A stretch of DNA of 63,905 nt, filler included, from Folioceros fuciformis (taxonomy: Eukaryota): the NCBI GenBank assembly GCA_049999805.1. It is 12 parts of 12 records of this genome, joined end to end, with 100 filler letters (N's around TTAATTAATTAA, not from the genome) between each part and the next. Parts side by side here need not be neighbours in the genome. Positions count along the whole stretch, not along the records: positions 43,196 to 52,388 come from JBNGIO010003982.1; 11 more parts are not named here. One strand, 5' to 3'. The position numbers and the translations under genes are program-made. Within the stretch, counting starts at the first letter, position 1. Each line of letters begins with the position of its first letter. Shown here piece by piece: positions 1 to 63,905 of this stretch. The notes beneath the pieces are model-generated. The model saw only the letters and a list, made by a program, of their open reading frames with translations. It did not search any database and had not been told where the DNA came from.

Positions 1-99
1 GGAGCAGGAGGCACAAACACCTCACTTTGCCTTCTTAGCATCAAGCTTTGGCGTACGGGGGGACGTCCAACCTGGAGAAATCCTAAGTATGGGACAATC

Positions 100-3000
100 T
101 TGGGGTTGGAACAACATTGTAGGACGAATCCCTGAGCCACAACAAGCACCCAAGCCTCGCGTATGTGTCGAGACCTTTGACTAGGTCATGGGGCCACAAC
201 TTGCAGCAGATCAAATGGTGTGCATACATACTTTGCTACTTGAGTACCAGGACTATTTTGCCTTCTCCATACAAGAGTTGAAGGGTTGCAAGGTGGCCAA
301 GTTTCACATCAACTTGACTAGCAAGGAGCCTATCTATAGAAGGTGCTACAGGCTTAGCCAGAAGGAGTTTGACCCGGTAGATGCACGCTGCCAAGAGTTG
401 CAGGTAGCTAGGCTCATTCGGCCCTCAAGCTCTGATTATGCTGCTACCACAGTCATGCCCCCCAAGAAGGACAGCAATGGGATGTGGATTGAGAAGAGGA
501 TGTTTGGAGACTATTGACCATCAATGTGGTGACAGCTCAAGATCAGTATCCTATGCCACCTCCTAAAGAAATCTTTGACAACATTGGCAAGTCCACCTAC
601 TTTTTAGTCTTGGATCTCGGGCAGGGTTTCAACTAAGTGCCTGTTGCTAAGGAGGATATCCAGAAGATGGCCTTCCATGGCTCTCAGCAACTATGTTATG
701 CCATTCGGCTTCAAAAATGCATGCAGTGACATTTCAACGCGTGATGGACATAGTGCTTGCAAGTTCAGCTAACCTCAAGTGCTACATTGATGATGTCCTA
801 GCCCACAACATGGACTTTGAGTCCCACCTGGAGCACCTGGAAGACCTGATCAAGAGATTGCGGAAGGCACCCTTGGCATGCCATCCAGCCAAGTGCGAAT
901 TTGGCATGAACACTATTGCCTACCTTGGAAACAGAATCATGGCTAGCGGTGTGATGCCCCATGCCACCAAGGTAGAGGGCATCTTGCAGGTGCAAGAGCC
1001 CACAAACATTTTTGCCCTACGAGCCTTCCTCAGTTTATGCAACTACTACCGAGTATACATTCGAGACTTCAGCCAAATTGCCAAGCATCTGAACAGCTGG
1101 CTGCAGTAGGATGTTCTTTGGACTTGGATATATAGAGGTAACTTAGCACGCCTTCCACACCCTGAAGATGAGTTTGACAAAGGCTCTTGTCATGGCCAAG
1201 CCCGACTTTGCCAAGCCATTTGTGTTGCACACCAACTAGAGCATCTTAGGCCTTGGTGCTATCTTAGCCCAGCAAGATGAGGATGGACAAGAGTGGGTGG
1301 TAGCATATGCCTCACGCAGCAACAGTAAGGCGGAAGCCAACTATAGCAGCTACGAGGAGGAGTGTTTAGCAGCTGTGTGGGCAGTTCGCCATTTTAGGGT
1401 TTAGGGTATGGCAAGCCCCTTTACACTGGTAACTGATCATCAGCCCCTCAAATGGTTGATGACCAACACCAAGTTGAGTGGTAAGCTTGCACAGTGGGCC
1501 ATGATCTTGCAGGACTACGAGCTCCAAGTGGTCCACTGCTCAGGGGTTATGCACCAGAACGTTGACACTCTCTCCCGAAATCCTTGTGCCAGTTGTGAGG
1601 ATATCGTAGAGGCTAGGCAGGATGCTGATGAGAGTGAAGTGCAGCACCCGTCAGCCTCAGCAATGCTGGCCTTAACGTGCTTGGGTGACTATGCTGTGTG
1701 TGGGGCAATCCCAAGTATGGTGGAGCTCTAGCAAACCAAGGGGCAATTGTCACCCTTGAACACCTACACTGGGGACAACCGGCCTAAGGACATTCCGGAG
1801 GTCCCTGACACTCTCCTGTTCATACAGACATGACAATTGAATCCTACCATGGACGCAGTGGAACAAGAGCAAGTGAGGCAACGGGAAACTCTTCACTCCT
1901 GGCAAGATGGTTATCTCCTCCGAAAGCTGCCCAATGGGTTGGAGCACATTGTCCCACCTCTGGTTGATCATAAGCGATTGATTCGCCAAGTGCACGATGA
2001 CATGGGCCATTTTGGGGTCAAGCGTACCTACAGCTTGCTCCTACCACATTTTCACATGCATTGGATGTATGCCCAAGTCAAGCAACATGTGGCTTGTTGC
2101 TAAGAGTGTGACAAGGTTAAGACATCCTTCACCATTCACAACCCGCAGCTGCACCCCTTGCCAATCATGGGACTATTTTTCAAGTGGTCTTGCGATTTGC
2201 TATGTGAACTACCCAAGACACCACGTGGGAATGTGTGTATCCTCATCATGATGGAACACTTTTCCAAATGGGTAGAAGTGGTGGCTTTGTCGGATAAGAG
2301 TTCTAGGAGCCCAGCTCAAGCTTTCCTCCAAAATGTACTGAGCTGCTTAGGAAGTTGTGCCGAGTGTCTGACGGATTAGGGGACTAAATTCATAGGGGAA
2401 ATTCCAGAACCCGTTGGATGCGGCACTCATTAACCATCGCAAGACTAATAGGGACCACCCACAAGCTGATTGTAGGGTTATTAAAGCCCAATGTGCTTAG
2501 ACTAATGTGTTTAGTCTAAGATTAGTGTCTAGTTAAGTATCATTTGTTTAGATTAGCTTAAGCTAATCTGTAGGAAGCTTCTTGCGCAGCTTCATGTGCG
2601 CTTCTTGTGAAGCTTCCTTGGGACCTCTTCTAGAGGCTATAAATACCTCCTTGAGCTCCCTTGCAATAGAGACATTGTAAGAGTGCGAGACCTCTCTTCC
2701 TCCTCTCCTCCTTCACCATGTGGCTCCTCTAGTGATCCTTCACTAATGGCCTTGTTGCACGCATGGTGCAGACCATTTAGAAGGGTTTGAAGAAGCTTTG
2801 CCTTCAAATGCCAAAAACAGAGTGGGATTTGGCACTCCCTTACATTGCCATGGGCTACCGCACGAGTGGCCATGCCTCGTTGGCCCATTTTACTCCCTGT
2901 TTCTTACTGTTTGGGAGGGATCATGTGCCGCCCATCGTCACCAGCAACTGGGTGGCCCAGGTCGCTATCCATGCCAAGTCTACAGCAGGGTCGATGACCC

Positions 3001-3126
3001 TGAGTTGATGTTGCTATGTGACTCCTGCAACGGTGGTGATCACTTGTTTTGCTTATAGCCCCCTTTGCCTGAGGTGCTAGAGTAGCTATGGTATTGCCCT
3101 TCATGTGCTACTCCTCCTGTAGCCTA
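100..3126 (+). mobile_element. Decayed Ty3/gypsy pol (RT, RNase H, integrase, C-terminal PHD finger), interrupted by a solo LTR
   Basis: RT motifs KKD..RMFGDY and CYIDDVL. RNase H motifs VAYASR and FTLVTDHQPLKW. Integrase motifs HDDMGHFG, EHFSKWVE and HPQADG. Order RT-RH-INT is gypsy. Many stops and frameshifts. Confidence 0.92.
2471..2742 (+). mobile_element. Solo LTR of a copia family (family A) inserted in the gypsy integrase
   Basis: TG...CA ends, internal TATAAATA, flanked by near-perfect 5-bp TSD ctgat/ctaat. The same sequence precedes a PBS at 51131-51562. Confidence 0.9.
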
Positions 3127-3169
3127 AGCGCTATGACACGCAAGCTTGACCAGCTGGGGGGGGAGCAGT

Positions 3170-3725
3170 AAGTGCTCCATCAGCTCTAACTTGCTCCCAT
3201 GAGCATGACTCACTTTCTTTTCGACGACGTTGTTCTTGCAAGATTGCTAAGACAAGGCATATTCGGGACTGTTCTTTTCATGACTCCCCAAATCTTGCGA
3301 ACTTACTGCTTTTCACGACAGCTGATAGGAAGCTGTTATGACGGTTTAGGGTTTAGGGATATGTTCATTCTGGAATCGAGATTGCCAGGACTCCTGAGAC
3401 TACTTCCACCACTATGCTCGAGCACAAAAGAAGGTAAGGTGAGTTCACATCCATAGCTTTTAGTTTGTGTCTTAGAACAATATGGATAATAGTTATTATT
3501 CCCTTTTATTTCATTAATTTGGAAACATAGTTATTACGAACAATAAACAAATTCAAGTATAAGGAATAGGTACTCCATCATCTCTAACTTGCTCCCATGA
3601 GCATGACTCACTTTCTTTTCAATGGAGTTGTTCTTAAACTGCAAGATTGCTAGGACAAGGCATATTCGGGACTGTCCTTTCCGAGACTCCTCGAATCTTG
3701 CCAACTTGTTGCCTTTCACGACAAG
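3170..3725 (+). repeat. Diverged ~150-bp direct repeat pair (about 3170-3325 and 3570-3725)
   Basis: Both copies share ctctaacttgctcccatgagcatgactcactttcttttc and acaaggcatattcgggactgt. Confidence 0.85.
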
Positions 3726-3729
3726 TTGC

Positions 3730-4880
3730 AGACCCCACCTCTCCTGCCAATGGAGTTACTGACGCCGCCTCTCCTACCAATGGAGTTGCTAATGTCGCCT
3801 CTTCTGTCAATGGAGTTGATGACACCGCCTCTCCTATCAATGGAGTTGCAAACACTGCCTCTTCTGTCAATGGAGTTGATGACACCGCCTCTCCTATCAA
3901 TGGAGTTGCAAACACNNNNNNNNNNNNNNNNNNNNNNNNNNNNNNNNNNNNNNNNNNNNNNNNNNNNNNNNNNNNNNNNNNNNNNNNNNNNNNNNNNNNN
4001 NNNNNNNNNNNNNNNAATGGAGTTGATGACACCGCCTCTCCTATCAATGGAGTTGCAAACACCGCCTCTTCGGTCCCATGCAGTTGCAAAGGCCACCTCT
4101 TTTGCCAATGGAGTTGCTAACCCCACCTCTCTTGCCAATGGAGTTGCTGATGCTGCCTCTCGTGCCAATGGAGTTGCTAGCGGTGCCTCTCCTGCCAATG
4201 GAGTTGCTAGCGGTGCCTCTCCTACCAATGGAGTTGTTGACACAGCCTCTCCTATCGATGGAGTTGCAAACACCGCCTCTCTGACCCCATGCAGTTGCAG
4301 AGGCCACCTCTCTTGCTAATGGAGTTGCTGACGCCACCTCTCCTATCGATGGAGTTGCAAACACCGCCTCTCCGGCCTCGTGAAATTGTGGCGGTCACCT
4401 CTCTTGTCAATGGAGTTGCCGACACCGCCTCTCCTGCCAATGGAGTTGCAAATGGAACCCTCCGGCCTCATGCAACTGTGGCGGTCACCTCTCTTGTCAA
4501 TGGAGTTGTTGACACCGCCTCTCCTGCCAATGGAGTTGCAACGCCGCCTCTCCGGCCCGATGCAGTTGTGGAGGCCACCTCTCCTGCTAATGGAGTTGCT
4601 GACACCACCTCTCCTGCCACCACCTCTCCTGCTAATGGAGTTGCTGACACCACCTCTCCTGCTAATGGAGTTGCTGACACCACCTCTCCTACCAAAAGAG
4701 TTGTTGACGTCACCTCTATTGCCAACAGAGTTGCTAACGTCACCTCTCCTACGAATGGAGTTGCTGACATCACTTCTCCTACGCTGACGTCACCTCTCTT
4801 ACTTAATATTGCTAACACCACCTCTCATGCCAATGGAGTTGCTGACGCCGCCTCTACTACTAATGGAGTGGCTCACGCTG
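3730..4880. repeat. 30-bp minisatellite (consensus cctctcctgccaatggagttgctgacaccg), about 30 units
   Basis: AATGGAGTTG recurs mostly every 30 nt; translates to SPANGVADTA repeats; contains a 100-N gap. Confidence 0.95.
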
Positions 4881-5152
4881 CTTGTCCTTCCAATGGCGAC
4901 CCTCGGTCTAGAGCAACGGGGACGCACGGTGTAGAGCAACGGCGACGCTCGTTCTCGAGCAATGGCGACTATCGCTCTAGCAGTGGCAATCCCTGCCGAA
5001 AGGACGCTCTGTCAAATAAATTACAAATAAAAAGAAAAAATTATAACGCAAACAACTTTTGATGTGATCAGGGGTCTCAAACCTAATGCCAAGGAGCCTA
5101 TTCAACCATATTTGGCCTTCGTGCCACATAGCTCACTGGCCACTTTGTTCTT

Positions 5153-8100
5153 TCAGGGTCTACCCTTACAACTGCAACACCCAGCTGTGAAACGATGCAC
5201 ACGGTACCCATCCCTCACAACGATGTCTCTCTGTTCAAGCCTTGACATGATCTCCGTGGAACTGTGGCAGTCGCTGCACATGCGTAGATTCTTCGTTATC
5301 ACCAGAGGTGTGCCACTCGGAGTGTTCAACAGACCGAACGCCAGAGCTAGCTTCTCAGCGTGCCCACAAAGCAGATCCTCCTTCTCCTTCTCACAGGCTG
5401 GCTTCAGCACCAAGTTTGTGTGAGGTACGTGGCCACCTTCCTGCTGCAGCCGTGCATAGGTGTTATCCACCTTAGAGGCGATGTCACTTCTCCTTTCTCC
5501 TACCAGAAACCTGTGTACCTCATTATTCACTTCAATGGTTACCATCGCGGGTTTCTTGTTAGCTCCTGCTGCTGCCCTTCTCTGTGTTTCAATCCTGTCT
5601 ACATCGGTCCACCTACCTGCATCGGCGTAGGCATTGGCCATGAGCACATACGAAGACGCCGTTTGAGGCTCCAGCCTGACGATGCTTTCAAAACACCGCA
5701 CCGCCCTCTCTATATCCCCGTGACTTTTGCAGGCATTCAACAAGCAACGCAAGCCCACAACATTACTTTCGCCCTCACAAGATAATAGCATCTCCTCTGC
5801 CTCGTCTAAATGGCCAGCACGCCCAAGAAGATCTATCATGCACGTGTAATGCTCGACACTAGGTTCGATGCCATGCTTTTCAGCCATGGAATCGAAGTGC
5901 TTGCGACCCTCGTGGACAAGCCCCGCATGACTGCATGCTACAAGAAGGCAAGTGAAAGTCGAATCATTAGGTTGAACACCGGCAACCAACATCTCCTCAA
6001 AACAAGCTTGTGCCTTGTGACCCTCATCACAAGTACCATACCCAGATATCATGGCGTTCCATGTCACCACATTCTTTGTGGCCAAGCTGTCGAAAACCTG
6101 GCGTGCATCTTCCAGTTCACCACATTCTGCGTACATGTCCACCAGGCAGGTGCCCACCACTACGTCGGCGAGCAGTCCTCTTTCCACAATCTGTGAGTGC
6201 AGCTGCCTGCCCCTCTGTAAGGAACCAGTGCTTCCACAGGCCTTCAGAAGGCAAGCAAAAGTAACATGGTCAGCCAAAATGAGGCCCGTCTCCTCCATTT
6301 GTCCATACACAACAAGCGCTTCATCGCCGAGTCCTTGCTGTGCATACCCAGCAATCAAGGCATTCCATGTCACCACATCCTTTGAGTTCATGCCGTCAAA
6401 AACATTGTGTGCATCTTCCAGTTCACCACATTTCACATACATGTCCACCAGGCAGGTGCCCACCAATACGTCATTCAGCAGTCCTCTTTCCACAATCTGC
6501 GAGTGCAGCTGCCTGCCCTTCTGTAGGGCACAAGTGCTTGCACAGGCCTTCAGAAGGCAAGCAAAAGTAACATGGTTACCCAAAACCAGGCCCTCCTGCT
6601 CCATTCGTCCATACACAAGAAGCGCCTCTTGGCCAAGTCCTTGCTGTGCATAGCCTGCGATCAGGGCAGTCCATGTCACCACATCCTTTTCGGCCATGCT
6701 GTCAAAAACTCGGCGCGCATCTTCCACTTCACCCAATTTTGTGTACATGTCCACCAGACAGGTGCCCACCACTACATCATCCAGCAGTCCTCTCTCCACA
6801 ATCTGTGAGTGCAGCTGCCTGCCCGTCTGTAAGGCACCAGTGCTTCCACAGGCCTTGAGAAGGCAAGCGTAAGTAGCTTGGTTAGCCAAAAGCAGCCCCT
6901 CCTGCTCCATTTGTCCATACACAAGGAGCGCCTCCTGGCCGAGTCCTTGATGTGCATACCCAGAGATCAGCGCTGTCCACGTCACCACATCCTTCGAGGG
7001 CATGCAGTCAAAAACCTGGCGCGCATCTTCCAGTTCACCACATTTTGCATACATGTCCACCAGGCAGGTGCCCACGACTACGTCATCCAGCAGTCCTCTT
7101 TCCACAATCTGTGAGTGCAGCTGCCTGCCCTTCTGTAAGGCGCCAGTGCTTGCACAGGCCTTCAGGAGGCAAGCAAAAGTAGCATAATTAGCCAAAAGCA
7201 TGCCCTCCTGCTCCATTTGTCCATACACAAAAAGCGCTTCATGCGCGAGCCCTTGCTGTGCATACCCAGCAATCAGGGCTGTCCATGTCACCACATTCTT
7301 GGTGGCCAAGCTCTCAAAAACCTGGCGGGCATCTTCCAGTTCACCACATTTGGCATACATGTCCACCAGGCAGGTGCCAACAAACAAGTTCATAGGAGCG
7401 CCACTCTGCACCACATCATAATGCACTTTTCTGCCAGATTCCAAGTCGGTGGCAAATGCACAGGCTTGAAGGGCGGCAGAAAAGACGTGAGAATCGGCCA
7501 TCACTCCTGACCTACGCATCTGATGGTAGAGTTGTATGGCCTCCTTAGGTTTCCCATGCTTGGCATGAGCAGAGATAATGGCAAACCACAAAAAGACATT
7601 TGGTTTGCCGACCTTGGTGAATACAGCCATAGCCTCCTGCAGCCTACCTCTACAGGCATACATGCGCAAGATGTGGTTACCCAAGTATGCACTCGAGCCA
7701 TATCCAAGTTTGGCAGCCAGATTATGAACTCGTCGCCCCACAACCAAATCCTTCTTGGCTGTACATAGTTTGAGCACAGCGGATAACACAGACTCAGAAA
7801 CAGCAGACTCTGTCTGTGTCAGAGCTTCCAGGGTTTCAACGGCCTCGGAAAGCTTCCCCTGCTGGCACAACATGCTCACAGTTCCTGCTCTTACGACGCT
7901 CATTTTCAATCCTGTACGCCTCCCATGTTCAATCTTATTCAAAGGGCTGAACTCCGAAGGAGCGGCACCATGGCCCATATCCGTATCCAAGAAACTGAGC
8001 TGCTCATCAACCCAAGGTGGCTTGAACATGTTGTTCACCCACAGCATCTCGCCGGACCCCTTACGCCGGAAGTCAGGCACACGGGGGCTCATCTTACCTC

Positions 8101-8374
8101 GTCTGTTGTCCCACCACATAGTAGGGTCCAGAAAAAATTGTTGCCACAAGTGCTCCTGCTCCTGGCAACGCCCATCGCTGGAAAACCCGCCCGTACCCAC
8201 ACTCTCTCGCGAAAGTGGAAGTCCTGGGGTCCTCACGCTGCTGTACCTCGAGGCTTCGTTTGGAAGGGGTTGAGCCCCTACGATGAGGTGAGCGGAAGCT
8301 CCTGGTAGAATTCCTGTACACACACCAATTTGTTGGGTCCACAACGGGACCGGTTGCCACACTGTGGCCATCAT
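5153..8374 (-). CDS. PLS-class PPR protein with E domains and DYW:KP (GRP-type) deaminase domain, plus N-terminal PDF motif; candidate organellar U-to-C RNA editing factor
   Basis: Uninterrupted 1073-aa ORF with about 20 P/L/S repeats, P2-L2-S2 (CSHAGLV...EHYTCMIDLLGRAG), KKPAMVTIEV, HAEKLA, CSDCH and C-terminus CSCKGRP. The true start may lie in an upstream exon (possible acceptor at 8385). Confidence 0.96.
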   Translation of the reverse strand: MMATVWQPVPLWTQQIGVCTGILPGASAHLIVGAQPLPNEASRYSSVRTPGLPLSRESVGTGGFSSDGRCQEQEHLWQQFFLDPTMWWDNRRGKMSPRVPDFRRKGSGEMLWVNNMFKPPWVDEQLSFLDTDMGHGAAPSEFSPLNKIEHGRRTGLKMSVVRAGTVSMLCQQGKLSEAVETLEALTQTESAVSESVLSAVLKLCTAKKDLVVGRRVHNLAAKLGYGSSAYLGNHILRMYACRGRLQEAMAVFTKVGKPNVFLWFAIISAHAKHGKPKEAIQLYHQMRRSGVMADSHVFSAALQACAFATDLESGRKVHYDVVQSGAPMNLFVGTCLVDMYAKCGELEDARQVFESLATKNVVTWTALIAGYAQQGLAHEALFVYGQMEQEGMLLANYATFACLLKACASTGALQKGRQLHSQIVERGLLDDVVVGTCLVDMYAKCGELEDARQVFDCMPSKDVVTWTALISGYAHQGLGQEALLVYGQMEQEGLLLANQATYACLLKACGSTGALQTGRQLHSQIVERGLLDDVVVGTCLVDMYTKLGEVEDARRVFDSMAEKDVVTWTALIAGYAQQGLGQEALLVYGRMEQEGLVLGNHVTFACLLKACASTCALQKGRQLHSQIVERGLLNDVLVGTCLVDMYVKCGELEDAHNVFDGMNSKDVVTWNALIAGYAQQGLGDEALVVYGQMEETGLILADHVTFACLLKACGSTGSLQRGRQLHSQIVERGLLADVVVGTCLVDMYAECGELEDARQVFDSLATKNVVTWNAMISGYGTCDEGHKAQACFEEMLVAGVQPNDSTFTCLLVACSHAGLVHEGRKHFDSMAEKHGIEPSVEHYTCMIDLLGRAGHLDEAEEMLLSCEGESNVVGLRCLLNACKSHGDIERAVRCFESIVRLEPQTASSYVLMANAYADAGRWTDVDRIETQRRAAAGANKKPAMVTIEVNNEVHRFLVGERRSDIASKVDNTYARLQQEGGHVPHTNLVLKPACEKEKEDLLCGHAEKLALAFGLLNTPSGTPLVITKNLRMCSDCHSSTEIMSRLEQRDIVVRDGYRVHRFTAGCCSCKGRP

Positions 8375-11244
8375 CCAGGGACCGCTGTGACAAGATGAGT
8401 CTTACAACAGACTATGGCAGCATGGCAGGATTCCCAGGTACTGTGTACGACCACACCAAGCAGTCGTACGGGGAGCTTGGATGTGCATGGGAAAGACAAG
8501 GCCGCTCACAAACGCGGCCCCTCCAGGCGCACTAGCCCGCAACAGCCTTCAGACACTAGCCCACAATAGCCTTCAGCGCATCCACGCCAGGGTTGGCGAC
8601 TCTTCTTTCTTGGCCTGGAATCCCACCAAAGTGTCGGGTCAGGAAGAAGCTGTGGCAACAACTCCTCCGAGCCACGACTCTGTCTAGACGATCCCTTTCC
8701 ACCCGGACCTCGTCCAGGACAGATTGGCTGCTGTGCACCATCGCGGGAGCTGTCCACTTGATTGCGCGTCAACAGCAGAATCGAGCGCTGTGAGTCCTTG
8801 TAGGTTATTCAGGCTGGAAGGCGCAGCCGGGTCTTCAGCACTTCTCTCATTACTGTCAAGCGTAGAAGAACAAGTGGTGAAAAGAATTCTATTAGAGTCC
8901 ACTTCGGACGAATTTCCATCATGTAGCCCAGCCACTACATCATCACCACATTTCCGTGAGTTCTTCATGTGGCACAGGGACAGGAGCTATGGAATACCAA
9001 ACAGGAAAGAGAGTATCTGTGTTCTTTCACGACAATGCTGAGAGTCGGGAGTCCGCTGTGGTCCCCAAACCACCGCTACCCCCCTTGCCGAAGGAGACAT
9101 CTGGGGGCTCATGACGACATAGCGCACGAGATCTCCGATTTCGCGTAGCTTCTACCAGCACTTGTTTTTTTCCACAACCATGGAACGCGAACGCGCTTGG
9201 ACTCTCCACTAACGCGCACGCACTCACTGCGAACTCGCCTGCCTCCGGCCACACTCACGCTAGCGTTTGGGTTGCTCCCCGTGGCGTGGTTTCCCCACTG
9301 AATTCGCTGGCCACAGGCAGGCTGTGCGGCATGGATGCGGTTTGGACGTCAAGGGATGTGGCTTGGACGTCAAGAGGCCCCGTGGCTACAGAGGGTCTGA
9401 GGCTCAAAGCCCATCCCCTCTCTCCGCCCGACGGCTGCTGCCAGCCTTCGGCCATGGACCTTGGTTTCTGGGCAAAGAGCTTGGTCACCACTTCCATTGG
9501 GCCTGGCGCTCTTTGGTTGCGATCGTCTATGCAAACTGAGGGCTGAAAAAGTTGGGGATTCACCGCTTCCACTGCACTGAAACCGTGTCCCTACGTACGC
9601 GCGCTTCCGTGCGCCTGTTGTGTCTGCTTTGGTGCACTGTCTGGTTTGTAAGGATGCCCAAACCGGATGTCGAGTTCCCGGGAATGGAGGATGGATATCC
9701 CGGCAGATACCCCATGAGAAAACAATAAAGTATGTAGAGAGAGGGAGTGTATGCCATACAGGAGCTGTTCTCTTAAAAAATGAAGACGTTGTCCTTCAAT
9801 TTCTCTTTCGTGATCGCTTTCCATGGGTCCACTTTTCATTCGTTGATGTGGCACATGAGATTTCTCTGAGGTTCCCATATTAGCTTCGGAGGATGTTCCC
9901 TCCCGGTCAGGGCCTTGGGGACCAATAGAGGTATTCAGATCAGCCACTACCCATCGCCCATGCTCTGTAGCTGCTGAAATCTGAGCTAGTTGAACTTCCG
10001 GTACGCGGATTGTGATCAGATGTGTTGATCAAAAGTATCATCATCCAGTCAGACTTATCAAGAATCTTGCTTGACTAAATAGCGCAAATCGCTTGACTAA
10101 GCACGGTAGATAGCAGGGACGAGTCCACAGACACTATGCCATGGTGAATAGTGTATCGTGGAACTCTCCTGAAGAACATCAGGAATAGTCTGAACGAAGC
10201 CGATTCACGAGCTGGTGAAACCCAACCGCCTTCACAATCGCCACTTCCGGGCCTCCTCGGTGGCAATTCAGGAGCAGCGCTCCACTCCAGTCGAAGCCAT
10301 GGATCAGATTCTGTAGATGGGCTTTGCGCAGGCTGTATTGCACAATCTACAGCAGCAAGCCCGAGAGAAAGCCACCGACGAGATTACGTTTGGCAAAACA
10401 ATACTCGGATCTTGTTGTCGGATACCGGGACTCTTCTTACAAGTGATCCTTGTTGTCCCCGTAGGTTATTGCAAGTCTAAATGAAACCAGTGCCTCAGGT
10501 CGTGATGGTGTTACACCCTGTGCTCTAGATGAGACTAGAAAACGTGACAACGCTATCCTCGACAGTGCACTTGCCTGCACATGTTCATGTCTTGACCTGC
10601 TAAGACCACAAGGATTCTTGAAGTGATAGCTTCCAACGACTCATCTGAAGTTGTTGATTAAGCAGCGACTTGGGACAGAAATGTTGCTATAATTTCCAAC
10701 CACCGACATCGAGCGTACGTAAACTACAAATCCTCCACGAGTCCCACTGGATACGTTTCCTATTGGTAGAGTCGGTCCATGAATCCTTTCAGAACTGATG
10801 GAAGGACGTGGACGTGGAGTCTGTTGAATGACAGTATCGAAAGCAGACGCCGGAGTAAAACAATTGGGACTCTTCCCACTAAACTACAAAAAGGTTGGCT
10901 CCTTGTCGCCCATCCTACTGCAGGTCGTACATTGATTTCGACAGGCTTGCACAGCAGACGAGAAAGTATGATGGAATGCGCCAGAAATTCGTCAGGACGT
11001 ACTTCACACCACAGAACACGACGTGAAACGCAGTGTCGTGAATGCTGGAGACCGCACAACGGCTTAGACCGGAGTTGGTGAGTGAGTGCAGGACACAAAT
11101 GAGGAACCGTTCCGTGCATGTGCTCTGTTATGCTCAAGACGCGTCACAGGAGGCAAGCGAAGGAAGCACATCGAAGTCGGTTTGTGAATTTGGCACGCAC
11201 TTTTCAATTTCCGGGTAGATCTGTCTCCAGTGAGGCAGGGCCCC

Positions 11245-11558
11245 ATGTCGATGTCAGTGGCATCGTTGCTTGTAGTTTTAGTATCATCAGCTTGTCTCTG
11301 GCCCATCAGCAATGCTTCTGTGGCAGAAGGTATGAATTTGAGCTCGGCAGGCTCGGGTTGTGCTAGTACTGTCTACCATGTGGGGAACAGCACCAGGTCG
11401 CTTGATCCTTGAAACGCTTGGCCTGCAGGAGAAGTATTGCTGAATTTGAGCAGGCAGTGGGTGAATGTAGAGTTCCCGAGCTGGGTGGCTGGTGGGGATC
11501 CCTGTGGAATCTTGCCGTGGGAGAATGTTACGTGCGAAGATGGATATGTTACTACACT
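11245..11558 (+). CDS. 5' fragment of an LRR receptor-like kinase/protein (signal peptide + LRRNT cap); exons 11245-11329 and 11429-~11558
   Basis: Hydrophobic leader MSMSVASLLVVLVSSACLWPIS. GT-AG intron 11330-11428 keeps the frame. Exon 2 reads SWVAGGDPCGILPWENVTCEDGYVTTL (W..DPC...W..VTC). Cut by the scaffold end. Confidence 0.8.
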
Positions 11559-11565
11559 GTTAAGT

Positions 11566-11665
11566 NNNNNNNNNNNNNNNNNNNNNNNNNNNNNNNNNNN
11601 NNNNNNNNNTTAATTAATTAANNNNNNNNNNNNNNNNNNNNNNNNNNNNNNNNNNNNNNNNNNNN
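11566..11665. other. Artificial scaffold spacer N44-TTAATTAATTAA-N44; 12-mer also at 13907, 20412, 22939, 25249, 27451, 32165, 37235, 43140, 52433, 61558
   Basis: Identical six-frame stop linker embedded in Ns, 11 times. Confidence 0.99.
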
Positions 11666-11712
11666 AGACTAAACACATTAGTCTAGGCACATTGGGCTTT
11701 AATAACCCTACA
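11666..11712 (-). mobile_element. Truncated 5' end of family A LTR
   Basis: Near-exact reverse complement of tgtagggttattaaagcccaatgtgcttagactaatgtgtttagtct. Confidence 0.85.
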
Positions 11713-12332
11713 CATTGAGCTCTGCAAGAGCGTATCCTCATGTCTAGATAATTCTTTGCACACCAAAGGATGCTAAAGCTGAGATTAGAAGGAGCTTGAG
11801 CTCAATTGACTATCGGATTCCTTCTTCTATGTTGTCTTCGTCTACGCCAATGTTGAAGGAGAGCATGGTGTTGAATGTCTACGAAGGTCTCCCTGGCTGC
11901 AGCTTGAGCTGCGGATAATCAATTTTTTTTCTTCGCGAAAAAAAAAAAGAATGTCTGCTAAGGTCTTCAAGGCATGCTCTTCCACAACAATCAAGATGAC
12001 TGGTCCGTCATGTGGTAAGGAAAACTCATATAAGTATCGTTCCAATAGATCCAATAAGTTAGCCAAAATACAAAAATTGTGCTACACACAACAAGCAGCT
12101 ATCGCCTTCGTTGCATATTGCACATGGACATTGAGGTTCTTAAGGATNNNNNNNNNNNNNNNNNNNNNNNNNNNNNNNNNNNNNNNNNNNNNNNNNNNNN
12201 NNNNNNNNNNNNNNNNNNNNNNNNNNNNNNNNNNNNNNNNNNNNNNNTTTTAATAAAATAAAAAAATTGAGAAGTGCTCGGCTTGTCCGTCCCCTGCCAC
12301 CCAATTGGCAAGTGCGAGGGGCTGGTACGGCA

Positions 12333-12430
12333 ATTGGCCGACCGCACCTGCCGCGGGCTGTGAGCCACTCCCTGTGGGCAGTTGGCCAGCCGCACCTGCC
12401 GCGGGCTGTGAGCCACTCCCCCCACGGGGA
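12333..12430. repeat. Two tandem GC-rich ~48-bp units
   Basis: ccgcacctgccgcgggctgtgagccactccc occurs twice. Confidence 0.85.
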
Positions 12431-13962
12431 GAACGCGTCATTTTCGGCGCTCACCTTTGCGCCCGCTCCACTCCGCTCTTCTCGCGCGAATCCAGCTGCT
12501 TTGCGTTCCGGCTAAGCTCCGTGCCGCGCGCTACAGGCTTTTGCGTTGCGCCCAGTTTCAGGTTGCAACGTGTTGCGAGTGAGTGCTACCCTTAGGGCCG
12601 GATTGCTGCTGGTGTACTATTGCAATCTATTGGTGACCGCTATCGCCCACCTATAAATGCTGATGGGTGTCCCAATGTCTATTGTTATGTGTGCAGATTT
12701 GTTGTCCTGCTACCAGGTGCGCTTCGGTGCGGGTGCTGTAGTGTGCCCCCCCGCAGTCCGTGCCGGGGCAATTACTGAAAAGAATATGGCCAGAAAAACA
12801 TCGGCACACGCTCTTCGTGTGGCCAAAAGAAGAAAAATGGCAGCAATGCGTGAAAGGGAGGCACTTAGCAAGGAGGCTGCCCGTGCTCGCATGTATTGGT
12901 ACCGTTAACATGTGGTGTTTTTGTAGATAACCCTACACATGAAGACTCAGGAGTCGTGTCTGCACAATATCCAGGATATGATAACTTCGATGTCGAAGAA
13001 GATGATAAGTCGGAGGAGTCATGGGGCGCCATGAAGGGTGATGTGACCTCCCAGCTGGCTGTATGTGAGGGGAGCCTAAGCTAGAGGTCGCACCCAAGTG
13101 CAAATAGCCCCCACCTTGAAGAGGTAGAGGCTAGCAAAGGGGAGCCTCTTATGAAAAAAGAGAACGATGGAAATGAGAAGAGTGAGTAGGAAGATAGGTA
13201 GGGGTACCTATATATGTAAGCTAAAAAGCTAGCATATTTCCTAATAAAAATCTACTTCTATTGTAGGTATAGATAAATGTGTAGCACAAGCTTTGTGAGG
13301 TTTGCCATACCACTACAAGTGACCCAAGGAAAAACAAGTACAAAAAGGAAAGTACCAGCTTCCTATCTACCAGCTGGGAATCTATTTAAGGCTACCTACA
13401 TGATATTTCCAGATGACCATGAGGCTCCTATGGAGTATATATGTGACAAGAAAGGAATAAAAATGATGTGGCTAGGTGCATCCCCATGTGAAGAATATGG
13501 AAGACATATTAAACACCTATATAGTAAGTGTCCTAACCACTTAACTAAGTTATTCACATCATTTTTGTCACTTAACCAATGAACTTTGATGTAGGATCCT
13601 TTTGGGCATTAGAGAGAGAGTAAGGAGTATAGTGAAGACTACTTAGAGTTATCTATGTGGTTTATAATTAGATAAACTTGACAGTTAGATTAGATTTATA
13701 TCTATTGTTTTATTTTCTAACATCTCACGTATGTAATGATATTCAACAGCTATCAGTCCTAGAGTGGAAGACAAGGTTTCTAGCTAAGGCTATTGCTCCC
13801 TGACTATCACTGAACAGAGGTGTGGGCTCATTTTGAGGATAACACAACTCACTCAATGCTAANNNNNNNNNNNNNNNNNNNNNNNNNNNNNNNNNNNNNN
13901 NNNNNNTTAATTAATTAANNNNNNNNNNNNNNNNNNNNNNNNNNNNNNNNNNNNNNNNNNNN

Positions 13963-16050
13963 TTCCCCAAGGTAGCAAATAACACCTTCTCATTCTTGGC
14001 TCTTTGATGCTGCCCCCCAAGTCTATGGTGGGATTGCTCTTCATGAAAGAGTGCACCAGTAAGCTCGCTGAATGTAAGTGTTTGTGTCTGCCCAACGGAG
14101 ACTGCAGCCACAGAAAATCTCAAGGCAGCTTTCTGGGTTGAAACAAAACTCTGATAAGGGGGAGGAAGGCTGGACAGTAGCTGAGCAACCACTTCGTTCT
14201 CAGTAAGTACACTGCCCAGAGAAGCTAATTGAGCTCTTAACACCCTGAAGCGACTGATATGTACAGCAATAGAATCACCTTCTTTCATCCTCAAAGAATG
14301 GAATTCATTCCTAGCAGCAACCAGAGTAAGGATGTTCTGCACCTGATAAGTTTCTTTGAGCTGATTCCACACTGCTGCTGCAGACTCTAAGTATTCAACT
14401 TCTGTCACCGTGGCTTCATCCAGGCCAGATAGAAGAATAGCAAAGGCAATTTTGTTGCCTTTGTTCCACATAGCAATCTCATCAGCAGTTGGTTGGACCA
14501 GGGCTGATGCTGGAGTCTTGCGAGGATCAGGCATAGTACCATTAACGTACTCCCACACATCCCACGCATCCAGGTAGGCCTTCATCCGAGCTCGCCAACC
14601 CTCATATCTGGTTGGTTTTCCATCGAACCGATCCTTTTCTTTGAACTCTCCTCCATAGCCACTAGGAACATTAGTAGGAATAGAAGATGACACAATCGTG
14701 TTAGCCATAACTGCAGCTAACTGAGGTTGTGCTAACTGAATTGCCATTGTGACTTGTGAGGGATGGTTCAACAAGCCTACATCGTCAACAAAGTCTGATG
14801 CTAAGACTAGCCGAGCTAACGACTCAGACAAAGAATCAAGATCTAAGTTGTCCTCATCCATCCATCAAGCACAAGGGCCGGTTAGACTTTCTCCGCTGTT
14901 CCATGTTAAGTTTCAGCCGGCAATGTCAAGAGCCAACAAAAAAACAACAACTTAAATTAGTGAAACGATAAGCCAGTCTATAGACGCAAACCGGTACTNN
15001 NNNNNNNNNNNNNNNNNNNNNNNNNNNNNNNNNNNNNNNNNNNNNNNNNNNNNNNNNNNNNNNNNNNNNNNNNNNNNNNNNNNNNNNNNNNNNNNNNNAG
15101 ACATTCCAGGCACCAAAACGACACCAGCCGCACTCGCGTCTGTCCAGATCTGCACCGAATTTCTCACAGCGGAGGCTTGTTGTAGTGACACATGGGCACA
15201 GGCGTATGTGATACATGATACGCCTCGCCAGATCCTCGCAACAGGCAGGAGCAGACACGAATTGCCTATGAAGCTTGTACCAAGATGCTATCTTCACCAA
15301 AAACTTCAATCAATTCAGCAATTCTGACCGCAAAACTGTCTAACCATCTCTCATGTTTGATTTGGCTGGCTGTCCAGCAAACGCCTGAGGAGGAACTCAA
15401 TGGATTCAAGGCGAGAAATTAGTGTCGATAGCACAGCGTCAGATATTTTATGTCTGAGAACTTTGCGAACAACTTTGCTTGAATGAAATCCAGTATTTTG
15501 TCGCCTCTTAGAGTCACCAAAGTAATTTTGTCGTATAGGGTAGCCACCCTGTTTACTGACTCGATCAGGCCTACTGAAATCACAGCGCTGTCTCCACCAA
15601 AAATGAGGCAGCAAATCCTCATTAAGCCGCCTCCCGCCTCGTGCCATCGAACCAGCAACTCAGAATCATCAAACACTAGAATGAATTTTCCCTTGAATTC
15701 CTCATTCAAAAGAAACTAAACACAAAAGCATCTACATGAGATGTATATTTCCAAGCATATATAGACACAGCTTATATATGCACAAATATCAATATCCAAG
15801 GACTAGAAAAACCATGACTAGTACTCGACAGCATTTTTCAAGGTCTAAGGAATTTTTGTGTCTAAAAAAAAGACCATGGCTCTGATACCATGTCAAAGTT
15901 GCGGAAGCATGAAAACTAAAAATAGAAAATAATCAATTAAAATATTACATAGGTGGTATTTTAAAGGTTTATGACTAACCCTGGTTAACTAACCCGTGTC
16001 TTGGTTAAATAACCCATGTTGGGTTAATCTCATTAATAGCCAGCTACCGA
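13963..16050 (-). mobile_element. Ty1/copia 5' portion: LTR end, tRNA-Met PBS (15879-15890) and gag ORF (13963-14861)
   Basis: Minus strand reads ...TGACA TGGTATCAGAGCC. gag has EFKEKDRFDG..YEGWRARM, LRMKEGDSI and LLSSLPPPY. Left boundary of the LTR is uncertain. Confidence 0.85.
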
Positions 16051-16627
16051 GCTTTGGCTGACGCCCTACCACATCAACCAAGACTGCTCATCTTGATCCC
16101 TTTCCGGCTCTTGCTCAGGCTACAACAACGCTGATAGCGTCCGCCCCGGAGCCACCGTTCTAGCCTGCCCCAGGATCGGACATGCCCCAGCTCTCCAGAG
16201 TCTTGTCGGGGTACCATGTGAGAGACACGGCTGCCACAGCCAGGAGAATGGTGGCCGGGCATGCCAGGTACTCCATCCATCCCCATCGCCGATTTGCTGC
16301 CTACAGCATCTCCCAAAATGTCCTCAGGTACGAGCTTGAGCTTGAGCCTCCGCAGCGGCGGCGGCATCTGCAACACCATCACCTCACGTCGGCCCACGCT
16401 GCCCCTGCTCAACATCGCCACCCTTGCTCGGCGGATCCCCGTGCACCCTCCAGCCACACGGGTAATCCCTCCCAACGGGCTCTCCTAGCCCTAGTGCCCT
16501 GTAGCGGTGCTCCAAGCTCTCGGTCTCAATACCCTGAGTCAAGGCCTTAGCCAGACAGAGTGAATGCAGCAAGGTGACGGCACCTATGGCAATGGGGTAG
16601 GCTATTTACCTACGACAATGGGTGGGA

Positions 16628-16812
16628 ATGGTAGGGAACCTACCTAGGAGAAGAGGGGTAGGGAACCTACCTAGGAGAAGAGGCGTAGGGAACCTACCTA
16701 GGAGAAGAGGGGTAGGGAACCTACCTACAAGAAGAGGGGTAGGGAACCTACCTAGGAGAAGAGGGGTAGGGAACCTACCTACAAGAAGAGGGGTAGGGAA
16801 CCTACCTACGAA
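16628..16812. repeat. 27-bp minisatellite (ggggtagggaacctacctaggagaaga), about 7 copies, in probable retroelement sequence
   Basis: Direct tandem copies; translates as GVGNLPRRR repeats. Confidence 0.93.
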
Positions 16813-17599
16813 GGGAGCAATAGGGACCCTACCTTTGAAGGGGACATCCTCACCCTACGTAGGGAAGGAACCTCAAGTTGAAGAACAAGTGGATCCCTTC
16901 CCTACCAAACCTGTAGGTGGTGGTGAAGGGATATCCCAAGAGATCCACACAGAGGAAGGTACGGTGGAAGTTCATGGATCCAAAAGAAGACGAATCCCAA
17001 TAATGGAGGGGGGCCCAGTAGCTCAACCTTCATACTATGCCTCCCTTCAGGAGCCATCCTAGCCACACCTTTTTGAGAAGTGGGTCAACGAATCTTCTAT
17101 GGCGGCACCGACAGTCCTAATCTTCATCGACGCACTGCCCTAGCAATTATTGGTAGGACTTAGCCTCTTGGTAGGTGTGCGTAGTTAAAGTTGGTGGCAC
17201 CTAGTGTGAGAGAAGGGTAGCCCACCACCTACATGTAGGAGAGGGTTCATGTGTCGATCTCTCCTATAAGAAGGGAGGGGCTACACAAAGAAATGAACCA
17301 CCACATTCTGCACTCTTCTCATGGCAAGTTCTCATGCTCAGCAGAGCATAGGAATCTCGTTGCCGGCTGTGTGCCATCACAGCGCTTGGTTGTGGCTAGA
17401 GTTGCAGTGGTCGAAGTGCTTGGCGGAGGGCTCATATTCTTCCATGGGCACCCCTGCAAGTTGCTTCCTTTGTGAATGGTTGTCTTGCTGCTGTAGGTGT
17501 GTGGCAATACCTGTGTGGCTGTTGGCTTGAGGGTAGACTCCAGGGAAAGACTTCCTGGAAGTTCTCGCTAACAAGCGCAAGCACGCAACAACCAGCCTA

Positions 17600-18170
17600 A
17601 GGGAAAACTTGTTGGTCATTGGACGTAGGGAGACGAGCAGCTGGATCGTTGTGGAAGGTGTTGTGAGGAGACTTGTGAGGAAGGGGTGTTGGGTGTAGGT
17701 AGCTAGAAATCGGTAGGGGAAGGTACTGGGGCCCTTCCAAGTGAAGGAATGGTGCCTTCCTACCGACCGAACGTGTTGAAAGTATGCACTAGGAAAGGTT
17801 GAATGTCGAAGGTGAGCGATAAACACAGTTGGGGGCAGCAGAGCAGGCTCAGATGAAAACTTGGTCGTTGGGCGTAGGGAGACAAGCAGCTAGATTGTGG
17901 GTTGAGGAAGGTGTTGTAGGGAGCCTTGTGAGGAAAAGGTATTGAGTGTAGGGAGGTAGAAATTGGTAGGGGAGGTATTGGGGCTCTTCCAAGTGAAGGA
18001 ATGGTGCCTACCTACTGATTGGGCGTGTTGTAGGATTGGTAGGTACGTGATTGGGAGGTAGAAATCGGTAGGGGGAGGTACTAGGGCCCTTCCAAGTGAA
18101 GGAATGGTGCCTACCTATTGACTGGACATGTTGCAGGATTGGTAGGTGCGTGATTGGGAGGGTTGACTAT
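17600..18170. repeat. Diverged ~110-230-bp direct repeats
   Basis: agaaatcggtagggg...cttccaagtgaaggaatggtgcct recurs three times. Confidence 0.75.
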
Positions 18171-18299
18171 TGTAGGGGAACGATATACGTAGCTGACCAG
18201 GCTCAGAGGGAGCGATTCCGGGGAAGCCTACAACGACCGTGGAATTGATGTGGCCACGATACATGTGAGTGGGTGCCTGGTAGAGATACCATACCCACT

Positions 18300-20330
18300 T
18301 GCCCACACTAGGCTTGAAGCAGAGGCCATAATTTGGAGTACCTTTGAGGTACCACATGATGCGCTTAAGAGCAACCCAGTGATCCTTTCCTGGATTCTCT
18401 GAGAATTGAGCAACAGCATTTACAGTATTTGAGATATCCGGTCTGGTTCGATTACTCAAGAACATGAGAGTACCAACTCCCATACGATAAGAAATATTTT
18501 CCATCTCTTTCTTTTCCTGTTATGATTGTGGACAGGTAGCAGATCAAAGCTTAACACCTACGGTGGTAGGTGTGGCTGCCGCACGTGCATGCTCCAAATT
18601 GAAGCGTTTTAATATACTAGCTACATATCTTCCTTGATGGAGATAGATAGCACCAGTGGTATCTCTATGTACATGAATTCCAAGAATATATTTAACTTTG
18701 CCGAGATCCTTCATCTCGAATTCTTTACTAAGGTCAGCTTTAATCTTGTTAACTAGTTCAATATTGTTGCCAGGAATAACTAAGTCATCGATATATAAGG
18801 CAACCAGTACAAGGGAGCTGTTCTTGCGAAGTACATAGATATTGGTGTCTGCTTCACTTTGGATAAAACTTATCTTCTTGAGGTAAGACTCCATTCTCTC
18901 ATACTATAAACGTGGGCTTTGCTTTAGTCCGTAAATAGAACGAATAAGTTTACACACCTTGTTTGGGTATTGCTTATCTTCATAGTCTTCTGGTTGATCC
19001 ATGCAGATCTCTTCTTGCAGATGACCATAAAAGAAAGTAGTATAAACATCAAGCTGATAAATTTCCAGATTAAGCTTGGCACATAAAGCCAAGAGCATTC
19101 TCATGGAAGTAGCCTTGACTACAGGTGAATACACCTTATCGCCCTGATAGTCCACTCCCTCGTTCTGACTATAACCCTTAGCCACTAGTCTCACCTTATA
19201 ACGAATACGAGGTTCAACCTCCTGGAATTTAGTTTTGAGAATCCACTTGCATTTGATAGTAGTTCTGCCTTTCGACAAGTTTCCTAGAGTCCAGGTATTG
19301 TTTTTGATAAGAGAATTATATTCATCATCAATAGCGAACTTCCACTTAGCTGCATCAGGTCGCGAATATGCCTCTTGTACATTGAGGGGATCTCCCTTTG
19401 AAGGGGCAACACTAAAGGCATTGAAAAGACCTGCAGCAGTGGTGGTGTAGCCAGCTTGATTAAACTCTAAATCAAAGGGGATCTCATTTCAGAGGTGTCT
19501 CGATTGACGATGACACGAAGGATATCTTCGCTCAGGGGCTAGATCAAGTATCACAGGAGAAGGAAGAGCAGGAATAGTCTCTAGGTCTTGTGGATTATGA
19601 GCACCAAAGTCTTCTCTGTTTTCATAAGGATCAACAATGGCCTATTCACCTTCCCCCTCTCGAGCAGAAATAATAGGGATATGTGCTGCTTGAGGTGAAG
19701 AGGCCAGGGATGGAGCAGAAGGTGCAGGACCAAAGTCCGGATAACAGAGGGCTGAGTCAAAAACTCAGGAATAAGGTCACTTGGGTCGGAAGAAGCAGTG
19801 TCATTTGAAGCAGCCATGCCAGGACTCAAAGGGTGTCTGGCCAGGAACTGACTTGGAAAGAACCCTGTTGCGGAGATATGCCGCAGCATTAACTGCTTCG
19901 ACCTAGAAGGGTTTGGGGAGCTGAGCGCGAGCTAGCATGGCACAGGCCATGGCAAGCAGATCGCCGTTGGCCTTTTCAGCAACCCCATTCTACTGAGAAG
20001 TATAGGGAACCATAAACTGACAGATAATCCCCCTCTTAAGACAGAAGTCCTTAAATTGCCGGTTATTTTATTCTCCTACATTGTCAGATCTAATGCACCG
20101 AAGCTTGCAATCGGTTTGTAGCTTAGCCATAGTCACAAAAGGAGTAAAGGAGCCGAAGGAATCACTCTTCAACTTGAGCGGAATAGCAAAGGTATAGCGA
20201 CCATAGTCATCAACAATACTCATAAAGTGCAATGCGCCGCCAAGGGAAGGGACAGGGAGTGGACCACAAAGATCAACATGGACTAACTCCAAGGGCTAAG
20301 TAGCCCGACAGGCAGGTAAAGTAGGATAGG
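18300..20330 (-). mobile_element. Decayed Ty1/copia pol (integrase, RT, start of RNase H)
   Basis: ELVHVDLCGP, VDDYGRY, RSDNVGE; RYKVRLVAKGYSQ, QLDV, SIYGLKQSPR, LYIDDL, TRPDI. Order INT-RT is copia. Confidence 0.93.
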
Positions 20331-20367
20331 TGTGAACCTCCAAAGTTTGGGGTAGTGGTTTGTTGGT
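20331..20367 (+). mobile_element. Terminus of repeat family B (TGTGAACCTCCAAAGTTTGGGGTAG...)
   Basis: Same start at 24952 and 61169; interrupts the copia frame. Confidence 0.75.
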
Positions 20368-20840
20368 NNNNNNNNNNNNNNNNNNNNNNNNNNNNNNNNN
20401 NNNNNNNNNNNTTAATTAATTAANNNNNNNNNNNNNNNNNNNNNNNNNNNNNNNNNNNNNNNNNNNNGGACCAGACAATGTTCTTGTCTCGACCGCGGCG
20501 GTGAGGATGTGTCTTGTCCGAGTGAACCTTCAGGCGGTTGTTTCCTTTTGACATGACATCAAGAACGAACGGCAAAGCAAGGCGCCTACGTTTGTGGAAT
20601 TCTCTTCAGTCTCGGCATCTAGATTTCCGAAGATGCTTTCTGGAGAACGCGCCNNNNNNNNNNNNNNNNNNNNNNNNNNNNNNNNNNNNNNNNNNNNNNN
20701 NNNNNNNNNNNNNNNNNNNNNNNNNNNNNNNNNNNNNNNNNNNNNNNNNNNNNTCTCTCTGAGGTGACCAATGTGAGGTTGTCGGCCTGATCAATCGACA
20801 TATCTCCCATTTTGCTCCCTCAGATTAACAGTCAGACACG

Positions 20841-22894
20841 ATGTCAGTCGAGCGCCGACGCGGAGGGCAAGGTGATCTCAGTGCAGGAGGAGGAGGCTTT
20901 GGAGAAGGTGGCAGCGGGAGCGCGGGAGGCACTCTAGACAGTTCTCCCCCTCCGACTCCCTTTGCCGTCTTACCTCAGCCTACTTATGTTGCTGAATTCA
21001 AAGAGCGTGATCGCTTCAATGGTACCAAGTTTGAAAGCTGGCGTGTTCGTATGACTGCAGCCCTGCAAGCAAGACATGTGTGGGGTGTGGTAGATGGGAC
21101 AATTACGAAGCCGTCAATAACTTCCACATCAGAGGAGAAATCAAGGTGGGAGAACCTGAATAGTGTCGCTCGTGCGGTATTGATCAGTGGTCTCGATGAA
21201 GTTCTCCTCCCAGATGTGGCATTTATTTCTAAGGCTGAGGACATATGGAACCAACTGCTGCAAACTTATGAAGTAAAGAACATTCTCACCATGTGTGCTG
21301 TGAGAGGCGAGCTCTTTTCTCTACGACTCAAAGAGGGAGAAAAAGTTTCACCTTTCATTCTTCGTTTTCGTCAGCTTCGAGCACAATTGATCCATCTGGG
21401 TTCATCGTTTCCAGATTTGGATGCTGTTGCTCAGTTACTTACTAGTCTGCCTCCTAGCTACCAACCGTTCGTGTCCAGCTATGGGTCTACCCTCCGTGAA
21501 GCTGACAGAGCTGTTGCCTTAGGTCTTCCTTCGCGCATCAATTTCACTGATGTGGTCGGTGCTTTGCTGCAAGAGGAGCAAAGCCGTGTTAGTTCCACAC
21601 AGCATACGGGACGCACAAAACTTGACAAGGTCCTGTATGCTAAGAACAAGAACACACGAGGCAGATTTTCACCTGGTGCTTCAACTTCGAAGCCTTCAAC
21701 TTCCCAGAAACGAGTAGGTGCATGCAATTGGTGCGGTATCCAAGGACACTGGGAAAGAGAATGTAGGAAGAAGAAATCTGGTGAGCCCCGTCGAGTTGAG
21801 AAGCCTGTTCGTCCGGCTGAAGCTCACGTGACTGCAACCCGAGATCGTTCTTCTTCCCTTTCCAGCAAACCTCCCGTTGTGATGACGGTTTGCTTGGCCT
21901 CCTCTCTCCCATCTCTTCCACACGTTTGGTACCTAGATTCAGGTGCAACCTCACACATTTGCAATGATAAATCGCGATTTACTCACTACCGGTCCTCATC
22001 TTTACGAGATAAGGTCCTCTTGGGTGATGAGATAACACGGACAGGTCTGTCCATCAGGGGGAGTGGCACTTGCCGTTTTCGTCTTCTTGATGGCTTAGTC
22101 CTTCACTTGGATCATGTGTTGCATGTTCCTCATATGGCTAAGAATCTCCTTTCTGTTAGCCAGCTTCTATCCTTGCATCAGCTTGACCTGTACTTCACTG
22201 CCATAGGATGTGTGTTAGTGAAGAAAGGGGGAGATAGACAAGAGGTCGTTGCTGATGGCAAATTAGTGCATGATCTTTATCAGATGAATCTAACATGCGT
22301 AACTAGGGATTCGATCAATTCAGCACGTCTTTCTCAAGCTGCTGTTGCTAGTCTTTGGCATGCCAGATTAGGTCATGCTAACCGTGATAAACTGATTAGG
22401 CTTTCTGGTCTTACCTGTTATAGGGAACCCCTGCCAAAATGTTTCCAGGATCTTCCTTTATGCGATGCATGCGTAGTTGCTAAACAAAAGGAGCTCCCCT
22501 TCCCTAGAACTGTCGCTCATCGTGCATCCAGTGTGTTAGAGTTGGTGCACGCTGATATATCTGGTAAGATACATATTCCTAGTTTGGGAGGAGCCCAGTA
22601 CTACTTTACACTTACGGATGATTATAGCAGGTATTCATGGACTTACCCCATCCGGTTGAAGTCCGATACTTTCAGTGTTTTTAAGGACTGGCTGCCTGTT
22701 GTTCAGAAGCAAACTGGTTGTTCCTTGAAGTGCCTCCGATCAGACAACGGGACAGAGTTCGTACACTCTCACTTTACCCAATTCCTTACTGATCATGGCA
22801 TACTTCGGCAGTTGATTATTCCCTACACCCAGCAACAGAACGGGGTCGCGGAAAGACGAAATCAAACACTGCTTGGAATGACAAGGAGTATGCT
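20841..22894 (+). mobile_element. Intact Ty1/copia gag-pol ORF, cut by the scaffold end
   Basis: More than 680 stop-free codons: gag, zinc knuckle CNWCGIQGHWEREC, protease WYLDSGATSH, LWHARLGH, integrase ELVHAD..DDYSRY..RSDNGTEF..QNGVAERRN. Confidence 0.96.
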
Positions 22895-24249
22895 NNNNNN
22901 NNNNNNNNNNNNNNNNNNNNNNNNNNNNNNNNNNNNNNTTAATTAATTAANNNNNNNNNNNNNNNNNNNNNNNNNNNNNNNNNNNNNNNNNNNNTTAAAT
23001 GCACAATCTAATGTACACTCATTTGAATGTAACCTACATCAGAAGCTCTAATACCATAAGAAATTACATGCAGATGTAGATTTATTATAAAAATAACATT
23101 GTATATATTCAAGAAAAAGAGAGTAAGTAAAACATTAAAACTTAAACTTAACTATTCATGAATGGGTGTGACTATTACTAACAGTCGTAACCCTAGCGAA
23201 GAGGTAAGTCATTTTAAACTATACACACAATATGAAACTGGATATAATATAACCCTNNNNNNNNNNNNNNNNNNNNNNNNNNNNNNNNNNNNNNNNNNNN
23301 NNNNNNNNNNNNNNNNNNNNNNNNNNNNNNNNNNNNNNNNNNNNNNNNNNNNNNNNACCGCCACTACCGTGTACAAGAGGCCAGTTTGAGGCCTCGGAAA
23401 AATGAGCAAGAAACCAGCTAGTCATTCCGACCTTGTGGAAGCCTAGCGATGGCCATTGCTAGACAGGAGGTCAAGCCAAGCGAGCGCACATAGTGTTCTG
23501 AGGGTGTCGGTGCAGGTGGTGGATCCTCAGTAATCAGAAATCGGGAATGAATCGGGAGGAGAGACCTCACCGAGTGGGAGACGAACTCCCCAGCTATTCC
23601 TGTGACGGTTTCGTGGAGTGGTAAAGGTGCTGGAGGCCAAATTCACGAGTTCGGAGTGAAAGTGGATACCCCTTCCCTTAGCCTCCGGTGACCCACCATT
23701 CCTTCAATTTTGGAGGGAAGAGAGGCCCTAGAAGGCGAGGTGGAGGAGAATGTCGAGAGTCATGAGTGGGTTGAAAAATGAGAGGGTGTGTGTAAGAGCG
23801 CTGATGAATGTTTGTTGGTGGAGAAAGAATGCAGGTCAGAGTGACTGATGTTGCGAAAGCGGTGAGCAGCCGTGGGTCGTGAGGGTGGCGGTGTTAGAAG
23901 GAAGGGGTTGTGTGCTTGAATAACTATGGTGATTGTGTGTGTGTAAGCCTAGGGTGTGGCGAGGGTTGAGCTGAGGAGTTGATCAGTAGGTGTGTGGCGC
24001 TGTGACGAGGTGGTCGTGGTTGACAAGAAAGTGCACGGAGTAAAAGGGTGTGACGAAAGCCAGATGTGCCTATGCGCTGAGACGGAATACCGTGAGGTAA
24101 AGAGATGATTGTATGTGTGTGAGATTGAGGCAAGGGGACACGCGAGTGGGTGTGTGAGACTGCTAAGGATGGGAGTAGAATATGGCAGTGGACGAGACGG
24201 CGCTGACTAATTAGGAGCCGTATATGAACGTGAACGAGTATATGAACTA

Positions 24250-24951
24250 AATGTGTTCGATCCCAAAGAGGGCAGTTTAGAGATGGAGATGATAAAGAAG
24301 AAGCTATTATTTAAGATACAATCTGCCATTAAATAGGCTTACATAAAACGGTTCGTAATTGCTGCTTGATTTTAACTGTTTTATTAAACTACTAAAACTG
24401 ATTAAACTGTTTATGTATTATAACCCTAATGAAACGTGCCCTAGAACTTAAGTCCACTGGTGTATGTGAGAACACGTTTATGTACCAACACTCCCCCTCA
24501 ACAGTGACTTGGTTCTAGATTGCGGAGCTCAGATGGCTGCCATGTTGCATGTGATTCTTCAATTCCCGCTGAGTGTCTTGTCGAGCATCCGGTGGTTGCT
24601 GCAGATCATGAGTCACTTGATCTCAACTGTGAGTGACAAGATTGCGAGTCTGGAAAGGACTGATTGAGATGTAGTGTGGAGTCGCCAAGGGTGGAGGTCC
24701 CAATGTTGGAGGAACTTCTTTTTTTTATTGTGGCTGCTGTGCTCCCCCTGTAGCTGCGCCAGAGGGTGGATTGCAAAGGCCTAAATAGGTCTCCTTGTTG
24801 ATAAGACCAATGCCTTGTACATGTCTCTCATGCAGGTGCTTTGATAAACCCTTGGTCATAAGATCTGCAGTGTTATCTATTGTATTCACGTATTGCAGTG
24901 TTACTTGCTTACTAGCTACCACTTGCCTAATAACGTGATGCTGTATCTCCA
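24250..24951 (-). mobile_element. Ty1/copia 3' end: RNase H tail, polypurine tract (24491-24500) and 3' LTR start
   Basis: HMEIQHHVIR..LQYVNTIDNTADLMTKGL; minus strand TGAGGGGGAG followed by TGTTGG. Far LTR boundary is approximate. Confidence 0.85.
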
Positions 24952-25204
24952 TGTGAACCTCCAAAGTTTGGGGTAGTAGTTTGTTTTGGTTGAAAAAGGG
25001 TTAATAGTGGTATGGTTTGGTTTTCTTTTTCAACTTATTTTTCCTAATTTTCTTTTATTTTCTGATCATTTTCCTAATTTTCTTTGTGCTAATTGGGTTA
25101 ATTGACCAGGAAATAGTGGGTTTGGTTATAAGAGTGGGTATAGGTTTGGTCCCAGAGCTGGGAAGGTTTAGGTTCGGTACCAGGCCATAGGGTTGGGTGA
25201 TTAG
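24952..25204 (+). mobile_element. Repeat family B terminus (probable LTR) inserted in copia RNase H
   Basis: Closely matches 61169-61422; begins TG and truncates the RNase H frame. Confidence 0.8.
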
Positions 25205-25304
25205 NNNNNNNNNNNNNNNNNNNNNNNNNNNNNNNNNNNNNNNNNNNNTTAATTAATTAANNNNNNNNNNNNNNNNNNNNNNNNNNNNNNNNNNNNNNNN
25301 NNNN

Positions 25305-26162
25305 CCTAGGTTAGGTTAGGTCATACTTAGGTTAGGTTTAGGTCAGAACCGAATGTAGGATGGTTTAGGTCAGAGAGAGATGGTTAGGTAGTTGACTCAG
25401 GTTAACCCTAGTAGACAGAGATGAGGGCTAGGCAGTATAAGAGGAGAGACCTGCCATTGAGAGGGGGGCTGTCTACGATGCGATTTCCCTGGACCTTGTG
25501 TGTAGAACTCCTGGCTTAGGGCACTAAGCCGATTGAGACTGAACTAAGGTCCTGCTTTCCCTTGCTACTAGGGGAACGTGGAGGATCCCAAGACTGCCAA
25601 GATCCGTGTGGCCGGATCCGCAAGGGCTGAATGATTCACAGGCTAGCTGAAGTGAAGTGATAGGACCGTGAGCTAGGAGGGCTATCTAGTCCTAGTATCC
25701 ATACTACGCTTGAGGGCTGCAAGGAGTGAAGCCGTTGTGTCCCAATTTCCAGGGGATAGTTGGAGCGAAGAGAGGAAGAGTTGGAGTGAAGTGCATAGAA
25801 GTGAAGAGTGAGTTGCTGAAGTGCAGGAGTGTGTGCTGAAGTGACGGGTGAAGAGTTGAAGTGAAGGAGGAAGGACTGAAGTGAAGGAGGAAGAACTGAA
25901 GTAGGAATCATGAAGAGCTGAAGGACTAAAGATCTGTAGTGTGAGTGGTGTGAGCTTATTTGAAGATAGGCTAGGCTTCTGGCCTCTTTGTTGTGTGTGT
26001 GTTCAGGCCTATAGACCAGCTGATAGGTAGAAGTATGAGTAAATAGCTGTAGGTGTGCCTTGACACTAGTTCACTCCCTTGGGAGCGAATCAAAAGACTG
26101 CAACGACAATAAGGGGAGGTGTGGACCCTTGGTGGTTCTTGGGTGCAAGAAATCACTCCACA
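25305..26162 (+). mobile_element. Probable long LTR (family C) with TGAAG-rich simple repeats
   Basis: 26058-26162 matches the reverse complement of 55420-55523; ends ...CACTCCACA. Confidence 0.7.
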
Positions 26163-27597
26163 CTCTCACTACCACCAGTTGGACTACCACCGGTCGCCCT
26201 TCCGAAATGGTTGCCCCGNNNNNNNNNNNNNNNNNNNNNNNNNNNNNNNNNNNNNNNNNNNNNNNNNNNNNNNNNNNNNNNNNNNNNNNNNNNNNNNNNN
26301 NNNNNNNNNNNNNNNNNNTTATTTCTATTCCTTATTTTCCAGGAGGAGGGGTGCATATATAAACACCCAAGTGTCCCCGAACCACCAAGGGCCAAGGACA
26401 CTTTTGGGTATGAATACCCCTATCTTATTCACATACCAAGCCGATTTGCTCATTCCTTCACAAAAAAAATCGCAGCCTGCTCATTCTGTTACTCAAAATG
26501 GGAGTATCGAAAGTTTTTTTCCTCTACAGTCGGGAGAGGATAGGGTTAGATTTTGCCTTCCTTCATCCATCATGGCGTACAGGATTTTCCCCTGGTCCAC
26601 CTTGCTCCCTTTTACCACCTCATGCACAAACAGGAGCATATGGTCGGACAGATAATCCTGCTTGCAGACTTGCAGAAAACATAGGAACCATCTAGCGAGA
26701 CCCATCAGCTGCGGGTTGGCCATGTCGCGGACTAGCCACCCATTGGCTTCCTTCTTGGTGCCAGGTTTGAGTAGCCCTTTGGCCTCCGTCGTGCCACCTC
26801 GTTTCTTCAAAGACTCCAACACTAGTCCTCCCTCCTCTTACTGGTCATGGCCATACACTTGCGTTACCAGCTCTAAGTTTCACGCCTGAGGTCTGCCGCG
26901 TATCCCCTCTTCCCGGACGGGCTCTCTCATTTTCAGGGCGCACTCCCTCACTAGCTGCGGCGCCGCATGATTCCACCTCTAGGTCATGAACCCGAGGCCT
27001 AGTTCTCCGACCAGTCCTCCGGCTCTGACTCTCTAGTGCCCCATGTTGGGCCACAGGAGCACATCAATCCTCGGTACAGGGGGGTCTCCCTCTTCCTGCT
27101 CAGGTACCGTTACTTCTGGTAGCAACTCTGGCTACGACCTCATCCTCCCCCGTAATCCGAACCCTGCTACCCTCCCGCGCCCGTGGTTGCCAGCGCTCTC
27201 CACCGGCTCCGCTGTACCGCCTAAGCTTCCACTTCCCTCCGGCCGTCGTCGCACTTCACGGCAACTCCCGCTCCTGCTCCAACTCGTGAAAGTTTCTACT
27301 TTGATTACTGCCTAGGCCCTCCCCTACTTCACCCTAGGGTTTTGTGCTGTCGTTCCCGTTCCACTAATGCCGGTTGGGCTACTGCTGATTTCCCCTTCCC
27401 CGATGGNNNNNNNNNNNNNNNNNNNNNNNNNNNNNNNNNNNNNNNNNNNNTTAATTAATTAANNNNNNNNNNNNNNNNNNNNNNNNNNNNNNNNNNNNNN
27501 NNNNNNTGGGGAGGGCAATGGGAAAGGGAACGGGGGGATCGAGGATTTCTGGTCTCATCTAACGCTCTTCGCCTCGCCTGCGCCATCTCCCTTGCAG

Positions 27598-29444
27598 GTG
27601 CGAACCATTTTTGTCCTAGGGTTTCCCCCAGACGTGAAAGAGCGGGAGTTGCAGAATCTGTTGAGATGGTGGCCCGGCTATGAGGCTTCTCAGATGAATT
27701 TCAAGGCGGATCAACCCATGGGGTTTGCACTCTTCTCTACGTCATCCATGGCCATGGCTGCCCGAGATGCTCTCCAGGTCAGTTGTCTTCTCTCTTCGGC
27801 CCTTCCTGTTGAGACTGAGTAGGGAGTTTTTACTCTTCCCAAGGTTGTAAGGACGTAGTTTTGAGGCATGGATGTTGCATTCAGAACTTGGTATTTGATG
27901 CGGAGACAAATTCAGTTCTTCGTGCGGAAATGGCGAAGAAAAATCTGTATGTGAAGAGAGGTATGACTTGAAATGCCAGGAGCAGATCATCAGAGTGCAT
28001 GCCAAGCATCTGTTTCCTAGACTTTTGCACACTGCTCCTTTCCTTCCAGCTGCTCTGCTGAATCCTCTTGTTGTGGTCTCAGGACTGGCCAGCGGGACAG
28101 CGGAGTCTGGGGGTTACGATCCCAGCAAGAGAATGCGAACTGCAGGAGATTATACACCACCTCCGTACGCAGCGCCTCAGTCTTATCCTCCAGCTGCTGC
28201 ACCTTCTTGGGGCCCTCAAAGGTGGTCTTCCTAGCTGTCGGATTGGATTGGTTACAGCTTGCCTCTGTTTGTCGCCTAGCAGTGTTTTGGACTGTAATGG
28301 TTCCTATTTGCTGTACAATTGGGTGCTGAGTACCTCGTGGGTGCTGGCTGTGCTTTGACATGCAGTTACATTCCGCCTGGAAGTCAATATGACCCTTATG
28401 GTGCCTATCCAGTTGCTCAAGTACCACCCATAGCACCTGCTGGTTATGCGTTTGTTCAGGTGACCAACCTTTCCTTGGCTATGGAGGTCCCTGCGATGCA
28501 GGGCACCTTTGAGGCTCTCTTCTCTTTGTGTCTTAGGTTGGTGACTCCTTTTCCTGGTTTGATAACGTGCAGAACAATAAAGATAATCCTCCGTGCAACA
28601 CCCTGTTTATTGGGAACCTCGGAGAGACGACTAGTGAGCAAGAGTTGCGTGGCTTGTTTAGCAAGTACGATTCTCGCCACCAAAGATTGCCCATAATCTC
28701 TTCTTCCAGACAGACACAACTGCAAAGTGCTTTGCAGTGGGTGCCTTTGGAGCTCGTCTTGCCTGCTAGATGGACGTAGTTGACTCGGGCTGTCTTGCCT
28801 CTGAACACTAAATTGTTGCATGCATCCATTGCAGTCAGCCCGGCTTCCGGCAAATGAAGGTTCTGCGGCAGGGCAAAAGCACAGTTTGCTTCATTGAATT
28901 TGTGGTGAGTACATTTTTGTTGCACGCTGCTCCACCACCCTGCATGCTTGTTAACGTTTCGGAACTCGTTGTGAAGAGGTTGATGAAACTTTCCTGAGGG
29001 AAACTGTGCTGGAGGTGGAGAGTTGATGGTTGTGTTTTACTTGATTTTCTTCCAATCCAGGATGTGAACACAGCAACTGCCGTGCATGGCAACCTTCAAG
29101 GAGCTGTTTTGTCGACTTCAGATCGAGGCGGAATGAGAATACAATATCCTTTTGACATTTGACAGTGCGATGTGGTTTGTGTCTCGTTTGATTCTGCTGG
29201 CAGAAAGAGCAGTTTTCTCCGTTTTGTTGTCGTGTCTCAGTTTTCCCTTGACTTAACTTCTCCCACATATTCGAAAAACCCATATGGGCGAAAACGAGAT
29301 GGAATGGGACCAGTTTCACAACAAGTGGTTGATAATGGAGCTCCAGGTGTGACCGTCTGTCATGAATTGAATGGCAATTCAGATCTGTCAGCATCTGCAC
29401 AGACAAGCACTACTTCAGGTGGAACAGATCAACAAGCTGTATAG
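27598..29444 (+). CDS. Two-RRM RNA-binding protein (RBPMS/Scw1/couch potato-like), 5' truncated; exons 27598-27777, 27885-27960, 28083-28221, 28366-28459, 28573-28664, 28835-28904, 29061-29143, 29267-29444
   Basis: RRM1 VRTIFVLGFPPDVKERELQNLLRW..MGFALF..LRAEMAKKNL. RRM2 NPPCNTLFIGNL..PGFRQMK..VCFIEF..GMRIQYSKNPYG. Splice sites give a continuous frame. Confidence 0.93.
29144..29266 (+). other. U12-type AT-AC intron (123 nt)
   Basis: 5' ATATCCTT, branch point TCCCTTGAC at 29244-29252, 3' AC; removal restores RIQYSKNP. Confidence 0.93.
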
Positions 29445-30930
29445 GCGACGGGATGTTGTCATGTTGGGGTCATGAAGCATTCAGCCGGCAGTTCCTCTAA
29501 AGTGATGTATCTCATTCTTTAAAGCTCACTTGCAGCATGGAAGGTTGGAATCATCGGATCCTGTTGATGCATGAGACTGCAGCATCATGGCTATGATATC
29601 TGTTCTTGTATTTGAGTAGCGACGTGGTCATAAGATTGTGCGCATCATCATCGTGACCATCAGTGGTATTGGCTGATTTTCATTGTATCATGAGATGTAC
29701 ATTGGGAGGGTCTGGCGGGAGGTGCTTTTGGCACCAAGCATGGAGAGATTATCGGTTAAGCATAATTTCTGCAGGGGCATGTTTGAAGACTCTGATTTTA
29801 CTTGGCCAAGGATGCGCATGTTTTTTGCCGGCATCTCGCATACGCATGGCAAGCAGCTTGTGTTGCAGCATGACCTGCCTGGACTATGTTCGAGTTGGTG
29901 TTCCATGCACATCATCTGCTTGGGGATTCGTCCGGAATTATTGGGGGATGGGGGGAGACTGTTGCCCCGGCATCTGTGCGAAATGTTGCTGTTTCCATGT
30001 TGCTCATCTACTTAGGTTGTGTTACTAGGTACTGCCCTTTGCTCGTTTGCTTGGCAAACAAGTAAATTCCAATGATTGAGGACAGTTTGGTAATAGTGCA
30101 GCCCGATCCACACCTGTGCTGGCAGCAGCTTTTTCTTCGACAATGACATGAGGTATTCATGATGTTTGTAGTGGTTCAAATTCTCGTAGCCCCTGGCCAG
30201 AACACCGCTGCTGCTTCTGCTTACGTTGTTGCTTTCTATGTTATGGCTTTTGGAGGCCATTTCATGATGTGCTGTACTCATAAAAAAGAGTTTGGTCTGT
30301 TTTGAGCAATTTCAGTGGTGGCTAGCTAGTGAGTAAGGTGGATGAGGACTGGACAGGACAGAACAGAACAGGACAGGACAAGTGGTGTTTTCCAGAGTCT
30401 AGAATCTTGATTCGAGCTTTGTGATACGGGGCAGTTCGGGGCCTTGACTGATGAGATCCTGGGTTGAAGTTGACAGGCTCGATTTTTTTGGCAGATGTTC
30501 ACTGTTGACGAGGTTAACGAATTGTGTGTGTGTAGGGGACACACCCATTGGTGCAGATTTTCGCTTTCTTTGCACTATGAGCAAGCTTTGTTGTAGGTTG
30601 TTTTGTGTCAAATCCTAGTGCCACTCCAGGCGCTGTCCGCAAACGCCATCCAGGCGTGGTGATTTGTCTCAGAGCCGGCCAGGCCATGTGGAAACCACGG
30701 TCGGGGTAGGTCCACGCTCAGCAATGGAAGCCAGAATTCTGGTTGCGTCCATCGTGATACAACAAACAAGGTGGCCTTGTGTTCTTTTGTCAGGGTTTCC
30801 GAAGCGAAGCCGTGTTCCATGCCTTAATTCCCGATCATAATTCGGTAGTTGTCCACGATGTGCTGACAGGGTTCGCTGAGATTCTGGTGGACTTTTTGTA
30901 TATATTGTCAACACCTCGGTGGTCATCTTG

Positions 30931-31002
30931 GCGTTTGTAGTCCAACGGTCAGGATAATTGCCTTCCAAGCAATAGACCCGGGTTCGACTCCCGGCAGACG
31001 CA
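30931..31002 (+). tRNA. trnG: tRNA-Gly(UCC), nuclear, intronless
   Basis: 72 nt; acceptor stem GCGTTTG/CAGACGC, anticodon arm ATTGC-CTTCCAA-GCAAT, T-loop GGTTCGACTCC, T-run downstream. Confidence 0.97.
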
Positions 31003-31625
31003 CGTTTGCTGTTTTGTTGATTGTCTAAGTGGACCAGGTCACGGTAGTGACAAACGAGGCAGACAACTCAATTTCGAAGTGGGCCAGGTGAAGATAGAGA
31101 CAAACGAGGCAGTCGGGCGGAGGGGAAAAGCATTCATCTTTGATACGCGGTGCAGTTGCGATTGTAGGCGTGGATCTGTCCGTTGGGGTCGATGTTCTCG
31201 GGCGGTGGCATTGCTGGCAGTGGGCCAGAGGAGGGCACGGTGGTGACAAATGACGCCGACAACGTGAGCAACCCCTGAGTAGTCGTGTAAATAAATTCAT
31301 AATAGAGAAGGTCCAGACGCCAGACGGGCGTCCCGTTCCGTCCCGGAAGTCCAGGGCTGCGGAAGAAAAACGTAAGTTGGCANNNNNNNNNNNNNNNNNN
31401 NNNNNNNNNNNNNNNNNNNNNNNNNNNNNNNNNNNNNNNNNNNNNNNNNNNNNNNNNNNNNNNNNNNNNNNNNNNNNNNNNNGAGGGACGGACTACAAAA
31501 GCTCCTCATCTCGGCCGGCCCCATGGGCCTGCCAGCGGCGAGCGGGAAAGCCAAGTCTCGTCTAGAGCGGGAGGCGGAGCCGGAGCCGGAGCCGGGTGCA
31601 GGTGCAGCAGGTGAGAGGGTCCAGG

Positions 31626-32120
31626 ATGGAGAGTCTGGCACCCCCGCCAGCCACCGACCTCCTCCGAGGCCTTCACCCTAGCTTCCCCACCCATGCCCGA
31701 ATCGCCGTTCTCGGCGGAGGCCCCAGCGGCCTGGCCGCCGCGTGGGCCCTGGAGCGCCTGGGTTTCCAACATGTCACCGTGCTGGAGCAGCATCACACCG
31801 TGGGCGGGATGTGCGAGTCCGTCGCCATCCAAGGTTGAATTGCTTTGCCCCTGCCTTTGCTTTGCTTTGCTTGACATTGCATTGCATTGCTGCGTTTCGC
31901 TTCGCTCGCTCTTCCTCGTCGTGCTGGCCACCTGAGAGTCCTCGGGCCGCACATGCATCGGTGGCAGGAAGGACGTATGACCTCGGGGGCCAAGTCCTGG
32001 CGTTGGAGCGGTCGCCGACCATGGCGGCTCTGGCGGCCGAGCTGGGCGTGGAGATGGAGGATCTTGGCGCGCACAAGCACATGGTTCTGGACGTGGAGGC
32101 GGGGGGCGCCGGGCAGGACC
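31626..32120 (+). CDS. 5' fragment of FAD-dependent oxidoreductase (amine oxidase fold), probably the N-terminus of the large plant NRPS-like protein; exons 31626-31833 and 31968-32120+
   Basis: Rossmann motif RIAVLGGGPSGLAAAWAL..VTVLE...VGGMCES, spliced in frame to GRTYDLGGQVLA. Confidence 0.85.
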
Positions 32121-32625
32121 NNNNNNNNNNNNNNNNNNNNNNNNNNNNNNNNNNNNNNNNNNNNTTAATTAATTAANNNNNNNNNNNNNNNNNNNNNNNN
32201 NNNNNNNNNNNNNNNNNNNNCAACACCACCAGTGGAGATCCAACTCCTGATTCTAGCCCAAGCCCCGAGCGTTGCGGGAAAAGGGACGACGACCTCATCA
32301 AGTATAGATAAAGAATCCCTCTAGCAACGCTGTCGCAACCATAGGCTAACAGTTGGACGAAGTTTCGAGCGCAAAGCCCCAGCCCGACTCAGAGCCGACA
32401 CATGGTATACAGAGACATCAAAATCAGACAGACCTGAGAAACTCCCCACCTTTGACACCACAGCCAGAGCCACCTAAGCAAGGGAGCCGAAACCAGTGGC
32501 GAATAAAAGATGAGCCCTGGCAAGCACACCCGCCGCGTTGCGCTGCTCTGGTCCACTCCAGGATCGGAAAGCCCGTGAATTGACACAAACACGTGACGGA
32601 AGTCTGAATGACATGGAGAACCTAC

Positions 32626-32724
32626 CTCCAGAGCACATCCCGCCGACGTCAGCACGGACAATGTCAAGTAGGAGCGAGTGATGATAGGCATCTGCTTGTA
32701 CCAATCCTCCACCATCTGCGCCAT
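32626..32724 (-). CDS. DER2: Derlin-2, first coding exon (rest beyond the scaffold end)
   Basis: MAQMVEDWYKQMPIITRSYLTLSVLTSAGCALE followed by a GTAGG donor; matches the conserved plant Derlin-2 N-terminus as I recall it. Confidence 0.9.
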
Positions 32725-34374
32725 AGCGGGACACGCCTCAGCCCTGCTTCAGAATACTGTTCAACCGAGGCCAGGAATTGCGTCACAGTCCCCTGGGCTG
32801 CACCACAGTGTCCCCCCCGCAAATACTAAATCAGCCTCGCTGGACCAGCTGCAGCTCTTCCCACCAGGAGAGTAGGAGCCAACCCTGCTTTGTTTGACCC
32901 ACCGACAACAGTGCCACGGATCAGGCGCAGACAAGCTGCTGCAATTCAGCTGCCAAATTCCCCACACGGCAACAGATTCAACACAGATGATAGCGTCCAA
33001 GTGCAGCCAGATACCTATCAAAGATAGGGCAGGTGGGTCTCGGATCGTAGCGGTGCCCGCTTTATACAGTAACTACCCAGCCAACTTGACAGCATGCACG
33101 GACGTCCATATGTAGGTAGAATGTTGAATCCCGATCCTCGGTGCTCCTTAGATCAAAGTGTGATTCATACCGCAAGGGTCTGGCTCTGGCTCTGGCTCCG
33201 GCTCCGGCTCTGTTGCTGAAGACATCACTTGTCGCGCTCTTCTAAGGACGGCCATGAATTACAGAAATCATTTCTTATCCTTGAAGTATATTTTGATATA
33301 TAATTATGATATCTGTTGACCTATTTTCTCAACCTTATCACAGGATGAACTCCAACCCGCGTCATGTGACTCCACCATTCTACTCTCGATGCTTTGCTTT
33401 CTCCAAGCGCCTGATTGCCTTGGACCATTATCAATCACCTGACGGACAGATCCTTTCAAATCTTCCACCCTTCCTACCTATATGGTTCTCCAGTTTGTAT
33501 GCTTCTTGCTAACAATGCTCTTGATTAAGATGTTTTTTACTTGATTTCAATCTCCTTGGTTTTCTGTTTTCGTGTCCATACTTGTCTAGGTAGAATCGTC
33601 CTAATGGTGCTTATTGGAGACACATTGCGGGGTAGAGTCTACCTTAGCCCGTGTAATGAAATTTATATGTGTGAAGTAAGTTGCATTATATTTAAAGAAT
33701 ACAAAACCTCTCAACCAATTTGGATAAGCTAAAGCTTGCAATCTCTACATGCAGCTCTAGCTTATCCACAACATGATCTATCCCGTCCACAACCACATGC
33801 CTCTGAAATTAATTACAACTACGATGGAGGAAGCATTTTGTGAACACAATACATATAAACACATATGAAATCAAACCAAGGGTATAGATGAAGACAAGCG
33901 TCGTGGGGGAGACCCATGGGGCTATAGGCAAGGACTTTTCAAGAAGAAGAAGGATGAAAATATGCATGTTTTGCAAGGGAGAATACTTATGGACTTTAGC
34001 GCTTGCACAACCCTCCACCGTTCATCCAAGAGGGTTGATGGCAACGTGCTCACAAATCGAATCTCTAGTAGGATCCGTAACAACCACATCAGCAACACAA
34101 ACTTGTTCTTTCCTAGTGAAAAAATTTCGTCTCTAAGTGAAAATCCGTTGCTCAAAGTATATAGACACTCCCCATATGGAAGAAACCCACATTCCCTTGC
34201 TATTGACAAACCTAACATCCCAAAACTGCATTATGGGTGGCAATGCAATGTACTCCGATAGGACAACATGCTAGATGGGACCCTGTGTCAACACTCGCAA
34301 CCTCACAACTGCATGTAGAGAGAGAAAAAGCCAAAGGGTGGGCCAAACCTAAGCAAAATCTCATCACGCTCCCG

Positions 34375-34602
34375 CAATTCTACCAGACATGGTATAGTCG
34401 ATAACACGCTACTAGCGATCCTACCAGACGCTATACAGCCGGCAACACGCTACTCGCGATCTTACTAGACACTATACAGCCGGCAACACGCTACTCGCGA
34501 TCCTACTAGACACTATACAGCCGGCAACACGCGATCCTACTAGACACTATACAGCCAGCAACACGCGATCCTACTAGACACTATACAGCCGGCAACACGC
34601 TG
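34375..34602. repeat. ~34-41-bp tandem repeat (gcgatcctactagacactatacagccggcaacac), about 6 copies
   Basis: Direct tandem copies abutting a family A LTR. Confidence 0.9.
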
Positions 34603-34604
34603 CT

Positions 34605-34897
34605 TGAGGGATCGCTAGAGGAGCCACATGGTGAAGGAGGAGAGGAGGAAGCAAGGAGGAGAGGAGAGAGCAAGGTCTCTCACACCCTCTCACACTCTAT
34701 ATTACAAGAGAGCTCAAGAGGGTATATATGCCCTCCAAAAGAGCTCCCAAGGAAGCTTCACAAGAAGCGCACACGAAGCTGCGCAAGAAGCTTCCTATAG
34801 ATAAGCTTAAGCTAATCTAAACTAATGATACTTAACTAGACACTAATCTTAGACTAACCACATTAGTCTAAGCACATTGGGCTTTAATAACCTTATA
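34605..34897 (-). mobile_element. Family A LTR, full length
   Basis: Reverse complement of the 2471-2742 and 49467-49753 sequence; no TSD or PBS seen. Confidence 0.9.
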
Positions 34898-37190
34898 GAG
34901 GGGTCCCTGTAGGCAAGGAGGGTAAGGAGGTGGAATTTTTCAGTGGTATCTACCAAAAGGAGGGTCGTCTCTTTGCTGATATTCGGCTAAAGCAAGTCAA
35001 TGGTTCCCAATATACCACTTAACCCATAGTGGAGGTGGTCCTTGGATGCGCCTTGGGCGAAAGAAAGGTTTGGGGGTCCACACTTGGCAGCGAGTGATGT
35101 CGAGGGGCCCTTAGCTGGTCAGGATTGGAGGCCCGCCCCTACGACGCGCAAGTCGGAAAGGCTTCAAAGATTGTCCCTCGAGCTAAAAGCTAAGGACCAT
35201 CTGGCGCGGCCTAAGTCAGTGATTGGGGCTAGGATGCCCGAGCCATGTTTTGTCCGGAATCTCTCAAGCAAGTCTCATTAAATGAGTATCGACACTTTGA
35301 AAAATTATGATAGGGGGTCTCATTTGCGGATCATTTTCCTGGAANNNNNNNNNNNNNNNNNNNNNNNNNNNNNNNNNNNNNNNNNNNNNNNNNNNNNNNN
35401 NNNNNNNNNNNNNNNNNNNNNNNNNNNNNNNNNNNNNNNNNNNNGCACTTCTCCGTCTAACTCCTTGGACAAGGACTTGGTGCAGGCTAAGGGGGCGCAA
35501 GATGTGTACCCTCCTCCAGGGCAGGAGGTGTACCACTTGCTTAGTGGTCAGGAGCTTAGGAAGGCAGAAGGTACAACAAGGAGAAAAGGCAGACTTTTTG
35601 CGATCAACCCAACGGTTATGAGAAAGGTAATGGATGCGCCTTGGGCGAAAGACAGGTTTGGGGGTCCAAACACGGCAGTGAGTGATGTCAAGGGGCCCTT
35701 AGCTGGTCAGGATTGGAGGACCGCTCCTGCGATTCGCAAGTTCGAAAGGCTTCAAAGATTGTCCCTTGAGCAAAAAGCTAAGGACCATCTGGCGTGGCCT
35801 AAGTCAATGACTGGGGCTAGGATGCCCAAGCTGTTTGCTGTCCGGAATCTCTCAAGCAAGTCCCGTTAAATGAGTATCGACACTCTGAAAAACTACGAAA
35901 GGGGGTCTCACTTGCGGATAATTTCCTGGAATGTTAGGGGTCTGGGGGGATGGTCGAAGACGGCGTCGAAGTGTAGAAGACTTAAGAAACTGCTAGAAGA
36001 GGAAGTCACTTGGGATGTGGTGTGCTTGCAAGAGCATAAATTGTCCTTGGAGCACATCCAAAAAGTGAAGAAAATCTTTCTTCCTGGGAGAACTGAATGC
36101 GCAGCAGCTAGAGCAGAGGATACAAGAGGTGGACAAATCTCTTCTCAACGAGTTTCAGCAACTCGTGGAGGTGTGTCCACGACAGTTCACCCACAGCAAA
36201 CCCATAATATCCTAGAATCGGGACAAGATGAGGATGGGAGGTTTGTGTGGATGGTGCTACAAACACCTCAAGGTCCGGTTGGAATATGTAATATTTATGC
36301 GCCGAATGCTGCCGTGGACAGAAGTATCCTCTAGAGTAGGCTGGGTGAACAGCTTGATGAGCAGATTCCGTGGATGCTGGTTGGCGATTTCAACTTTGTT
36401 GAACGCCGAGAGGACATCCGTGGGGATAGCCCAGGTGATGTTCGAGCGGTGCCTATGTCTTGGTAGGAGCTGAGAGATACGATCTTGGTGGTGCAGGATC
36501 CTTGGGTGGCCCTCCCGGCGCATCGCCAACCATAGTCCTTGATGTTCAGTTGGTCCAACCAACAACAACAGAACTTGGGTGCGCGCAGGTTGGATAGGTG
36601 GCTGGCCTTTGTACAGTCGTACAGCATTCTCGCTGGTACGATTCTTTCGGACCACCACCCTATTAGTTTGCACTTGAGGCTCGCTCCTAAGCCGGAGCGT
36701 CTAAGGAGGCATTTGCAAAATTTTCAGATGAACACCTCCTTACTGAAGGACAAAGGTGTCTTTGAAGACATCAAAAACATATGGCAAGGAGTGGAACGGG
36801 GGGAAGAAAATGCGGTGATCAAACTGAAGCATGTTAACACTGAGGTGACTAGGTATTTGAGGAGGCGAGGGGTGCAACGGGCTGGCTGCAAAGGAGCTGC
36901 GAGAGTCGGGATTTCACTGATGCGAAAGTGGCCCGTAAAACGGAGGTGCAATGCACCTTGGCCAAGCTGGAAGAAGACAGGGCCAGAGGCTGGTTTAAGC
37001 GGGCTAAAATTAAATGGGTGAGGGAGGGGGATGGCCCCTCTAAATTCTTCTTTGACAAGGTGGCCTCTAATTGGCATAGGGTGCAAATCCCTGCCCTCCC
37101 GAACGCGCGTGGCGTGGTGCAAGAATCTCTTGAAGGTTTAAAACTCTCATTACCCTCTTCTTTGTTAGCATTTTCTCTAGTGTTGGGAAG
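34898..37190 (+). mobile_element. Decayed LINE (L1/Tx1-like): ORF1 end and ORF2 APE endonuclease
   Basis: RIISWNVRGLG, VVCLQEHK, ICNIYAPN, WMLVGDFN, RRLDRW, LSDHHP, then RAKIKWVREGDGPSKFFF; in-frame stops. Confidence 0.92.
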
Positions 37191-38039
37191 NNNNNNNNNN
37201 NNNNNNNNNNNNNNNNNNNNNNNNNNNNNNNNNNTTAATTAATTAANNNNNNNNNNNNNNNNNNNNNNNNNNNNNNNNNNNNNNNNNNNNGGGGTAGAAT
37301 ACAGAGCCAAAAAGTCCATTGAACCCAAGACCGCGGCGGCGGAGGAGGGAAGTCACGTACATAGACCCAAAATCGAGCTCAGAGGAGGACGAGAGGAGAC
37401 GACCCCGACCCCAACTACCTGGCGGACGAGGTGTGGCTGGAACACCGAGGAGGCATATTAGCACAAGAGGTGGGAGCGACAACACAGGTGTCCCGCAACG
37501 AGGAATAGGAGGTGGGAGCGAGAAGGATGTGTTCCGCACGTTGAAGGCTATGGTGGCTTGTGTGCACAAAGCCACGCCAGCGTTGGTCAAAGCGGTGGAG
37601 AACTTGAAGGCGGGTGTCGATACCCTGAAGGCAAGCCTGAATACACCCCCTGCAGGTATGGACGAGGCATTTGCGGAATGAGGGGATACATAGAGATTGT
37701 AGGTATACATAGGGGATGTAGATAGAGTTGTGGTTGTAGGGGATGTAGGGAGAGTAGTGGCTCAAGGTAGATGTGGATTGAGTGGTAGGCAGACACCCCC
37801 ATGAAGCAAAACCTTTTTGGGTCAGAGGGTGTGCATGCAGCGGCTTAACAATAGATAGGGTGGCAGCAGAGCCCTAAACGTTGAGCACCCATTTGCGTGG
37901 CTGATGGTTGCTCGTGGATGTGCTCTCTGTTAACGCATGGAAAAGTTTTGGAAGTGTGATCGTTGGTGTTGGGGAAAGACAGCTACTGCTAGACGTGAGT
38001 GTAGTAGGAAGCACAGATTCATGTAGATCTGTGCACTCA

Positions 38040-39030
38040 CGTCTGGCAGGTGTGTAACCCCAAATTCGAATTTTAGATTGTGTGTGGCGCAAGGATTCTT
38101 CTTCATGGGTGGAGGGCGGAAGGGAGGCGAAGAGGAGAAGGGGCAGCAGTATACAGGCATGCAGCATAGATTCCGTAGGGATTTCAAACTCGAAGACTGG
38201 GATATGGATGAGAGGTAGGTGGAAGACGTTCTCAACGGACAACAGGGCGCTGGTATTGTGCTTGCAGAGCACGAGATCAGAAACCCAAAGTCCTTCAACG
38301 CAGGCGACGGCCGACAGCGAGATAGCGCTTTCAAAGCCCACTTCCGTGAGCACATGTATGGCGATTTCGTGAACAACATTTGTGTGGCCCCCCCTCGGTT
38401 CGCGTCCGTAATGCTGGCATCTTCATCAGCACCAACAGATTCAAGCCACCCATCTTGAGGAACTTCAACTTGGGTGCCACCTTCGATTGTTTGGAGAGTG
38501 TATGAGCCTTCCACGAAAGTCATCAATTCTGAGCCTTTCTCTTATGGCGTTCACTGCAGTTGTACCAGTCCGATGTCCTCTAATGGGCGAGCATTATACG
38601 GTGTGCTTGGTATATGCAGAATGCCATTGTGGCTTCCCAGTGGAACGTGAACGGGCATGCTATTCTCCCTGTCCTTGGAGGCAAGGGTGAGCTGGAAATT
38701 GCGGGCTACCACGATGAAAGTTTAGTGAGCCAGGAGGTGAATGAAGGTGAGGCCTACTCAGTTCCTCACTTCTACCCACACAGCATGAGGGCTGGAGACA
38801 AAGGGCTAGAGTGGGTTGCCTTCCACACCACAGACCGGTAAGCCTTCTCCCCTACTTTTCCAGACCAGTTCTTCAGACCATTATTCTGCTGCCCGGGTAC
38901 TGAGCAATTGGATTGGTGCGTTTGCAGGCCATTGGTTGAAGCTGTCACTAGTAGGACCTCAATGTACAGGAAGCTTCCTGAGAAAAAGGTAGTAGCAAAG
39001 AAATATGGAAGAGCTGGCAGAGGCAAGCCA
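38040..39030 (+). pseudogene. 11S globulin/legumin-like bicupin, probably pseudogenised
   Basis: WDMDER*VEDVLNGQQGAGIV; NAIVASQWNVNGHAIL; GKGELEIAG..EVNEGEAYSVPHFYPHSMRAGDKGLEWVAFHTTDR. GT-AG intron 38838-38927. Stops and frameshifts present. Confidence 0.75.
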
Positions 39031-41649
39031 TCATAAACCCTAGCACGCGGTCGTGGTCGCCAATTCTAGATTCTGCTAGTGCGTTCAGGTGATAGGCTTG
39101 GAGTAGCAAGCAACTACTAAACTCGGAGGCATCACCATTCCAGCTTGTGTTAAACTCTACATATTGCCTTACGCCTATGGCATGCCAAACCTTCAATCGT
39201 AGACCGAACCCTCAACCAGAGGGCTGGAGATGGTCACCCTTGTGTGCTAACCTAAAAGCCTATATAAAACTGTATGCACTTAGTAATTGGAAAGTGGCAC
39301 AAACCCTAAGATGGGGAGTATTCTGCCTAGATCCAGTTGGCAGAAGTTTTTGTGAAGATCTGTGAAGATCCAACCCTAAAAATAGTCGGGAGTGTGAGGG
39401 CGAGTTGGGGCCTCGGGAGCGTGCTNNNNNNNNNNNNNNNNNNNNNNNNNNNNNNNNNNNNNNNNNNNNNNNNNNNNNNNNNNNNNNNNNNNNNNNNNNN
39501 NNNNNNNNNNNNNNNNNNNNNNNNNCCCTTGCCCTGGCCTTAGCCACAGGTGCGCCAGGGGCTAAGGACCCTAAGTGCAGGCAGCTGGACAGGCCAGGAT
39601 CAGGCCCAAGCTTGGCCGCAACGTGGTTGGGGGGCGATCTGGTGGCATCATGGGGGCCGGACAGGATGCAGGCAAGTAGCCAGTGTGCCGGCGGATTTTG
39701 GAGTAGGTAAGTTGGGCAATCCAAGTGCGTCCGTGAGCCATGCCTTGCTACCCTACAACTAGATTGGAGCCAGGAGGAATGCACTCCTCCAGCCGTCATC
39801 CGTTGTCGACGTAATTAGAGTTTGGCTTTTCATCCACGAGTTGCGAGTCGGGCTGCTTGTGGGGGAGAAGCTTAATGTTAATTATGGCGACTACGGCTGG
39901 CGTAGGTCACTCCCAAGACACCATGCCCACAAGGTTATCTCCTGAAGGGCACCAGACCAACAGCTTGGAGGCTGAACGCACCTCAAGAAGGTGGAGGCTC
40001 AGAAGGGTTGCAGGAAGATCTGCGGCGCTGCCATCAATACATCTTGCAAGTGGAACAGGAGAAGGGTTATGGTTGGATGTGCTGTTGTGGCCGAGTGAGG
40101 TGTGCAAAATGGAGGTCGGCCATGCAGAAGGGTGACCCTTCAAAAATTAATGCCAGCCACCGCAGAGTTGCAATGCAATGCCACACATGAGGTAGCCAGA
40201 GTACCAGCTGAGTGGTGCACAGTTCCAGAAGATGGGAAGATGGTGGACCGAACATGCAGTGCTCCCATGCAGGTTGGATAACCATTTGTATGGATGTGGA
40301 TGTAGGGGACTTGTCCGGAGTGAGAGGTGCATGCAATGGGAAGCGGGAGCAGGAACTGCAAAGGGTGCAAAGCCAACCCTTTCTTGTGGGCACATCGTAC
40401 TAGCAGATCACCCAGTGGAGAGGGAACAGCCAGGTCGTGAGGGAGATTGACCGACCCTCAACCCTGGACTGGGAGCGCAACATCCAGTGGTGCAGTGGTG
40501 GGCTGTTTGGTGCAAGGCAAGCTCGTAGGGTAGAGGCTGTCGGCGGCGTCGGGCCTGTTTGGTGGAGGCAAAGTGGGCAGCAAGGCTGGGGTTGGCGACG
40601 GCGGGCCTGGTTGGTGCAGGGCAAGCTCGCAGGGCAGTTGGCGGCGGAGGCGGCGGCGGACTTGTTTGGCGCAGGCAAATTGAGTAGGGCAGGCGGCGGC
40701 AGCGGCGGTGCGAACGGGACAGTTGCGGCCTGAGGCAGATGATGGCAGACAATCCAGCGGGAGGGGCGGGGGCAAGGACAAGGCCGTCAGCCCGGATGCT
40801 CATGTTGCAATGGCTGTCGGTGGTGCTGACCACGCCGACACCCTAGCAATTGTCCTCTATGAGGGGAATGGTGGCGCACCTACGTTGCTGGCGGTTGACC
40901 TGATTGCGCTCGAGGCAGGTGCTGGGGGGAAGGAGGAGGGTGCAGAGATTGGTGCAGCCGACTTGGCAGAAGCAGGAGCTGACCCTACGGTGGACGGAAA
41001 CCCAAGCCAAGAAGTGATGGCCAAGATCGCCGCCGGCACTTGGAACTGGGCGGTCGGGGACAGACTGCGGAAGGCCGCGTATGCTGAAAATGGCAACTTT
41101 TAGCTGTGGAGGTACCTTGACGTGGTTCACAAGCAACATCTAATCACGAAGCTTGGCAGACCTAGCTGTGCAGGGGAAGAGCGACGTGTTTTGCAGATGG
41201 AGCTGGATGCGGTGGAGGCTAGTATTGCGAGGCACACTGCAGCTGACGGAAAAGGACATCGGGGGTGCCAAGGCAATGGTACAAGGGAGGACGGGGAGTG
41301 GGCTGGAAAAGCAGATCAAAGTTCGGGTTCTAGCATCCTGCCAACGAGGATGGTGCGCAAGCGGGAGCGAGAGCTCTCGTACTCAGAAGTCTGCTCCTCT
41401 GGAGAGGAGGAGGAGACGCCTATGTGTCCACGACGGGGTGGCACCGCGGAAGAGGAGGGCGACGCACAACAGCAGGAGGCAGCAACGGAGGCCATGGCAG
41501 GGACACCTTAGCGGCCACGGTGCATCCTTTGAAGAAGGCATAGGGTTGGTGGTCTCGCTGGAAAACAAGTTGTTGCAACTGAGGGACATCCTCTGTGACT
41601 GTGCAGCAGATGTGGAGGCTACCTCTCGTGGTAGGGATCACGAGCAATA

Positions 41650-41757
41650 GGCATGGCGTGCAGGGTCTGGAGGTGGAGGTGTAGGCAGGTAGGCATGCAT
41701 GTGGCATGCAGGGTCTAGAGGTGGAGGTGTAGGCAGGTAGGCATGCATGTGGCGTGT
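41650..41757. repeat. Two tandem ~48-bp units
   Basis: gcagggtct(g/a)gaggtggaggtgtaggcaggtaggcatgcatgtggc occurs twice. Confidence 0.85.
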
Positions 41758-43949
41758 TGGGTCGTAGGCAGGATAGAGGCTCTGTCGTTGGTGCTATAGA
41801 AGATCACCCTGCAGGTTATGTGAACGTGTCTTAATTTCAGCTTCTTCCAAGTCTGTGAGTGCGAGCTCACAAACTGGGAGTCTCCTCTGTGTCGTCTGTG
41901 AGCTTGCAAATGCAACCCTTCACCTTTTTCTGGCTAAACCCAAGGCAGTGCAAGTGAGTTTCACCATAAGCTGTTGGGTGTGCCACCAGGCACTCAATTC
42001 CCGCAGTACAGCAGAGTGACGGGTTTGCTGGACGATTCCATTGTTGCCGGTGTCATCAGCAAATCGTCTTCCGCACTGAAGTGTTATGACTTGTTGGTAG
42101 GGGCCACTACCAAACCCGAGGTCATTTGTGCGAGCATGTGACGATTTGGAGGTGTGTTCTCCTGTCCCTTAATGCTCCTAGGTCAGAAACTCATGGAGGT
42201 AGTCATGGCGGGATTCTTTGTGAGCCTCGAACTCAGTTGATATCACCTCTGTGGACTTCAGCCAAAGACTCCCGGACCGTTTCTGAATCCAGCTCTTTCC
42301 TGCGCGGCATCGTCTTTGCAATTAAGTACGGGCGGGCAATATTTGATCCCAAGGTAGGAGAGAAGTCTCTGGTAAGGTGACTATTTCGTAATCTCTTGTC
42401 TGCTGGTTGTTGCTGCATCGCCGTGTCATGGTGCCGTATGATGTGACTGTGTTGGGAGGTGAGCTGCAGATGCTGCAAGGCTGGACAAGGGGGAGGGACA
42501 TTGTGCTGACCAGTGGTGTTGCAAATGGGATGGAGGTAAGGGGGCCCAACAATGCTGCAAATTTGTCCACGGACCGAGGTCTAACTCCGGAATTTGCAAA
42601 GGCTGCTGTTTCCTAAAATTCCAGGTAGTAGCTTACCTCAGTATTGTGCCCATAGTCCTCGTATGGTATGCAGTGCGTGCCAATCTGGTCTGTTGTCAAC
42701 TGCGGCACTTCTGGTGTCTAAGGGAAGGGACCTGTTTTTTCCTTAAGTCAGCTCTTCTGCGTTGAGCCCCAGAGGAGCCACAGTTGCGCAACATTACGCT
42801 GCTGACAGGGGTGACGTGTTCGCATTGTGTAATGGAGAGGGAACACCAGCTAACGACCTCGATGGCTAACCTGGTGGGTGTGTGGCTGCAGGATATGGAA
42901 GACGCACGAGACAGGGCCTATCATGCAAGCCTGGAGTGTGTGGGCTATTTGCCGGATGCGTACTAGCTGCATAGGACGGTGACTGCAATGTGCCTATACT
43001 GCAGGCGCAGGGGAATGCGCCTTCAGGACATGTTGTGGACGTGGGTGGAGGATGATTGCACCATGTGGACATGGCGAGCAATAAATCTACTGCGCNNNNN
43101 NNNNNNNNNNNNNNNNNNNNNNNNNNNNNNNNNNNNNNNTTAATTAATTAANNNNNNNNNNNNNNNNNNNNNNNNNNNNNNNNNNNNNNNNNNNNGCAGG
43201 TTAAGCAGAAGACTTCGGAAGCATATAGATATATTATTCATTGAAGACACTTTTATTCTAGCATATGGATTTGACTTGACACGCCAAAAATAGCTTCCCT
43301 CCCGAATGAGGACTCTCATTTGCAGAAACCTATACGTCCTCAATCACGATAAGGATACACAGCTACTTGAAAATAATGAAAACTTGTTAGACGTTTAGAT
43401 AAAAGTATTAAGTACAAACTGGTATGATAATTTTTGTATGTAGCGGCAGGCAAGTTTCGCTTTCCACTTGCCATACATGTGACTTAGGCAGTGTGCGCCG
43501 GTCTACCGGCGCACTTTTGCTTGTTTTGCGCCGGTTCACTGGCGGTCTATCCCGCAACCATTTCTGGAAAATGCAAACAAATATCGACGGGTGATAATTT
43601 TCAAAAATAGGGTCACTTGATATGAGGTATAGCTCAAACACTTAGGACTTTACATGGAATCAGATAACACGTGAATTACGTGATACCCGCCATATTGCGC
43701 AGTTTTGTCATGTATTTGAATGCAATGACACCCGCAAATTTGCTAGTACTTTTGAAAAAATTGATGTTTACGTTCATACTCAACACTCTTTTAGGCCACA
43801 TTTAGGGTTCTCTTGACAAAGATGCATGAAAATGCAGATATCTAACACGAGTTTTGAGCGTCAAAATCTCACGAAGCCCGAAATGGTGGAATACGCTCGT
43901 CTGGGTTAGTTCTTCACCTGGTGAAGAACAGGCTATGCAGCAGTCCAAT

Positions 43950-46900
43950 TTTACGGAGACCAAACTTTATTAAGGAATTTGTGTTGTATACTGGTTAGAG
44001 CAAGCTTGGATTGGGTGTAGTGCTAGCATAAGTTTTTGGGGATGGAGAAGAACACCCTATTGCTTATGCTAGTCGTAGTACAAACGTAGCAGAGACGAAC
44101 TATTGCTCTTACGAAGGAGAGTGTCTAGCACTTTTGTAGGCAGTGATGCATTTCCGAGTCTTATTTACATGGACGAAGATTTAAAGTTGTCATAGATCAT
44201 CAACCATTGCATTGGTTGATGATAAACAATAAGTTGACACGAAAACTTATTAGGTGGGCTATGATCTTGCAAGAGTTTGACTTCACTATAACACATCATG
44301 CGGTAAAGACACATTTGACTGCTAATGCTCTATCCAAGAACCCATTGGAAAGTAGCATGGATCTTAATGAGGCGCAACATGATTGGATCATGACATTGCA
44401 GATCGTCACTGTGAGTCAAAACTTGGCTGACCTCGCAACGTATGAACTAGAGGAGGAAGCCTATGTCATGAGGGCCAATTGTGTTTGAGATGCATGGGCA
44501 GATCAGCAATTAATGGATTACATTTGGATTGGCCATATAGCTGATGGGACTAGTCAACGGTACAAGGATCAGCTGTAGCACAGAGCAAAACGATACATGT
44601 GGGATATAGCAAGCTGTACATGTTGCAGTCTAATGGTCAGCATAAGGTGGTGCCAGCACCAACGGAGCGTGAGGCATTGGTTATGCAAGTGCATGAGCAA
44701 CTGGGACATTTTGGTGTCAAACGCACGTTGAGCATGTTAACGCTAGGATGTTGTTGGGTAGGCATGCACAAGCAAGTGCAGGAGACTATTGCCAGGTGCG
44801 AATCATTTGATCGAATCAAGGCAAGATTCATGGCGAATCATGTGGTGCTTCATTCTCTACCTATAAGAGGATTGTTCTACAGGTGGAGAGTTGACTTGCT
44901 GCCGGAATTGCCAAGGACGTCACAAGGAAATCATCACATGATGTTGATGATTGAGTACTTCTCCAAATGGATTGAACTTGCTGTCTTTCATGAGAAGACG
45001 TCATACAACCCTAGCTAGGCATTTTTGCAATGTGTGTTGTCAAGGTTTGGTGCATGTGTTGAAGTTGTGATGGATCAAGGATAAGAGTTTAGAGGGTAAT
45101 TTCAATAGCTTATGGACAAGGCGCTCATTGATTATCGCCGCACAAGCAGGGATCATCTGCAAGCAAATGGTTTGGCTAAAAGGGGAGTGCAAATTGTCAA
45201 GTGTGCCCTACGGAAGTATTTCTTGCAAAATAGCACAAAAGATTGGGATGAAGTGGCACCATACATGTTGCTTGGCTATCAGGTAAGCACTCAAGCTGCG
45301 CTTAATAACTTTTCTCCATATTTTCTATTGTTTAAGAGACATCCACAATTGCCTAATGTGCAATAAGCTGCTATGGAAAGACCAATATCATGGCAAGATG
45401 TGGATGGTTGCATGAGAGAGTTGCAAAGACGGGCAATGTTGTTTCAGCATATATTGCCAATGGCAACGAAAAATTTGGCCATTGCACGTTGATAGGGACA
45501 AACTGCGCTATGCTCATACAAAAGAAGGAAGCTGGAAGCCCAAAGTGCATCGATTCAAACCTTGTGATTTCGTATATTTGGCTCAGCAACCTTTGGATAC
45601 ACTTGATAGTAGTCCTGAGCGCACAATTTTGCAGGTGGTTGTTGTCAAGGACACTGGGGTGGTGGAGTTGGAGGGATCTAATGGATGAAGGTGGCAAGAT
45701 CATTTGAAGAACCTACCTCCTTGTCATTTGCCAGATCTGAATCCAAAGCTACAACCTAAGACTTGGATACCACCCAAGGACTTGGAATGCCGCATTTGAG
45801 GTCACACTAATGAAGAAGATGCCATGCTCTTGTGCGACCGTTGCAATCAAGAGTATCACCTGTTTTGTCTATAGCCAGCCTTGGAAGAAGTACCGCAAGA
45901 AGATTGGTTTTGCCCAGACTGCAAAGTTGCTAAAGCTATGAGCCAGCAACCTAATCTTCATTAACACGTGATACAAGTTGATGGATGATTGATGTTGTGT
46001 TCAAGATTCATATGTATGTTTGAATTGATAGAGCTATAGCACCATCCTACAGTGTTTAATGTGTGTGTAATGTGGCATGGTGTGAGTATTGTTAACTAAT
46101 GAACCATGCATGAGTGCGATGTTTAGCGGCATAGCACGACACGTGGGAACCATTATGGAGACGCTACAAGGGTGAAGGTGATTGGACCGGAGGCAAACTC
46201 AGCCACCATGGGAACAATTGCAGGGGAAGGCTTTGTAGGCAACCATCCAGCAACAAGGAGGCGACGCCCACCAGATCTAGAAGAGCAATCAAGATCTACA
46301 AGGGCTGTTGGTAGGGTCACCAAGGGGGCTGGCGGCTCATCAAGTTGATGGTAGGGTAGACTAACCTAGATTAGTACTTTGACGTAGTCTACTAGTTTAG
46401 TTGTCGCGTCGTAGTAGTCACCGTGTAGAGAGAGGAAGTGGGACTAGAGATAGGAGTCTTTTATAAGAGGCTATGAGCCTCTAGAACCCACTTGTCACTT
46501 AACGCTCTCTCTCGGGCTATCCCTACTTGGTTGAAGCACCATGTGTTGGCTATGTGTGTTCCACAGCGCTTGGTAAAGCTTTGCGGAGCAGTGGCCAGGG
46601 TTAAGGGCTAGGCCCTTCATTTTTTATCGTGTCATTGGTATCATGTCCCTATGATATATCCCTCTTGTTTCCTCATAGGACTAGAGTGTATGCTGGCCAT
46701 GATTGCATAGTGTCTAGTAGGATCATGGGAAGTGACTTGTTTTTCTTTGGAGTTAGTCTAGTTGAGTTACTCTTGCCGAGTGGTGGAGTCAATAGGGAAG
46801 TACAGAAGGTAGTTGTATTGCTGTTGGTGTTGGAGTGAGCGAGTGAGTGAGGAAAATCAAAGACCTGAGAGATAAGTGTCATTGTGGTGGTTGTAGTGAA

Positions 46901-47246
46901 TGTGTCAACACCAGGAGAGGTGCAATCGACCGCTGGACAACGAGGACTATCCCATCCCTGATCAAAGATATAGGAGAGCCCTCAAATCTGTCATTGAGTT
47001 GATATGAGTGTGTTGAAGTTGTGAGAACTGTCCAGTCATAGGGATACTATGCTCAATACATATTCTTAAGGGCTGGCAGCTGCTATGGGCTATGCGTGTA
47101 AAAAGTTTGACCCTCCATCCATAGTAGGGAGGAACCCCATCTCTCCTTCGTGGGAATGAAACCCAATGTCTCAACGACAGTGGGATAAGTGTGGACACTA
47201 GAGGTCAAATCCCTGGTAGACAGTTGCCTGGGGTTTTGCTACCACA
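43950..47246 (+). mobile_element. Decayed Ty3/gypsy 3' half: RNase H, integrase, PHD finger, PPT and ~1-kb 3' LTR (46234-47246)
   Basis: PIAYASR, DHQPLHWL, HEQLGHFG, EYFSKWIE, QANGLAKR; PHD at 45788-45921; purine tract caggggaagg then TGT...ACA. LTR ends are inferred from termini only. Confidence 0.88.
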
Positions 47247-47659
47247 CTAACACCTCATGCTTAACATCTTATTAGACCTAGGATTTATTTGCCTACTAAC
47301 ATGTAGGACTAACAAAACAACACTACAAGACGCCCATAGACCTATACCCCTAATGGCCGTAGGTCAAACCTACAAAATCAGACTAACTGTCTTCTTAATA
47401 GTTCCACTCCTCCTAACACAAATAATAGGATAGACAAGTAAAATATAGTTAAATATAGATATTTCAGACCTACCACACACGTATGTATGCTTGACTTGTA
47501 AGCTGACCACCAAAGACCAAGGAAAACTAAGCAAGACTTAAAAAGACACATAATAGAAAAAGAAACAAACCAAACCACACATTGGACAAAACAGTGAAAA
47601 CGATAGAATAGGAGCCCATCCCATATCCCAAAATTTCTCGTTCCACATAAGTAGCAAAC

Positions 47660-48330
47660 AAAAAGTAAAGTACCAGATTATTAATGGTGATATGACGGAA
47701 ATGGTTGCCTACTTAGGTAAGCAGGAGTACAAGCTTCTTGTATTGGATTTGCCAAGAGGGAACTACGTAGAACTATGGGATAAGGAGCTAACGCTAAAAG
47801 ACCTCGAGAAGATAATGGAGGGCTTTTTTAAAGTTACCGAGTGTCAAACATTCCGTGTCATCGGCGTGCGCAGGCCAGACCAAATGTAAGACGTTAGCGA
47901 TGGGTTGTGCAAATGGTGTGTAAAGGGGGGCGTGTACACTATGGTCTGGGAAAAAGGCAACGTTGTCGCGGAGGAGGGGCTATACGAAAACTTCGAGTAC
48001 ATGACAATAGGATATGGGATTCACCCATTGAATGAAGATATTTGGAGAAGCAACGCCCTTAGCAACAGTGCAGCAAAGGAGATTGGAGCTATGCTTGGGA
48101 TCATCAAGCAAATCATCGTCATTAAGAAACTTCTAGACGTGTCGAATGACGGATGGGTAGTAAATCCTTATCAAAAGCCACTTGAATTGATGGTTCTCTT
48201 ATGTGGCTCTTCTTCTCTTGGAGAATGGATAATAGACGAATGTTCTAGGAGCAAGAGTGGAGTTCTTTCAGCGCCGGTGGAGGGGCAGAAATGTATCGCC
48301 ATCAACGAGTAACAGTGCCATACCATTTTT
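47660..48330 (+). pseudogene. Beta-class N4-cytosine/N6-adenine DNA methyltransferase-like domain, decayed
   Basis: One frame with internal stops: YQIINGDMTEM..YKLLVLDLPRG (DPPY position), TMVWEK, NPYQKPLELMVLL..SSLGEWIIDECSRSKS (FxGxG position) ..EGQKCIAINE. Confidence 0.72.
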
Positions 48331-49466
48331 AACGAGCAAAGAATAACAAGGCATGAAGTGTTTCTATCCGATGAGAAGGAGTTGATGAAGAAGCCTCACA
48401 CCATGGATATTCATTGTTTTTTGCTAGAGAGCTTTCAAGTGGAAGGTCTTTTAAACCAAGGGCACAGATAATGCAAATGGTGCAAGGGAAGATTGCTTCT
48501 ATGGACCTCATTGAACGTAGTCAAACTCAAGGATATGTAAAGAAGAGGATAAAGGGGAGAGGAAAGGAAGCTGAGAACCCAGCAGCAAGTGATTTGAAAA
48601 AGGTTCTAGAGTGACACCCCAATGATGAAACATGGGACTTAGAGCAACTTGAAACATTCTCGAGCGTAACCTCACCGAGACCATTAGTGGACAAACCCGA
48701 AGAACCAAATTCAAGACCAAGCCAAGAAGTAATGGGGACGACATCATTGTCCTCATGATAGAGAGGCAAGAATCCTTCAAGGTTCAAGGCTAGGCAACGT
48801 CGCATGATAAGCAGGATAGAATATACTTGTAGAGGTGCGCACTTGTGCACACCAAGAACAGCTTATTTCATTTCAAACAGTGCATCTATTTATGGGGAGT
48901 GTCATCAGCGCCTTCTTCCGCTCTCACCTTTCCTCACAAAACCATACTTAATAAAAACACAATAGGCTAACTGTCGAACTTGCCCAACTCGTATTTGGCA
49001 AAATTGCAAGAATTTGGAGGCTATGGAGTGGACACGAGTGTGAACAAAAAACAGAAAGAAGGGTCTAGGGAGAGACCCGATTTATTTTAGATGTTGTTTA
49101 TACGCTCCCGACTCATCTTTGGCAACTGATGTGTGTTGGAACAACGCCTATCTCACCGCATCTTCCATCTTTTCCTGCAACCATGAAAAATTAAGTGCAA
49201 CATGATGGGAAGGGATAGAAAACTCCTTCTTTATGTCCTCCGCCTTTTTCCAACAAGACTTTACCTTGTTTCATAGGTGCCTAATGAAGAACAACCCTTT
49301 ATCGACTAGCTGCACCAAAAATCTAGGACTGATACACTCGAAGGACAAATTCTTCAGCCCATAGTTCTCAAAAACATTGTAGGGGAATACCTAGCACATA
49401 ATCCATGCTTAGAGGTTTGGTTGAGAGGAGAAAAGCTTTGACCTCTATACATAAATACCTTCGTAT

Positions 49467-51130
49467 TGTAGGGTTCTTAAAGCCCAATGTGCTTGTACTA
49501 ATGTGTTTAGTCTAAGATTAGTGTCTAGTTAAGTATCGTTTGTTTAGATTAGCTTAAGCTAATCTGTAGGAAGCTTCTTGCGCAGCTTCCTGTGCGCTTC
49601 TTGTGAAGCTTCCTTGGGAGCTCTTCTAGAGGGTATAAATACCCCCTTGAGCTCCCTTGCTATTGAGACACTGAGAGTGTGACCTCTCTTTCTCCTCTCC
49701 TCCCTGCTTCCTCCTCTCCTCCTTCACCATGTGGCTCCTCTAGCGATCCTTCAACTAGTGTCAGTGCAGGTGTGGAGCAAGATGGTGATGTCCGTAGGTG
49801 GTGCGGACAAGATAAGGATGGCAACATCGGAGCGACCGGGAGTCTGTATGTGGCATCCGAGGTGCAGGGTCTCAACCCCACTGTGCTCAGGCCACGGCAG
49901 CGCGAAGCAGGAGCGGGAGTGCGGGGCACCGGGAGGGTGCTCCCGCGCCATGAGGGGTGTCTGCCTCGGGGCGCCGTCTGCACCAAGTGCCTGGGGCGCG
50001 GGTGCCCAGGACGCCGCAGGCCCCATGCGTTGGGAGGCGGACGCCCCGGCCACAGGGCGCTGCCAGCCCGCGGGTGCGAGCATGGACTGTCCTAGGGCGG
50101 GGTGCCAGGGCGCCAGGGTGCCAGCCCGGCGCAGGTGCCAGAAACCCGGGCGCTAGGGTGCCAGTCCGGCCAGGGCGCCAGGGAGCGCCATTCGCCGGAG
50201 CGCCATAACGCGGGCATGGACATCACGGGAGTTGAGGCGCAGGTGACGCAAGCGACGCGGGTGCAGACGAGAGTGCGGGCGTAGACGCGAGTGCAGGCAA
50301 CGCGGGCGCAGGTGCTGGGCAGGGGCGACGCAGACATGAGCCAGCCAAGATCCCGGCCTCGAGGTGGCCAAATTTCGATCGGAGGTCGTGACACTCCAGT
50401 TATGAGCGACCGAGGCCTAAATTGTGAACAGCCGATTTGGAACAAGTTGCGAGGGTAACTTTTAGAATCTCCATTACATTTCAACCGTTTTCTAACGAGC
50501 CTTTTGCTTGATTTGCATCAATTTTGAATCATGACATTCTCAGAAAACGTCATGTTCAATATCAAGAAGTTAGATGGTACTAACTTTTCGTTCTGGAAAG
50601 GACCAGTGTATAATGTTCTAGTGCAGAAGAAGTAGATCAAGCTCATAAAGTTGCTAGGAGTGAAACCTATTACCATGACTCAAGATGAGTGGCAGGATCT
50701 AGATGAGCTTGCTAGATCTACCATCATGCTAACATTGTCGAAGTCGGTCTACTTTAATGTGAAAGACAAGACCACAAGTTACGAGGTATGGCACAAGTTG
50801 TGTGACCTATATGAGAAGCAAAGTGCGGCTTCTCAGGTGTACTGGTTGAAACAGCTGGTGGACTTGAAGATGAAGGAAGGGACGAGGATGTCCGATCATC
50901 TGAATGAGTTCAATACCATTTTCAGCCAGCTCTCATCTCAAGGTATGACGTTCCCAGATTTTGTGAGAGCTATGTTTCTGTTCGCCACATTATCAAAGAG
51001 TTGGGACACCTTTCGTACAGCTCTGAGTAATTCCGCTCCTGCCAGTGGTCTCATCATTGTAAATGTAGAAGGTAGCTTGTTAACAGAGGAGGTGAACAGG
51101 AAGAATATGGAACCTTCGAAAGGTTCCAAT
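49467..51130 (+). mobile_element. Family A Ty1/copia 5' part: LTR 49467-49753, decayed PBS, GC-rich leader, gag from ~50531
   Basis: gag FNIKKLDGTNFSFWK..ARSTIMLTLS..LKMKEGTRMSDHLNEF (Tnt1/Tork-like); one internal stop. Confidence 0.9.
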
Positions 51131-51850
51131 TGTAGGGTTATTAAAGCCCAATGTGCTTAGACTAATGTGTTTAGTCTAAGATTAATGTCTAATTAAGTAT
51201 CATTAGTTCATATTAGCTTAAGNNNNNNNNNNNNNNNNNNNNNNNNNNNNNNNNNNNNNNNNNNNNNNNNNNNNNNNNNNNNNNNNNNNNNNNNNNNNNN
51301 NNNNNNNNNNNNNNNNNNNNNNCTAAGATTAATGTCTAATTAAGTATCATTAGTTCATATTAGCTTAAGGTAATTTGTAGGAAGCTTCTTACGCAGCTTC
51401 CCGTGCGGTTCTTGTGAAGCTTCGTAGGGAGCTTTTCTAGAGGGTATAAATACCCCCTTGACCTCCCTTGCAATGTGAGACATTGTGAGAGTGTGACCTC
51501 TCTTTCTCCTCTCCTCCTTCACCATGTGGCTTCTCTAGCGATTCTTCAAGTGGTATCAGAGCCTGGTGTGGCTGCAAGATGGTGATGTCCCTGGTACTGC
51601 GAACAAGGTGCTCAAGGCGGTTGTGAGGGAGGCTCAAGGCGGTTGTGAGGAGGCATTGGAGTGGCCGTATGCGGCATCCGATGGAGCGGAGCGTGGGGCG
51701 CCGAGAGGTAGACGATCCCGGCCGCAGGCGCCAGGTGGGCGCCCCAGCGGAAGGGCGCAAGCCCCGGGCTGCAGGGGCGCCGTCAGGCCCCCCCGGCCGC
51801 CGCGGTTGGCCATGCCGGGGCGCCAAGCCCCTTAGAGGGTGCTGTCGTGC
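51131..51850 (+). mobile_element. Second family A element nested in gag: LTR 51131-51548, PBS 51551-51562, GC-rich leader
   Basis: TG...CA followed by agTGGTATCAGAGC (initiator tRNA-Met PBS). Confidence 0.9.
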
Positions 51851-52599
51851 GAGGCACATAGCAGACGGTCAAGCTGGTGATAAGTCTGGCAACCTCCAGC
51901 CAGGAGCATCAGCTGAATAACACAACACATACCAAAGAAAGTGGTAAGAAGGTTAGCATCACGCAAGGTGCAGAGCACTGGGAAAATGTGGAACCCCCAT
52001 CCTAGACATGGAATCTGCTCACACGCAGATTTCTGGACGTTTTTGTTGGAAGAACTTGATTGACGGGCTGCCTATGCCAGGCATCTTGGAGTCGGGTAAA
52101 TGACACCACGTGCTGCAGCAAGATACGAAGAACATCAATCCTTACAACTCTTGAGCCCAAATACGGCTGGAACAACAAAAGCAATTGAGTTTCTAAGATA
52201 GCGGCAGGCACTCTCCCTTGGTGCGACTTCGATGACTAGGAGCTTCCATCTCCATCTCCAGGGTTTAGCGTGGCGGCCATGGTTGACGTTAGCGATTCTG
52301 GTGCGGGCTTGCCTCTTTGAGTCATGATCATTTGGTTGGACTCACACTCTCAGTGTGAGCCCACGGTTTTCAGCAGGCCAGTTGCAAGNNNNNNNNNNNN
52401 NNNNNNNNNNNNNNNNNNNNNNNNNNNNNNNNTTAATTAATTAANNNNNNNNNNNNNNNNNNNNNNNNNNNNNNNNNNNNNNNNNNNNCAGCGCCTGGCT
52501 CCGGCGGCCTGCCTGGCCGTGCCTAGGCGCCCGGCTCCGGTGGCCAAGGGGCCTGGCGCCAGCTATGCACCATTTGACAGTTCCTACATAGGCATATAA

Positions 52600-55419
52600 G
52601 GAGAAAGCAACCCAATTGGGCCCTGTTGTGGATCATACACATGTGGATACGGCGTAGGATTAGAGCAGCACATTAGGGCACGGTTCGCCGTAGACACAAA
52701 TACTTAAATACTTTAACAGTTCGAGTAGTTAACGTAGTAGATACGAAACTGCTTAGGAGTTACGGTAGTTACAACTGCAAATTCTGTATATAAAACTCAA
52801 CGTGCTTAATGTAAGATTGTCCAATCCAGTCCTGGCCAACTTAGCTACATGGTATCAAAGCCGTAGCGCTCTTCGCTGCACGGCGCACGCCCTCTATCTC
52901 ACGCCATAGTGCGACATGGCTTTTGTGCAACCATGCAGTGAACCGAATCTAAGATCATGAGACGCAAGCCATTATGCCTCACTGATGCACGGAAGCAAGT
53001 TATGCCCCTATTCACCATGCACAGTAGTCCTAACGTACAGCAACATCATCGACGCGAAGATGAGAATTGACACAACCCGCCACAACCATTTGTGTCAACT
53101 GCCTTCAACACGTTCATTCTAAAGGCACTACACGCTGTCAACGACATTTGTTATTAGCCAAAAAAGCAGCCTACAAATCATAGCCTTCCCAGATCAATTA
53201 GAAGTCAGCTTATCCTCATCGAATCACAAATGGAGGCCCTCCATATTGCCATCACAAACCTACACGCAAAATATAATACACACTTAGAGACCCTCTAAGT
53301 CAACTGTACGAAGAAGCTCATTGAATCTACTCAGCCAGCAGCCATGAGTAGCACAATCATAAACACTTTTAAAGTAGAATTTCACGACAGAGATTGCTTT
53401 AATGGGAATGACTTCGACATTTGGCAGATGCGTCTAACAGCGCTTCTTGAAGAACACAATTTAATGGGAGTTGTGGATGGCAGTATGCCAATCCCCTCAC
53501 TTACTTCTTCTCCACTTGCGTTAGTTGTAGACATACAGGCTTGGACTAAGAAGGACAAGCATGCAAGGAGCATTCTTATATCTACTATAGACAAGAACAT
53601 GATGCACCACACACAAGGTCAACAAACCTCGAACGATGTGTGGAACACCTTCAAAGAAATGTTATAGGCATAAAGTTCAATGTCCCTGATCAATGCCACA
53701 TGGAAATTTTATTCTTTGAAGATGAAAGACAACAAAACCATCAAACAACATATCAACAATTTCCGTTCAGCAAGAGCAAAGCTAGCCTCAAGTGGCACAA
53801 CTCTTACAGAAACACAGGCAGCAGTAGCCTTACTAACCTCTTTGCATGCTTCATACAGGACTTTTGTCAGTTCTCAGAACCCAGCACTCCTCTAAGCAAC
53901 TCAACCCGGCAGCACATCCACCTACACTCTCACAATTGTAGTCGGAGCCCTACTAGAGGAAGAATTGAGCAGAGTAGGTGTCGCCAAACCCAACACTAGT
54001 GTTGGCCATGCTCTGTTCACTTCAAGCGGAAGAGGAGGCTTTCAAGGCAGAGGACGAGGAAACTTTTCAACTAGAAAGTTTTTCAACAAATCTAGACAAC
54101 AAGGTGCATGTCAGAACATGTACATCAACAAAACAAGCAATAAGTGAACAACAAAGGGAACCTGCAACTGGTGTAGAATCCCTGGCCATTACGAGCACGA
54201 ATGCCGAAAGAAACTTGCTGGTGAACCCATACAAGAGACATCACGAAATGAAGTTGATGCTACGACTAGCGGCAGAGCACCTTCCTCCATTTCCATATTG
54301 GCAGTCTGCCTCACTCTCACAAGGACAGACACAAGTAGATGGTTTCTCGACTCAGGAGCCACTACTCACATCTGTAGTTGTAAGGATATGTTTACCTCTT
54401 ACCACAATGTCCTATCTGATCAACATGTGCTCTTGGGCGATGACAATGCACTTCATGTTGAGGGATCTGGAGAGGTACATCTAAGATTGTCGATAGGCGA
54501 ACTGCTTATCATCAATGGAGTCCTACATGTCCGTGCCATGACAAAAAATCTTCTCTCAGTTAGGAAACTCGCAGCTGAACATGACTTGGTCATCAAACTC
54601 CAAGGTAATTATTGTACCATACATCATTCCAAGGATCCCCATTATACAACTCTAGCACACAGCTTACCCTTCAATGACCTTTACCTCCTAAACATTCAAT
54701 CAATTTCTTCTCTTCTTGTTGACAGTTCAGCTTTCAGCCCTCCTAGTGAGTTCCTCCTTTGGCACTGTCGCGCTGGTCACATGAACCCCAGTACCTCAAC
54801 ATGTTATCAAACCCAAGCATGTATAAAGAGCTAGTTAAACTTAAAGTCCCCAAAGACTTTTTCTGTGAAATTTGCCAATATGCTAAGCTCAGCCAACTTC
54901 CTTTCAAGGATTCCTCACCTACTCGTGCTCGTCGCCTTCTTGAGGTCGTCCACTTTGACATTTGTGGACCAACGAGTACAACATCTTTTGGCGGCTACTC
55001 ATATTTCCTCACCTTTCTTGACAAGTGGAGCCACTTCTGTCATGTCTACATTCTCCGCCATAAAGATGAAGCCCTTTCATGTTTCTAGGACTTTCTCCTC
55101 ATAGTTGAACGTCAAACTAGCTTCACATTGACCATCCTGCGTATAGACAATGTAGGTGAATACACTAGTCACTCTTTTCATGAGTTTTGCAAGTCAAAGG
55201 GCATCCTCAGACAGTTTACCATACTTTATACTCCAGCTCAGAACCCCTTCATCGAAAGATTGAATAGATCCTTGCTCGACATGTCCCGTTCTCTCCTTAA
55301 ACTCGCAGGCCTTACAAAGGGGTACTGGGCAAAAGCCGTTAGTACTTCAAACTATCTTAAAAATAGATGCCTACCAAAGACCTCCTTCATACTACCCCCT
55401 TCGAGAGGTGGAGTGGCAC
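52600..55419 (+). mobile_element. Decayed Ty1/copia: LTR end (52849), PBS 52850-52862, gag, protease, integrase
   Basis: CA-TGGTATCAAAGCC; EFHDRDCFNG; CNWCRIPGHYEHEC; WFLDSGATTH; EVVHFDICGP; RIDNVGEY. Confidence 0.92.
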
Positions 55420-56310
55420 TATGGAGTGATTCTTATACCCAAGAACCACCAAGGGGCCACATTTCTCCTTATTATCGTTGCAGTCTTATGATTCGCTCCC
55501 AAGGGAGTGAACTAGTGTCAAGGTTTCCTACAATTCCCTAATCTCATCTTATCTATTAGTCGATACCTAGTGCTACAGTAATAGGTCAGAATCCTCGGCC
55601 CTGTCTTTAGCTTCTACCACAATGTCAACCCCAGCCTCAACTGAATGAGATCTCCAGCATCGTCTTCAGCTCCCGCTTCCGGCTCTAAGTACCAATCACC
55701 TCAGTGGCTGAAAGGAGGCTCCAGCCCCAGGTCCGGCCTCCAACTCTCAGCTCCAAGTCGGCCCTCTCACCGGTTGAGAGGAAGCTTTGGCTCCAACCTC
55801 GGCCTCCACTCTTAACCCAAGCTCCGGCCACCTCTCCAGCTGAAAGGAGACTCTAGCACCCGCCGGCCTCCAACTCTCAGCACCTAGTGTTAACTACCTC
55901 AGCAACTGAACAGAACCCTTAAACTTAGCAAGCTTCTCACTCCAGCTTCAGCACCCCACTCCACCACTTCAGCACTTCACTCCAGCATTTCAGTCCTTCG
56001 CTCCAGCATTTCAGTCCTTCACTCCAGCATTTCAGTCCTTCACTCCAGCATTTCAGTCCTTCACTCCAGCANNNNNNNNNNNNNNNNNNNNNNNNNNNNN
56101 NNNNNNNNNNNNNNNNNNNNNNNNNNNNNNNNNNNNNNNNNNNNNNNNNNNNNNNNNNNNNNNNNNNNNNNCACTCCAGCACATCACTTCACACTCCAGC
56201 ACCTCACTTCACCCTCCAGCACCTCACTTCAGCTCCACTCCTCACTTCAACACTTCCACTCCCAAAATCTGCAACTCAACACTTCTCTCCTAGAATTTGG
56301 AACACAACAG
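55420..56310 (-). mobile_element. Family C LTR-like insert containing a 21-bp minisatellite (cactccagcatttcagtcctt, ~55937-56240)
   Basis: Homologous to 25305-26162; breaks the copia integrase after PFERWSG. Confidence 0.72.
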
Positions 56311-59300
56311 CTAACGCTGTGTATACAAAGTTGCATTAAAAAGAAAAGATAGTGCACATAGTTCTTGTAGGTTCGTGAACACGCGCGCAGGTGACACACG
56401 ACAGTTATTTGTGTAACTACCTTCTAACTTTAACTACTTATTTTAGGTTAGAAGTTTGACATTATTATATGCTAAATAAGATGGACCGAATATGTGAACA
56501 CCCCCACTTGAGGTCCTATCTTATACTATTAAAAAAAAAACTTCTAATGTCAATCTTACGCTTCACTCTTTTTCCGATCCGCCAATCGCTTAAGACCTTG
56601 ATTGCGGCGCTAGCTTGGGTTGTTACAATCTTCGACACTGTAGTTGCAGAGCTTGAAGCTGCCCTAAAAACATCAGTTGTTGATGATCACCCGCCGCCAC
56701 TCAAACCCTCAGCCGCCAGCCTCTCCGACACGATTCAGGCAGAAGCTACTCCTCCCTTCATCTGCAGGAAGACAGGGTTTTACATTTTGCGAGTGGGAAT
56801 TGATGACGAAACTTCACCTGGCACTAGTCGGAAAACTTCTACACAGCTGACAGTTTGTTGATGGATGGCGTGTAGGCAGATAGTCTGCTGTTACTTCTCA
56901 CAGGCTGATATGCCTAGTCTATTTGCATGTTTGTTGTGCAGCTCTCTAGGCAGGGCTTTGGTCAGTAGATCTGTAGGGTTCTCAGCTATAGGAATATACT
57001 GGACTGACATCTGATCGTTGCTCACCACTTCTCTTATGAAATGGTGATATATTTCCATATGCTTCACCTTAGAGTGGAAAACAAGGTTTTTTGATAGCGC
57101 AATGGTGCCCTGATTATCACACTGAAGAACGGTGGCGCTTGGTTGCTTCATCCCAACACCAGATAGGTTCCTCCTGATCCAAATTGCTTCTTTCGCAGCT
57201 ACTGTAAGTGCTTTGTATTCAGCTTCCGTGCTGGAAGTTGATACAGTTGCTTGTCTCTTGCTTGTCCAAGCGATCGGACCTCCTGCCAACAAGAACACGA
57301 TGGCTGATAGGGACGACTTGCTGTCCAAGTCAGACGCCCAGTCTGAGTCGCAGAAGCCCTCCAACGTTAAAAGCTCCTCCTCTGTCCCAGTATATGTAAT
57401 TCCATGTGTCGGGGTGGATTTCAAGTATCTGAAAGTTCTTTTTACTTGGCTCCAATGCTCAGGGTGAGGATTTTCTAAGAACTGTGACTCCAGGCTTACA
57501 GGAAGGCAATATCTGGTCGTGTAACGTTTGACAGATAGATTAGGGTTCCTACTGCATGCCGATATGGTGTCCTAGACATCTCTTCAGCTTCTTCAGGTGA
57601 CATGGGAACCAGGCTCTTCATCAGTTTCAGTCCTATGGCCAACAGAGTGGCACATCCATTCGCATTCTCAAGGTTAAACTTCTTCAAGCAATCTCTGACA
57701 TACTTATGCTGCGAGATGGAAAGTTTTCTTGCCTTCCTATCTCTTGCAATCTCAATTCCAAGGCACCATGTAAGTTCCCCTAACTTTGTCATCTCGAATT
57801 CCTTTGTGAGAAGTGATTTAACCTTCTGCATTAAGCTCCCTTTGCCTGTGGTTGCAGCCAGAATTAAGTCATCTACGTACAACAGAAGTATTAGGAAACT
57901 CATGTCCTCAGTCATGACATACAGTCCTGGGTTAGCATCACCCTGCTTGAAGCCCATCCTTTTTAGATAAGTATCTAGCCGCTGATTCCAAGCTCTAGGG
58001 CTCTGTTTAAGTCCATACAAGGTTTTCTTTAGCTTATAGACTAGATGCTCTATCCCTGGCTTCACGTAGCCCTCAGGTTGCACCATGTACAAGTCTTCTT
58101 CAAGAGTACCATGTAAAAAAGCGGTCTTAACGTCCATTTGCTCTAAATCCAGGTCCATATGTGCAGCTAGGGCAAGAATCATCCAAAGGGTTGAGAACTT
58201 GACAACTAGAGCGAATGTGTCAGTAAAATCTATGCCAAGAATCTGAGAAAACCCTCTTGCCATCAGCTTTCATTTTTCGCTTGAAGACCCATTTACTTGA
58301 GGTAGGTCTTCTACCCTGTGGCAACTCCTCCAATGTCCAGGTTCCATTTTTAACTACTGATACATACTCATCTTCTACTGCCTTCTTCCACTGTCTTGCC
58401 TTAGGTCCTGAATATGCTTGTTGTATAGAGACTGGTTCAGCAGGATCGAAGGTGGATGCCACCATAGCTTGGACAAACCACGTGGACGGGGTTGCATGCC
58501 CAGCTGAAAATACATCTTCACTGTCCACCTCAGCAGGTGCTGGTACTAATGCAGGTGCCCCAACTGTAGGCACTTCCAAGGTAACAACACTACCAGCATT
58601 TGACTTGTCTACCTTTTGTTTCTATAATTTAGTCCCCCTAGCTGGCCTCCAGTCTTCCATCTTGAGGGGAGGCTCCTTCCACGGCCTGTTTCTTTCATGC
58701 AGATTATATGAGCTTCTCAATTGTGAAGCAGGTACATCAGCAATGGGCACCTCCTCTATGGGCTCTGCTGCTTCCAATTCTTCTGTATAGGTGTCAGGTC
58801 ATATACTATCACCCTTGACTGCAGGCTCAAAAACATGACAATCATCATCCTCGCCAGATTGACCAAAATATGAAACTTCAAACTGATCTACATCAACATG
58901 ACTCAGAATGGGTGCCCCATCAACTGGATCATTCTCGTTAGGGTCCTCAATAGTCTCAGGTAGAACATTTTTACTTCTATCCGACTCAATGGAGGCAGTA
59001 GGAGAATGCATCACTCGTCGTTCATCAAAAACTACACTACGTGCATGGCTGACAATGCATGTCTCAGGGTCATACTTGTGTGCCCTGTTGTGCAGCTTCG
59101 TTGTCCTTTTAGGCTTTGGAACAAACGCATATGCTAGAGCACCGAAAATGCGAAGGTGCTGTATTGCTGGTTTTCATCCCCACCACGCCTCAAATGGCAT
59201 CTTGCCAGGTAACACTCGAGTTGGTAACGTGTTGAGCAAATAGTTAGTAGTGTTCATGGCCTCAGCCCAATATCGCCTAGGAAGCCTAGCTTGCTTAAGC

Positions 59301-59757
59301 AAAGCCCGAGCAGTTTCTTGCAACAACTGATTCTTCTTCTCTGCGACGCCGTTGAGTTGAGCTGTGTAGGGGACTGTGAGTTGCCTCATGATGCCAAGAT
59401 CCCAACAATATGCTTTAAACTCACCAGAGATGTACTCCTCACCATTGTCGGATCGGAGGCATCGCAAACTATGACTAGTTTGCCGCTCACCCAAGTGCAG
59501 GAAATCTTTGAAGTGCTGAAGGGTTTCACTCTTGTACTTTAGAATGTATAAAGTGCAGTAGCGAGTGCAGTCATCGATAAAAGTGAGGAAATACGACCCA
59601 CCACCAATGGAAGGTACTGGAATCGGGCCACAGATATCCGTATGCACGAGTTCTAGAGGTGTGGAGGCACAATGAGCACCTATCTTGTCAAAAGCAGCCT
59701 CATGATGTTTCCCATAGATGCACGACTCACATAGCGGTAAGTCCCTATGGACTCCAC
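56310..59757 (-). mobile_element. Ty1/copia pol (integrase, RT, RNase H), PPT 56501-56510 and 3' LTR
   Basis: ELVHTDICGP, IDDCTRY, QLNGVAEK; QMDVKTAFLHG, LYGLKQSPRAW, LYVDDL; EGFCDSDWA, STEAEY, CDNQG. Minus strand AAGTGGGGG then TGTTCA. Confidence 0.95.
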
Positions 59758-61168
59758 ATGCTGAACAGACCCCTGGGAAATAATAGGTTTTCGTTTTTCT
59801 TTTTTTGATCTGTGAGTGAGTGCTGTAGAGGAAAGGTTGGGAGATTAGGTTAGAATAGTAGCTAGATTTGTGGTGAGTCGATAGGGTAGGTAGGTTGTGT
59901 GGTAGATAGGACACGGGCTCTGGTTCCTCAGGGTAAGGTAACGGAGGAATAGGACACCCTAGGACGTCATGGAAGGCGAGCCAGGGGGTCCTCTGGCTGT
60001 TGCTGGGAGAAGCAGGAGATGGAGATTGAGGTACTTGGGGCCGAGGACCTGGGAGCAGGCAGCTAGGTTGGTGGCTGTTGGGAAGCTTAGGCCGCAACCT
60101 AACCCGGTCCAATCATGCAGGAAGCAGAGGTGGTGTCGGATTGGGGCTAGGCGACGCTGGGAGGTGGGTCAGTCCGAGTCTAGAGGGCAGCGAGGCCGAA
60201 GATGGCCGTGGGGTTACAGGTCTCTAGGGCTGTTACTGGAACAGTGGGCGGGTTAGGTGGCCAGGCAAGGCGTGAGCAGTCCCGTTTAGGTCTAGACATA
60301 GCATCTGAGTAGGGTGCTGGACCCGGAAGCGAACAAGGCTGGTGTGTGGCCTCAGTACATATGGGTGGCTAGCAAGGCGGGTGGTGGCGGCGCATCCAAG
60401 CTGGCCTGGATGGACCTGAGCCAGCCCGAGAGTTGGGCTGGCAGGGGTTATTCACGACCGGAGCCAGGTAGTCTGGGAGCTCGAGGGGTAGCCAGCCGGC
60501 AGGCAGACCAGCTGATTGGAGTGGCTAGCTAGCTTAGGTAGATGGCAGCGATGGCAGCAGCCCAGGGGAGCTCCTTGACGGGGGAGGATCCAAGAGACGA
60601 GCAGATCCGGGCCGAAGCCGAGACCGGGTAGTGGCGGCGGTGGCAGAAGGTAGACCCGACCACAGCAGGTGCCAGATCGCCGGCTGCTATAGAGGGGACA
60701 ACCAGGCTGGGCCATGGCGACTTTGGAGCTGGCCGTCGGTGGCCAATCCAGGCCGGTGTAGGCTGCGAATGGGCAGCTAGCAGGGGATCGGCAGCAACTA
60801 GGGTCCAGGCCGCACCAAGCGGGCCGGGGAGACGATGGATCCAGGTTCCAGGTAGGCGCCGCCATCGGCTGGTATCGGTTAGATGGTGCTGGGGTAGATC
60901 TGGGCAGCCAGCGTGGGTCGGTGGAAGCTACGGGGCTGCCTGTGGTGCAGTCGGTTTCGTGGTTCTTGCGAAAAGCTGCAGCATGTTTTCTGTGCTCACC
61001 ATAGGGGAAAGAGCTGGGCCATGGCGAGAAGCCACCTGGTAGGGCTGGCCGATCTAAAGCAAGCCAAGCTGCTGCAGGTGAACAGGGCAGGCCGGCTTGG
61101 AACCGATTGGTGATGGCGAGTGCTGGAGGCAAGCCGAATCGGGGACACACATACCTCGCTGGGGCAGA

Positions 61169-61513
61169 TGTGAACCTCCAAAGTTTGGGGTAGTAGTTTG
61201 TTTTGGTTGAAAAAGTGTTAATAGTGGTATAGTTTGGTTTTCTTTTTCAACTTATTTTTCCTAATTTTCCTTGATTTTCTGGTCATTTTTCCTATTTTTC
61301 TGTGTGTTAATTAGGTTAATTGACAAGGAAATAGTTGGTTTGGTTATAAGAGTGGGTATAGGTTTGGTCCCAGAGCTGGGAAGGTTTAGGTTCGGTACCA
61401 GGCCATAGGGTTGGGTGATTAGTTTAATATTAATTAAAGATATATAATAGTAAATGATTAAATAATATAAAAATAATAAAAATAATATAATAATGATTTG
61501 AACATAGGAAGGG
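61169..61513 (+). mobile_element. Repeat family B terminus (probable LTR)
   Basis: Third copy of TGTGAACCTCCAAAGTTTGGGG; 59760-61168 is probably retroelement internal sequence. Confidence 0.78.
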
Positions 61514-62013
61514 NNNNNNNNNNNNNNNNNNNNNNNNNNNNNNNNNNNNNNNNNNNNTTAATTAATTAANNNNNNNNNNNNNNNNNNNNNNNNNNNNNNN
61601 NNNNNNNNNNNNNAAATAGAGCAATCTAGATCTTGCGTCGAGTAGGGCAATGGATGGCTAAGCTCTTTAGAGTTGCTTCGCCTTCAAGGCATTAGATGGT
61701 TGTGGAGGAAGGATGCGGAAATCAGCCCTAGAACGTTGCAGCCTATCATTGTTCTCATGAGATCTTCAAGAGTAGGTCAATGGCGAACCATAGAGGAAGT
61801 GTATGGAAAAACAAGGTCCCTCTATCTCGGCTGTGACTTTATGTTGGTTTTGGCTGGAGGAGAATTGGGGCCTACCATTTCAACCCAACCTCTTTAGGTG
61901 GCTGATGCTAGAAGGGAGTGATGACTCCAAGTCGAGATCCTTCTTTAATTTCCATGTCTCACGGTTATTTGGCTCGTACGCTCCCAAAGGAACCACAAAC
62001 AAGAGGCTGATGG

Positions 62014-62565
62014 CTCCAAGGTTGAAGTTTATCAAGGTATTGACAACTGAAGGCGCTCAAGCTCTTATGGTCTTGCAAAAGCATTCCTCCCAAGGTCAAA
62101 ACCATGGTGCAGTGCTTCTTCCAGGCCTGCTTACNNNNNNNNNNACCCCAAAGTGCCCCTCCAAGGTTGAAGTTTATCAAGGTGTTGACAACTGGAGGAG
62201 CTCAAGCTCTTACCGTCTTGCAAAAGCATTCCTCCCAAAGTCAAAACCATGGTGCAGTGCTTCTTCCAGGCCTGCTTACTCCAAAGTGCCCCTCCAAGGT
62301 TGAAGTTTATCAAGGTGTTGATATCTGGAGGAGCTCAAGCTCTTACCGTCTTGCAAAAGCATTCCTCCCAAAGTCAAAACCATGGTGCAGTGCTTCTTCC
62401 AGGCCTGCTTACCCCAAAGTGCCCCTCCAAGGTTGAAGTTTATCAAGGTGTTGACAATTGGAGGAGCTCAAGCTCTTATGGTCTTGCAAAAGCATTCCTC
62501 CCAAGGTCAAAACCATGTTGCAGTGCTTCTTCTAGGCCTACTTACCCCAAAGTGCCCCAAAGTGC
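62014..62565. repeat. 133-bp tandem satellite, about 4 copies
   Basis: ctccaaggttgaagtttatcaaggt...ccaaagtgccc recurs at 133-nt spacing. Confidence 0.93.
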
Positions 62566-62569
62566 TCAT

Positions 62570-62850
62570 CGTAGTTCACACATTTGATATTGAACACTCT
62601 AGACATTCAACGTAGTTCACACATTTGAGATAGAACACTCTAGACATTCAACGTAGTTCACAAATTTGAGATTGAACACTCTTGACATTCAATGTAGTTC
62701 ACAGATTTCAGATTGAACACTCTAGACATTCAACGTAGTTCACAAATTTGAGATTGAATACTCTGGACATTCAATTCAATGTAGTTCACAGATTTGAGAT
62801 TGAACACTCTAGACATTCAACGTAGATCACACATTTGAGACTGAACACTC
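62570..62850. repeat. 41-bp minisatellite (cgtagttcacacatttgagattgaacactctagacattcaa), about 7 copies
   Basis: Head-to-tail copies with no spacers. Confidence 0.95.
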
Positions 62851-63905
62851 CTAAACGTGTGCAACCCACCAAAGCATGAATACCCTCAAACAAACCTTAG
62901 GATACCACACATACAAACCGCTAGCTGCACTCAGGAAGGGCCTTAGATTATCTTGAGTTGCTTGCGTGTGGATGAGCTTGAAACAAGATGTGTGTTGTAC
63001 CTTGCAAAAAAGTAACTAGTACAACTTCAAGGTGAATGCCCATTGAGTAGGAGGAAGCTTGCAAAATACCAATCAATGAGGGAAGTATGCGTAATCCATC
63101 ATATTACCAAATAGAATTGTAAAATGGGAAAGTTTTTGTTGTCGTTCAGTCTTGTTTTCCCTGGCTCCGTATGCCCGTATGTGTGCGAATGTCGAAACCG
63201 AAGCCCAGCCCGATAATGTCCCGGCGCCCACGGCAGCCTGATATGGGAGCGTCATAATTGCTTGGCCCAGATATGAGACGAGCGGCCCGTATCGGGCCGG
63301 ATGACGCGCAAACGACACGGGCGTGCCTTCCCAACTGCCTGACACTGCCCGTGTGTAAAAAGGCGCACTGGGTCCCCTCTCCCCTTTCTTGGACCACAAT
63401 CTTTCACGCCTCCAACGTGACCGCGAAATTCTCTCCTTTTCCGCCCACCCCTTCAATTTTTTTTCATTGTCGCCACACCAGCCCAGTCAACAAGCCCTTC
63501 CCTTCCGTATTGCCGTGGCGTGCCTCCATACGGATCCACGCACCCACCGCCGCCTCGCAATGCTTGCTTGGAAATGCATCCAATCCTGTGTCCTTTGTGT
63601 TCAATTTTTGCCAACTCTTTCTTGTCTGTCTGCGTATGCAAGCATGTTTGTATGCGTGTCTCTCTGTAGTTGTGAGGTGAAAGCGGGCGGTCTCGCTCTG
63701 AAGCTGATCAGTATGCGGAGAGAGTGAACAACTCTTCTTCTCGAAATCGCAGACGATGTTTCAAGGGCTCGGCACATCGGCACCTCTCTCCACGAAAAAC
63801 CAACCCACCTACCATACGGGGACGCTCGCGTCCCCAAGCTTGCGCGTTCCCCAAGCGCGATTTGTAAGGGAGGGGGGGAGGAGGTAGGCGGCCGCACGAG
63901 AAGAG

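Follow-up and report, generated by a model that had tools for sequence, protein, structure and literature searches.

The PDF motif is defined as a stretch of about 50 residues with a conserved Pro-Asp-Phe signature (PMC6963530), and is known from the OSB proteins. According to reviews, the PDF motif of AtOSB1 alone is sufficient for ssDNA binding (PMC6963530, PMC4166229), and OSB1 and OSB2 are described as preferring ssDNA over RNA (PMC4166229). PPR-DYW:KP proteins form a separate group, described as candidate U-to-C editing factors in hornworts, lycophytes and ferns (PMC9478123, PMC11845758), although the U-to-C activity of the natural KP proteins is itself reported as unproven (PMC11845758). 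The KP domain is characterized by a Lys-Pro pair where the PG box has Pro-Gly (PMC11845758), by Ala or Cys where Ser would otherwise follow the zinc-binding His (HxE), CxxC being kept (PMC9478123, PMC11845758), and by a length of 132-133 residues with a conserved Lys 88 and a variable C-terminal triplet (PMC11845758). PPR editing factors have been studied intensively, both for their biology and as programmable RNA editors.

We analyzed a stretch of 63,905 nucleotides, filler included, from Folioceros fuciformis (GCA_049999805.1), referred to here as the window. A stop-to-stop ORF on its minus strand (5153-8401) spans 1082 codons with zero internal stops and zero N runs, and encodes, from the N- to the C-terminus, a presequence, one PDF, about 20 linker residues, a PPR array of the PLS type, an E motif and a DYW:KP domain of 133 residues. 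The features of the locus are as follows.

5153..8374, minus strand: intronless PDF-PPR-DYW:KP coding sequence; first ATG at ORF residue 10, stop codon at 5153-5155
8180..8374, minus strand: presequence, ORF residues 10-74; pLDDT below 50 at model residues 1-64
7976..8179, minus strand: predicted folded PDF module, ORF residues 75-142, from the profile match and AlphaFold2
7997-8158, minus strand: PDF profile match, residues 82-135; encloses the span 8009-8155 given in the initial annotation
7919..7975, minus strand: predicted flexible linker from the PDF module to the first PPR helix, ORF residues 143-161; pLDDT below 50 at model residues 135-152
5750..7918, minus strand: PPR array of the PLS type, ORF residues ~162-884; about 20 motifs on the basis of length, helix pairs in the model
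5555..5749, minus strand: E1/E2 (E motif) region, ORF residues ~885-949
5156..5554, minus strand: DYW:KP-type deaminase-like domain, ORF residues 950-1082, 133 aa; PF14432, E 1.9e-32
8596..8690, minus strand: partial PDF (..LLPDPTLWWDSRPRKKS..), in a different frame from the main ORF and in an ORF without ATG

The gene is flanked by copia-type elements.

Pfam assigned the PPR array to PF01535 (E 2e-102, in 13 stretches), with further matches to PPR_2, PPR_1 and PPR_3, and placed an E_motif (PF20431, E 2.1e-12) at residues 894-957. Within the array, a 306-bp tandem unit (6037-7378, 4.4 copies, 86% matches by TRF) corresponds to duplications of P-L-S triplets. The window protein has the succession of PPR array, E motif and DYW-family deaminase by which PLS-class PPR editing factors are recognized. 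In the N-terminal 220 residues, Pfam returned nothing except a sub-threshold PPR_1 match, and Pfam holds no model of the PDF motif.

The PDF motif lies at 8155..8009 on the minus strand (ORF residues 83-131, reading HLWQQFFLDPTMWWDNRRGKMSPRVPDFRRKGSGEMLWVNNMFKPPWV), in the frame shared with the PPR, E and DYW regions. A phmmer search with a 67-residue fragment against 1.84 billion representatives retrieved 646 proteins at E<=1e-3, of which 189 reached E<=1e-10. Word-indexed searches with this fragment and with residues 60-165 gave no matches, an effect of their 5-residue word filter. A PDF HMM was constructed from 110 PDF instances in SSB-bearing proteins of OSB architecture only; neither the window nor any PPR protein contributed to it. 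HMM positions 1-53 of 54 aligned with residues 82-135 at 70.9 bits and E 1e-19 (Z=30000), and this segment contains the Pro-Asp-Phe signature (PRVPDFRRK). OSB1, OSB2 and OSB3 appeared by name among the 120 profile matches listed, and 6 of the 10 relatives scanned reached the Pfam cut-off for SSB. Alignment of 18 motifs showed W, P, W, D, R, K, PDF, L, P and W to be invariant in all 18, with equal conservation in PPR proteins and OSBs. In the window protein the motif has a net basic charge and many aromatic residues. When the whole window was scanned in six frames, only two matches fell below E 0.7, one in this ORF (5e-22) and the other being the partial PDF upstream (0.0047). The profile score and the six-frame scan rule out a chance match, and the continuous open frame shared with the PPR array rules out a motif lying inside an intron.

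AlphaFold2 modeling of the motif alone gave a pLDDT of 88.4. In the context of the protein, model residues 66-133 were confident (pLDDT 88-96) while the flanks at 1-64 and 135-152 were low, and the PPR helices begin at model residue 153. The predicted secondary structure of the module is a helix, two to three short strands and a helix. By this model, the PDF is a separate folded module, with a disordered N-terminus before it and a flexible linker after it. Among PDB sequences, the PDF profile matched nothing beyond chance level (E 0.7-0.96, chlorophyll-binding proteins), and Foldseek, run with the PDF model against the PDB, found no match at E<=0.001; the module was assigned to no known fold.

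The C-terminal domain begins with KPAMVTIEV, which aligns with PGCSWIEV of two Diphasiastrum DYW:PG proteins, so that a KP pair replaces the Pro-Gly of the PG box. In the same alignment the window protein has HAE in place of HSE, and CSDCH in place of CGDCH, with CxDCH retained. Lys occupies position 88 (KNLR) of the 133-residue domain, and the C-terminus reads GRP, a non-DYW end. The initial annotation had assigned a DYW:KP C-terminus, which the KP pair, HAE, CxDCH, Lys 88, the non-DYW end and the length of 133 residues bear out. It had also identified the N-terminal segment as an OSB-type PDF motif in the same open frame as the PPR array, and had proposed a PDF HMM as a check. The phmmer relatives, the significant match to the HMM of OSB-architecture PDFs, the named OSB matches and the single stop-free ORF all agree with this assignment. 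Taken in its identity and architecture, the protein is almost certainly an organelle PLS-class RNA-editing factor with a DYW:KP (U-to-C type) domain and one OSB-type PDF.

To place the architecture among other plants, we examined the PDF matches for PPR arrays. PPR proteins with one to three N-terminal PDFs made up 27 of the best 120 profile matches listed, these 27 coming from Diphasiastrum, Adiantum and Pteridium, with one such protein in Selaginella as well, and PPR proteins accounted for 8 of the 150 representatives listed by phmmer. In total, 33 distinct representatives from Diphasiastrum, Selaginella, Adiantum and Pteridium contained PDF and PPR together, with one PDF in 11, two in 15 and three in 7. 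Most of these have E-motif ends and some have truncated C-termini, while two (P0181 and P0212) have a canonical DYW:PG domain; none of the 33 fetched contained a KP domain. Two of the matches are ORFs from Pteridium transcriptomes, and the fusion therefore exists at the transcript level in a fern. The window protein is collinear with these proteins from the last PDF through the array, at 37-50% identity (for example, 43.6% over 908 columns). In the databases, all of these relatives are labeled "hypothetical protein" or as plain PPR-containing proteins. Judged by sequence comparison, the window protein belongs to an old lycophyte and fern PDF-PPR family that existing annotation has missed, whose members end in E, DYW:PG or, in the window protein, DYW:KP.

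These relatives alter several points of the initial annotation. The fusion is not singular, as 33 representatives with PDF and PPR occur in lycophytes and ferns. Its premise of a transit peptide as the sole element before the repeats of PLS editing factors fails in these lineages, where dozens of PLS-E and two PLS-DYW:PG proteins have one to three PDFs. The presence of PDFs on PLS-E proteins and on two PLS-DYW:PG proteins speaks against a tie of the fusion to reverse (U-to-C) editing; the link between the PDF and U-to-C editing is weak because the PDF occurs alike with E, DYW:PG and DYW:KP ends. A fusion specific to KP domains is ruled out by the E and DYW:PG ends of the relatives. The statement that the fusion was not known to have been described holds, since our literature searches likewise found no description of a PDF-PPR fusion; for the biochemistry of OSB proteins we relied on reviews. 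A term search of a 2026 kingdom-wide survey of editing-factor domain fusions found no mention of the PDF motif (PMC13386178). Surveys of the domains of editing factors depend on models of the Pfam type, and the lack of a PDF model in Pfam would explain why the PDF has gone unannotated in dozens of these factors from lycophytes and ferns.

In trees of the PDF motif, which rest on 53 columns and have few supported branches, the PPR-borne PDFs group together (4 changes, versus ~35 in shuffles). The OSB-type PDFs of Adiantum fall with other OSB PDFs, apart from the PPR-borne PDFs of the same genus, and the data do not reject one common clade for the 64 PPR-borne PDFs (p-AU 0.81). A broader proposal is that PDF-PPR proteins are an unrecognized ancient editing class of seedless vascular plants, arising from one fusion before the lycophyte-fern split, in which the PDF acts as a MORF-like helper or couples C-to-U and U-to-C editing to nucleoid ssDNA co-transcriptionally; as a whole, we consider this proposal somewhat unlikely.

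For the window protein itself, we tentatively favor a role for the PDF as an accessory clamp on single-stranded nucleic acid, located 5' of the PPR footprint. A PPR array and the RNA it binds run parallel, with the N-terminus toward the RNA 5' end. This orientation places the PDF 5' of the sequence-specific footprint. The mature N-terminus would keep one PDF, tethered to the first PPR helix by the flexible linker of about 20 residues, as a built-in clamp that may bind single-stranded nucleic acid without sequence specificity. Such a clamp would raise affinity or residence time and keep the target from folding as the DYW:KP domain acts on a U located 3' of the footprint. The ligand would be RNA and not DNA, and the PDF would serve as a helper in cis in lineages without MORF proteins; MORF genes are described as confined to seed plants (PMC13386178).

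The choice of ligand separates this proposal from an alternative, raised in the initial annotation, in which the PDF binds organellar ssDNA (the non-template strand, R-loops, or intermediates of replication and recombination), concentrating the editor at the nucleoid for co-transcriptional editing. Binding of ssDNA is the sole biochemical activity reported for the motif in the reviews consulted, and OSB1 and OSB2 prefer it over dsDNA and RNA (PMC4166229, PMC6963530). This preference favors a DNA tether on the point of ligand, and the motif is moreover as conserved in PPR proteins as in OSBs, with the same invariant positions in 18 of 18 aligned motifs. Against it, PPR editing factors of any lineage are not known to act on or at DNA, and PPR-borne PDFs cluster apart from OSB PDFs; because they form a cluster of their own, their ligand preference may have diverged from that of OSB PDFs. 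We regard a DNA tether as unlikely.

It is also improbable that the PDF has no function in the mature protein, being cleaved with the targeting peptide, lying upstream of the real start, or belonging to a young unexpressed retrocopy. Retroposed PPR genes are described as intronless and set among copia-type elements (PMC13386178), and the present gene, intronless amid such elements, resembles them. A poly(A) remnant was sought downstream of the stop codon as a mark of retroposition, and only an AT-rich patch was found, ~100-140 nt away. Over the intergenic interval 8141-9060, the depth of a candidate RNA read run equaled that of two DNA runs, which is DNA-like behavior and speaks neither for nor against expression of the gene. 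The partial PDF upstream covers HMM positions 2-26 in the six-frame scan and is matched by all 14 homolog N-termini used as queries (the best E of each query lying between 2.9e-4 and 0.042). Probably it represents what is left of a second PDF repeat after decay, and this decay is a further point for absence of function. The PDF module could be undergoing loss here, since the protein has a single PDF versus up to three in relatives, with the decayed half-motif upstream.

The presequence bears on the same question. It is presumed to be an organelle-targeting or disordered region, the first of these roles being putative. Its first 72 residues contain 8 S, 5 T, 9 G, 7 P, 4 R, 0 K and 4 D+E, and none of the first 38 positions is basic, which we counted against the clamp proposal. 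The PDF could be lost by cleavage on import. Several observations oppose an absence of function, however. The 1082 codons are open and all catalytic signatures are intact; the PDF motif scores as high as in OSBs; and PPR proteins of lycophytes and ferns have kept it conserved, in contrast to targeting peptides, which diverge rapidly. The next plausible Met past the motif would leave zero presequence before the first PPR helix, and Pteridium transcripts contain the fusion.

It is very doubtful that the PDF is a module for protein interaction or oligomerization, recruiting OSB or other PDF proteins or multimerizing editors without contact to nucleic acid, because although tandem arrays (up to 13 copies in some relatives, one to three in PPR proteins) would fit avidity and AtOSB2 is reported to be a tetramer (PMC6963530), reviews ascribe ssDNA binding to the motif itself (PMC6963530, PMC4166229), and the motif is net basic and aromatic-rich.

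If the PDF aids substrate binding or sub-organellar placement, the view of editosomes in plants without MORF proteins would change. A contribution of the PDF would also provide a second context in which to study the function of the motif, and a candidate part for designer editors. Were the ancient PDF-PPR class to prove real, the PDF would lend itself naturally to addition onto synthetic PPR editors, among them the U-to-C editors of KP type, which perform poorly.

Compared with known systems, the clamp proposal has a functional analogy in MORF/RIP, ORRM and OZ proteins as described in PMC13386178, in that an accessory part may raise the RNA binding of PLS-type factors. The analogy would be one of function only, with no kinship of sequence or fold: L motifs are the site of MORF action in trans, whereas the PDF is an N-terminal fusion in cis.

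OSB proteins (2006; PMC6963530, PMC4166229) share with the window protein the motif of about 50 residues, W..F..P..WWDNR..K..P..PDFKHK....LW.....P.WV. They are described as having an SSB-like OB fold, after which come one to three or more C-terminal PDFs, whereas the window protein has a single PDF N-terminal to a PPR array. Pfam found no SSB or OB domain in it, and the remainder consists of PPR, E and DYW regions, so the window protein is not an OSB protein.

PPR-DYW:KP proteins have the same PLS array, E motif and 133-residue KP domain with HAE, CxDCH and Lys 88. The portions of PMC9478123 and PMC11845758 drawn on here mention no N-terminal accessory domain for them, and the designer KP proteins described in PMC9478123 have artificial tags only, whereas the window protein adds a PDF module. 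The PDF-PPR proteins of Diphasiastrum complanatum, Selaginella moellendorffii, Adiantum capillus-veneris and Pteridium aquilinum share the N-terminal PDF or PDFs, the linker and the PLS array. They have one to three PDFs and E, truncated or DYW:PG ends, whereas the window protein combines one PDF with a DYW:KP end.

Translation of the minus strand between positions 8401 and 5153 (stop-to-stop) gives an intronless PPR gene of 1082 codons, with its first ATG at codon 10 (window position 8374) and no N run inside the ORF. A Pfam scan of the encoded protein, P0001, detected PPR families over residues ~166–880 (13 PF01535 stretches, E 2e-102), an E motif at residues 894–957 (E 2.1e-12) and a DYW-family deaminase domain at residues 990–1080 (E 1.9e-32). 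The first 220 residues matched only a sub-threshold PPR_1 in Pfam, which indicates that Pfam has no model for the segment preceding the array. The text quoted for this segment in the initial annotation is the exact translation of 8155..8009 (-), residues 83–131 of the ORF. Within the array, at 6037–7378 (-), a P-L-S triplet of 102 codons forms a 306-bp unit present in 4.4 copies with 86% matches, which indicates that the RNA-reading modules were amplified internally and recently.

The PDF motif is described as a segment of ~50 residues with a conserved Pro-Asp-Phe, occurring in one to several copies after an SSB-like OB fold in plant OSB (organellar ssDNA-binding) proteins, and sufficient for ssDNA binding in AtOSB1 (PMC6963530, PMC4166229; PMC6451138). 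A phmmer search of 1.84 billion representatives with the 67-residue PDF fragment of P0001 returned 646 proteins at E ≤ 1e-3, of which 189 passed E ≤ 1e-10 and 18 passed E ≤ 1e-30. In many of them the PDF is repeated, with up to 13 copies per protein. When ten relatives were scanned with Pfam, SSB (PF00436) reached the curated cut-off in six, fell below it in two and had no match in two. An HMM (consensus KEELWKDLFANPSEWWDNRKSKKNPKAPDFKHKDTGEALWLNSSAPKWVKSKLE) was trained on 110 motif instances, solely from listed representatives with an SSB-like domain and with the window protein and all PPR proteins excluded; these instances had originally been gathered in a search that started from the window's own fragment. 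It matched P0001 at residues 82–135 (HMM positions 1–53 of 54, 70.9 bits, E 1e-19 when scaled to a proteome of 30,000 proteins). Proteins named OSB1, OSB2 and OSB3, from many angiosperms and one conifer, were among the matches of a profile search. The phmmer relatives, their SSB domains, the HMM match and the named OSB proteins together make the identification as an OSB-type PDF motif secure. The architecture first proposed for this gene, a PDF motif ahead of a PPR array in one frame, is thus real, as the ORF translation and HMM match confirm.

PDF motifs were also seen in green-algal proteins from Sanguina aurantia (P0007) and Ulva (P0211), in agreement with reviews that place the motif across green plants, and in metagenome-derived proteins (the P0139 cluster), one of them named single-stranded DNA-binding protein. 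Two angiosperm gene models, P0049 (Coptis chinensis, 1526 aa) and P0058 (Striga hermonthica, 1063 aa), join PDF motifs to a kinesin motor and to a protein named ICR2-like interactor, respectively, and may be merged models rather than real fusions.

AlphaFold2 predicted the motif alone (18-row alignment) as a small fold with short strands between two helices and a mean pLDDT of 88.4. In context, in a model that starts at the ATG and spans 411 residues, with 32 homologues in its alignment, pLDDT was <50 for residues 1–64, high for residues 66–133 (block means 88–96) and again <50 for residues 135–152, with PPR helix pairs from residue 153. This pattern shows a predicted layout of disordered presequence, independently folded PDF module, flexible linker and solenoid. 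Neither a sequence search nor Foldseek (0 matches at E ≤ 0.001) recognized a related solved structure.

DYW:KP domains are described as having KP in place of PG, Ala or Cys in place of Ser in HxE, a variable C-terminal triplet, a length of 132–133 residues and, at position 88, their only universally conserved lysine (PMC9478123, PMC11845758). The catalytic end of P0001 carries KPAMVTIEV, HAE and CSDCH. Counted from KP it is 133 residues long, with K at position 88 and a terminal GRP. Two Diphasiastrum proteins aligned with it have PG, HSE, CGDCH and GDYW. The earlier assignment of P0001 to the DYW:KP type, that of candidate U-to-C editors, holds by sequence.

Among the phmmer matches, 8 of 150 listed representatives have a PDF ahead of a PPR array. 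The profile search gave 1650 proteins at E ≤ 1e-3 among 8000 candidates, and PPR families were found in 27 of the 120 matches listed, which are the best-scoring ones and in which multi-copy PDF proteins rank first. Diphasiastrum complanatum accounts for 24 of these 27, and the others are one Adiantum capillus-veneris protein, one ORF from a Pteridium aquilinum transcriptome and one unnamed protein; Selaginella moellendorffii also has at least one PDF-PPR protein. In all, at least 33 distinct representatives, labeled as hypothetical or generic PPR proteins, carry 1–3 PDFs at the N-terminus, ahead of a PLS array. P0001 and these proteins are collinear over the PPR-proximal PDF and the array (with P0178, query 77–953 on subject 268–1158, 43.6% identity), so the PDF-PPR junction itself is homologous, as judged from alignment. 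The initial annotation placed the fusion on a candidate reverse-editing enzyme. A link specific to reverse editing is not supported: a DYW domain was present only in P0181 and P0212 among the 33, both of PG type, and the others end in the E motif, end close to it or are truncated models.

The family appears to be undescribed so far. Full-text literature searches, with most subscription journals outside their scope, found no paper connecting PPR proteins with the PDF motif or OSB; 'PDF motif' and 'pentatricopeptide' occurred together only in one review, on how mitochondrial DNA is replicated. The main text of a 2026 survey of editing-factor domain fusions (PMC13386178) lacks 'single-stranded' and 'Diphasiastrum'.

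PDF trees were built from 109–114 motif instances over 53 columns and had few supported branches. PPR-borne PDFs grouped together, with 4 label changes versus ~35–37 in shuffles (0 of 500 as low), and Adiantum OSB-type PDFs grouped with conifer and other OSB PDFs, apart from Adiantum PPR-borne PDFs. Forcing all 64 PPR-borne PDFs into one clade improved the likelihood over the unconstrained quick search and was not rejected (p-AU 0.81). This clustering and the unrejected constraint fit one old fusion with later internal duplication, as an indication only.

A half PDF motif (..LLPDPTLWWDSRPRKKS..) lies ~500 nt upstream of the gene on the same strand, at 8596–8690 (-), in a different frame and in an ORF without an ATG. 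It scored E 0.0047 in a six-frame scan of the window and was matched by 14 of 14 homologue N-termini. Because relatives carry up to three PDFs, it is probably the decayed remainder of a second repeat, inherited from an ancestor that had two or three.

Summed contig depth, which is not a copy number, was 981–1375 at 8034–8187 versus 8–29 in the bins just upstream (8188–8957) in all three runs, roughly 30 to 100 times higher; long contig pieces stop at 8077 and begin at 8141–8151. The peak hints that the PDF core is common to many loci of F. fuciformis.

The gene is surrounded by copia-type polyprotein ORFs. The following carry gag, integrase and reverse-transcriptase-like text, some broken by masked N runs:

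13911–14864, minus strand, Ty1/copia-type ORF
20829–22946, plus strand, Ty1/copia-type ORF
54148–54834, plus strand, Ty1/copia-type ORF
56891–60112, minus strand, Ty1/copia-type ORF

The PPR gene is the sole ORF of at least 200 codons in the 64-kb window not resembling a transposon or repeat. Retroposition-driven PPR expansion has been described in such a setting, an intronless gene among copia-type elements (PMC13386178). Just past the 3′ end of the PPR gene, 3654–5062 (+) has long open frames with short repeated peptide text (..MELxTPPLLS.., ..ANGVADTTSP..) and resembles a minisatellite more than a gene.

PPR arrays bind RNA in parallel, which would place the N-terminal PDF module 5′ of the footprint, far from the edited base. 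The motif in P0001 has a net basic character and many aromatic residues, and binding of single-stranded DNA is the only activity reported for PDF motifs. For these reasons we favor an accessory role, in which the module would act as a sequence-unspecific single-strand clamp, adding affinity or holding the target unfolded. The main alternative is the nucleoid or ssDNA tether first proposed, in which the PDF would anchor the editing factor to ssDNA; OSB1 and OSB2 reportedly prefer ssDNA over RNA (PMC4166229). Lesser alternatives are a role in protein interaction and absence of function, through cleavage with the presequence or because the gene is an unexpressed retrocopy. Absence of function is countered by the motif being conserved among paralogues in lycophytes and ferns, by fern transcripts carrying the fusion, and by the loss of any presequence that a translation start after the motif would entail. 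As a single-strand clamp, the PDF module could serve as a cis helper for editing factors in lineages without MORF proteins, which are described as confined to seed plants (PMC13386178).

Follow-up and report, generated by a model that had tools for sequence, protein, structure and literature searches.

A decayed, intronless methyltransferase-domain relic in Folioceros fuciformis, probably from a rare eukaryotic ParB-methylase family of phage descent

Introduction

Fusions of a ParB-fold domain with a PF01555 methylase are, in the available text of a recent preprint, described as enriched in phages and prophages (bioRxiv 10.1101/2025.10.10.680097). The available portion of a second preprint lists the accessory genes of red-algal Plavaka elements, among them PAG2, which combines a PF01555 methylase with SET, and PAG3, which combines a ParB-like domain with a 2OG oxygenase (bioRxiv 10.1101/2025.02.11.637652). 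The DAM-TE methylases are described, again in partial text, as Dam-type enzymes with an Asn-Pro-Pro triplet, and DAM-LTRs are reported there to be absent from Streptophyta (bioRxiv 10.64898/2026.05.21.726589). The Marchantia proteins MpDN4MT1a and MpDN4MT1b carry TSPPY and cluster with 4mC enzymes, according to the accessible part of their description (bioRxiv 10.1101/2021.02.12.428880). As far as its available text goes, a 2015 survey of eukaryotic adenine methylases holds no ParB-fused permuted clade in land plants, where such enzymes are few (PMC4738411).

Here, we analyze a locus in a 63,905-nt stretch of the Folioceros fuciformis assembly GCA_049999805.1, made of 12 joined parts and referred to below as the window. 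In our judgment, this relic is most probably a non-functional, 5'-truncated copy of the methyltransferase domain from a rare phage-derived eukaryotic ParB-methylase family, reverse-transcribed and then dispersed.

Results

Extent, frame, and motifs of the relic

The features of the locus are as follows.

47659-48399, plus strand: methyltransferase-domain relic (tblastn of 18 family proteins; phmmer)
47746-47760, plus strand: motif IV position, with DLPRG for DPPY-G (translation); the site is taken as motif IV because the family string "aDiPyGl" aligns on "ADPPYGL" of 8urk
47887-47889, plus strand: in-frame TAA internal to the domain; in the alignment, it falls on the DDM-S/V-LV stretch of the relatives, opposite an ordinary residue
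47947-47955, plus strand: W-x-K (VWEKGN), kept; first family intron site, with no intron in the relic (alignment)
48163-48180, plus strand: NPYQKP, the family version of HPTQKP, kept (alignment)
48235-48261, plus strand: motif I (SAM-binding glycine loop), decayed, with DECSRSKSG versus DGCSGSGS in relatives (alignment)
48310-48312, plus strand: second in-frame TAA, past which the relatives run on; homology continues for about 30 codons (segments to 48378-48399)

When 18 family members were compared with the window by tblastn, each matched at this locus only, as one segment in frame +1 within 47584-48465. The relic is thus a single frame, colinear with its relatives and with 0 frameshifts and 0 introns, and homology continues across both stops: residues 60-323 of P0002 align to 47659-48378 (E 2e-30), and the segment of P0004 extends past the second stop to 48399. 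Homology sets in at about 47659. Upstream of the relic, the N-terminal parts of the relatives had no tblastn match in the window, and neither ORF reading nor tblastn gave a start codon or an N-terminal region at the relic.

These results bear out the preliminary description in its account of two intronless ORFs in one frame and in the peptide strings that it quoted, as judged by translation and single-segment tblastn. The ORFs, at 47557-47889 and 47890-48312 on the plus strand (stop to stop), share a frame, and their read-through peptide includes YQIINGDMTEMVAYLGKQEYKLLVLDLPRG, TMVWEK, and NPYQKPLELMVLLCGSSSLGEWIIDECSRSKSGVLSAPVEGQKCIAINE. Of the extent that it gave, 47660-48330, the start agrees with the onset of homology, but the end falls short, as homology runs through the second stop to about 48399. 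A second fragment, at 23360-23431 on the minus strand beside a run of N's, was matched by several family members (E 0.016-0.4); it holds stops and one motif only and was set aside as a chance match.

Assignment to the beta-class methyltransferases

Profile searches do not recognize the relic itself. The comparison with PF01555 that had been proposed for the read-through gave no score even at an E value of ≤10; neither did any other Pfam family at that threshold for the 252-residue peptide, and no NCBIfam family or word-indexed protein match was obtained. Among PDB sequences, only a chance stretch of nucleoside-diphosphate kinase was returned (E 1.5), and in PHROGs, one "methyltransferase" family matched residues 201-249 at a nonsignificant E value of 0.32. 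A Dam-type retrotransposon methylase was also considered and rejected: PF02086 had no match in the relic and marginal matches (E 0.05-0.06) in two relatives, with no linked reverse transcriptase (RT) or recombinase.

With the 252-residue read-through as the query, phmmer matched 22 of 1.84 billion representative proteins (E ≤ 1e-3), the top three with E values of 1.7e-21, 1.7e-20, and 1.6e-12, aligning over residues 37-250. Four of them (P0009, P0012, P0016, and P0017), which are long, repeat-rich bacterial surface proteins with short matches and without PF01555, were dropped as spurious, leaving 18 true relatives. The curated PF01555 cutoff of 26.7 bits is exceeded by 16 of the 18; P0014 scores 25.0 bits, below the cutoff, and P0015, an N-terminal fragment, has no Pfam match.

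A profile of 14 relatives (A2) matched solved adenine enzymes, namely, M1.HpyAVI ("DpnA"; 4.5e-14), CcrM (1.5e-12), M.BceJIV (8urk; 5.7e-12), M.MboIIA (1.7e-11), and M.RsrI (4e-10), whereas the bdelloid N4-cytosine methylase (N4CMT) reached only 2e-7. The AlphaFold model of P0002, a relative and not the relic, has a pTM of 0.74 and shows the beta-class methyltransferase fold; its best folds are CcrM (6e-11), MboIIA, RsrI, HpyAVI, BceJIV, and N4CMT, with E values of 6e-11 to 5e-9 (6e-11 to 4e-9 for the first four). The assignment of the relic to the beta-class N6_N4_Mtase proteins is therefore sound but transitive, since PF01555 is blind to the relic and the assignment rests on its relatives, their profile match to solved enzymes, and the predicted fold. 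In this transitive form, the initial reading of the locus as a decayed, prokaryote-like methyltransferase of this class holds.

Decay and retained features

The motif order in the relic is permuted, with DLPRG (47746-47760) N-terminal to DECSRSKSG (48235-48261), colinear with the relatives and with 8urk. W131 and K133, like Q206 and K207, are almost invariant across the family alignment, and W-x-K and NPYQKP are the blocks that the relic keeps. The motif I aspartate is also retained. The rest of that motif has decayed: the relic reads RSKS, whereas relatives read GSGS or GTGS, so that the glycine loop (xGxG) is present in relatives only, and K and R of the relic replace the invariant G282 and the nearly invariant G280 (P0002 numbering). 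The second conserved family intron, which lies inside motif I, is missing as well.

Canonical motif IV has the form (D/N/S)-P-P-(Y/F/W), which is present in 8urk and in the prokaryotic locus L027. In most relatives, it is D-[IV]-P-[YH]-G, and 31 metagenome loci carry DIPYG, DVPYG, or DIPHG. DLPRG occurs in the relic and in P0002, P0003, P0004, and P0015. Because the ORFs that share it are intact in other respects, SAM loop included, DLPRG is a character of the clade and not decay of the relic. Thus, the earlier mention of stops and altered catalytic motifs is upheld for the two TAA codons and for motif I but not for DLPRG, which intact relatives share.

In the maximum-likelihood tree, the terminal branch of the relic measures 1.29, compared with 0.35-0.77 for other members of the DLPRG clade. 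Decay is not extreme, given that only two stops fall within about 250-280 codons. Nevertheless, the relic is a dead copy that produces no enzyme, in view of the two in-frame stops and the loss of both SAM-loop glycines.

The family and its intact relatives

The same tree places the relic inside a clade with P0002, P0003, P0004, and P0006, with support of 98/94; P0006 is without motif IV, and P0015 was omitted because it has no C-terminal half. The eukaryote-like family as a whole is monophyletic with respect to nine sampled prokaryotic ParB-methylases, with support of 100/98. An alignment of the clade (A4) retrieved only P0002, P0003, P0006, and the distant P0060 in the word-indexed protein search. 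The intact relatives to which the preliminary description had looked do exist, and they include a gene model of Ginkgo biloba (P0007; 670 residues) with both a ParB-like half and a methylase half. Eukaryotes other than Ginkgo likewise harbor intact members, so that the relic does not stand as a lone fossil.

Among metagenome contigs, a scan identified 134 relatives; 80 were retained. On many eukaryote-like contigs, the methylase is preceded on its own strand by an ORF of about 560 residues with GGxHSxEARRQL and followed by an acidic tail. Comparison with the Ginkgo protein showed that all five loci inspected (L011, L025, L031, L076, and L078) share two GT-AG intron positions, the first after the W of W-x-K and the second within the GSG|T loop. 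Most metagenome relatives have NPYQKP; the prokaryotic locus L027 has HPTQKP and DPPYG, and its canonical methylase motifs come with a Pfam ParB_N match.

The N-domain of the full-length relatives is predicted to have a ParB fold. In its AlphaFold model (pLDDT 77), the top fold matches are Noc and ParB (E 2e-4 to 4e-3; probability 1.00), followed by sulfiredoxin. The ParB assignment rests on this fold search, since Pfam ParB_N matched none of seven N-domain rows (DUF6551 matched one of the seven, at E 0.019) and the sequence profile of the domain (A3) was uninformative: it matched only methylases in the PDB because two of its rows carried the methylase half. The window as a whole gave no tblastn match to the ParB-like N-domain.

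In the protein search, the nearest outgroup consists of prokaryotic and phage "DNA modification methylases" with PF02195 and PF01555. For P0003, the closest clusters in the ESM Atlas are predominantly viral (Uroviricota), and IMG/VR returned five distant phage loci only, covering at most about 110 C-terminal residues. The simplest reading is that a phage-type ParB-methylase entered eukaryotes, gained introns, and diversified. A literature search found no description of the family in plants, though supplementary tables of preprints may still hold one; the family is apparently a rare and undescribed eukaryotic one, of which the relic would be a dead fossil.

Genomic context and copies in F. fuciformis

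The annotated neighbors in the window are listed below.

5156-8401, minus strand: intact PPR-DYW gene
44147-45015, plus strand: Ty3/gypsy pol fragment (RNase H and integrase zinc domain), 2.6 kb upstream of the relic (PF17917, E 7e-10; PF17921, E 4e-12)
50636-51157, plus strand: copia-type gag fragment, downstream of the relic (PF14223, E 2.9e-32)

With gypsy fragments upstream and a copia gag downstream, the relic does lie among plant retroelements, as first described; elsewhere in the window, there are additional fragments of both types and a LINE-like ORF. The gypsy pol fragment is treated as genomic context only and is not assigned to the element of the relic. ORFs of at least 60 amino acids between 45071 and 47430 matched no family at an E value of ≤0.1, no Rfam family or tRNA was found in 46000-50000, and DUF7869 had no match in the window. 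Around the relic, no LTR pair, terminal inverted repeat, or target-site duplication was found, and no transposase, RT, integrase, or recombinase is tied to it by a shared repeat boundary. Direct repeats in 45000-49500 amount to two pairs of 16-18 nt with unrelated spacings of 1954 and 3039 nt. Inspection of 48400-49200 by eye showed no poly(A) tract.

Three DNA runs of this organism supplied contigs, which were placed on the relic region at a likeness of at least 80%. In run X1, the summed contig depth, which is not a copy number, was 57-86 over 47472-48272, with exact-match contigs there at 8.5-11, and contig depth dropped to about 15-22 beyond 48540. A variant at 48024 was carried by seven contigs, and internal deletions differed among single contigs (e.g., 47828>47977, 48110>48316, and 48197>48405). 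Run X4, guessed to be RNA, gave no contig on 47472-49340, which says nothing on expression. The distinct variant contigs show that several diverged copies of the relic exist in F. fuciformis; the relic therefore belongs to a low-copy dispersed repeat. The suggestion that the methyltransferase was borne by a transposable element (TE) is made plausible by these diverged copies, but no carrying element was found around the relic.

Single metagenome assemblies likewise contain many paralogues, whose nucleotide identity is 68-99% across about 3.0-3.4 kb and whose flanks are unrelated; L018 and L019 are 99.3% identical over 3159 nt. The unit shared among these paralogues is the gene itself only. A DUF7869 ORF adjoins L006, and its nearest Atlas clusters are patchily eukaryotic (Mollusca, Streptophyta, and Cnidaria). 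A literature search on DUF7869 found no paper.

Discussion

Origin of the relic

According to the explanation that we prefer, the family would descend from fusions of a ParB-fold domain with an N6_N4 methylase, which are typical of phages and prophages, and its full form comprises a ParB-like N-domain and a methylase domain with two conserved spliceosomal introns. The relic, placed in the small DLPRG subclade, lacks the ParB part, the start codon, and both introns. The relic, or the founder of its clade, would have arisen by reverse transcription of a spliced transcript, after which the copy would have dispersed within a low-copy repeat in a retroelement-rich genome. Both intron positions seen in five of five inspected relatives are continuous in the relic, as in a processed pseudogene, and a 5'-truncated, intronless copy among retroelements is the expected product of a reverse-transcribed spliced mRNA. 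Because the surroundings yielded neither a poly(A) tract nor a target-site duplication, and no LTR pair or terminal inverted repeat either, we infer the retroposition and the carrying element rather than observe them. Nor does the loss of introns need to be the relic's own event, since the proteins of the DLPRG clade may derive from intronless genes.

An alternative that we hold to be possible rather than probable derives the relic from an accessory gene carried by a mobile element, either a large DNA transposon or an LTR retrotransposon with an extra ORF downstream of its integrase; transposition of the element itself, instead of retroposition of a host mRNA, would then have dispersed this gene fragment. 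The scenario would suit the several diverged copies within F. fuciformis, as well as the metagenome paralogues, which are 68-99% identical over about 3.0-3.4 kb but differ in their flanks; still, the unit common to those paralogues is the gene alone. A gypsy pol fragment does lie 2.6 kb upstream on the same strand, but the relic is linked to no transposase, RT, or integrase by a shared repeat boundary and is flanked by no terminal inverted repeat (TIR) or LTR. Similarly, the DUF7869 ORF beside L006, with its patchy eukaryotic distribution, would suit a mobile element, yet DUF7869 is unmatched in the window. There is a precedent in red-algal Plavaka, for which the available text reports genes for a PF01555 methylase and for a ParB-like protein (bioRxiv 10.1101/2025.02.11.637652). 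Finally, the relic is without the introns that the family keeps, in keeping with an RNA intermediate, although an LTR element would give the same result.

Two further scenarios appear highly improbable. If the relic were left over from a DNA virus that had integrated, or had been acquired recently and directly from a phage or bacterium, and stood outside the resident eukaryotic family, the phage-typical architecture of ParB plus N6_N4 methylase (as known from partial text), the mostly Uroviricota neighbors of P0003 in the Atlas, and the prokaryotic and phage PF02195 plus PF01555 proteins as the closest outgroup would all be accounted for. However, the closest relatives have spliceosomal GT-AG introns, one of them being a Ginkgo gene model; the family forms a clade apart from the prokaryotic fusions sampled (100/98); and IMG/VR holds just five distant matches of at most about 110 C-terminal residues. 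The surroundings in the window are plant retroelements and a PPR-DYW gene, and DxP[YHR]G is common to the relic and the eukaryote-like loci, whereas L027 has DPPYG and HPTQKP. We give equally little credence to a live gene, in which the TAA at 47887 would belong to a missed intron, stem from faulty assembly, or be bypassed by readthrough, and which would encode a working or regulatory methyltransferase-like protein. The frame is indeed unusually open, and W-x-K, NPYQKP, and the motif I aspartate are kept, but that stop falls within a conserved block, away from both family intron positions. Moreover, a contig from an independent run of the same sample matches 47754-49038 with 0 differences; the second stop is thus not an assembly-specific error. 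Both SAM-loop glycines are replaced, the start codon and N-terminal region are missing, and the branch of the relic is long, all of which speak against a live gene.

Function and significance

We infer that the intact DIPYG-type relatives are probably SAM-dependent N6-adenine DNA methylases, on the grounds of the aspartate and aromatic residue of motif IV, the closest solved enzymes, and the intact SAM loop. Adenine methylases of the Erm/KsgA type work with an N-[IL]-P-Y motif; hence, loss of the first proline need not abolish catalysis. In the DLPRG clade, catalysis seems doubtful because arginine replaces the stacking aromatic, and its members may be SAM- or DNA-binding pseudo-enzymes. By analogy with its phage counterparts, the ParB-fold domain may serve to bring the enzyme onto DNA, or it may be a binding site for a nucleotide.

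A wider interpretation, which we put forward as speculative and rather unlikely, takes the relic as the trace of an undescribed, mobile or lineage-amplified, phage-derived family of eukaryotic ParB plus adenine methyltransferase proteins with introns, found in land plants (Ginkgo and F. fuciformis) and other eukaryotes. Its DLPRG subclade would have arginine for the base-stacking aromatic while keeping SAM binding, and its proteins could mark or bind the DNA of their own element as a TE-borne epigenetic modifier or antisilencing factor. If true, this would place a TE-borne modifier in a lineage presumed to lack 6mA writers of this class. The significance lies in the family rather than in the dead locus: these are intron-bearing, multicopy eukaryotic fusions of a ParB-fold and a beta-class methylase with a noncanonical catalytic motif. 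Should intact members be active, or be SAM- and DNA-binding pseudo-enzymes borne by mobile elements, they would open a new and testable connection between adenine methylation and mobile DNA in plants.

Comparison with known systems

The DAM-TEs (DIRS/LTR) offer a parallel in that a prokaryote-derived adenine methylase rides eukaryotic retroelements, but the available text assigns them to a Dam/T4-Dam-like class, different from the beta class of the relic family. Marchantia MpDN4MT1a and MpDN4MT1b and the bdelloid N4CMT are, like this family, horizontally derived beta-class enzymes of eukaryotes, and N4CMT structures are among the fold matches (E 5e-9); no ParB domain is described for them in the accessible part of the source. 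A serine in motif IV (TSPPY/SPPY) is absent, as the relic and all of its relatives carry D. The relic family is thus not like Marchantia DN4MT1, given D and not S in motif IV and a profile that favors adenine over N4-cytosine enzymes. Accordingly, of the 4mC or 6mA activity first suggested for the family, the adenine side is favored by the higher scores of adenine enzymes, and the likeness to Marchantia DN4MT1 on the 4mC side is not sustained.

Plavaka elements share with the present family the occurrence of a PF01555 methylase and a ParB-like domain as multicopy genes in eukaryotic genomes, there as accessory genes, so far as the available text describes them. In that text, the Plavaka domains reside in separate proteins, with SET or oxygenase partners, within defined CACTA-type elements. 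In the relic family, by contrast, the two domains are fused, and no SET, oxygenase, or transposon ends were seen; the family is set apart from PAG2 by description and not by sequence.

With the solved adenine enzymes CcrM (6pbd), M.MboIIA (1g60), M.RsrI (1eg2), M1.HpyAVI (5hek), and M.BceJIV (8urk), the family shares fold and motif order, with profile E values of 1e-14 to 4e-10. It differs from them in replacing the first proline of DPPY; the DLPRG clade has also exchanged the aromatic for arginine, and the relic has lost the SAM loop. The phage and prophage ParB-methylases (PF02195 plus PF01555), which form the nearest outgroup, have the same two-domain order as the full-length relatives and the same permuted beta-class methylase. 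Compared with these fusions, the relic is without any ParB part in the window, and the eukaryote-like family is distinguished by its introns, by long low-complexity N- and C-terminal extensions, and by D[ILV]P[YHR]G and NPYQKP in place of DPPYG and HPTQKP.

Repeats around the methyltransferase relic

The relic, a dead copy of a beta-class amino-methyltransferase gene (window 47659-48399, + strand), lies near repeats of high summed contig depth. Just upstream of it, the segment at 46938-47204 (core ~47086-47205) had a summed contig depth of ~48,700 in DNA run X1, against ~10 for single-copy contigs; this depth is a total over all aligned contigs and not a copy number. The segment is also covered by contigs of X4, a putative RNA run, and searches of 46000-50000 for Rfam families and tRNAs found none there. 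It appears to be a short repeat of very high copy number.

Another repeat occurs four times in the window:

2469-2742: copy of a ~290-nt repeat (identity among copies, 78-88%)
34604-34895 (-): second copy
49465-49811: third copy
51323-51607: fourth copy

Its summed depth reached ~25,000-33,000 in the DNA runs, and one of the four copies is located downstream of the relic, 1.1 kb away. A contig joint between 49530 and 51150 reveals a variant form of this region without the intervening 1.6 kb.

Another duplication leads into a potential coding sequence:

35043-36331 (+): 300-nt duplication (35043-35344 and 35631-35931, 89% alike) and ORF

The duplicated segment runs into the ORF, whose product contains ...WNVRGLGG...CLQEHKL... 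and resembles a LINE apurinic-endonuclease domain. A Pfam scan of the ORF gave zero matches at an E value of ≤1e-4.

The window contains 34 N runs in a regular pattern, in which pairs of 44-N runs 12 bases apart alternate with 100-N runs; there is one 10-N run besides. Several retroelement ORFs are broken by these runs, and therefore the element borders in the window are not trustworthy.

Base changes in one DNA run

Over window positions 43200-51200, the contigs of DNA run X3 differed from the window mostly by C>T (468) and G>A (260) changes, a dominance not seen in X1 and X2, which come from the same sample. X3 thus resembles a library made by bisulfite or enzymatic conversion and, if so, would be a possible source of 5mC data over the relic and its neighbours.

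An ORF adjoining an intact relative

Metagenome contig L006 bears an intact relative of the relic's methyltransferase family, adjoined by a second ORF:

L006 1945-3081 (-): DUF7869 ORF, 379 residues (DUF7869 match, E = 3.4e-7)

The Atlas clusters closest to this ORF are from eukaryotes and patchily distributed (Mollusca, Streptophyta, and Cnidaria), and it may encode a mobile-element protein. A literature search for DUF7869 found no mention of it.

A PPR-DYW gene

The window also carries an intact gene for a PPR protein:

5156-8401 (-): PPR protein, 1082 residues, carrying an E motif and a DYW deaminase domain

Immediately adjoining this gene is a long imperfect tandem array (3634-5062), with self-similarity of 70-82% at many offsets. 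Several frames are open on both strands of the array, encoding peptides rich in Pro/Leu or in Ala/Asn/Gly/Val.

The deaminase domain of the PPR protein matches PF14432 (E = 1.9e-32); it begins with ...KKPAMVTIEV... and terminates in ...CSCKGRP in place of DYW. The protein resembles the "DYW:KP" variants of hornworts, lycophytes, and ferns, which would put the organism in one of these plant groups; the variants are linked to U-to-C RNA editing in them.
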